From positions 117,770,851 to 117,834,850 of the forward strand of contig JARDVH010000163.1 in assembly GCA_030324005.1 (NCBI GenBank): a stretch of 64,000 nucleotides of DNA, written 5' to 3'. The notes below the pieces were generated by a model that was not told the DNA's origin, did no database searches, and saw only the letters and a program-made list of their open reading frames with translations. The first letter of the stretch is position 1, and each line of letters begins with the position of its first letter. Position numbers and translations under genes: made by a program. This DNA comes from Negaprion brevirostris. Its lineage: Eukaryota. Shown here piece after piece: positions 1 through 64,000 of this stretch.

Positions 1-57
1 TAGTCCAACCGATTTAGTTGATAGTAAACTCCCAGTCCAACGCCGGCACATCCACAC
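1..57. mobile_element. Terminal fragment of the same Penelope-like family as 6864-7333
   Basis: TAGTCCAACCGATTT and CCAGTCCAACGCCGGCA both recur in the 6864-7333 element. Confidence 0.65.
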
Positions 58-750
58 TGGGAATGACTGGCCATGGAAATAGACAAAAGTCTGACTTAGT
101 GTCCTATTAGGTATGGGAAGAGAATTGGAGCCTCTACTGAATTTCCTGAAGAATAAAATTGCTGGTAGTAAGAGACAAGCTGCTGTATTATTCCTCCATT
201 AGATAGTAGCTTGGTGGCAGAGGATGAACATTAAGTCTTGGAGATTGACTGCTGCAAAATAAGGTTTTTGTCTTCACGTTCTGAAGGAAAAGAAGCATAC
301 TGGTGTTTTATTTAAGTTACAGGATGGTAGAAGGAAATATATTAGGCTTTGATTCTCCCAATGTTTTCAGAATGGAACCGTGTGAGCAAAGGAAACCTGA
401 AGTTGAAGGGTGGACATGGGTTGCCTCATTACCAAAAAAGAAGAAAAGTATGCCTTTAGTTTTATCATTACCAGTGAAGTGTAATATGAGGAGTAATGTG
501 TTTTCAGAGTGGAATGTGAATGATTTGGATAATGAAAAGGAACTGGACCTTCTATTACAGTTTTTGGATGAATTCTACAAAAAGGATGACTTATTGAAAG
601 CATATGAAGCCTTTGATAGATTTATGAAAGCAGATGATCAACTGATGGACAAATATATCATGGACTCCGATAGGTGGTATAATAGACTAAAGAAATTTGA
701 GCTTGACATCCCAGAGTCTGTATAGGCATTTAAGTTACTTGATTGTGCAC
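58..750 (+). mobile_element. Ty1/copia-type LTR retrotransposon remnant: LTR end, PBS and degraded gag
   Basis: AATAAA at 152; TGGTGGCAGAGGATG at 212-226 complementary to the tRNA-iMet 3' end; gag-like ORF 303..725 (LSLP...FLDEFYKKDDLLKAYEAFDRF...YNRLKK) continuing past a stop as AFKLLDCA. Confidence 0.7.
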
Positions 751-811
751 ACTCATGTCATGAGACCGATGATCTGTGCCATACCCTCCCCAAGTCTGCA
801 CACACCCTCAC

Positions 812-1075
812 TTGATTTGATTTGATTTATTATTGTCACATGTATTAGTATACCGTGAAAAATATTGTTTCTTGCACATTATACAGACAAAGCTTACTGT
901 TCATAGCGAAGGAAAGGAGACAGTGCAGAATGTAGTGTTACAGTCATAGCTAGGGTGTCAAGAAAGATCAACTTAATGCAAGATAGGTCCATTCAAAAGT
1001 CTGACAGCAGCGGGGAAAAAGCCGTTCTTGAGTCCGTTGGTATGTGACCTAAGACTTTTGTATCTTTTTCCCAAC
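812..1075 (-). mobile_element. Rex1/Babar-like LINE 3' end
   Basis: (TTTGA)n tail; CTTTTGTATCTTTTTCC is the reverse complement of the end of the Rex1-like RT fragment at ~24060. Confidence 0.7.
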
Positions 1076-1329
1076 GGAGTGTCTGTGCTCCTTAATTATG
1101 CTGGCTGCTTTTCTGAAGCAGCAGGAAGTGTAGATAGAGTCACAGGTTTGGCCTGCAAAACGACAAAAGAAAGAGATATGAACAGAGGGAATGGAGCAGC
1201 GGTTGGGTGAAATGCATATTTCATGCTTGTGGTGAGCCTTCCCCAGAAGGGACAGAGATTTGATGGGATGGTGATGATGGCAATTGGGTATTATGTCCTG
1301 CCCACAAAGAGCAGGACAATTCAGTCTGG

Positions 1330-2690
1330 CCAAACTGCCACATCAATTAACTCTCAATCATCAGTAAAGTGATGGAAGATGTCATTAACAGTGCTANNNN
1401 NNNNNNNNNNNNNNNNNNNNNNNNNNNNNNNNNNNNNNNNNNNNNNNNNNNNNNNNNNNNNNNNNNNNNNNNNNNNNNNNNNNNNNNNNNNNNNNNCTCA
1501 ATCATCAGTAAAGTGATGGAAGATGTCATTAACAGTGCTATCAACTGCACTTACATAGTAATAACCTGCTCACCAATGCTCAGTTTGGGTCCCACCTGCC
1601 ATTCCCCTCCAGACTATATTACAGATTTGCCCAAGAATGGACAAAAGAATTGAATTCAACAGGTAAGATGAGAGTGAAAGCACTTGGCATCAAGACAGCA
1701 ATTGACTAAGTGCAGCGTCAAGGAGCCCTAACAGAATTGAAGTCAATGGAATCGGGGGGAAACTCTCCAGTATCTAGAGATCTAACTAACACAAAGGAAG
1801 GTGCTGTGATTGCTGCATTTAGAATCCTAGGCCCAACCATGTTCAGCTGCTTCATTAATGGACTTCTATCCATCATAATGTCGTAAGTGGGGATGTTTGC
1901 TGATGATTAAATAGTGATATTGAAGCAGTCTGTGCCCACATGCAGCAAGACATAGACAACATTCAGCTTTAGGCTGATAAGACCAAGTAATGTTCAGACA
2001 ACACAAATGCCAGGCAAGAATGATCTTCAACAAGAATCTAACTACCTCTCTATGATTTTGAATGGCATTAATATTCCTGATTCCCNNNNNNNNNNNNNNN
2101 NNNNNNNNNNNNNNNNNNNNNNNNNNNNNNNNNNNNNNNNNNNNNNNNNNNNNNNNNNNNNNNNNNNNNNNNNNNNNNNNNNNNNNNNNNNNNNNNNNNN
2201 NNNNNNNNNNNNNNNNNNNNNNNNNNNNNNNNNNNNNNNNNNNNNNNNNNNNNNNNNNNNNNNNNNNNNNNNNNNNNNNNNNNNNNNNNNNNNNNNNNNN
2301 NNNNNNNNNNNNNNNNNNNNNNNNNNNNNNNNNNNNNNNNNNNNNNNNNNNNNNNNNNNNNNNNNNNNNNNNNNNNNNNNNNNNNNNTCAACAGCATTTT
2401 CCAAACCTGCAATCTCTACCATCTAGGAGAACAAGGGCAGCAGAGGAATGGGAATATCACTACTTACATTTTCCTCTTTGAGCACATAGCATCCTGAATA
2501 TATTGCCATTTCTTCACTGTGGATCAGTAAGATCCTTGGAACTTCCTCCCTCACAGCACTGTGGGTGTACCCATGCCACACAGACTGCAGTGGGTTCCAG
2601 AAGGTGGATCACATCATCTCAAGAGTAATTAGGGATGGGTAACAAATGCTGGCTTTGCCAGTGGTGCTCACATCCTTTGAATGACTTTTT
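1330..2690 (+). mobile_element. CR1-group LINE 3' fragment (family A), degraded RT plus 3' tail, gapped
   Basis: SIISKVMEDVINSA RT remnant; tail AATTAGGGATGGG..AAATGCTGGC shared with copies at 16140, 27935 and 56990. Confidence 0.75.
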
Positions 2691-3299
2691 AAAAGCACTC
2701 ATTTTATTTCTCCTCCGGTAATTGGTTCTCCATATCTAATATATACCTAAATCAGCCTAGAGAATTAAATAATGCTATGTAACAAAACCTGATTATTTTA
2801 CAGTTATATCATAAAACATTGCTGATTGTGAAAGAGCAGATGGGGTTGCTTGCTGGAATAATCAGATGATTTTATTCCAGGAACTGAGCAGGAATGTAAT
2901 TTGACTCGAAAGCAGTTTAAGGCACTGGTTTAAATTGCTCTGGCTGCCTTTGACAAGCCTCTCCATTCCAAAAAATCTCTTTATTTTCCATTGTTCATTG
3001 CCTATTGCACACTGCTTGTTTGTCTGGAAATATGTGGCAGAAGTGTAAATTACACAGCTAGAAATTTATTTTCTGCTGTGAATTCTGTTCAATAAATTTG
3101 GGTATTTGTTACATTATCAAATGATACTTATGAAAATAACCACTACATTTTGTCCAAAATCAATGAATTTATTAGGTTAAAAGAATAAACTTGCTGTAAT
3201 TCTTCAGCTTGTTCGGAGTCCCTACATTTGTTCTTATGGAGAGTTCAGTGAAGTTGGAGTTTCAAATGAATTTCCCATACTCTGTGTACTGCAGAGTGC

Positions 3300-3822
3300 A
3301 CTAGAATGAATCACTCCAGAAATCAGTGGAAGTGGGGCCTATACCCACTGGAGAGGCTGGCAGCATTGCGCTGAGTGGGCCACCGCACATGCGCCAATCT
3401 GTAAGCATTGAAATAGGTGCATGTGCAAGTGTCTGCTGGCCTCTGGATTGCTGGCCAGCCTCGTGACCCCCGCAATGCTGGTCGTGTGACCTCCCAAACT
3501 GGCTTCCCCAAACATGCTTTGGCAAGCCTCGACCCACCTCTGCCCCCAGCCCACCTTGATGTTCACCCTGCCTCCACTGCCGTGATTTCCTCCCTGCCAC
3601 TGGCTGTCCTGACTTCCCCCTGCAGCCCCAACTGCCCCCCTTCCCCCCACTGCAGGCTGATACCTCCTCCCCCAACCCCAATGACCAACCCCGATTACTG
3701 GCCTCCCTTCCAGCTGGACCCTCCGCTCCCACCAATCAATCCCCCAAAGGCCCTGCCCTCATCAAGCCCCGATACCTCGGCACTGCTTGATGTCCGGTGG
3801 GCAGTGCCAAGATGCCCCCTGG
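3300..3822. repeat. GC/C-rich interspersed repeat fragment, cut by a gap
   Basis: Abrupt GC/CpG-rich low-complexity segment with Pro-rich spurious ORFs and no splice-consistent reading. Confidence 0.4.
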
Positions 3823-4635
3823 NNNNNNNNNNNNNNNNNNNNNNNNNNNNNNNNNNNNNNNNNNNNNNNNNNNNNNNNNNNNNNNNNNNNNNNNNNNNNN
3901 NNNNNNNNNNNNNNNNNNNNNNNNNNNNNNNNNNNNNNNNNNNNNNNNNNNNNNNNNNNNNNNNNNNNNNNNNNNNNNNNNNNNNNNNNNNNNNNNNNNN
4001 NNNNNNNNNNNNNNNNNNNNNNNNNNNNNNNNNNNNNNNNNNNNNNNNNNNNNNNNNNNNNNNNNNNNNNNNNNNNNNNNNNNNNNNNNNNNNNNNNNNN
4101 NNNNNNNNNNNNNNNNNNNNNNNNNNNNNNNNNNNNNNNNNNNNNNNNNNNNNNNNNNNNNNNNNNNNNNNNNNNNNNNNNNNNNNNNNNNNNNNNNNNN
4201 NNNNNNNNNNNNNNNNNNNNNNNNNNNNNNNNNNNNNNNNNNNNNNNNNNNNNNNNNNNNNNNNNNNNNNNNNNNNNNNNNNNNNNNNNNNNNNNNNNNN
4301 NNNNNNNNNNNNNNNNNNNNNNNNNNNNNNNNNNNNNNNNNNNNNNNNNNNNNNNNNNNNNNNNNNNNNNNNNNNNNNNNNNNNNNNNNNNNNNNNNNNN
4401 NNNNNNNNNNNNNNNNNNNNNNNNNNNNNNNNNNNNNNNNNNNNNNNNNNNNNNNNNNNNNNNNNNNNNNNNNNNNNNNNNNNNNNNNNNNNNNNNNNNN
4501 NNNNNNNNNNNNNNNNNNNNNNNNNNNNNNNNNNNNNNNNNNNNNNNNNNNNNNNNNNNNNNNNNNNNNNNNNNNNNNNNNNNNNNNNNNNNNNNNTGTA
4601 CCTTTACTCACAACAAGTCCCTTTCACCCATCACA

Positions 4636-4790
4636 GAAAACGCTGAAAAATCTCAGCAGATCTGACAGCATCGGTGAAGACAGAATAGAGCCAATGTTTC
4701 GAATCAAGATGTCCTACGCCCTGCTGAGATTTTCCAGCATTTTCTGTCTTTGTTTCAGATTACAGCATCCACAAGTACTTTGCTTCTACC
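4636..4790. mobile_element. Degenerate palindromic (foldback) non-autonomous element, probably Penelope-derived
   Basis: GCTGAAAAATCTCAGCAG ... CTGCTGAGATTTTCCAGC inverted arms; related copy at 41922-42125. Confidence 0.55.
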
Positions 4791-5119
4791 TTTCACCTAT
4801 GCACTCGCTGGCCGACATTGGCTCTTGGCCAAACAATGCTTTGATTTTAAAATTTTCATCATTGTTCTCATGGGCTTACTCCTATCTTTTCATCAGCCGT
4901 GGCCTGTAGAAGTTCCTTCCCAACACATCTTTACCTTTTGCTTTATATACTCAAATTTTTTGGCCAACTGTCCTCACATAGCCTCATGTGACTGTGGCAA
5001 TTTGCTTTCTTTGGGATGTTTATCACAATAAAGGCACTATATATATGCAGCTTGTTGTTGATGCTGTGGTGGGGTGAGGTGCTATAGAATGAACAAATTT
5101 TAGGTTGAATTGTAGGCTC

Positions 5120-5395
5120 TCCACCCTAGCTATGGCAGAAACACTACTTTCTGCACCCTCTCCTTTCCTTCTCTATGAATGGTATGCTTTGTTTGAAAAA
5201 CGTGCTGGTTAGGTGGATTGACTCAAACAGGCACTGGAGTGTGGCAACAAGGGGAATTTCACAGTAATTTCATTTCAGTGTTCATGCAAGCCTTACTTGT
5301 GACCAAAAACAAACTTTAACTTTTTGTATCACACACAAGAAACAATAGTCCTCATTGTCTCCAAATACATGTGACAATAATAAATCAAATCAAAA
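5120..5395 (+). mobile_element. Rex1-like 3' tail with a nested SINE 3' fragment (~5196-5325)
   Basis: Ends CATGTGACAATAATAAATCAAATCAAA, the reverse complement of ~812-842; the middle matches the V-SINE tail at 25840-25925. Confidence 0.65.
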
Positions 5396-5686
5396 TTAAT
5401 ATTTTCCCTGACTGAGACGTAAGGCGATTTAATAACTAAGTTTAAAATACTTAGTNNNNNNNNNNTAATTTTGTTTTAAACGTGTACTGTTATATTTGTA
5501 ATTTGCCACAAGGATAATGATTGCAAAAGCTATTTGCACAGACGGGACTAGGAGAGATTGGGTTTGATTGACAGCTTGGGCCCAGGTTGATGAGCTGAGC
5601 AGGGAGCGCGTGACGGGCCAGCGCCCCTTGTGCGCATGCCAGTAAAGTTGTTGTTGTAGCTGCCGGCGGCTGGGAGCGGAGTCAAA

Positions 5687-5722
5687 ATGGCGGCGGTGAT
5701 GGCAGCGTTGAGCCTGGGCTGA
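5687..5722 (+). other. Upstream ORF MAAVMAALSLG* in the probable NISCH 5' leader
   Basis: AAAATGG strong Kozak context, TGA at 5720-5722, out of frame with ATG 5776; valid only if transcription starts upstream of 5687. Confidence 0.5.
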
Positions 5723-5775
5723 AAGGGGTGTTAGATATTCATTTGAGCTTCTTGTTTACATTCATAAGGAGCGGG

Positions 5776-5859
5776 ATGGAGGCGGGCCGGTTTGCGGAGG
5801 GGCAGTTCGAGGGAAAAGAAATCCGCATCATCGGCTCGGAGCTGGTGGAAAATTACACG
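5776..5859 (+). CDS. NISCH: NISCH coding exon 1 ([28 protein letters not shown])
   Basis: GGGATGG Kozak context; donor ACG|GTGAGA; phase 0; start of the PX domain. Confidence 0.92.
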
Positions 5860-8800
5860 GTGAGAGAAAGAAAGAAAGACGTTTTGGTGTTTGGGTATCG
5901 GCGGGGGACAGGGTCTGAGACTGGGACAACCGCAGAGTGTGGGATCCGGGAAGCGGAACCTGAATTTTAATATGGGAGGAAAAAGCGGAAAGGACCCTTC
6001 CACTCCACCACCTGCTTTCGGCGGATTCTCCCTCCTTTAAACAGGATCTCAATCTGTAATGCAGTTTTAATCTGAAATGGGCCATAATTGNNNNNNNNNN
6101 AACATTTTTTGCCTCCATGATGGATATAAATATGCTGTGGAAATGTTGCTAACGTGACATTATACTTGCAACAACAGTCCACTCCATCACCCGACTTGTA
6201 TGGAAATATTTATAGCATGATGTTGGGCCAGGGATTTAGATGACTTCTTTTAGCGTTTAATTTATTTATTAATGTCATAATTGGGCTTATATTAACACTG
6301 AAATTAAGTTACTGTGAAGACACCCCCCCCCATGGACTCAAGTGTTTGTTTTATTTCAGATCGGTGTAAATCCTTCTGACCTATATTACCTTAAAAAATA
6401 TTTGCGTGGAGGCCAGAATGGAAACAGATTTCCCTTTGAAAAACACCTTCATTAGACCAGCCAAACTGCACCCTTCAAGGATAGAATGCAGACCGTTTTC
6501 TTTAATAGTCAAGCAAGTAGATCAGAATGCTGGCTTCTCTGTGAATTTTTCGGTATCTTTCTGACTAATTTAGATGCACCCAGCAGATTATAATGAAACT
6601 TTCCTGCATCTGATATTTCCTCCATCTGAGAGGTGTCCAGTTTCTTAACTCATCCGATAGATAATTTGATCTCTTTGCCTGAGAATTGGCTCCTTCCCTC
6701 CCATATTTAGTGTGCCTGGTAGTGAGTAGCTGAGTCATTGAACTCAGGATTATCACATGTTTGATGTTATTAGATACAGTGGTGGTGTTAAGTATATCAG
6801 TAATTTTGGATTAGAAAGAGGTAGGAAAAGTTATGGTTTTGGGTCCTGATTATTATCTAGTGAGAAGTCTGACAACAGCAGGTTTTAGTCCAACCGATTT
6901 ATTTGATAATAGACTCACAAGCTTTTGGGGTTAGCCCCTTTGTCAGGTGAATGGAGAATTTTGGCCTCAGACAGAGCATATAAAGCACAGACAGTTTAGA
7001 GATTACTGATTAGAATGCGAATCCTTACACCTAACCTGNNNNNNNNNNNNNNNNNNNNNNNNNNNNNNNNNNNNNNNNNNNNNNNNNNNNNNNNNNNNNN
7101 NNNNNNNNNNNNNNNNNNNNNNNNNNNNNNNNNNNNNNTAATCAGTAATCTCTAAACTGTCTGTGCTTTATATGCTCTGTCTGAGGCCAGAACTCTCCAG
7201 TCACCTGACGAAGGGGCTAACCCCGAAAGCTTGTGAGTCTATTATCAAATAAATCGGTTGGACTAAAACCTGCTGTTGTCATACTTTTTACTGTGTTTAC
7301 GCCAGTCCAACGCCGGCATACCCACATCATGCATATTATCTAGTGACCCAGGGCTGTGAAATTCTGGAGGTTCCTTAAATTAGGGTAGAACTTGGGGCGA
7401 TGGTCCCTAATTTTGAACAATAGTTAAAATTTTGTCAAGGCTTCACCTGACTAACAGGTGAAGTACTGGAGAATGCCTCTAACCCCATAATCCACTGATA
7501 AATCTGCATTCTGCCAATTCTGGTTTTATGTGCATTCTAAATTTTCTTTGACAGTGTATTCAGCTGTCAAGGCCTGTATTTCTGCAGTACCCTCCAGAAA
7601 TTTCTGCATGCTTCATCGCTCTTTCATCCTTCAAACTGCTCCTTAAAACTTGCAGTTTTGATGAGGTGTTTGGTCACTGGCTGTTATATCTCATTATTTG
7701 ACTGTCAAATTGGGTTCAATAAAGTCCTTACATAGGATTTCAAAACATAGATACGTGGTACTATGTAAATGTATTTTGTTCCCAGTAAAACTAACCGAGC
7801 AAGGAATCAATTTCAGAAGAAGTAGGGATGAAGAAAAGATTAGAATAAGATTGTTTTTGAGATCAGTACGACTTCTGCCAGTGCTGCTCTGTAACTGGTT
7901 GAATTTGAGTAGTGTGTTCACTTATCTTTTGTTTTTGGGAAAACATCCACCTACCAACGATGGAGACCTTTGTATTTCCTTTACATTCGATCAAATTTAT
8001 TTTATTCCTCTTACCAAACCTTGATCAATTCAAAGATTAATGAAAAATGAATGAAGTGCAACACATCTGGTGTTGATTAGTTAGCCAATAGGTCAAGCAA
8101 GAGCTGTAACAATATGTAAAGAATCAAATGTGGCAAAAATGGTGGAGAAGTAGAAATGGAAAAGCACAAGTGTACTAGTATTTTTTGACCATTTTCTGAG
8201 GTCAAAACTGCAAATTACTTGTTTTAGTTTCATTCAAATCTCTGAACAAATTATCGTAATTGCTGAGCTGTTACCCAAGTTAAAATTCCAACATTTTTAG
8301 TTCCTGTCTGATCTGAAGTTGAAAGTTTATTTGATATTGTAACTTCAACAGACTTTGCATCTCGGAAATGTTCTGTGCCCTTAACAGCATTTTCGGTTTT
8401 GCGGGTACAGTACTCGTATTTTTTAGTAACTTGTAACTGAGAAACACAGGAAGTCATAATTTCCTGGTTTAGACTTTTGGTTTTGGTCCTTCTTTTGTTT
8501 CTGTGTCTTCTGCGTTAAGGTTTGTAAGGAGAATAATATGTATTTGTTGAGTTTGGGTGGCAAGAAAGAATTCAAGTTCTTATTTGACTTTCAACATCTG
8601 GTCCTATTAAAGAAGAAATAAACTTCAGTGCTTTTAGATTTGTGACAGGCTTGGCTTTGCAGCATGAAATCAAAACAAGAATTTTAAGCTATGAGCCAAA
8701 AAAAGTATTGATATGTGACCCACACACTCTCCCACCTCCTAATTTTTTGTGTGGATGTTTTGCATTCATTCTTCATAGTACAGAACATTTGTTGAGATAT

Positions 8801-11800
8801 GGATTATTGCACACTGGAACTCAACTCAGGTTGTACCTATGCTGCACGAAAATGTAGCAATCTGCCTAAGTGCTTAGAGCATGAAAGCTCTAAATGTTGA
8901 CTTTAGAAATAAATCTAATATATTCAACAGATTTCATGTTCTTTTGAACATAAAAGTTACAAGCTTTGCATGTAGTTGATGTCCAATTTTCAGGTAACTG
9001 ATCAGGAAAACTGGAACATAGCCTTTAAGATTATTTTTGGGCTGCTTATTTGATTTCCAGTGCAGTATGATTAGTTACTACTTTTGAGCTGAATGTGGTC
9101 ATCATCTACAATCCTGGCAATCAGCACTTCTAGCTGGATATGCTGAATGTTAATCAGCGGGGTCTCCTTGCTTGATTTCACACCAGCACGGAGACATGTC
9201 ATCATAGCTTCTGGTTTTTGCTGAGGTCAACTGATTTGTGAAAACGGTGGGTTGAATCTGACAGCTTTCTTGTCAGAGTGGATCAGCTGCTCATTGAGCT
9301 TTGACGAAGGTGCATCGTTATTCTAAACTTGAGGTTCTGAATAGAGCATTTTATATAATTGGTTTGATTTTTAAAAAATTAATACAGATGTGAAATAAAT
9401 ATTTCAGATTGTTCAGCAAAACGATCAAAAGATTTGTGTTTTTGTATAAGTAACCATAGCTTTGATTAAAATTGCTTCACCATTGCAAAACTGGTTTTAT
9501 GATGGACAGTTGTTTCAAATTACTCACTGAGCAGGAGTTGTTTGTTGCTTTTTCCTCTGCATTAAGTTAGTGTACAGGTTTGCTTTGGTGGCCTGTATGG
9601 AGCAGAAAGGTTGACTTGCCTTGTTGCAGATCGAAAGCACCTCAACTTTGGGTGTTGCTGCTGTTGGTGTGGATGCCTCTTTTGGCATTGCATTGTCTGA
9701 TTTGTTATGTTGCCCTCTGGCAAATTTTCAGATGAGATGAACCAGCATTTCTGCACATTGAAAAAGGGGAAAACCAGCTAGTTTGCAAATATTTGAGCAC
9801 AATCAAGTTAATCATTGATTTGAGAAAATATTTGATTAAGTTGATATTTATTGATGGAAATTGATTTAATTTATTGTCACATGTATTGTGAAAAGTATTG
9901 TTTCTTGCGTGCTATACAGACAAGGGATACCATTCATCGAGAAGGAAAGGATGCAGAGTAAGATCAACATCAAAAGTCTGATGGCAGCAGGGAGGAAGCT
10001 GTCCTTGAGTCAGTTGGCACTTGACCTCAGGTTTTGACTCTTTAGTCGGAAAAAAGATGTGTTTTCTGCAGCACGTCTGCAAAAGTTGGTGAGAGTCATA
10101 GTGGACATGCTGAATTTCCTTGGCCTCCTGAGAAAGTAGAGGTGTGACTGGGCTTTCTTAATGATAGCATCTGTGTGGAGGGATCAGGACAGGTTGTTGG
10201 TGATCTGGACACCTAGAAATTTGAAACTCTTGACCATTTCCACTTCATCCCCATTGATGTAGACAGGGGCATGTTCTTGACTGTGCTTCCTGAAGTAAAT
10301 GATAATCTCCTTTGCTTTATTGACATTGAGGGAGAGATTATTGTCGTTGTACCAGTTCACCAAATTTGTCAGTGAATTAATTATTTACTATACATTGTAG
10401 ATTAATTTAATTAATGCAGAACTCATTTTCTGTCTGAAGATTCTGTTTTTGGGTCAGGGTTGTCTAACCATTCTTCTTGCTTTGTTTCAACTTAAATCAG
10501 AATTTAGGTATTTTTTCCTGCACTACACTGATCAGAAAAAAGCAGGAAAAATCACCTGCCACCCTCCCTCTCCCATGTAAATTTTGTAGTCTTTAAATAC
10601 TGTGTAATTGTACAGTATTCAGTAAAATATATTAGTATTGGTCACATACTTGTACAGGAGTGGGGAAAGCATTCAAGTGATCAGTATTCAGCTGGAGTAG
10701 TGGCAATCTTGTCGGAGAATTATCTTCCTCTATTTCACCAAATAGGTAAACGCCAAACTTAACTTAAACTAAGTGTCTGGGATATACAATACTTTTTACT
10801 GTATGCTATTGCATGTGACAATAAATCAAATCAAATATGAATGCTTATTTAAAAATTAGTTTATGGAATATGGTGTCATGGGCAGCTGCAGCAATTATTG
10901 CCAGTTCCTAATTGGTTATGAACAGATGGCAGTGAACTGCCTTGTTGAAATACTTTAGTCCATGTGCTGAACGTAGTCCCACAGTGCTGTTAGGCAGGGA
11001 ATTCCAGGATTTTGATGCAACAATATATTTCTAAATCTGTTAGTGTATGCCCTGGAAGTGATGTTCCCGTTTACTGACTCTCCTTATGAGTGGTAGAAAT
11101 TGTGGCTTTGGGAGGTACTGTTGAAGAAGACTTGACAAACTGTTGCAGTGCATCTTGTAGATGGTTCACAATGCAACCACTCGTGTCGGTCTTGGGGGAA
11201 GTGAATGATGAATATGATGGATGGGTACCATGTTATTGCTAAGGTTTTTATTGTGGTTATTTGGTTTTAGACTGAACAGTATTTTTAAATTTTTTGTTAT
11301 GATTTTATCCTGATCTAATTTTTTCTTTCCCCATATTGATTCATTACTCTCTTCAAAGAGAATGAATGAACTTGGCTTGATGTACTGTGGGTTACGTTAC
11401 AAGGTTGGTGACATTTCAGCAGTTGGCAAAACATCAAATGTGTATATCTCTTCCTTAATTATTTACATCACTGCTGCATATTGGTAGCTGTCACTAATGA
11501 AAGCCTGTAACTTTCTTAGGTATATATCATAGAAGTGAAAGTTGGGAATCATCAATGGACAGTTAAACACCGCTACAGTGATTTTCATGAGCTACATGAA
11601 AAGGCAAGTTTTTTGCATATTGTAAAACACTTGTGTTGTTTTACTAAGATTCTTTGTAGTCACTAACTGCTAAATGCATGGCACCTTCTGCCAAATATAC
11701 TGCAAAGCAAGTTATGTTGTGAAATCTGACATGCAACAACAAAACTTCCATGTAGCTTTTAAGCAGGGATGCACCTCAAATTGACATATGGTTTGTATAC

Positions 11801-14800
11801 CAGATTTCAGTTTCTACTCTAATTGCTGCTGCAGTGGCCCAGAAAACTAGCTGCACCTTCTAAATCAATTGGCAGCCGTGAGCTTCTCAGCTAGAGGTTA
11901 TCAAATCTTTGGTAAATGTTGGCACACTCCTAGCTTCCTGAAGACGATATTAACAGTCTAAAGAAACTCAGGAGTATCACTGCATAAATTGCTTTTAAAT
12001 CAACAAATGCACAGATTTGACACCCCTTTTGAACTACATTGGCAAAAAAAGGTTTTTGGGGTTTTGATTTCAAATTTGTATTCAAAACAATTTGCTCTGT
12101 AACTTGCCATGTTTCTTGTGATGTGCTTAATAATTTAACACCAGTGTGCATTGGAACTTGGCTTTCATAATTATAACAACTCCCCATAATTTTGTTTTTC
12201 TGTTCTTGGCTTCTGTTGTTTGTGTCTGCACCAGACTTGGGCTGCTGTCACTGCTGCTTTGTACTGGCTGTTTGTGTGCTTATTGCAATGAAATTCTGAT
12301 ACAATAAGCTTCGAATAAGTATTCTGGATAATTAAACTGTATTGTGGGTATCTTGAGCCTTTTGAAAAAAATTTGATCGCTCACCTTGTGTTTTCTACGC
12401 GTCTCTCTTATTCAAGTTTGATGTTTTGTGATCTACCTCAGTTTCAGACTGCAAAAACATATCCCTTTTTAAAAAATTTGTAGTTCAGTTGAGCAAAAAA
12501 TGGTAACAGAATTAAAAATAAGTCATCAGACCCAGATATGTATTCCAGTGCTCAAGGAAGCAAAACTATTTTGAAACAGTGATTGTGCTTAAAGACTAGA
12601 GGGTGGTAAATGTGACACGTTATACAAGAGAGGGCAACTGGATAAACTAGAAATCAGAAGCATTTAATCATCATTTTATAAGTAAACATCTTGAGTTTAT
12701 GGAATAGTGATGCAGTTAGTGTACACTGAGACTTGACAACCCCAATTAGGTCATGATGAATTTGTAAAGGACAGATAAAACTTACTTGGCTGTTTATGAG
12801 GAAATCGCATTATATAAAAATTAACGCAGAAGCCATTTTACTTCTGGATTTTCAGAAGACAATTTTGATAAGGTTCACAGTAAGCAACTAAGGCACGAAT
12901 GAAGAGCTGTTCACAATAGAGTCTGGGCATTGATGTGACCCATTGATCTCTGCTGAAGCTTCTTCTCTTGCATTCGCTGTAATTGAGTTGGATAAGGACA
13001 CGTGGGGCATTATGGTGTTTGCAGATCCCAGAGTCAGGGGCTTCGCAAATCTGAGAAGGAGATTGAAAGAAGGTACAGGTGGAATCATGAAGTAGGTGGA
13101 GAGTCGGCAGATGCAGTTTACTGCAGGGATCTATATTGGGTATGTTTTGGAGGCAGCAAAAAGTTTGAATTTAATGCATCATCCTTAAAATAAATGGACA
13201 TCCAAAGCCATTTCTCAAATGTGCATTGAGGAAAATAAGTTTGGAGACACTATGTATAAGTTTGANNNNNNNNNNNNNNNNNNNNNNNNNNNNNNNNNNN
13301 NNNNNNNNNNNNNNNNNNNNNNNNNNNNNNNNNNNNNNNNNNNNNNNNNNNNNNNNNNNNNNNNNNNNNNNNNNNNNNNNNNNNNNNNNNNNNNNNNNNN
13401 NNNNNNNNNNNNNNNNNNNNNNNNNNNNNNNNNNNNNNNNNNNNNNNNNNNNNNNNNNNNNNNNNNNNNNNNNNNNNNNNNNNNNNNNNNNNNNNNNNNN
13501 NNNNNNNNNNNNNNNNNNNNNNNNNNNNNNNNNNNNNNNNNNNNNNNNNNNNNNNNNNNNNNNNNNNNNNNNNNNNNNNNNNNNNNNNNNNNNNNNNNNN
13601 NNNNNNNNNNNNNNNNNNNNNNNNNNNNNNNNNNNNNNNNNNNNNNNNNNNNNNNNNNNNNNNNNNNNNNNNNNNNNNNNNNNNNNNNNNNNNNNNNNNN
13701 NNNNNNNNNNNNNNNNNNNNNNNNNNNNNNNNNNNNNNNNNNNNNNNNNNNNNNNNNNNNNNNNNNNNNNNNNNNNNNNNNNNNNNNNNNNNNNNNNNNN
13801 NNNNNNNNNNNNNNNNNNNNNNNNNNNNNNNNNNNNNNNNNNNNNNNNNNNNNNNNNNNNNNNNNNNNNNNNNNNNNNNNNNNNNNNNNNNNNNNNNNNN
13901 NNNNNNNNNNNNNNNNNNNNNNNNNNNNNNNNNNNNNNNNGGTGCAACTTGTGGGCCGAAGGGCCTGTTTGTGCTGTAGTGTTCTATGTTCTAGAAGATT
14001 AAGGTGGAATTTAAGCAGTTTCCCAAAGGTACATTGCAAACTATTATTCCAAATGGTTAGTAAGTTTGAAACCAACACGCAAAACTCTGAATTAGCTGCA
14101 GAAAAATATAGGGAAAGAGTTTTGCACTTAAAGGATTCAGATTTTGGAATGTTTTACTGTGAGGTTAACAAAATGGCAATTGTTTGATAATTTGAAAGGA
14201 TTGGCTAAATAATTAAAAAAGGCTATAGCAGGCGAACAGGGAAAGTGGTATTTGGTTTAAATAGAAGCTGACACATGCATAGTGGTGAACAACAGCTTCC
14301 TGTGACTATGTGAAGCATTTTTGTTCATTGGATATATGTGATTTATTGACCAATCCTTTGTGGTTGATGTTGTCCTCCTTCGTGGAGATTTACATAATGG
14401 TGTTTACCAGGCTATTTCAGAAAGTATTAGGTGTCAGTATGTCTGTGATGTGGATGTCAGAGGTGATTGGGTTCCCTTTTGATAGCTTTAACAGTCAGTT
14501 TTGAATTGCTTGTGTGTGACACATTTGCCCATCTGAGAGGAGGCTCATTCCATTCATGTTGGCCAAGCCAAGTCAGTGTTAATTAAATCTTAAGAGCGTG
14601 GGTTGTATGGGCAGAATATTCAGGCATATTTTCCAAAACTACATTGTCTGCTTGCTGTTGAATTTTTTTTTAATGCCCAAGTCCTTGAGACTGATCTTAT
14701 GTCCAAGTTGCACTTTATTGCTCAAACATGGTTGGATTCTAAGGTTGGAGAAGATAGGTAGAGAAAACAATTGTGTGTTTTCCAGTTGGTTAGTGGGTGG

Positions 14801-17800
14801 AATTTTCATCAGTCTGAAGTTGTATAGTCGCCTTTCAAAAGTGTCTCCTTTTGTCTCCCAACCACCGGGAAATACTAGGTCAATACCTGTTCAATGATGA
14901 ACCTTTCCAGTGGAATGGACAGTTGTTAATGAATAAGACCACAATAAATATCCTCAGCAGATTGGTAGTGTGTTGTCTATCACTTTTTAAAATTATTTTC
15001 TGTAACTGCTGTTAGATAGTGAAATGTATATTTTTCTTTTTTCACTGCTCCCTCAAGTTGCTCTATCAATGCATTAAGAAGGCCATCATATTGCTAAGTA
15101 TTTCTTTGGTTCCTGTTTCTTCATGCTCTAGTGAATGCTTTGCGTTTGTACCTGACACTTGCTTTGATTAATTTAAAATGTAATGGTCTGATGTATGAAG
15201 TTTTCTATGATGCAGTAAATGTACAGAAAATCTAATGGTCTGTGCCATTTCAGCTTTAAGAAATATTTTCTTTACCATCTTTATTTTGTTTTAGCTAACT
15301 GCAGAAAAGAAGATTGACAAAAACCTACTTCCACCAAAGAAGATCATTGGCAAAAATTCCAAAACATTTGTAGAAAAAAGACAGAAAGAGTTAGAAGCCT
15401 ATTTGCAAACCCTTCTAACGAAGTTCCCATATGCTGCACCAAAAGTTTTATCCTTTTTTCTGAATTTTCATCTATATGTAAGTTTTTTTAAAATAAATTT
15501 CATTTTATAACAATATNNNNNNNNNNNNNNNNNNNNNNNNNNNNNNNNNNNNNNNNNNNNNNNNNNNNNNNNNNNNNNNNNNNNNNNNNNNNNNNNNNNN
15601 NNNNNNNNNNNNNNNNNNNNNNNNNNNNNNNNNNNNNNNNNNNNNNNNNNNNNNNNNNNNNNNNNNNNNNNNNNNNNNNNNNNNNNNNNNNNNNNNNNNN
15701 NNNNNNNNNNNNNNNNNNNNNNNNNNNNNNNNNNNNNNNNNNNNNNNNNNNNNNNNNNNNNNNNNNNNNNNNNNNNNNNNNNNNNNNNNNNNNNNNNNNN
15801 NNNNNNNNNNNNNNNNNNNNNNNNNNNNNNNNNNNNNNNNNNNNNNNNNNNNNNNNNNNNNNNNNNNNNNNNNNNNNNNNNNNNNNNNNNNNNNNNNNNN
15901 NNNNNNNNNNNNNNNNNNNNNNNNNNNNNNNCATGTGCAAAATGAAAATTCTAGTAACTTGGTGTGTGGCTTGATATTGCTTGCTGAAAAAAAAACTGCA
16001 ACCCTGGCCAACTTCCCATTCTTTCCTTCCTATCTCCTCCAACTCTACACCCCTCCAGAATATGTGCACTCCTTCAATTCAGGTCTCTTGAGCAACTGAG
16101 ATCTAACTTGCTCCACCATTCACATCTCCTCAATTATTGAAGCAGTCCATGTCCAAATACAGCAAGATCTGGACAATATCTAGGCTTGAGCTGATAAGTA
16201 ACATTCATGCCACAAATTGCCAGGCAAGGACTATCTCCGACAAGAGAGAATCTAACCACCGCACCATGACATCCAGTGGCATTAATCATGCTGAATCTCC
16301 CACTATCAACATCTTTGGAATTATCATTGACCAGAAACTGAACCTGACTAGCCACATAAATACTGTGGCAACAAGAGTGGGTCAGAGGCTAGGAGCCCTG
16401 TGGTCAGTAACTCTCCTTCTGACTCTCCTGTTCTTCTTTATCATCAACAAGAAACATCAGGAGTGCAATGTAATGCTGTCTACTTGCCTCGGTGAGTGCA
16501 GTGCCAACAGCACTGAAGAAGCTTAACACCATCCAGCCCATTGATTGCTACTCCTTTCATAAACATTCAATTCCTCCATCATTAATGAGCAACAGCAGCA
16601 GTGTGTACCATCTGCAAGATGCACTTATGAACTCACTAAGGTTCATTAGGCAGCACCTTTCAAATCCATGACCGCTGACATTTAGTAGGTCAAGGGCAGT
16701 AGATACCTCAGGACACCACCACCTGGAAATCACTCACCATCATAACTTGGAAATGTATTGCTGTTCTTTCACTGTTGCTGGGTCAAAGTCCTGGAGTTCT
16801 CTCCCTAACAGTATTGTGCGTGTACCTATGCTTCAGGGGCTGAAATGATTCAAGAAGGCTGTTCATCATCACCTCAAGGGCAACTAATGGTGAACAATAA
16901 ATACTGGCCTGGCCAGCGATGGCCATACCTCAGTAATGAATTGTCCTGATAAGTGCAAAGCAGAAAGCTTCAACAACTTGCCCTTTTGTTCAACAATACT
17001 CAAATTCTGTGCTGTCAAATGTTTATCATGAATATTTGGTATTTGTGAAGGACAGTATATTTTCAAGGCATTAATCACTTAAGGTGATCTCAAGAGAGAA
17101 ATGATAATTCTCTATCTTTATCTCATCAGTATTAAGTATGACAATAAATCAGGGAAGATTTGTGCTTTTAGAAAAACTACTTTTACAGTAGCGTTGAAAT
17201 ACAGAACAAAAGGTGNNNNNNNNNNNNNNNNNNNNNNNNNNNNNNNNNNNNNNNNNNNNNNNNNNNNNNNNNNNNNNNNNNNNNNNNNGAGAAATAGAGA
17301 AAAAGAATGAACTGTGGAAAAATGTCTTAATCTTAATGATTATCCATATATGTAGATCACGGTTGCACAGATATGAATATTTTGATTTGGTTCTTAGAAT
17401 ATTGTGTTCTTTTGTAGGAGATAAATGGCATCACAGCTGCCCTTGCTGAGCAACTGTTTCACAAAGGTATGGTCTTTAATTTTGAATGCTAAATGTCTTG
17501 ATGTTGTGGGTTGCAAATTTGTCTGCCTGGTTTTTTTCAAGATTGCAATAATTTCAGTGGGCTATTAATGAAGCATTATGTTGATGTCTGAAATTTTAAG
17601 GCATGTATAAAATGGAAAAAGACTCTCCTTGTAACTATGACAATATGATATTTTAACATTTAGTGTCTCAAGCAGGCTTACATTAGCACTGCAATGAAGT
17701 TACTGTGAAAGTCCCTTAGCCACCACACTCTGGTGCCTGTTCAGGTACACTGAGGGAGAATTTAGCGTGGCCAGTGTAGCTAATCAGCATGCCTTTTGGA

Positions 17801-20800
17801 CTGTGGGAGGAAACCAGAGTCAGGAAATCAAATCTTGTAATTTTAATAAGTAGTCTTATTAGTTAATCAAATTGGCAGAAATAAATGTCATTTTAGTAAA
17901 CTTTCCATCATTTAAAATATCTGTTCTACATGTAACCCAGTTTACATTTTTTTTATCAGTTGAAGTGTCATTTGTCTAAAAATGTTTATATTAATACAAT
18001 TTATAGGTGAGCAATTGCTCTTGGCAGGTGAAGCTTTTTGTCTTAAACCACTACAGTTGTATGCGATCACCCAACAACTGAGACTGGCCAGTCCTACTTG
18101 TGCCAGTGGTGATGCCAAGACTGACCTTGGACACATCCTGGACTTTGCTTGTAGACTCAAGTATTTAAAGGTAAAAATCAGTTCTCTAAAATTGTAATTG
18201 TAATATCTTGTGTATAACTGGTACGTTTTGCACTGTCCTTATTGGCTTGTAAATTTTGGTTTGTGCCTGTTGATATTTTGGCACAACTGTAATTTTAATT
18301 TGCTTTTAAAATTCTGGTGGTGCAGCCAGTAATTTTAATTTTTCAGAAAGAAAAATATTTTATTGCAAATTAGAGAATCTTATTACTTCAAAATATTTCA
18401 TGGGTAGAATACACTTGACATTCAACATAATATTCTAAGCTTCTATCTTCCTTGATCAGCCTGGTTTTTGAGGATGGCGTTGCCTCTTTGCAATTTTGCT
18501 GAGTTTTTGCAAAGTGATGCAAAATAGAATCAAAGCATTTCATCCATAAAACAGAGATTGAACTTGACATGTGGGAAACAATCTCTTCAACTTCAATGCA
18601 GCACAAAAATGAGTTATCAGTGCAGCATTGCTTTTTTTAAAAGTCACGAATATTTCTTCAATTTTAAATTGTGAAGGACTAAAGATCTCTCAATTTTTTT
18701 TGACAGATAACAGGCTCCAGAGGATCGGTTGGTACCAGCAATATTCAAGAACGTCTCCTTAAATTTGATTTATCAGTTTTCAAGTCTGTTCATCAGATTG
18801 AGGTTAGTAAAAGAGAACAAATAATTTAGTTGACTGAAGTCCAACCTTTTCTATTTTAAAAAAGCCCCCCAGTAATTTATTTCTTAATTTCCAGTGAAAC
18901 AACAAATAATGGGAGGTATATTTGTGGCCGAATACCTGTGCTTAAGGAAAGTAATTCCTGGATGCTTTGAGATAAATTTTAGAAAAAATTAACATGTGCT
19001 GCTGCTTTGCACAAAATGGCATCATACAGTTAGTGAGGAGAGAACTGAATTGTTCATTCTCCTTCAAGTTGTTTCATACTCCAATAATTTGGAAACTTTG
19101 AAAAATAATGGATTTAAACAGTTTCATTTATGATATTATTCTATTTGGTTTTTATCAAACTTAATGTTTGTATTGCATTGTTACAGATAAATAACTGTGA
19201 GGCTAAACAAATTATTGGACTTCCTTCCCTGAAGAACTCACTGGCCACAATGAGTGTGACTTTTTCAACTGCTTCAATGAAAGTATGCATCTAATTTTGT
19301 GTGTGTTTGTATTTATAGTTGTGTGTTTATATATTGAATTTTTTTTGGTTCTATTTATCCCTTCTTGTCTGAAGGTATGTAATCATATTGCGATGTGGTT
19401 TCATGATTGTTCCTGCCCCTTTATTTTGTAGCAGGGTGCACCAGTTAGCAGCCAATAATGAAGACAGTGGAAATTTATTTTGATGAAAGGCTGAAAATAG
19501 ATTCTAAGTCACAGCCTGTTTGAAAGTTAATTTTTAGGAAGCAAGAGCCAACTCATTTCCACNNNNNNNNNNNNNNNNNNNNNNNNNNNNNNNNNNNNNN
19601 NNNNNNNNNNNNNNNNNNNNNNNNNNNNNNNNNNNNNNNNNNNNNNNNNNNNNNNNNNNNNNNNNNNNNNNNNNNNNNNNNNNNNNNNNNNNNNNNNNNN
19701 NNNNNNNNNNNNNNNNNNNNNNNNNNNNNNNNNNNNNNNNNNNNNNNNNNNNNNNNNNNNNNNNNNNNNNNNNNNNNNNNNNNNNNNNNNNNNNNNNNNN
19801 NNNNNNNNNNNNNNNNNNNNNNNNNNNNNNNNNNNNNNNNTCCACTGAAAGTGTGAAATTTGCTGGCTGATCCAGAGCTGTGTGTTTCTGGGCTCACGAG
19901 TGAAGTTGCACAGGCTTCTGCCCCATTGGTGGACAGATAGAGGAGGAACCTTGAACCTGTAGAGCATGGCAGGACAAGGTGCCGACATTATCCTCTTTGT
20001 TATACACACCTTGGATCCAGCCACAATAAAGAAAATGTGGTATAATTCTAAGTCTAAATGGTGTGTGGCTTGGAGGAATGCTTGTGGGTGATGGTGTGCC
20101 TTCTGCCTTTCTGTTTCTTGAGACTCCTGTTCAATTGAACAGGTTGTTTATCGAATCTTTTGTTAAGAATAGAGATGATAAGTACATCAATCCACAAAAC
20201 TGAAAAAGTGGAACATGAAAATAGCAGGTTGCAACCTGGGGAAGTTCGAGAGACGCAATTTTAAAAAAACGTCTGGGTTCACATCCTTTTTTGCATTATG
20301 AACAAAACCATTTTTCATTTTTATAGTTTAGGAAATGTGATGTTTAAATTGAGGATTTTTATTTGTGTAAGTGATGCCATTCTCCCATCATCAGTTATTT
20401 GATAAAATTGATTTGTTTTAATCAGGATATCCTTGTGCCAGAGGCTTCTGAATTTGAACAGTGGGAGGTGGAGGGGATGGCATCTGAGCATCCGGTTGCT
20501 GCTATTATCCCAAGGTGGAGCATGCTGACCACACTTGATATGAGTCGTAACCAGATATTTAATATTGATGAATCAGTGGTAAGGAAATATATTATGCATT
20601 CCATTCAAGAAAAGGCCATTGGGTTCAGCGACCACTCACCTTTTTCAATTGACTATGTTCTGTGCTCCCAACTATGCATTTGCTTTTTTCCTCTCACTTC
20701 CCTGCACCTACAAAGAAATGCATAAAACAGGAGTTTTGTCAGACTTCTTCCCAACTCCTTGAGAGATCAGCCAGGAAGAGTATTTCTGTGCTAATTGAAC

Positions 20801-23800
20801 AGATTTATGTCATAAACAAAGGCAAATTACTGTGAATAAGACAGTTTAAATCCAAAATTTTAAACGTTATTTGCCTCTTAAAAATCACTTTTTTTTTCCT
20901 TTGTTGTATACAGGATCATGAAAGATCAGGTTGAGAAAAGGAAAACTAGTTTGTGTTTCAATATGAAATTCATATGTAGAGGTTCTCAAAACATTGATTT
21001 TGTTTTACCATATATGACCAGTTGGAGCGAACTGATTTTATGCTTATCAAGTATGAAACTGATTCCAATTTTTAATTTAGAGCGTGTAAACTCATGTACA
21101 GTTTCCAAATCCACAAACTTGTGCATGGATTGGATAACATGGAGTTGCAAGAAAATCCGAAAGATATGATGATTTGAATTATTATTGTGTCTTTGAAAGA
21201 CTGCCAAGTTGTAAAGCTTACTGCTTTATGATGTGATACTATTTGCTCTTAATTGTCCATTTGATCCCTGCATAGGCATAGGATTGTCAGAGGTCAGTTT
21301 TGTATGCTTCTAAAGTTAAAAGTTAAAGTTTATTTGTTAGCCACAAGTAAGGCTTACATTAACACTGCAATGAAGTTACTGTGAAATTCCCCCAGTCGCC
21401 ATAGTCCGGTGCCTGTTTGGGTCAATGCACCTAACCAGCATGTCTTTCAGAATGTGGGAGGAAACTGGAGCACCTGGAAGAAACCCGTGCAAACTTCACA
21501 CACATATTGACCCAGGCTCGGAATTGAACCTGGGTCCCCGGTGCTGTGAAGCAGCAGTGCTAACCATGTGTTACTGTGCCACCCCTTTTTGTCCATTTGT
21601 AATGAGAAGTGGCTTTGACCTGCTTTTTTGTGTTGCCAAGTGGTCACATTCCTTCACTAGCTATTTCAAGTTAAGGGTGTTGCCTAGGATACCATTCTGC
21701 ACAATACTTTGGGCTTTTGCTCCTTTCATGATGACTCCTTTCTCTATGCCTAATTAATGCAGACTCTAGCTTCAAAACATTAAAATCACTGCTGCTGAAA
21801 TCATTTTGTTTGTCCCTTGCATTTCATTCTAGCAATAAAATGAGTGAAATTTGAATAGTTTGTGATTTAATATAAACTAGAGTAGCAAATGTAGTAAAAA
21901 GTAACTTAAAAATAAAGGGCAAGGTTATAGGATGAATGCAGTGATTGCAGATTTGGACACTGGTATACAGTGAAACAAGTAAGGTGGGAAGTAATGACTT
22001 CATGATTCAGCTAGGTTATTTTCGGCCTCTTAATGGATGTTGAGAAGTGAGCTGCTTGCTTTTCTTTAATGGGAGANNNNNNNNNAATTAAGGACTTGTG
22101 CCATTAATTGGAAAATAATTAAATCATCCTGAAACCTAGCTCAGATGCCGTGGCGTGTAGTACATACAATTGAGAATAAAATTCTTAAAGTACCCACAAC
22201 TTAAACTTGGATGCAGCTTGTAAGGAATGGAGAGTTTAGCGTTCAAGGACACCTTGCAGGTGAACCTCAGACGAGTTCACCACGGATTGGGAGAAAATGC
22301 ACAAAGAACTATCTGGGGAGCAATTTCCTTCAAACTGCAAAGGACAAATGGAAGCTAGAAAGACCAGGAAGTCCCGACCAAAATCAGACAATTCAACCTT
22401 GCTCACAATGTGTGAAGCCACGCAGGCCTGCAATTGGATTTCACAGCCATGTTAGAACACACAACAGATAACTGTATGTCAAAAGAAACAACCATTTTTG
22501 ATAAAGAGAAATTGACAATGAATTATAGTGGGAAATGTTACTTTTTATATTGGATTGGAGAAGGACTACAAGACAATTCAACAGGTTTCATATTCATACT
22601 GGACCCCAGTATATGACAGAATTGTTTTCCCCTTAAAACAAAAATCAAAAATTTTTTTATTCCCGTTGCTTAATATGTTTCTTCCCTGGTGACCAGCCCA
22701 CAAGATGAAGAGCAGGAATGGAGAAGTGGAAAAATTGAAGTGAGAAAAAAGGATGATAAAAATGGATGAATGGGATGAAAAGAAGAAACAAATGGAGTAT
22801 CCTCTTAAGTTGTTGAATTTGATGTTCAATGTGGAAGGCTGTAAAGTGCCCAATTAGAAGATGAGATGCTGTTCCTCTAGTTTGCGTTGGAGTTCAGTAG
22901 ACCGTTGTAAAAAGCCAAGGACGAACATCCATCATTATGAAGTGCTTCGAAAGGTTAGTCATGGAACAAATCAATTCCAGCCTCCGGGACTACCTGGATC
23001 CACTACAGTTTGCCTACCACTGTAACAGGTCCACAGCAGATGCCATTTCCCTGGCCTTGCACTCAACCCTGGAATACCTAGATAACAAGGACACCTATGT
23101 CAGACTCCTCCTATTTATTGATTACAGCTCAACCTTCAACACTGTTATTCCCACAAAACTCATCTCCAAACTCGGTGGCCTGGCCCTCAGCATCTTCTTC
23201 TGTGACTGGATCCTGAACTTCCTAATTCACAGACCACAATCAGTATGGATAGGCAACAACACCACCTTCATGATCATCCTCAACACTGGTGCTCCACAAG
23301 GTTGTGTTCTCGGCCCCCTACTGTACTCCTCATACACCTATGACTGTGCAGCCAAATTCCCCTCCAATTCGATTTTCAAGTTTGTTGATGATATTACCGT
23401 AGTGGGTCGGATCTCAAATGATGAGAGAATACAGGAATGAGAGAGAATCTGGTGCACTGGTGTAGCAACAATAATCTCTCCCTCAATGTCAACAACACAA
23501 AGGAGATGGTCATCGACTTCAGGAAGCATAGANNNNNNNNNNNNNNNNNNNNNNNNNNNNNNNNNNNNNNNNNNNNNNNNNNNNNNNNNNNNNNNNNNNN
23601 NNNNNNNNNNNNNNNNNNNNNNNNNNNNNNNNTGGTGTAGCAACAATAATCTCTCCCTAAATGTCAACAACACAAAGGAGATGGTCATCGACTTCAGGAA
23701 GCATAGAGGAGAACGTGCCCCAGTCGACATCAATGAGGTCAGAGTAGAAAGGGTTGAGAGCTTCAATGCCTCTACTTTCTCAGAAGACTAAGGAAATTTG

Positions 23801-26800
23801 GCAAGTCAGCTATGACCGTCACCAACATTTACAGACGCACCATAGAAAGCATTCTTTCTGGTTGTATCACAGCTTGGTATGGCTCCTGCTCTGCCCAAGA
23901 GCGCAAGCAATCATGAAAGGTCATGAAAGTCCAATCTGTCATGCAAACCAGCCTTTTATCCATTGACTCTGTCTACACATCCCTCTGCCTTGGCAAAGCA
24001 GCCAGCATTATTAAAGACCCCACGCACCCCAGAATTCACTCTTCCACCACCTTCCTTCAGGAAAAAGATACAAATATCTGAGGTTACAGCCTCATCATAG
24101 GGGGCTAATCNNNNNNNNNNGAGAAGAGTAATTTCTTCATTTGAGAGTTGTGAATTTTTGAACTTGTCTACTCCAGAGGGTTGTGTATATTTAAGACTGA
24201 GGGGTACATTTTTGATGTCTTAACGCATCACGGGAAATGATTAGTTGGAGAGAAAGTGGAGTTGAGGCAGGAGATCAATCATGATATTGAATGGTGGAGC
24301 AACCATGAGGGGCAGTGTGATCTAGTCTTGCTCCTATTTCTCTTGTTCTTATGTTACAAATACTATTTTAACATTCAGTTAGCAGGTTTCTTCACCTTGA
24401 CACAATTAGTCTGCTTGACTTTTTCCCACAATAAAAATGGCTGGATTCAACTTCATCCAATTAACCAGTTTATGAAATAGAAGTGCATTATGTTAAGTGT
24501 GCATACATGATGATGTTGTAGTATGTTAATTACGTAATTATTTTGAATGCCATTTTGAATGCAGTTGATTCTGTTGCTTTATCCAAAGTTACTGTGCATG
24601 AGTTTTATAATGTTTTTGTGCATTTGTTTTACAGAAATTAATTCCTAAAGTAGAATTTGTGCATTTGTTTTACAGAAATTAATTCCTAAAGTAGAATTTC
24701 TGGATCTAAGTTACAATGAAATAGCAGTAATGGAAAATTTACAGGTAGGACAATTACTGAATCATTATGAATTGTTTGGAACCTACAGTATTTGCCAAAT
24801 ATCAAAGATACTAATTAGTCCATTCTCTTGAACAACTGGTGTATTATTTTTGTGGTCAGTCTGCACTGTTTAGTAGACCCTTGAAGCTCATTGAAATGAA
24901 TGGCGCTGTTGGAAAAAAGCAACAGCTTATATTCGTACAGTATCATTTTTAACATGGAAAGCCTTTCAAAATGGTGTAATGAATAAGATGGGTGCTCAAG
25001 TCAAAGAATGAAAGAGTAGGTGACCAAAAGCTTTACTTTAAAGACAACTTTGAGGAGAAAGAGAGCAGTTATGGGAGGGAATTCCAGATTTAGTTTGACT
25101 CCAGTGAAGCGGTTGAGGTGAAGCTAGAGAAGAATGCCAATGTTGTTTAATGAAGGTGATGGGAGGGCCAACTTTGTTACAAAATGCTGCAGAATTTTTG
25201 AAAGGCTGAAGCTGAGGATGGAAATCAGGCAGATAAGACAGCAGAACACCAAATATTATTCAGCATGTTGGGTGTTAGCAAGAGCAAATCAGAGCTAGGA
25301 CAATATAGACTCAAAAGTCCCAACAGAGCAGCACAAGTTGAGTATGCAGAAGTAGGCAAGAGAGTGGAATGAAGGTAATACAGAGAATACAGTGTAGCTC
25401 AGTTCATTGGTGGATCTAGTTTTGGAAAGCACAAAGTAAAGATGAGCAAACTAGACAATTAGTCTAATTTGTATTAGAGATGAAAAGGAAAGAAAATACT
25501 AAGAAAAAAACGAAGTTAATTTTAAGGAGAACCAATGCATTGACTCTGCATAGATTGGGGAAAGAATTGGCTAAGATATTGGGTACACATTGGCAAACAT
25601 TCACTAATTAACAAACATAACATAGGTTGAGTATCTAGGGTGGCACAGTGGTTAGCACTGCTGCCTCACAGCACCAGGGCCTGGATTGGATTCCCAGCTT
25701 GGGTCACTTTCTGCTCGCCTGTCCTCCCTGTGTTTGCATGGATTTCCCCCGGGTGCTCCAGTTTCCTCCCACAGTCCAAATGGCATGCTGGTTAGTTGTA
25801 TTGGCCATGCTAAATTCTCTTTCAGTGTACCTGAATAGGTGCTGGAGTGGTGACTAGAGGATTTTCACAGTAGCTTTATTGCAGTGTTAATGTACTTGTG
25901 ACAATAATAAATAAACTTTAAAACTTAAAGGTGGAGTTCCTTGGATAAGATTAACATTGGAGTTGAAGTCACATAACCAATCTGGAAATTGAAAGAAGAA
26001 CAAGAGTAATAGGCTCTTGTCATGGGAGCACTGTAACTTTTGGTCAAAATCCTGGGACTCCCTATGTAAAAGCACTGTGGGTGTAATTGCAGCAGTCCAA
26101 GAAATCGGCTCAGCACCACTTTTTCAAGGGCAATTGCGAATGGGCAATAAAGATGTTGGCCTAGCCAGCAGTGCCCTTATTATGTGAAAGATTTTTTAAA
26201 AATCTAGAGCCAGCATAAAAGATCAAATGGCATTTAGGTGGGGAAGCAATGAATGGTTGAAGATCTGAGGAAAAACTATCAAGTAACGAATGGAAATAAT
26301 GCTATATGAATGTAGTTATTGGATAGGGCCAATTAGACATGATAGTGTTTTGTGGCAGATGATAGAATAAAGGAGATCATAAATGGATATTTGCTGTAGT
26401 CCTTTGAATTTGGTAGTGGGATTTAAGGTGCGCAGCAAGAAGGAGCGGGACTATTAAATGGGATAACTATTGATAAAAATGCAATACACGAGAGATAACC
26501 TGAACAGCTGCCAACTAGTCNNNNNNNNNNNNNNNNNNNNNNNNNNNNNNNNNNNNNNNNNNNNNNNNNNNNNNNNNNNNNNNNNNNNNNNNNNNNNNNN
26601 NNNNNNNNNNNNNNNNNNNNCTCCCACACCCCAAAGATGTGCTCTTAGGCTGATTGGTGTAACAAATTGTCCCTAAGTTAGTCTCCCCTCAATCTGGATT
26701 CCAATGTGGAGTGCCATAAGCGTAGACATGGGTCATGGGTGGAAGGGGGGACTCACAATGCTGAAATGGTGGCGTGGGCTCGTTGGGCCAAAGGCCCTGT

Positions 26801-29800
26801 TTCTTGTGCTGTGGTTCTTTGTCCTTTGTCACATTTTGTTTAAACTCCCAAAATAATTAATTCAAAAGTTTGTTATTACATTAAAAGTCTTCCTGTAATT
26901 GAAAGAAATTTTGAAAAAGAGCTTTGATGTGTTGCAGCTTTCTTTACAGTATGAAATAAATTATTTTGTAATAGTCCTATTATTTTGGAAGGAATGTTAG
27001 AGATAATTAAGGAGGCAGAAGGAGTGATGAGTTGTAGGATTGTGAGATCTTGTAAGGATGCTCAAAAGAGGAAACTTGGTGAATGGGACAGAGTAGTGAT
27101 GAATGGAGAGGGAAGTGGGCTGTTGATGCTTGGAAGAAGGATAGTGCTGAGTATGGTGTTGGGAGTATTGAGAAGTCTAGGTGTTTGAACTGAGTTTGAA
27201 TTTTGACAATTTATCTTGCAAGGAAAGCAAGTGCTGGGTAGGCATATATGTAACAACAAGAAACATGAGATATTGTTTTTGCTCCTTGTTATCGCTATTT
27301 TATAATTGAAAACTTGTCCTTGATGTTGCTACTCAAACTATCTGCAATAGCATTAAATTGATGTCTTTTCTTCTGTATAGTTATGCAGTGCTCTTGCTTC
27401 TCCCAATCTGAAACTAATGTGTTTATTTCCCTTTGCAGCATCTCTATAATCTCATTCATTTGGATTTGTCGTACAACAAAATCAAAGTATTGCAAGGTGT
27501 TCATACAAAGCTTGGAAACATTAAAACTTTAAATTTGTCAGGAAACCAATTGGAAAGTCTGTCAGGTCTTAACAAACTTTACTCGCTGGTAAACTTGGAC
27601 CTCAGCAATAACAAAGTATTGCAGGTAATTTTTACATGCTTGTTTATTGTGTAAATTTACAATTAGATGATCTTACAAAATGTTTATAAAAAATGTGGTT
27701 AGACTTCCACTGTATGTTGTCCATTCTGGGCACCATATCATTAGAAAGGATGTCAAGGCTTTGGAGAGGATGCAGAAGAGATTTATTAGAATCCTACTGG
27801 AGAAAGTGGCATTGGTTGCATGGCAAAATCAGTGTAACTTGCTCTAGAAATGAAAAATTCCAAATAAATTATACAGGGGCCTTGTAAATCGTCCTGGGGT
27901 GGTTGCTATTAACTAGAAACTGGTCTAGATTAGCCATATGAATACTGTGGCTACAAAATCAGTCAGAGGCTAGAAATCCTGAGGTGAGTAACTCGCCAGT
28001 TGCCATCATCAAGGAGGCTCAAGTCAGATATGATGGAATACTCTTCACTTGTTTGGAAGAATGCAGCTCCAGTAGCACTCAAGATAGATACTCCATGCCA
28101 TCCAGGACAGTCCACCCTGCTTGATTGGAACCCCTTACACAAACATTCACTCCCTCCATTACCAGGCACAGTGGCAGCAGCGTGTACCATTTACAAGATG
28201 CACTATAGGCATTCACCAAGGCTCCTTGTGCAGCACCTTTTGAAACCCATGATTGCTACCACCTAGAAGGATTAGGGCAGCAGACACTTGGGAACACCTG
28301 GAAGTTCCCCTCCCACTTGCCATCCTGACTTGGAAATGTATCGCTGTTCCTTTATTGTCACTGGGTCAGTATCCTGTCAGTTCCTCCCTAACAGCACTGT
28401 GGGTGTATCTACACCACAGCGACTGCACTAATTCAAGAACTCAGCTAACTACCATCTTCTTGGACAAATGGGGATGGACAATAAATGCTGGCCTTATCCT
28501 GTGAATGAAAAGAAAACAAAATGTGATATCAAGACACACAGCAGATACTTGGTCAGATGATTATAGCTTGATCAAAGAGCTAGGTTTTAAGGAGTGCCTA
28601 AAAGGAGGAAAGAGATGTAATGAGGAAATTCCAGAACTTGGCACCAAGGCAACTGCTGAAGGCATGGCAGCCAATGGTGAAGTGATCAAATTTGGGATTG
28701 CTAAAGAGACCAAAATTACATGAGTTCAAATATCTTGGAGGGTTGTGTGTCTGGAGGAGATTAGAAATATAGAGAGATGAAACCTTGAAGGAACTTGAAA
28801 CCAAAGAGAACTTAAAAATTAAGATACTGTACAAGTGGTAGCCAAAGCCAGCGTGATATATGGACAGAACAAGTTAAGACATGGACAGAATTTGAATAAC
28901 CTCAAGTTTTTTGGGTGGAGATTATGGGAGGCCAGCCAGTAGTGCAATGTAATACTCTAGTGTGGAAGTTACAGCAGATGAGCTGAGAGGTGAAACTGGG
29001 TAATATTATTATGATGGAGAAAGTTGCTTATAGTGAAAATGTACATATGAGGTCCGAAGCATCACTGGTACAATGGTGTAAGTGGTTGGAGATATAGCTA
29101 GGGGAGAGAGATTTTATTAGGGGAATAGGTGGCACCGATCCTCAGTCTAGTTTCTGTTAAGATCATGAAGTTGATGCAGTCACCCACAATAAGTTTATGG
29201 ATGGGTAGGGGCCTTGTTTACAGGTAAACTGCCATTCTGGAGTGAGGGGTGGTGATTGCTGATCATCAGTGGAAGGGATGAGTTGGGTGAAGGAAATTGT
29301 CAAGATAAAACCCCAGTGGGCACATTGGACAGGAAGTCAAGGAAGTGGGATGGGACAGTTAGGATTTGTGCTTGTAATGAGCCTGTGCCAGTTTTCAATC
29401 CATGCTAACACATTTCCTCCAATTCCATGGGCTTTTACTTTACTTGTCAGATGCCCTTTTGAAGTCTAAGTACATTACGTCTACAGGTTTCCCTCTATCT
29501 TCTCTCCTTGTTACATCCTCAAAGAATTCAGGCAAATTTGTCAAACATAATTGATCTTTCATAAAGCAATGTTGACTAGGTTTGATTGTGTTCAGAGTTA
29601 GGTGGATTTGGGCAGGTTTGATTGTGTTGGAGCTTAAATAGCAGAGGTTTTGGAACAAAAGGTCAGAGTTGAAAAGAAGCAAAATATTGGTGCAGGGAAG
29701 GTGTTAATAGAAGAATTGCAGCTCTGACTTAAAGCAAAAACCTGAGAACAAGATGCAGATGGACACTTTTTTGGAGGAGGGGTGAAGAGGAGGCATCAAG

Positions 29801-32800
29801 ATGGAGATCAGAGTTCATTGTCTAAAGTTGTTGAAATTAAAGTCTGTCCTACAGAGAGAAAATGGCAGTTAGTTTAGTGAAATCAGTGGTGTTTTCTCAG
29901 TAGTTCAGCAAACCTGTAAACTTTCTTTCCTTCGTGGCCTTTGGTTTTTGGTTCCTAGTTGACCTGCATCTTACAAATTATTTTTATTTATATAGTTCAC
30001 AACTAGTTTTGACAGATGACATAAATTTTACAGTAATTGCATCAGTTACCATAAATTGGCAGCATATTTGATAATTTTCACCTGAATTCTCTGATGACTT
30101 ACTTGCTGGAAAATCATGCAGTGTTCTGTCCAGTTACCAGAGACATTAAGGGGAAATCCTTGGCCACCGTTGTATTAAATTCAGCCCTATTATGTTTTGC
30201 ATTACCAAAACCGCTCTCCTGTTCAATTACTAAATTTAGACTTGTCCATGTGGTATTCATGCACCGTATTTTCTATACCTGTATTGTTTTGTGGAGCTTG
30301 GTGCATGTATGTGCTCAACCAACATAAGCTTGGCTGCCCAGAGCAAATAAATGCATTTCTATAGAAAGTACAACCTATCCTGATGTAAATGAACTTTTTT
30401 AGATTGAAGAAATCCGAAACATTGGGAATTTGCCATGCCTCGAGAAGGTCGTTCTGAGTAACAACCCTCTGAGCATTATTCCTGATTATAGAACAAAGGT
30501 GCTTGCACAGTTTGGAGATCGAGCCTCCGAGGTAAGATTGCAATAGTCGTCATTGCGTGAATGAAATAGGAAATGTGGAATGTTTTAGAAGCTACTTTCC
30601 ATTGTTATTTATGGACCATCCTGTTGAGATGGCTGTAAAACATTGAATATTATAATTTAAGTATTATTATAACTATTTAAATCTTAACATGCATTAGTTT
30701 CTGTAAACAATGATTTGGAAAAATGCATTTATTAAAACGTCATTCTTGTGTAATTTTGTCTTTTAATGAAATTTATTGTAAACCATTTTTACCATGTATT
30801 TTATTTTGTAGTAGCTGGAGTTTTTATTATGTAGGGTTGATCAGTTTTGAGGGACTGAAACCAAGAGTACTTGGATGAAGTAACATGGCATTGTAATCTA
30901 ATCAAATGACATTTGAGATCTCAGAACTTTTTTTGGTATATAATTTATTGAACTTGGTTGCTGGTTCAGGAGCTTTTATACACTTGCTTCTGATCCTTCA
31001 TTTGAGGGTGCAATTCCTTTCCTTGGACAGAAAATTAAATAGAAAATTTTGGGTTTTCAGTAACATTTCCAAGCCTGTAGTACCGTGAAATACTGTCGGA
31101 AGTTCTCCCAAGAGTGACTTGCTTTTGTGCGTCATCTAGGTCTGTTTGGATAATACTGTTACAACAGAAAAGGAACTTGATACAGTTGAGGTGCTAAAGG
31201 CAATTCAGAAAGCCAAAGAAGCAAAAGATCGAATGAATAGTACAGATAAAAAGGTGAGACTGTAGTAATAAAATTTGTTTCGAAGTTCAACAACTTAATT
31301 ACTTTGGTATTTAGTGTTTTTGTCCAATACTGAGTTCCATCCACTATAAAGATTAGGATCCATGCCACAGGGATATCCTGAACTACATCGTGAATTTTAC
31401 TTTCCCTCCCTGATGCTCTCCCTTGTTGGTGGATAATCAGCATGGGATGTCTTGGTGGATTTGCTATTCCTCAGTTTGAAGTTACCTAGGAAGCAATCTA
31501 ATTGTTTTTTTAAGTTGTATTTGGGTGTCTATAATCTAAGCTACAGCTCTCTATAAATAATGACATTTATCTAAAAAATGCTTTTGATGGGAGGGAGGAC
31601 TTGTTTCAGGATGTATTAGCTCTCTTTATTCTTGCTAAAATTAGTACTCTGCCAAGTTTAAGTTGCAGAGTCATTGTGTGTTTTCTTAAATAATTACATT
31701 TTTTTGTTAGATCAGTGAGGAAGCGAGACTCGCTGCTCCAGGGTCCAAACCCAGCTGCTTTTCTTATGCTGCTTGTCCTTCCTCTCCTCTGCTGCACCAT
31801 GCTGCCAGCTCCAGCCAAGGTAATCATGTATGTATCGGGCTGCTGGTGTGGGCCATTTCTAGTTCAAGTGCTTGCTTGTCTGCATTTATGTGCTTGCATG
31901 CGTAAAAGGGATAGACCACTGCCACTTATAACTTGTGTACAAAATCAGTTATTGTACCAAATACTTCTAAGTTCCTTTTGAAAGCTAGGTGGATTGATGG
32001 ATAGCTAAAAATTCTAGAATTTTCTAGAAATGTGATCCCTTTCCACCTGTCACTCAGCAGTTTATAAATGAGCTTGCTGAGTAGATGGAGTTTTTAGTGC
32101 CTTTAATACCTAAAATGATTGATGTATCATTTTTGGAGACTTTACTATTTTTCAAGTAGCTCAACTTTTAACCCCTTGTAAAACATGCATGGCAAGCAGG
32201 TAAGTATGTAACCTTTTATAACTCTGCTCTAAACGTGTGACTCGAAAGCTAATTTATCCTGCAACCTGTTGTTGTATGTCCGTTACCTGGATCTTTTAAA
32301 GCTCTAAATGCACTTGTCTCAGCAAGGATTTAGGATTATTTTTGTAGCTGAACTTTTATTACTATGGTACTATTAAGCTAAACCAGCTTTTTCGCATGAA
32401 TGTAAGATTCAACTGAAATGTCATCAGAATGATGTTTTCCACATATCGCATTTTAAGATTTAAGGTTCATTAGGTTAACCCAATGACCATTTGCTTAATA
32501 TATGACTTCTTTAATGTAAGCTCAGCTTGGAGTAGCTGTTAGAATGACTTTAATGGTGTTAATCAATACTTTGTATCCACAATTGGTAAATCATAGAGCT
32601 GCAGTATGGCCTGTGGTTAAGGGTTTGGCTTTTGTCAAACTTGAGTCAAGCAGGCAGAATGTCTGCAGAAAACTGGAAAAGAATATCAACACAGTGGGAG
32701 TGAACCCTTTGAGTAAGACTTGTGTAATTAGTTTAAGATTTCCTAGTTGAAAAAAAATTTAGAATCATGAGGGGAAGTGGTGGTGTAGTGGTATAGTTGC

Positions 32801-35800
32801 TGGATGAATAATCAAAAGGCCTAAGTTAATGTTCTGGGGACATGGGTTCAGACTCCACTAGCTGCTGTAGATATCCCACAGCAGCTAGTGGTATTTGAAT
32901 TCAGTTAATGAATCTGGAATATAAAGCTGTTCTCAGTGACGGTAACTATGAAACTATTGTTGATTGTCAGAAAACCCATCAAGTTTGCTGATGTCTTCAG
33001 GGAAGGAAATTGCCCTCCATGACTCTAGACTCCAGACTCTCAGAAATGTGGTTGACTCTAAATTACCCTCTGAAATAGCCCAGCAAGCTATTCAGTTCAA
33101 AGGAAATTTGGGGATAGGCAACAAATGCTTGCCTTGCCAAAGATGACACCCATGTCCCGTGAAATCATAAAGAAAAAAATCATAAGGTCCATGTTGGAGC
33201 CATTTGATCTGTTGTACCTGTGACAGGTTTCCCAATAGTCCTGCACTTTTTATTTTTCAAAGAAGATATAACCAATTTCCTTAGCTTTGACTATTCTTTC
33301 AGGCAGTGCATTTCAGTTCATAACATCTCATTGCCGTACCTTGCCAATTGCCTATACCTGTAGTATCTGGTTACTGCCTCTATCAGAGGTACTTCTCTCT
33401 CCTACTCTTTTATAAAATTGAATGCCTCTATTATGTCTTTCCTTAACTTTCTAGAAACATAGACAATTTAAGGAACGATTGTTTATCCATCATGTCAGTT
33501 ACATCTGATTAGAGCTGTGTGGCATAATCTTATTTTCTAGCTATTGACCCATAGCTCTGTGAGTTAGGGATGTTTGAGTGCATGTCCAGTTGTTTTTTTA
33601 AATGTGATGAGGGTTTCACCCTGTACCACTATTTCAGATCCCAATTACCTGCAGTTCATCTACCAGTTACTTTAAAGCTATGTGCCTGGTTATTGACCCC
33701 TCTGTTAAGTGAAATTGGTCCTTACTATCCATTGTGTCCAGCCCCTAATAATTTTAAACACCTCAAATGGATCTCTCTTTAGTGTCCTGTGTTTCAACAA
33801 AAACATAGCAGCCAATTTTTGCTTATCGTTAGAATTCTTCATTCTTGGCCACATGCTTGTAAAGCTCCATTGTACTCTACCTAGATGTAATCACCTTCTT
33901 ACACTAACCAGTATTTTCTATTGTTGTAGCATAACATCCCTGCCCTTTCACTTTGTCTTGGCCACTAATGGATGCCTTCTTAAGTACTTTAGCTATCTGC
34001 CTTGCTACCTTCAGGAATCTGTGGACACGAACTCTAAGGTCTCTCTGTTCCTCTAACATCATTTCAATATCCTACAATTCGTCACCCTGGTCTAGTTTGC
34101 CATTTCCAAATGCATTACCCTCACATTTCTTTGGAATTTTATTTGGCATTTTCTGCTGATCTGACCAGCCCACTGATCTTCCTGCAGTCTTCAACTTTCT
34201 TCCTCACTATAGCCAATAATCATACCTTCTGCAAACTTCTTAATTGTTTCCTACATTTGAGTCTTAAATTATTGATCTACATCCTGAACAGCCAGGGACT
34301 CAGAACTGAATCCTGTATAATCCCACTGGAAACAACCTTTCACTCACTCGTGTGCACACGCACTCACATGTGCCAATGAGTGTTGAATCCTTGGAAGTAT
34401 TGTCATTTAGGCAAGACGTTAAACCGTGGCCCCTCTGTCCTTTGAAGTCAATGTAATATATCCCACAGCACTATTTCAAAGAAGCATAAGGGAGTTATCT
34501 TCACTGTCCTAGCCAATATTCAACCCTCAAACAACATCGCAAACAAAAAAAATCTGGTTGTTATCACAGTGATGTGTGTGGGAGCTTGCTGTGCACAAAT
34601 TTGCTGCTGTGTTCCCTACATTACAACAGTGACTACTCAAAAGTATTTCACTAGCTTTCAGTGATTGTGAAAAGTACTCTTCAAACGTAAAACTTGCATT
34701 TTTTTTTGAGTTTGATAACTACAGACACGCACCATAATAGTGCTCAGTAAGATGGCAAACACTTGTAACTTATTAAAAAGTGTTTTTTGTTCTTGACCAT
34801 TGTTAAACTGCATAGTCATCTACTATGTAGAGCCATTGTTGTAGTTTTCATTCCAGTTTTAAATTACACTACCAAGCTTAAATTCATTTGAATGTCTTAA
34901 TACAGACAGTTCTTCTGTGGCTGTGAAGGTTATAGGACATTACTGTTTTTGCATAAGCTAATAAAACTTAAATGTTTGCTTTTTATTGGTAAATGTTGAA
35001 GGTGATGTGACCAAACTCATATTTAGAATTATATTTTCAAAATGCAATAATCCTCTGTAAAATAATAAAAGGAAACATTGATCTTTATTAGCCATGCATC
35101 CAATATGTGATTCCAATTTTGCTATCAATGAATAATTCAGATTTTCATTTTTATTGCAGAAATAGGTACTAAATCAGCCCTACTCAGCAATCTACATCAA
35201 AATGACAGTTTGACTCCTATGACTTCTACAATTACCCAGGGATGCTCCAGCACAGCAAATATGTATGAAATCAAGAGAAAGGTAATATTATTGCATCCAT
35301 TTGAAAGTTGATTGCTGACAGGTAGAAATTGAAAAGCGTTGCAATTACTTTACAGGCTTTTTTTTTTGGTCTTTGATTTGCGCATAAAAGATGCTGGTTA
35401 TATGTATATCTTCTATCTATTAATTGCTCATGAAATCCCTGCACCTCAGGAAGGAAGTATAGGCCTTTGAAGGAGTGGAGTACAGATTCATCAGAAAATA
35501 CTGGGGTGCGAAGGGATATTCCCTTGCATATATGAATTGCAGTCAGATGTTTAAAATTTGGTAGATGGAAGAGAAACTATTTCTTCTGGTGGCGTACTCC
35601 AAACACGGGGGCCCTAAAGTTAGACCTTAAATCAGATTAGGCTGTTTGATTATGATAGGAACCACTTCCTCACAAAAGGGTAGTGGAAATCTGGAACTCT
35701 TCTCACACCCTGCCCCTCTTTCCTCTCCACCCAACCCCCAAAAGATAAACTGTTGATACACAGTGAATTGAAAATTTCAAACTGGGATCAATAGTTTTTT

Positions 35801-38800
35801 TTTGTTATACAGAAGTATTAAGGGATGTGAAACCAAGGTGGATAAGTAGAATTAAGATACAGATCAGTTATAAAAATGGTAGAATATCGAGGACTGAATA
35901 GCCCTAATTATATTCCGATGATTGAGGGCAAGTGAGCTGTTACCTGGTTAGTAACTGGGATGAGTCAGTTTTGTTTTCTCTTCATTCCCTCATCTTTTGA
36001 AGAAGAAAAATCTTTTGCTCAACACCTTTTCTGAAGATGAAGAAATCCTTACAATGAGATGCTGTCCTGTCTGTAGTTTGCTGTGCCAGTGCATCACATT
36101 TCGTTTCACTTTTTAATGGTTACAGTAATTGCAAATCAGCTCAACCTGATTGAAACCATTAGTGGTGAATTTTGTTTACTTTGTCTCACTTCAAGCCAGC
36201 TAGTGACTGTTGCATGCAGTAAAATTTGATTAAAAGCTTGTACTTGTTCAAATTGTGGGACAACTGTGTAAATATTATTGGGTTTCCACAAATGCATCAT
36301 AGTTGTGGATTTGCATGTTTAAACAGATTTGGGATTAGGTCGAGATGATTGTATTCACAATCAATGATTTTCAGTGATTTAAAATTAGAAGCATTGGTCA
36401 GTTGTGCTTCTGCTGGCTCTCTGGTGGAGCTAATTACTTAACATAGCCCTTTTTTTTTCTATACCTTCCAGATATTTATCCTCTTCCCTTTTTAAAAACT
36501 CTTCTACCACTTTTTCTTATAAAGGCATTTAATTTCCTAACAGCACGTTATATTGTATAAAATATTTAATCTTTCCCTTCATTCATTTGTTGCTGATCTT
36601 GCAATTACTGCCCTATTGTTATGGGTTATGAAATAAGAGAGAGTTTCCCCTACTTACATTATCGAAGCCCTATACGATTATCACACCTGTCAGATGTCCA
36701 ATTAGCCTTCTCTGCTTTTTAAAAAAAAGCTAAGTTTCTCAACCAGAACCTCATTGCTAAAATGATATCAAGAATCTCTGCATCTTCTCCATGATCTTTG
36801 AAACCTTTCCTAAAGTCATGAGCACAAAACTTGACAGAGAATGATTTGTCTCAATTTAGTTACATCTCTTTGCTTTTGACCTCTGTTCTGATTTATATTT
36901 TATAATATGGTCAGTTGTGCCTCTGCAGGCTCTCTAGTGGAGCTAGTTATATTTTATAAACTTGATAACTTACTTATTTATTTTATTGGCATGTCCATTC
37001 TATAAACTTGATAAAACATTATTTTCGTTATTTTGGGATAACACTTTCTTAGTTTGAACCGATTCAAGTTCAGAAAATTTTGCNNNNNNNNNNATTTTTC
37101 AATTTTGATTTTTTTAGAAATTTAATTTATTAGTTATGTAATAATTAATAAACGAGAGTATTATATATCAGATAAGATGGATAATTCTGTTAATCAGATT
37201 CCTTTCCTGCACTTTTGTCAAAATTGGCAGTGATAACCATTTGCAACTACCCAGCCAAATGATTGATTGGCATGTATAATATACAACTATGTACATCACT
37301 GGAGTATATTAGCCTATGTCTGCGCTTTCTACTTTCCCATATGAGTGAATCTCAGAGCAAATTAATTAGAGAGCCTCTCAAACACTTCCTTAGCTCTCTT
37401 CAGTAGAGAAGAATACATTGGAAGAAGTAGGGAGGGTGGTTGAGGAAAATAATAAATGCAAATTAATTTTGTTTTAATTGAATCTTAATTGGAATCCAAA
37501 TTTTGAAATCAGGTTAAATTTTCATTTGTTTGAATTTCATTTAAGGTTGCAAATCAGGAGATAAATCCTGAGAAGGAAACACTTGGAGAATGTCCTGACT
37601 ACCCACATGTGAGGTATGGCATTCCTGTGCTGCTGTAAGTATCAGTAAATTATTATGAATAGGAGTGATGTAGTTCCTGGATCTGGTAAAAATGGGNNNN
37701 NNNNNNNNNNNNNNNNNNNNNNNNNNNNNNNNNNNNNNNNNNNNNNNNNNNNNNNNNNNNNNNNNNNNNNNNNNNNNNNNNNNNNNNNNNNNNNNNNNNN
37801 NNNNNNNNNNNNNNNNNNNNNCATGTTTCTTTGCTGAAATTTCTGTTTTCATCCCAATTAACATTGCAAGCAGTGTTGAGAATCTAATGATAACCAGTGT
37901 AGCATGGTATACCAGTTAACAGGTGGCACAGTGGTTAGCGTTGCTGCCTTACAGCACCAGGGACCTGGGTTCAGTTCCTGGCTTGGGTCACTGTCTGTGT
38001 GGAGTCTGCATGTTCTCCTAGTGTCTGCGTGAGTTTCTTCCAGATACTGCAGTTTCCTCCCACAGTCAGGAAGGTGTGCTGGTTAGGTTCATTGGCCATG
38101 CTAAATTCTCTCTCTGTATACCCAAATGGCCACCGGAGTGTGTCAACTGGGGGATTTTCATAGTAACTTCACTGTGTTAATGTAGAGCTACTTGTGACAC
38201 TAATAAATAAAATTTGAACTACATTGTGTATCAAGCCTTTCTTAGTAATACTTGTTTATTTTGGACTAACGGCTGTGACTTGTGGAGACTATTTGAAAGA
38301 GCATTGACAAAGACAATCAGAAATGGAAAGTTCAGCCTGCTGAATAGAAGGCCCAGAGAAGACTCAGGCCAACAAGTCATGCATCTTCTCAGACCGTTTT
38401 CCTCCTTTACAGCAAATGTAGCAGAAATGCAGTGCCAGGGTGGGGCTCCTGAGCCACACTAGATGTTGCTTCACAGTGTTGATAACCATGGCGCAAACCA
38501 TTATCTCACAAAACAAAATGGTGTCATTAACTTTGGACTATGTGTGAAAGTGTAGCATCTTTAGCTTTTGAATATATTGTTGACACAGGGTTAATGTCTT
38601 TTTAAAATACAATTGAAACCCTGTTTTCAAAGTAAGGCTGAAGTCCATTACTGGAGGGTGAGCTGGGAGGAGGATGCAGAGATACTTGCTGTGTGAGTGG
38701 AAATGTACATGGCAGATGCAGTATAATATGGATATATATGAGGTTATCAATTTTTATAGCAAAATTAGGAAGACAGATTATTATTTGAACGGGTGTAAGT

Positions 38801-50800: not shown

Positions 50801-53800
50801 TGTACAAGTATCTACCAAATGTCTAATTTTGTGTTTTTTAAAAAATATAACAGTGCAATAACAATAAACTTCAATTGCATTTCTTTGAAATCTATTGAAA
50901 CTTTAGCCATGACCATGGCAAAATAAAGTTGTTAACACAGATATCACTTTATATTCTTTACTGTTTTAATACTGATCTATAGTTGTGATAAGAACTAGAA
51001 CATTCTTTTGCAACACAAATCCACTCCTTTGACTGATTAAAAAGTCCTGCAATGCAGATTAATTTCCTTTATCTTGCTGACCTTTACAGCACAGAAGGAG
51101 GCAATTCAGTTCCTTGTGCCTGTGCTAGCTCTTTTGAGTTCCCCACATTTCTGCTTTTTCCTCACGTATCAAGTCCTTTTTGAAACTACACTATTGAATC
51201 TGTTCCCACCACTCCATTCTTTCAGGCAGTGAATTCCAGATCAAAAAACTAATCTCCCCTCTGGCTATTTTGCCAGTTATCTTAAACCTGTGTGCTTTGA
51301 CCAATTGACTCTCTCACACCAATGGAAATAGTTCCTCCTTATTTACACTATCAAAACTCCAAATTGTTTTGAGCATCACAATTCAATCTCTCCATTAACC
51401 TCTGTTTTAAGGAGAACAACTCCATTTTCTCTACTGTTTCCATATAACTGGTCTCATGTTCTTGGTAACTCTCCTCTTCAGCCTAAGGTTTGTGACTTAT
51501 CAATGCAGCATTTCTCCGGATTGCAGAGTGCAATGCTATTCGATTGTGCTTGGTTTATGATTTTTATGGACCAGATTGGGTCCTCAATTATGCACTTTTT
51601 TATTGTTAAGTCCTACTTAGGTTTAGGCCTATAAACTTGCCTGCCATGAAAAATCGATCGAACACAGTCCATGAAGAATTTGAATTTTCAAAGATCCGTA
51701 TTGTAGCAACACACAAGAGACTATTTCATAAACACTTGTNNNNNNNNNNNNNNNNNNNNNNNNNNNNNNNNNNNNNNNNNNNNNNNNNNNNNNNNNNNNN
51801 NNNNNNNNNNNNNNNNNNNNNNNNNNNNNNNNNNNNNNNNNNNNNNNNNNNNNNNNNNNNNNNNNNNNNNNNNNNNNNNNNNNNNNNNNNNNNNNNNNNN
51901 NNNNNNNNNNNNNNNNNNNNNNNNNNNNNNNNNNNNNNNNNNNNNNNNNNNNNNNNNNNNNNNNNNNNNNNNNNNNNNNNNNNNNNNNNNNNNNNNNNNN
52001 NNNNNNNNNNNNNNNNNNNNNNNNNNNNNNNNNNNNNNNNNNNNNNNNNNNNNNNNNNNNNNNNNNNNNNNNNNNNNNNNNNNNNNNNNNNNNNNNNNNN
52101 NNNNNNNNNNNNNNNNNNNNNNNNNNNNNNNNNNNNNNNNNNNNNNNNNNNNNNNNNNNNNNNNNNNNNNNNNNNNNNNNNNNNNNNNNNNNNNNNNNNN
52201 NNNNNNNNNNNNNNNNNNNNNNNNNNNNNNNNNNNNNNNNNNNNNNNNNNNNNNNNNNNNNNNNNNNNNNNNNNNNNNNNNNNNNNNNNNNNNNNNNNNN
52301 NNNNNNNNNNNNNNNNNNNNNNNNNNNNNNNNNNNNNNNNNNNNNNNNNNNNNNNNNNNNNNNNNNNNNNNNNNNNNNNNNNNNNNNNNNNNNNNNNNNN
52401 NNNNNNNNNNNNNNNNNNNNNNNNNNNNNNNNNNNNNNNNNNNNNNNNNNNNNNNNNNNNNNNNNNNNNNNNNNNNNNNNNNNNNNNNNNNNNNNNNNNN
52501 NNNNNNNNNNNNNNNNNNNNNNNNNNNNNNNNNNNNNNNNNNNNNNNNNNNNNNNNNNATGCAGACACCAGAAGAATGTGTAGATTCCGCACAGACAGTG
52601 ACCCAAGCTTTGAATTGAGCCCAGGTTCCCACTGCTGTGAGGCAGCACTGCTAGCCATTGTGCCATCCATGTGATTTAGGGAATTCAATTTGGTGATTTA
52701 GGGAATGGAAGCTATAAGTTTCTTGCGTTTATTTCTAAAATGTAAGTTTCTAAAATGGACATGGTATGAAGAAGAAACTAGTGATATGCAACCAAAAATT
52801 TATTGCCTGAACATAAAATTAGTTGCCACAGTAATATGACCTGTGAAAAGCCCATTTATGATTACCAAAACCTTCGAACCATGTGACATTCTTGATGCAA
52901 CTTTTCTGATTGTTCCATCTTGCCAGTTGCCATGCATATCATTGGTACTGATAATGACTATGTGAATAGAATTTAGTGCAAAAACCTGAAGAGAATTGTT
53001 CAATAGGTTCCCCCAATTAAACATTATCCTCAGTATACTTTTGGTGTTAAATATTTTATTAAATTCTGTTTACTAATTTCATGGACCGACTATCAATTTG
53101 CTCTGCATCTTGTGCATAAAAAAGTACTTTGTTTTTATAGCTGACACATTTAAATTAGTTTTTAAGATTAATAACCTCTCATAATGTTCCCTAAGTTCTA
53201 GTGTTGTTTGACCAATCTACTTTTACCAATGTTGTCCTAAACCAACAACTGGGAACTGAAGAGTGTTTAATTATATTTTTTCTCCTGGCAGTGTGAGGCA
53301 CTGGCATGCTTCTATTCCTTAAAGCACCATTGATTAGATATTGATGCTCTGATTTCGCTTGATCCTATAAATAATTTTTTAGAGATTGACTTGTATCGCA
53401 ATTTCACGTGTTGTGTTCCCGTTTGCTACATTTTGTTTCAGTGCCAATTTGGCTCATTTCTTTAAATCTTGCCTTGAGTCCACTGCATTATTTTAATATT
53501 TAACTTCTCTTAAAGTGTCAGCAACAAAAACAGGTTAATGAAAACCCAGACCATAGTCCTACTTAATCCTAGGGCCTTCTATTTGTTGACTATATTATCA
53601 ATTCTACCTCCCTCTAAAATATTTTAGTTTGCAATTCAGTTCACTTTAAAAAATGTATTAATATGCAAGGGCTACTTCTAACCTCTCTGCGTCTTTTCTG
53701 AACAGGTCAAATGGAAAATTATGAAATTGTCCACTCTAGTAGAGTGAAATTCATTTATCCTAGTGAAGAAGAAGTTGGTGACTTGACCTTTATTGTAGCA

Positions 53801-54337
53801 GAGAACGTACAGGAACCAAATAATCTCCAGACATCCAACATACTTTTGTATGTTCTGGCATTTCAAGTAAAGTCTCTGGAGACCTCTTCGCATGCTAGCA
53901 AAAGTTCTCTACAACCTAAAACTTTAATTTTGACTAGCTACGACATGCTTCTGTTTGAAGAAGATTATGTCAGCTATCCGTTGCCAGAGTTTGCAAAGGA
54001 ACCTCCACAGAGGGACAAATACAAATTAACTGATGCCAGGAGGATCCGTGATCTAGACCGTGTACTCATGGGTTATCAGACTTACCCACAGGCCATCACA
54101 TTTGTATTTGATGATGTGCAGAACCGTGACCTCTTGAGTAACATGATGCTTGACCATTTTGAACATCCACTTAATGCCTCTTCTGCCAGTAGAAAGTACC
54201 ACTGCAACAACAGCAGTGAAGTTCAGTGGTGTCTCTTTGTAGCCAGTCCGGAAAGTCGGGAGAAGCTGATTGCGTTGCTTGCTAGGCAGTGGGAGCTGCT
54301 CTGCAGTAGAGAACTGCCACTTGAACTTACAGGTTAA
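5776..54337 (+). CDS. NISCH: Nischarin gene (PX domain + leucine-rich repeats + long C-terminal region), multi-exon, whole coding span
   Basis: 20 exons with consistent phases join into a 4176-nt ORF (1391 aa). Peptides match vertebrate nischarin as recalled: [60 protein letters not shown] and C-terminal RELPLELTG*. Exon 20 is not visible. Confidence 0.97.
6864..7333. mobile_element. Penelope-like mini-element with inverted pseudo-LTR arms and a 13-bp target-site duplication
   Basis: Arms ~6870-7013 and 7139-7281 are reverse complements with ~5 mismatches; TATTATCTAGTGA at 6851-6863 and 7334-7346. Confidence 0.8.
7201..7236 (+). ncRNA. Minimal type I hammerhead ribozyme motif
   Basis: TCAC-CTGACGA-A-GGGG-CTAA-CCCC-GAAA-GCTT-GTGA: CUGANGA and GAAA cores, stem II GGGG/CCCC, stem I TCAC/GTGA, palindromic AAGCTT in place of stem III. 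Confidence 0.75.
9860..10370 (-). mobile_element. Rex1/Babar-like LINE fragment, internally deleted
   Basis: Same tail as 812-1075; GACATTGAGGGAGAGATTATTG is the reverse complement of the RT segment at ~23468-23490. Confidence 0.7.
10850..11230 (-). mobile_element. CR1-group family A 3' tail
   Basis: Reverse complement of the tail seen at 28170-28500 (CACAGTGCTGTTAGG, TGCATCTTGTAGATGGT). Confidence 0.6.
11520..11603 (+). CDS. NISCH: NISCH exon 2 ([28 protein letters not shown]), PX domain
   Basis: TTTCTTAG acceptor; PX motif HRYSDF; non-canonical donor AAG|GCAAGT. Confidence 0.95.
15295..15477 (+). CDS. NISCH: NISCH exon 3 ([22 protein letters not shown]...FHLY), PX domain
   Basis: TTTTAG acceptor, TAT|GTAAGT donor, 183 nt, phase 0-0. 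Confidence 0.96.
16140..16940 (+). mobile_element. CR1-group family A 3' fragment
   Basis: [37 protein letters not shown]-terminal remnant plus the shared tail. Confidence 0.75.
17418..17466 (+). CDS. NISCH: NISCH exon 4 ([17 protein letters not shown])
   Basis: TTTGTAG acceptor, AAG|GTATGG donor, 49 nt, phase 0-1. Confidence 0.95.
17660..17820 (-). mobile_element. V-type SINE 3' fragment
   Basis: GCTTACATTAGCACTGCAATGAAGTTACTGTGAAA matches 21352-21390. Confidence 0.6.
18007..18170 (+). CDS. NISCH: NISCH exon 5 ([10 protein letters not shown]...[21 protein letters not shown])
   Basis: ATAG acceptor, AAG|GTAAAA donor, 164 nt, phase 1-0; lies within ORF 17982..18197. Confidence 0.96.
18707..18802 (+). 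CDS. NISCH: NISCH exon 6 ([32 protein letters not shown])
   Basis: TGACAG acceptor, GAG|GTTAGT donor, 96 nt. Confidence 0.95.
19187..19282 (+). CDS. NISCH: NISCH exon 7 ([32 protein letters not shown])
   Basis: TTACAG acceptor, AAA|GTATGC donor, 96 nt. Confidence 0.94.
20426..20578 (+). CDS. NISCH: NISCH exon 8 ([14 protein letters not shown]...[18 protein letters not shown]), first LRR
   Basis: ATCAG acceptor, GTG|GTAAGG donor, 153 nt. Confidence 0.96.
21313..21585 (-). mobile_element. tRNA-derived V-type SINE, near full length
   Basis: Reverse complement of the GGGTGGCACAGT..GGTTAGCACTGCTG head, A/B-box-like region and (TTTAAC)n tail. Confidence 0.8.
22200..22510 (+). mobile_element. RTE-clade LINE 3' remnant
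   Basis: ORF ends [22 protein letters not shown], resembling the C-terminal CCHH motif (C..C...S.IGL.SH.R.H) of RTE elements. Confidence 0.55.
22690..22923 (-). mobile_element. Penelope-like element GIY-YIG C-terminal remnant
   Basis: Minus strand reads [27 protein letters not shown], typical of the end of PLE ORFs. Confidence 0.6.
22924..24085 (+). mobile_element. Rex1/Babar LINE reverse transcriptase fragment (degraded)
   Basis: MKCFERLV...[16 protein letters not shown]...[10 protein letters not shown]...[13 protein letters not shown]...KFVDD...[10 protein letters not shown]. Confidence 0.88.
24121..24355 (+). mobile_element. CR1 3' tail fragment
   Basis: GATCAATCATGATATTGAATGGTGGAGC...CTCCTATTTCTCTTGTTCTTATG, similar to 39450-39490. 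Confidence 0.55.
24615..24699 (+). repeat. 41-bp exact tandem duplication spanning the intron 8/exon 9 junction
   Basis: TTTGTGCATTTGTTTTACAGAAATTAATTCCTAAAGTAGAA at 24615-24655 and 24656-24696. Confidence 0.95.
24676..24744 (+). CDS. NISCH: NISCH exon 9 ([23 protein letters not shown]), LRR
   Basis: In frame only from the second of two duplicated TTTTACAG acceptors; CAG|GTAGGA donor; 69 nt. Confidence 0.93.
25637..25925 (+). mobile_element. tRNA-derived V-type SINE
   Basis: GGGTGGCACAGTGGTTAGCACTGCTGCCTCACAGC head; GGGTGCTCCAGTTTCCTCCCACAGTCC core; AATAAATAAACTTTAA tail. Confidence 0.82.
27439..27624 (+). CDS. NISCH: NISCH exon 10 ([14 protein letters not shown]...[13 protein letters not shown]), LRRs
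   Basis: TTTGCAG acceptor, CAG|GTAATT donor, 186 nt, LxxLxLxxN repeats. Confidence 0.97.
27935..28520 (+). mobile_element. CR1-group family A 3' fragment
   Basis: Aligns with 16355-16940 (ATACTGTGGC..GTCAGAGGCTAG.. to AATAAATGCTGGCC). Confidence 0.75.
28560..28960 (-). mobile_element. L2-like LINE fragment
   Basis: GAGTGCCTAAAAGGAGGAAAG...GAAGGCATGGCAGCCAATGG; similar degraded copy at 63380-63620. Confidence 0.5.
30403..30531 (+). CDS. NISCH: NISCH exon 11 ([43 protein letters not shown]), LRR and cap
   Basis: TTTTTTAG acceptor, GAG|GTAAGA donor, 129 nt. Confidence 0.96.
31140..31253 (+). CDS. NISCH: NISCH exon 12 ([38 protein letters not shown])
   Basis: TCTAG acceptor, AAG|GTGAGA donor, 114 nt. 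Confidence 0.96.
31711..31819 (+). CDS. NISCH: NISCH exon 13 ([18 protein letters not shown]...ASSSQ)
   Basis: TTTGTTAG acceptor, AAG|GTAATC donor, 109 nt, phase 0-1, Ser/Pro-rich linker. Confidence 0.9.
32011..32030. promoter_or_regulatory. Perfect four-unit heat-shock-element motif in NISCH intron 13
   Basis: aTTCt-aGAAt-tTTCt-aGAAa; motif match only, function untested. Confidence 0.45.
32775..33180 (+). mobile_element. tRNA-like-headed short retroelement with the CR1 family A tail
   Basis: GTGGTGTAGTGGT A-box-like head, GGGTTCA B-box-like motif, tail GGGATAGGCAACAAATGC...A-rich. Confidence 0.7.
33480..34340 (-). mobile_element. Old CR1 fragments
   Basis: Degenerate reverse-strand CR1 RT and 3' motifs similar to 45060-45750. 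Confidence 0.5.
34395..34700 (+). mobile_element. Deu-domain SINE (SacSINE1/AmnSINE1-like)
   Basis: GACGTTAAACCG..GGCCC, CCCACAGCACTATTT, TGTCCTAGCCAATATT, GTGGGAGCTTGCTGTGCACAAAT..GCTGC, CCTACATTACAACAGTGACTAC match the Deu domain as recalled. Confidence 0.75.
35160..35281 (+). CDS. NISCH: NISCH exon 14 ([41 protein letters not shown])
   Basis: TTGCAG acceptor, AAG|GTAATA donor, phase 1-0; DSLTP...QGCS matches mammalian NISCH as recalled. Confidence 0.85.
35430..35920 (+). mobile_element. Degraded CR1 3' fragment
   Basis: GGGTAGTGGAAATCTGGAACTCT...AAGATACAGATCAG 3' motifs. Confidence 0.5.
37546..37613 (+). CDS. NISCH: NISCH exon 15 ([23 protein letters not shown]), poorly conserved linker
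   Basis: TTTAAG acceptor, GAG|GTATGG donor; phase 0-2 is exactly what is needed to join exon 14 to exon 16; sequence similarity itself is weak. Confidence 0.7.
37921..38215 (+). mobile_element. tRNA-derived V-type SINE, full length
   Basis: Same head, core and tail as 25637-25925. Confidence 0.82.
38640..39491 (+). mobile_element. CR1 LINE ORF2 C-terminus plus 3' UTR (family B, canonical CR1)
   Basis: WQMQYN...DLGVLV...ANGML...[20 protein letters not shown]. Confidence 0.88.
39771..41141 (+). CDS. NISCH: NISCH exon 16, large 1371-nt exon (FGPEDAIAQ...YFEMGP...[11 protein letters not shown]...ETK)
   Basis: ORF 39832..41145 extends upstream in frame to the acceptor CCCCAAAAAAAG at 39770; donor AG|GTAATA; phase 2-2. 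Confidence 0.93.
41922..42125. mobile_element. Degenerate palindromic non-autonomous element (same family as 4636-4790)
   Basis: TGCTGGAAAAA ... TTTTTCCAGCATTTTCTG inverted arms. Confidence 0.5.
44331..44514 (+). CDS. NISCH: NISCH exon 17 ([10 protein letters not shown]...[15 protein letters not shown]...FHNSVAE)
   Basis: TATACAG acceptor, GAG|GTAATC donor, phase 2-0. Confidence 0.94.
45060..46650 (-). mobile_element. CR1 LINE ORF2 fragment (family B)
   Basis: Minus-strand ORFs [28 protein letters not shown] and MAEVLNEYF. Confidence 0.85.
46965..47230 (-). mobile_element. tRNA-derived V-type SINE
   Basis: Reverse complement of the 37921-38215 family. Confidence 0.82.
47343..47670 (+). mobile_element. 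V-type SINE with a CR1-like tail (HE1-like)
   Basis: Same head and core but a different tail, GACTCGATGGGCCAAATGG..CTGTAGTGATTCTATGA. Confidence 0.78.
48165..48315 (+). CDS. NISCH: NISCH exon 18 ([17 protein letters not shown]...[12 protein letters not shown]...DQT)
   Basis: CTCCAG acceptor, CTG|GTAAGG donor, phase 0-1. Confidence 0.95.
48755..50340 (+). mobile_element. Degraded CR1 3' fragment split by an insertion at 49232-49975
   Basis: CR1 sequence ...GAGAGGAGAATTGATAG resumes after the insertion as ATATACAAAATCATGAGAGG and runs to a CR1 tail at ~50340. Confidence 0.65.
49232..49975 (-). mobile_element. Probable solo LTR (TG...CA) with 4-bp TSD ATAG
   Basis: Termini TGTTGTAGG and CCTACTACA; ATAG at 49228-49231 and 49976-49979; minus-strand AATAAA near 49283; contains (CA)n and (TA)n tracts. 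Confidence 0.7.
50637..50768 (+). CDS. NISCH: NISCH exon 19 (GCWNEKLPF...[24 protein letters not shown])
   Basis: TATTAG acceptor, CTG|GTGAGT donor, 132 nt, phase 1-1. Confidence 0.95.
52559..52670 (-). mobile_element. V-type SINE 5' part, cut by a gap
   Basis: GCTGTGAGGCAGCACTGCTAGCCATTGTGCCA is the reverse complement of the SINE head. Confidence 0.7.
53706..54337 (+). CDS. NISCH: NISCH last coding exon (21): [16 protein letters not shown]...RELPLELTG*
   Basis: GAACAG acceptor; ORF 53711..54337; conserved C-terminus. Confidence 0.97.
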
Positions 54338-54362
54338 CATTTTGTTCATGTCAAATATGACC

Positions 54363-54662
54363 AATAAATTGTAAAACTAAGTTGTACTGATGATGAGCAG
54401 TTATTTGTACAGCACTCTTGGGGATTGTAAATACCATGGGAGTCAGACCTGTTTCTTTGATGTCTAGGGCTTTTAAAGTATATTTTTACAAATTCAGCAT
54501 AAACAAGTTTACTTATACACTGATGCATCTTGCTTTTGTGCAATATAAACTGAATATAAAGGTCACTATATGTTATGCTTGGATGTTTTTGAAATATTAA
54601 GTGCAATGTTTATCTAATGGGCAACTTTCTTTGGCATGCTGCTATAATTAATTTGAAATAAA
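54363..54662 (+). terminator. Candidate NISCH polyadenylation signals
   Basis: AATAAA at 54363-54368 and 54657-54662; the second is followed by GT/T-rich sequence. Confidence 0.5.
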
Positions 54663-56989
54663 GTTGTTGCTCTTGGATTTTTTTTTAAAAAGAAGTACTG
54701 TGCTTTAATGAAACTTTTAAAATATTCAATGGCTTTATAAAAGTGTATTTTGGAGTACAAATACGTAGCATTGTAGATAAGGTGCAGGATTCATATTTTG
54801 TTCGTAATGAGAAGTGAAAATTGAATCATTGGCAGTGAAGTTACCTCTTTGTGTCCAGCCAAAGATGGCACTAGCTTGGGTATTGACGAGAACTGCTGCC
54901 TGTCTGTGGTGGAGGGTTCAGAAACTATTTGGCAATAGTGTAAACAGGGACATCATAATTTCCTCCAACAACCCAAAACACATTTTTGCAAGTGTATGTA
55001 AATTAATGTCCAGTAAGTGCTTTAATTGCATATTTATTTTGTTACTTCAAATTCTGAAAATGAGACCTCCCTTGGTGAACACAAGTCTGCTGAAGCTTTG
55101 ACAATGTTATGGGAGTTCATGGTAGTAATTTGTCTCCCAAAAGATTCTAATAAATAATTGGCTGCTATCCTAAACTGGAAAATCTAATGCCAAGTTATGC
55201 CAGAATCCTCACTCCTGTGCTTCCTAGCAAACTATTCTGAAATTCATTGACCATGGCCAGAACCAGTAATATGCATGCCCCCCTGCTGCAAGAATAGAAG
55301 AGGTGAAAATTAGTCCTATAAAGTTGGATGTTGTTAAAGACTAATTAAACTGTCATAAAATGTAGTATGAAGTTTCCTAGTTAACTGGAATGATTTTAAA
55401 ACTTTTGTTTTGATCCTTTTGTGTCATTATGCTGCTCACATTGTCCAGCACTTTATAAAAATAAATCCCAACTACATGACTATGTTAAAAGAATAAGATT
55501 CTAATTTCAGGTTATGTTTACAAACCACTCCATGTTCCTTTGTTTGAACTTTATGTAGAATGCCTTGAGGCAGTTCTAGTTCATTTTTTAAAAATTAAGT
55601 AGAAGTTGCAGGCTGATTATTACAATGATATAATAATGTATTGGTTCAGCATGGGATAAGGGATTAAGTTGGTATCCCACCAGTTGATGTCTCAGCTGAT
55701 TTTGAAATTTGTCTTATCCAAAATTGTCATGCAGAGTTTGAGTTGTATTAGCATTTATACTTGCAACCTCTCAGAATTTGCATAAACTAATGAGTGAATT
55801 AACTGTTGCTTGCAAATTACCAAAAAGGTTATGCAACAAAATCACTACTGGCAATTTTTTTGATCTTTGTTTTCAGGATTTGAATTTTAATAAGATAAGT
55901 TACATAATGGAGGTTAAAAAAGCAGTTCAGTTATATCAATAGTAATGTCACAGTATTGGATATAAATTGGGATTAGTATAGGAGTAGATTCCACAACTGA
56001 TAGTTTAAAGATAGAATTAAATAACAAATCTATTAAATGGATTAAACTTAGTACCATTGCAAATTATTAGCATATGACTAAGCAATTTTGTCTAAGTGAG
56101 CTAGTTAACTCCTGCCACTCGGAGGAGGATTGCCTCCTGAGATGGTATGTTGAACCTCATTTAGAAAGTGCTACCCATTTTTTCTGTAAATTAATCTGTA
56201 CTAATGGCTGTTCGAGTTAGCTACCTTAAAATCTTCCTCCTTTGATCATAAGGAAGCGATTACATCTAAATGACAAACTTGAATCTACCTGTATTTGGTC
56301 GGTATGACTATACAATCTTAACTCATAACTAATTCTTTTCTCTGAGAACTGACGTCTTATAAGGGAGAATTGACAAATCTTCCAAATTTGCTGGACCTAC
56401 TAGTAAGACTATTCTGGACAAGAAAAACATGCTGATTTTTGACAATCTCTTCAGAAATAGTTAACTTCTACCTGTGCAAAGATCAAGCAAGGTCTGCAGT
56501 TTCTCTTCAGAAATCCAGTCAGGTGAGAAACAGTTTTGTCCAGTTAAGCATTAAGATTGAAGACATCACCTTTGTAGCTATCATAAACTTTGTAACAAAC
56601 CTTTGTTCAAATTCCATCCCCTTCCCCGCTTGCCGCGATTGACCTGGATTGCTTGCAACCTTGTTCTATTAGATCCTAAAGGCCATTTGGTTCCGCTTCA
56701 ATCATCTGCCTTAATCCTGACCTTAATTCACCTGCAGAACCTAACCTATGCCCTTTTGTCACCTCCAACCGCAGCTATTTCAGTGTTTATGACCAGCTTT
56801 CAATGCTCCGCTCTCCATAAATGTCAGTTCACGTGTCAGCCATATCCTGCCTTGCTCAACCATAGCCTGTACTTTGTTGACTTTTTGTCTCCTATCCTTC
56901 CAATTTTAAAATTCTCAGCCTCATGTTTAAAACTCTCCTTGCCCTTTTCTCCCCCTCCAGCTCAACAATTATGTCATGCATTCCCTACT

Positions 56990-59900
56990 TTTTCTTTCAC
57001 GGGATGTGGGTATCACTGGTTAGGCCATCATTTATTGCCCATCACAAATTTTCAATGAGCTGCTGCCCTGAACTGCTGCAGGCCGTGTGGTTATAGATAC
57101 ATCCATAATGCTGTCTGGGAATGTGTTCTAGAGTTTTGACCTAGCGACACTAAAGGAGTGGCAATATAATTCCAACTCAGGTTGGTGTGTGGCTTGGATG
57201 GGAATTTGCAGGTTGTGTTCCTATGCATATACTACCTCTTTGTCTTAAGTGGTAGAAGCCAAAATTTGGAAGTGCTGTTGAAGGGGGCCATGATGAGTTG
57301 CTGCAGAGTAAACACTACTGTAGCAATGCTGGTGGGAATCGATGTTTGTAGCTGAGGTGCCAATCAAACTGGCTGCTTTGTCCTGGATGGAGTTGAACTT
57401 CAGTGTTGTTGGAGTACTCCGTCACACTCCTGACTTGTGCCTTGTAGACGAAGGACAGACTTTGGGGAGTCAGGAGTTGAGTTACCCTCTGCAGAATTTC
57501 AAATCTCTGACTTGCTCATGTAGCCACAGCATATGGCTAGTCCAGTTCAGTTTCCATCAATGGTAGCCCCCAGAAAGTTGATAGTGGGGTATTCAGTGAT
57601 ATTAATGCATTGAATGGCAAGGGGAGATGGTTGGATTTTCTTGTTGGAGAGAGTCTTTACCTGGCGCTTATGTGGCATGAATGTTACTTGCCACTTACCA
57701 GCCCAAGCCTGAATGTTGAACAGGTGTTGCTGCATATGGACGCAGATGCTTAGGTATCTGAAGTCACAAATGGTGCTGAACAGGATGCAAACATTCTTTC
57801 TTCTGACCTTATAATGGAGAGAGATCGCTGATGAAACAGCTGAAGGTAGTTGAGCCTAAGACACTCCCCTGAGGAACTCCTAGAGTGATATCCTGGGACT
57901 GAGATGATTGACCTTGAGCAACCACAGCCAACTTCCTTTGTGCTATTTATGACTCCAACCAGCAGAAGGGTTCCCCCTCCTCCCCCGATTTCCATTGACT
58001 CCAGCTGTGCTAAGGCTCATCGATGCTGTACTTGGCCAAATGCTGCTTTGATCTCGAGGACAACCACTCATCTCAACTGTCAAGTTCAGTTCTTTTATCC
58101 ATGGCTGTAATGAGCTCCAGACCTGAGTGGCCCTGGCAGAATTCAAATAGAGCTTGAGTGAAAACACTGTTGCTGAATAAGTGCTGTTTTGATAGCACTG
58201 AAGATGACCCCTTCCATCTCCTTATTGACGATCGAGAGTAGACGGATCCACCAATAATTGGACGTTTGATTTATCCTGCTTTTTGTGGACAGTGCATTGC
58301 TGGGCAGTGTTCCATATTGCCTGGTAGAAGCCAGTAATGTTCCTGTACTCAGCTTGGCTAAGGGTATCACTAGTTCTGCAGCATAAATCTTCAATATTTT
58401 TGTTGAAATGTTTTCAGGGCATATATAGCATTTGCAGTATCCAGCACCTTCATCCAATTATTTTGATATAGTGGATTGAATCAGATTGGCTGAAGTTTGA
58501 CAACTGTGATGCTGGGGACCTCAGGAGAAGGCCAGGGCACTTCTGACTGAAAATGATTGCAAACGCTTTAGCGTTTTTCATTGATGTGGTGGGCCCCCCA
58601 TCATTGAAGATGGGGATATTTGTGGAGCTGCCTCTTCCTATTAGTTGTTCAAATATAAACCTCAATCTGTGGCAGGACTGCAGAACCAGCATCTGATCTG
58701 TTGGTTGTGGGATTATTAAACTCTATCACTTGTTGCTTTTGCTTTTTGGAATGCAAATAGTCCTGTGTTCTAGCTTTGTCAGATTGACCCCAGATTTTTA
58801 GGTATGCCGGGTACTGTTCCTGACACATCGTCTGCAACTCTTCATTGAACCAGAGTTGATCCCCTGGATTGATGGTAATGGTTGAGTGGGATATGCTGTG
58901 TTGCAAGGTTACAGATTGTGGTTGCATGCAATTCTGCTGCTGCTGATGGCTCATAGCATCTCTTGGATGCCTTTGTTTTGTATTGCTTTATATGTTCCAG
59001 TATCTATCCCATTTAGCACGGTGTGCCATACAACATAATGGAGGGTATTCTCAATGTGAAGATGGGATTTCATCTCGCACAGACATTGCGATGGTCACTC
59101 CTACCAATACTGTCATGGACAGGTACATATATGACAGGTAGTTTGGTGAGAACGAGGTCAAATAGGTTTTTCCTCACAATCTGCTGCAGATCCAATCAAA
59201 CGACTATGTTCTTTAGGACTTGGCCAGTTCAGTCAGTGCTACTGAGTCATTCTGCAAGTGCTGTTCAATGTGGAGTACTGACTCATTGGGTGGGGTGGGG
59301 ATGTGGTCAGTAGTAATCAGTAGAAGGTTTTCAGCCCATATTTGATCTGATGCTCTGTGACTTCATGGGGTCCAAAATCTAATCTCCAGGGCAACTCCCT
59401 CTTGATACTGTACCATTGTGCTGCCAGCTCTGGTGTCTTGTTGGTGGGTCAGGACATATCCAGGGATGGTGTTCATGGCGTCTGGCACATTGTCTGTAAA
59501 GTATTATTCTATGAGTATGACTATGTCGGACTTAATTGATTCATCTGTGGGACAGTTCTCCCAATTTTGGTGCAAGCCCCCAGACACTAGTGAGGAGGGC
59601 CTTCCAAGGTTGGCTGGGTTTACTGTTTTCTTTCCGGTGCCAAGGTGGATAGTGTGTGTTCCAACTGATTTAATTCATTTCCGGAGACTCTGATAATTAG
59701 CCATGATCGATAAGCAGACATGATGGTAATGAATGGAAGAGAGGGCTGGAAGGGCTGGCAGGCCNNNNNNNNNNNNNNNNNNNNNNNNNNNNNNNNNNNN
59801 NNNNNNNNNNNNNNNNNNNNNNNNNNNNNNNNNNNNNNNNNNNNNNNNNNNNNNNNNNNNNNNNTTTCCAGTGCTTGAGTCAATGCCTGGTAATCAATCC

Positions 59901-60205
59901 AGTTTCATTGCCTTTTGTATTGGTCTAGTTTTGTTGCCTTTTTAGACTTTGTAGTGGCTTTGATGCAACTGAGTGGCATGCTAGGCCATTTCAGAAGAGT
60001 TAATTGCTGCAGATCATATGTAAGCCAAACGATATGTGAGGGTTTTTATGATGATGGTACTAGTGACCATGAAACCAAGACTTTTTTTTTTAAATTCCAG
60101 ATTTATTAACTGAATTTAAATTAACCCATAGTCCCAGGGCATTATAACCGGGCCTCTGGATTACTAAACTAGTAAAGTTACCACTATGCTGCCACTACCA
60201 CCTAC
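56990..60205 (-). mobile_element. Long degraded CR1-group family A LINE (5' head, endonuclease and RT remnants, 3' tail), nested in older L2-like sequence
   Basis: Minus-strand remnants TITINPGDQLWFNEE, CPENISTKILK..AAELVIPLAKL, LLSIVNKEMEGVI, IQAWAGKWQVTFMPHK, PTINFLGATID; tail as in 2600-2690. Confidence 0.82.
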
Positions 60206-62227
60206 ACCACTCTGGCTCCTTGTATGCTCTTTTCCCTACAAATGACCAATGTATTTTTTGACTATGTAATGTTCTTGCATTTTGTTCCTAAATCCCCCTC
60301 ACCACTTTTAAACCTATCTCTTAAATAATATTTTGGTCACCCTTTATACTAGCACCTTTGACTCAACCATAATACATCTCTGAAGTTTCTTGGGCACTTT
60401 GACATTAAATGGTGCTCTATAAATACAAATCGTTGGACCTTAGGATTGAAAAGTCCATTATTCCTAACTGATCTCTTCAGTTTGGATTTTATAAGGAACA
60501 CTTAAAAATCATATGAGTATATATTGTGTTATTCCTACAAAACTGTACAAATATCTGATTTGGTACATGATTATCCAGCAACCTGTGCTGCTACTTTAGT
60601 ACCTATTCTGTTGATTGATTTTTATTTTACTTTGGAATTCTGCTCATCTCCCTATTTTCTCACCCCTTCCATTATTTTGGGCATACTTGTGGGAGAGCTT
60701 TCATAGGAAAAAATGTTCAGTTTATACATCGGCACACATGCTGTTTTTATTCTTCCTTGCCCTTCCACATAGGTTTCTGTCCAAGCAGTCCACAAATACT
60801 TGTAAGTAGAAATTTCCCACGGACATGTGTTCCCATGCCAACACAACACCTCAAGGACCATTGGGAATGGTAACAAATGCTGATCATAAACAAATAAAAA
60901 ATAAAACGTACTGCTCAGTAATGAACACTTACTGAGAACAGAAAACTTGATACCAAATGTCAAACGATTGTTTAAAAAGCTGGTGTAACAAAAATGTTCC
61001 ATTTATTATACAAAATAAGGCATATATAAATTATATCCAGCTGCTTTTTAGTAAATGCCTGCTTTCATAGTTCACTGGTGTTTCAGCCAACATGTCTTTT
61101 ACTTCCATTTATTACACATATAACTGCAATTTTGAAGATAACTGATGATCAGATGTATTGTTCAATAACTTTAAAGTTTGGAATTAAATGCACAGTGCAA
61201 ATATTGATAAAAGATTTAAAATGATTGGCATGTTAGCCATCAATGAGTCTCCAGTGGTAGAATCTGAAATTTAACCCCACTGGAGTAAAATTATCTGTAC
61301 TAAAATTTACAATTAAATTGCTAGTATTTTAAAGGATAACTTTTTAAAAGTATTGTTGTTAATTAACTCTTGGTCTATTACAATTCTGAAACCACACTTT
61401 ATTTAAGAACAAATACCATTTGACCTCATAATAGGTACAAAATTGTACTATATGATTACAGGTCATTACTATGTGCAATACAGAACCTACAATAGCTTCT
61501 CAGACTTTTCTTATGAAAGATTACAAATTTTATCTATGGTGCAGTCACCAGTCTTGTTCAAATGTCCTTGCTGCATGTTGGTAATAAGTGCAGTAGCTAG
61601 TTACTGAACTGTAACAAGATTGATGTTTTTAAACTTAAATTCCATGTCTATGTAAATGTATAGGTCTTTATTTTGTTAAATCAAAGCATCAAAAGAGGTT
61701 TGTTGAACAATTGGTTTTGAAAGTTAGAAGGTCTTTATTGTAAATTAATTGTTCAGCAAATGGGTACTGGTTTGATCAGGCCAATCTTTATGGAGAGATT
61801 ATGAATGAACTTCAATATTTTGCACCATCTCAGAACATTGGACTCTTGTAATATTACAGGTGTAAGAAGAGAAAATGCACAGCAGGTCAATCAGCATCCA
61901 AGCAATGGCTGGACATTTTGAATTGGCTGTCACCTGAGTTCCTATTCTCTTAATGGGCATCCTCACACAATAATCTATGTAATGTTTTGGTCAGCTATGC
62001 ATTTTCTGAACTTTCCATCTTCATCATTTATGGTATTTCAAATTTAACTATATAATACTCCTGGCTAGTTCCAAAATCTAGGCTGCTTTAACATAGTGTC
62101 TTACATACACCTGTCAGTTTTGAACGAATAAAATAGCCAAAATCACATTGATAGACAATTAATGTAGATACCTACAGCAATTCTCAAACTACTATATAGA
62201 ATTCATCATGCTGGTTCAATAAGACAT

Positions 62228-62576
62228 CTACAATGGTTTCCTCTTTTTCTTACTATTTAACTTGGTTTTCAGGCGTCTTTTTTGTTTTTTAATGCTGTTC
62301 AGCTGAGCTGGGCTTCCAGTATTGAGAACCTCTTCCTGTCGTTTGACACTTGAGGGAACCGAGTGTTGTGCAAAATCACTTTGTTTAAACCCAGGGGTGC
62401 CAATCACTCCAGTTTCTGCATCCCAAATGAACCCAGTCACTCGGATAAGGTACTTGTAGCTGGTGTACGACCATCCTGGGCAATGAACATCCGGTCTATT
62501 TGTTCTCACTATTGTGTAGTTGCAGCCAACACGGATCCTTTCACATCCAATTGGCCAAGCTGAAGGCCTCATTGGT
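62228..62576 (-). CDS. Probable last coding exon of an unidentified gene convergent with NISCH (PMRPSAWPIGCERIRVGC...WSYTSYKYLIRVTGFIWD...KKKRKPL*)
   Basis: On the - strand: TACTAAT branch point and TTATTCACCACAG acceptor directly before a 115-codon open frame ending in TAG; non-repetitive Trp/Cys-rich peptide with a basic tail; AT-rich 3' region with several AATAAA (e.g. 61002-61007). Confidence 0.75.
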
Positions 62577-62842
62577 CTGTGGTGAATAACAAATTAGTAA
62601 ATTATTATAGGAGGAAACTGCAAATTACATGTTTTAGTCCTGGAGAGTGGAGTGTAATTTTAAAATGTTTAAGTGGCATTAGAAACCCTCAATCTAATAC
62701 CAGATTTTAAAAAATGAATAACTGCATAAATGTAGTAATTGTTCAGAGAATATTGATTCATCAATATCTTGACTGAGGTATTGTGCAAATGCTTAGTTTC
62801 AAACTTAAAGCAATTAGATATTGACAACGTACAGAAAATAGT

Positions 62843-63100
62843 AGGGGCAGCATGATGGCACAGTGGTTAGCACTGTTGCCTCAGTACAAGGGAGCCAGGT
62901 TCAATTCCAGCCTTTTGTAATTGTGAGGAGTTTGCATGTTCTCCCTATGTCTATGTGGGTTTCCTCTAGATGCTCCAGTTTCGTACCACAGTCCAAAGAT
63001 GTGCGGGTTGGATTGATTGGCCATACTATCTTGACCCAAGTGGCAAGGGGATCAGCAGGGTAAATGTGTGGGGTTATGGGTGGGATGTGGTTGGTACAAT
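62843..63100 (+). mobile_element. V-type SINE
   Basis: GGCACAGTGGTTAGCACTGTTGCCTCA head; CCACAGTCCAAAGATGTGC core. Confidence 0.75.
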
Positions 63101-63299
63101 CTAACCCAATTTTTCATCAAGGACATTTGCAATGACAAGTGAAGATATGCATGCTACACACAATAAACAATCATGGAGAAATGTATAAGTGTATGAATTG
63201 TAACACAGGACAGTATTCAAAGCTTTGCAGCTCTTGTGATGTTAGCTGTTAAATTGGATTCATTGGATGGTGAATATATATAACTTACATAACATTGTC

Positions 63300-63690
63300 A
63301 ATTATTGAAGTGCTTCAAAATAACATTATAAAACAAAATGTAACACTGAGTCACATAAGGCGCTATCAAATCTTAATATTAAAATTTAGAGAGTGCCTTA
63401 AAGGAAGAAAGTGAAGTAGATGGATGTAGGGAGAAATCCAAAGCTTTGCTTCTCAGCAACTGAAAGTGACCACCAATCATGGAATGATTAAAATCGGGGA
63501 TGCACAAGAGGCCAGAATTGGATGAGTGCAGTTATCTGAGTAGTGAGATGCTGGAGGAGATTAGAGCTAGGGAGGAGCATGATCAAAGGGATTTGAAAAT
63601 GAGGAGACTTTTGATATGGGATATGGTGCGTATTAAAAACATAGGTGGTAAACTTTTGGATGACTAATTTTATGGAAGGCAGAATTGTGA
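63300..63690 (-). mobile_element. L2-like LINE fragment
   Basis: Similar to 28560-28830 (GTGCCTTAAAGGAAGAAAG...GGATGCACAAGAGGCCAGAATT). Confidence 0.5.
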
Positions 63691-64000
63691 TATACAGGGC
63701 TGAATTTTCAGTTGGCTATGGAAGTCTATTTTGGTGTGTGAATGGCCACACTGATTCTTTGGAGAAATTCTGATTTTCTTCTACATTCTGGATCCTGTGC
63801 TATTTTCCTTTCACCTTTTGCAGATTGGGGATGCCTTGTATGCAAAATGTACACCCACCCCCTTTGAAAATGTGTCCCAATTTTAAATGGAGGCTGGAAA
63901 TCCCATTTCCTCCACACCATTTCCACCTGGTACTCTGGGTGTTTAGAAGCCCATTGCCAAGCTTGAAAGTTTGTGAAGAAAATGGAAAACCTGCTAGGAG

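What the first reader, a model, noticed from the sequence alone, without database searches (positions are those of the whole stretch)
24615..24744. 41-bp tandem duplication gives NISCH exon 9 two near-identical 3' splice sites, the first frameshifting
Seen: the pyrimidine tract, CAG and first 21 exon bases are exactly duplicated with no N-gap at the site. Splicing to AG 24634 reads [15 protein letters not shown] (TAA 24680-24682), truncating the protein in the LRRs. Only AG 24675 restores the conserved frame. The upstream copy keeps the ancestral intronic context, so the productive site would need a new branch point inside copy 1 (TTAAT at 24638-24642 is a candidate). Inference: this is a hypomorphic or null allele, a newly arisen NMD-coupled switch, or a local assembly error.
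Basis: partly seen in the sequence, partly recalled or inferred. Interest (0 to 1): 0.7.

Follow-up and report, generated by a model that had tools for sequence, protein, structure and literature searches.

The report
Duplicated splice acceptor in shark nischarin
A shark carries the splice signal in front of one nischarin exon twice in a row, a copy that is in its sequencing data and absent from its relatives; the gene likely still works through the second copy while the first would only waste some messenger RNA, which is a known and usually tolerated kind of accident.

Summary
In detail: an exact 41-bp-period duplication of the intron 8/exon 9 acceptor of nischarin in a carcharhiniform shark; the upstream AG gives a stop at codon 319. 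It is not an assembler error: an independently assembled run holds the copy junction (depth 3), and depth modelling mildly favours homozygosity (about 3:1). All 6 relatives' runs that cover the site have one copy. The 20 other exons found are intact. Most likely a tolerated, leaky allele in which the downstream AG carries enough splicing and upstream use is lost to NMD. No RNA was available, so site usage is inferred. Nothing supports a regulated switch. The kind is known (amphioxus 'mirages', USH2A c.3812-3_3837dup), and this scan noted it before on other DNA (ANK2, SMG1, a sea urchin gene). The one unusual point is the branch-point loss 4 bases from the duplication, which could be compensatory.

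The parts
5776..54337 (+). nischarin (NISCH) coding region; 20 coding exons found, the exon for residues ~1184-1233 not found (an 819-N gap lies at 51740-52558 where it is expected)
   Evidence: tblastn with P0001, boundaries and phases, own-genome search for the missing exon empty
20426..20578 (+). exon 8 (153 nt, ends in phase 0), donor GT at 20579
24605..24611 (+). remaining branch-point candidate of the upstream acceptor (TTATAAT, A24610 at -25); 4 bases found behind 24611 in relatives are missing here
   Evidence: (table 5c); role as branch point inferred
24615..24655 (+). copy 1 of the 41-bp unit: 20 nt of pyrimidine tract with CAG plus 21 exon bases
24633..24634 (+). upstream AG; use would add 41 nt and shift the frame
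24636..24642 (+). AATTAAT, A24641 at -35 of the downstream AG; same heptamer as the motif that relatives have at -25
   Evidence: role inferred
24643..24649 (+). TCCTAAA, A24648 at -28: preferred branch-point candidate for the downstream AG
   Evidence: AG-distance rule from PMC9284458 (passages); role inferred
24649..24653 (+). two further AGs (24649-50, 24652-53) inside copy 1; both would give early stops (codons 304, 315)
24656..24696 (+). copy 2 of the 41-bp unit
24674..24675 (+). downstream AG, the only in-frame acceptor
24676..24744 (+). exon 9 (69 nt, phase 0-0, one leucine-rich repeat), donor GT at 24745
24680..24682 (+). TAA reached when the upstream AG is used (codon 319, 62 nt before the exon 9 donor)
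27439..27624 (+). exon 10 (phase 0 in): joining exon 8 straight to it keeps the frame

Best explanation
This is a 41-bp duplication of the nischarin exon 9 acceptor that is present in the animal's sequencing data and private to its lineage, and it is most likely a tolerated, leaky allele in which the downstream AG is predicted to carry enough splicing while upstream use would be lost to nonsense-mediated decay. Shown: the duplication, its support in an independent assembly of reads, its absence and the presence of 4 extra bases in 6 relatives, the reading frames, the intact remainder of the gene. Inferred: origin by replication slippage between two imperfect repeats 82 nt apart on this haplotype (41 nt apart before the event; 8 of 12 letters alike, 3-letter exact overlap); branching at A24648 (or A24641) inside copy 1 for the downstream AG; partial weakening of the upstream site by the 4-base loss; NMD of the upstream product; some in-frame skipping of exon 9. 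Both acceptors are identical over -20..+24, so the choice must come from branch point and position.
For: Junction contig 24629-24685 (57 nt, depth 3, 0 differences) beside a 44-nt repeat contig (depth 5) and flanks of depth 4.6, 3.2, 6.5 in run X1. Simulation accepts homozygous 679, heterozygous 231, 25% minor 36, 10% minor 1 of 40000 each at 150-nt reads. 6 of 6 covering relatives' runs (X2, X3, X4, X8, X9, X15; six studies) have one copy and 4 more bases. Exons 1-19 spliced with AG 24675 give 1181 residues, no stop, 1135 of 1185 columns identical to Mustelus; last exon open to its stop; relative-rate test not significant (23 vs 15 changes, chi2 1.7). A24648 lies 1-5 nt before the two stray AGs, a distance reported as tolerated (PMC9284458 passages); the gene's own exon 6 acceptor has the same layout (CTAAAG at -25, 20-nt AG-free zone). 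Flanking introns are 4.1 and 2.7 kb; in that class the upstream-3'-site preference is significantly reduced (PMC9225289 passages). Amphioxus mirages do not disturb splicing by RT-PCR (PMC3087553 passages). Nisch-null mice are born and reach adulthood, smaller; heterozygotes are not smaller (PMC8835720 passages).
Against: No RNA of this animal was examined, so usage is untested. Upstream 3' sites are preferred overall, and in exon-definition contexts the bias is only reduced, not shown reversed; classical duplication experiments favoured the proximal copy, with one study finding the opposite (as summarised in PMC1557585; originals not held). The upstream site's remaining motif scores 7 in my crude pairing score, no worse than the best motif of 8 of the gene's 18 other acceptors, so it is probably still usable. 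An intact gene does not exclude a very recent null. X1 may be the sample that the window was assembled from, so it is an independent assembly, not an independent animal; the junction contig has only 27-30 letters on each side of the joint.
Confidence: 0.58

Rival explanations
1. The upstream AG dominates because it keeps a usable branch point and is nearer the donor; the allele is a strong hypomorph or null, recent, and tolerated because loss of nischarin is not lethal or because the animal is heterozygous.
For: Upstream preference among competing 3' sites overall and in classical tandem duplications; upstream motif still in the gene's normal range; heterozygosity is disfavoured only about 3:1; null mice live; identical copies allow a very recent origin.
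Against: No other lesion in 20 exons found and no rate acceleration; a gene dead over a private branch of 1% would be expected to show stops or frameshifts (rough P of none 0.01), which excludes an old but not a recent loss; downstream site has the better-scoring motifs (9 and 8 against 7).
Confidence: 0.18
2. Neither acceptor works well and exon 9 is mostly skipped in frame, giving a nischarin short of one leucine-rich repeat.
For: Exon 9 is 69 nt, phase 0-0, and skipping gives no stop; 2 of 120 homologues listed (P0078, P0084, snake gene models) lack exactly this exon; in USH2A c.3812-3_3837dup in-frame skipping was the main outcome, 60.9% of reads (PMC11311777 passages).
Against: The USH2A duplication copies only 3 intron bases, whereas this one copies the whole 20-nt tract, so both sites are complete; exon 9 shows no listed difference from the six relatives; the snake models are predictions.
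Confidence: 0.11
3. The duplication is a library artefact (a chimeric molecule amplified a few times) or a mosaic event, carried into both assemblies from the same low-depth run.
For: Only one run holds it; depth is 3; that run may be the window's source (warns of this); another run with the same organism label (X2) has one copy.
Against: Junction-to-repeat depth 3:5 fits most molecules carrying it; a 10% minor form is accepted 1 time against 679 (which does not model PCR duplicates); X2 differs from the window at 11 of 624 letters and is closer to other organisms, so it is not the same haplotype; no N at the site, unlike the window's three overlap artefacts.
Confidence: 0.08
4. A newly arisen, regulated poison acceptor that tunes nischarin levels through NMD.
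For: The frames are those of a poison splice site: stop 62 nt before the exon 9 donor with many junctions behind it.
Against: Private to one lineage (0 of 6 relatives), copies identical with no sign of tuning, no fold better than shuffles (z -0.3 to +0.5), no expression data.
Confidence: 0.05

Closest known systems
Amphioxus 'mirages' (Adh3, globins BflGb6 and BflGb9; PMC3087553, passages seen)
   Same: Tandem duplication of the 3' end of an intron with the 5' part of the next exon; unit 41 bp lies within the 10-72 bp reported for Adh3; copies carry AG signals.
   Different: Two copies only, in a shark; no array and no length polymorphism seen; splicing not tested here; accompanied by a 4-base loss upstream.
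Human duplications across an intron-exon boundary, USH2A c.3812-3_3837dup (PMC11311777, abstract and passages seen)
   Same: Duplicated acceptor whose first copy gives a premature stop; a frame-preserving exon that can be skipped.
   Different: USH2A copies 3 intron bases; here the full 20-nt tract is copied and branch-point-like motifs come with the exon start, so the second site is complete.
Engineered tandem 3' splice site duplications in globin genes (Lang and Spritz 1983; Kuhne 1983; Reed and Maniatis) - seen only as summarised in PMC1557585 and PMC9225289
   Same: Two sequence-identical acceptors compete for one donor.
   Different: Those used short introns and longer duplications (recalled, not read); this is a natural case between long introns.
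F7 intron 7 37-bp minisatellite (PMC1557585, passages seen)
   Same: Identical splice sites in tandem across an exon boundary, with only the authentic one used.
   Different: F7 repeats a 5' site; here it is the 3' site, where branch-point position matters.

Membership tests
nischarin (NISCH) | Orthology: PX, leucine-rich repeats, C-terminal PH domain in the conserved order | tested here: met
   Top hits are all named nischarin; PF25625 PH_NISCH_C 206 bits on the last exon; 20 exons colinear with P0001
Mirage-type intron/exon boundary duplication | Head-to-tail unit spanning an intron-exon boundary with its splice signal | tested here: met
Mirage-type intron/exon boundary duplication | Minisatellite-like array with length variation between haplotypes | tested here: inconclusive
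   Two copies only; one carrier run; relatives have one copy
Mirage-type intron/exon boundary duplication | mRNA uses the authentic, last copy | not testable with these tools
   No run laid was RNA of this animal; none listed on record as RNA
Poison splice site / NMD-coupled regulatory switch | Alternative site gives a premature stop more than about 50-55 nt before a later junction (rule recalled) | tested here: met
   TAA 24680-24682, 62 nt before the exon 9 donor
Poison splice site / NMD-coupled regulatory switch | Conserved across related species | tested here: not met
   Absent from 6 of 6 covering relatives' runs
Poison splice site / NMD-coupled regulatory switch | Regulated usage | not testable with these tools
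   Needs RNA from carriers
Assembler overlap artefact | Duplicate flanks a scaffold gap and the junction is absent from reads | tested here: not met
   No N between the copies, against 100 N in the three other near repeats; junction contig in X1
Pseudogene | Further stops, frameshifts or broken splice sites; faster protein change | tested here: not met
   None in 20 exons found; one exon not found; relative rate not significant

The most novel reading that the evidence does not exclude
A natural acceptor hand-over: loss of the intron's branch-point motif and the duplication are a compensating pair. The exon's own first bases, which happen to hold the same heptamer and a second good motif, were turned into intron and now serve as branch site, moving the working acceptor 41 bases downstream without changing the protein; both changes are fixed in the lineage.
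Probability: 0.17. Interest if true: 0.5.

Novelty: new member of a known kind. Interest (0 to 1): 0.27.

Why it matters
As it stands it is one more boundary duplication, better supported than most because the junction is in reads and the ancestral state is known from six relatives. It would matter more if the two neighbouring changes are compensatory: that would be a dated, natural example of a splice acceptor moving by duplication plus branch-point loss, and a four-construct minigene test could separate the effect of position from that of the branch point for two otherwise identical 3' sites.

Tried and rejected
8 of 24 listed runs were laid; X13 does not cover the site. Own-genome DNA search gave one place, no single-copy haplotig. 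The exon for residues ~1184-1233 was not found with this query. No protein of this species turned up in the cluster look-up or the second protein search. RNA structure as the selector: folds are no better than shuffles (local fold), rejected; an 8-bp hairpin over the downstream AG exists but is not significant. Single-exon Pfam scans were too short to pass cut-offs. Dating by copy identity: uninformative, identical copies are expected with P 0.2-0.8 over a private branch of 0.5-2%. No MaxEntScan or SpliceAI was available; a 23-nt acceptor score would be the same for both sites by construction. Literature: searches; none returned this allele (nischarin + shark: 1 unrelated paper, listing only). 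Two classical papers were not held. Supplements were not read; they are unlikely to bear on the claims.

Full report
Observation. The window holds an exact 44-nt match, 24615-24658 = 24656-24699, period 41. The unit is 20 nt of pyrimidine tract ending in CAG plus the first 21 exon bases. There is no N at the site; the nearest N runs are 24111-24120 and 26521-26620. None of 100 shuffles of the window gave an exact 20-mer repeated within 20-200 nt. The gene is nischarin of a carcharhiniform shark: the large exon is 95% identical to Mustelus asterias nischarin, and tblastn places 20 coding exons from 5776 to 54337. The duplicated acceptor belongs to coding exon 9 (24676-24744, 69 nt, phase 0-0), one leucine-rich repeat conserved from sharks to mammals (motif located in 109 of 120 homologues listed).

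Reading frames. With AG 24675, exons 1-19 give 1181 residues without a stop. With AG 24634 the first stop is codon 319 (TAA 24680-24682), 62 nt before the exon 9 donor, so NMD is predicted (rule recalled). The stray AGs at 24650 and 24653 give stops at codons 304 and 315. Two snake gene models among the 120 homologues lack exactly this exon (P0078, P0084).

Is it real? The window comes from a gapped assembly with 23 N runs. It contains three other exact near repeats (periods 144, 175, 146), and each straddles a 100-N gap, the mark of overlapping contig ends; the 41-bp one has no gap. The own genome has one place for this DNA. Run X1, assembled by another pipeline, shows the graph that a tandem duplication gives: a left contig ending at 24644 (depth 4.6), a 57-nt contig 24629-24685 across the copy junction (depth 3), a 44-nt repeat contig (depth 5) and a right contig from 24670 (depth 3.2), all without a difference from the window. 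The junction contig has 27-30 letters on each side, below the tool's 31-letter bridging rule, but 57 nt is the length expected for 27 junction-specific 31-mers. A Poisson simulation accepted homozygous 679, heterozygous 231, 25% minor 36 and 10% minor 1 of 40000 runs each at 150-nt reads; at 100 and 250 nt the homozygous-to-heterozygous ratio was 2.3 and 4.1 (read length unknown, PCR duplicates not modelled). X1 may be the window's source sample, so this refutes an assembler error, not a library artefact, and speaks for one animal only.

Relatives. Of 24 runs listed I laid 8. Seven are other than X1; six cover the site (X2, X3, X4, X8, X9, X15, from six studies; X8 at depth 2 only) and X13 does not. 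All six have a single copy, and all six have 4 more bases (TAAT) behind 24611 (tables 5 and 5c). They differ from the window by 1.8% (X2, 11 of 624) to 5.7% (X15, 38 of 669). With X15 as the most distant, both the duplication and the 4-base loss are derived in the window's lineage. At 8 further sites shown, X15, X9, X3 and X4 agree against the window (14 rows were not shown), so the private branch is about 1.2% or more. X1's left contig covers the 4-base loss without a gap, so it too is in the reads.

What the 4 bases do. In relatives the motif at -25 is AATTAAT, a full match to the nnyTrAy branch-point heptamer (PMC8531310, abstract). In the window the upstream AG has TTATAAT at -25, which keeps the conserved T and A but loses the pyrimidine. 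The downstream AG gains, from the duplicated exon start, AATTAAT at -35 (A24641) and TCCTAAA at -28 (A24648). My crude U2-pairing score gives 8 for the ancestral site, 7 for copy 1, 9 and 8 for copy 2. The effect is modest: 8 of the gene's 18 other acceptors score 7 or less. AGs more than 6 nt behind a branch point are the damaging ones, those within 6 nt are tolerated (PMC9284458, passages). The gene's own exon 6 acceptor has the same layout as copy 2.

Which site is used. Untested; no RNA of this animal was found. For: both introns are long (4.1 and 2.7 kb), and in that class the preference for the upstream 3' site is significantly reduced (PMC9225289, abstract and passages); amphioxus mirages splice normally (PMC3087553, passages). 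Against: upstream sites are preferred overall, and classical duplication experiments mostly favoured the proximal copy, one the opposite (summary in PMC1557585). The human USH2A boundary duplication gave mainly in-frame skipping (PMC11311777, passages). A mixture is the most likely result.

State of the gene. All 20 exons found are open with AG and GT (one GC) ends; 1135 of 1185 aligned columns match Mustelus; window-specific versus Mustelus-specific changes are 23 vs 15, 20 vs 14 and 22 vs 15 with three outgroups, none significant. The exon for residues about 1184-1233 was not found and probably lies in the 819-N gap. A gene dead over a 1% branch would rarely stay free of stops and frameshifts (rough P 0.01, with assumed rates), so an old loss is unlikely; a recent one cannot be excluded, as identical copies are compatible with any age on this branch. 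Nisch-null mice live and are smaller (PMC8835720, passages), so reduced dosage would likely be tolerated.

Origin (inferred). The 12 letters at the start of copy 1 and those behind copy 2 agree at 8 places with an exact 3-letter overlap, as expected of replication slippage. The 4-base loss removes one unit of a short tandem pair, also a slippage-type change. The two changes lie 4 bases apart; they may be one complex event, two independent accidents, or a compensating pair. The data here cannot order them.

Known context and verdict. Boundary duplications are described (mirages, USH2A, F7), and earlier notes of this scan record the same kind in ANK2, SMG1 and a sea urchin gene (unchecked notes, used only as leads to papers that I then read in passages). 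My searches did not return this allele or a case of boundary duplication paired with branch-point loss, in a library that lacks most subscription papers. Verdict: real, lineage-private, new member of a known kind, most likely a tolerated leaky allele; regulated switch unsupported; interest 0.27, with the compensation reading (probability 0.17) as the part worth a test.

Noticed in passing
runs X1 and X2 laid on window 24300-25100: Both carry the same coded organism label, yet X2 differs from the window at 11 of 624 letters plus two short insertions and is nearer to organism B's run (about 5 differences over the same stretch). A wrong label, a cryptic species or a deeply diverged haplotype could explain it.
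   Followed up: partly
window 1353-1540, 23458-23707, 43152-43343: Three exact repeats of 44-75 nt, each on both sides of a 100-N gap: contig-end overlaps left unmerged by the assembler, not biology.
   Followed up: yes
window 11603-11605: Intron 2 of nischarin begins with GC (non-canonical GC-AG intron) by the boundary that fits the protein.
   Followed up: no
window 51740-52558: 819-N gap where the exon for residues ~1184-1233 is expected; not found elsewhere in the own genome with one query.
   Followed up: partly
window 24311-24369: Short piece of a very high-copy shark repeat (summed contig depth in the tens of thousands).
   Followed up: no
window 22901-23791 and 38662-39108: ORF fragments that look like LINE reverse transcriptase remnants inside nischarin introns (resemblance recalled, not searched).
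   Followed up: no
window 285-725: 146-codon open frame upstream of nischarin without a Pfam match; perhaps an exon of a neighbouring gene.
   Followed up: no
window 39799-41141: The large exon has a one-residue deletion and a two-residue insertion against Mustelus, both in frame.
   Followed up: no
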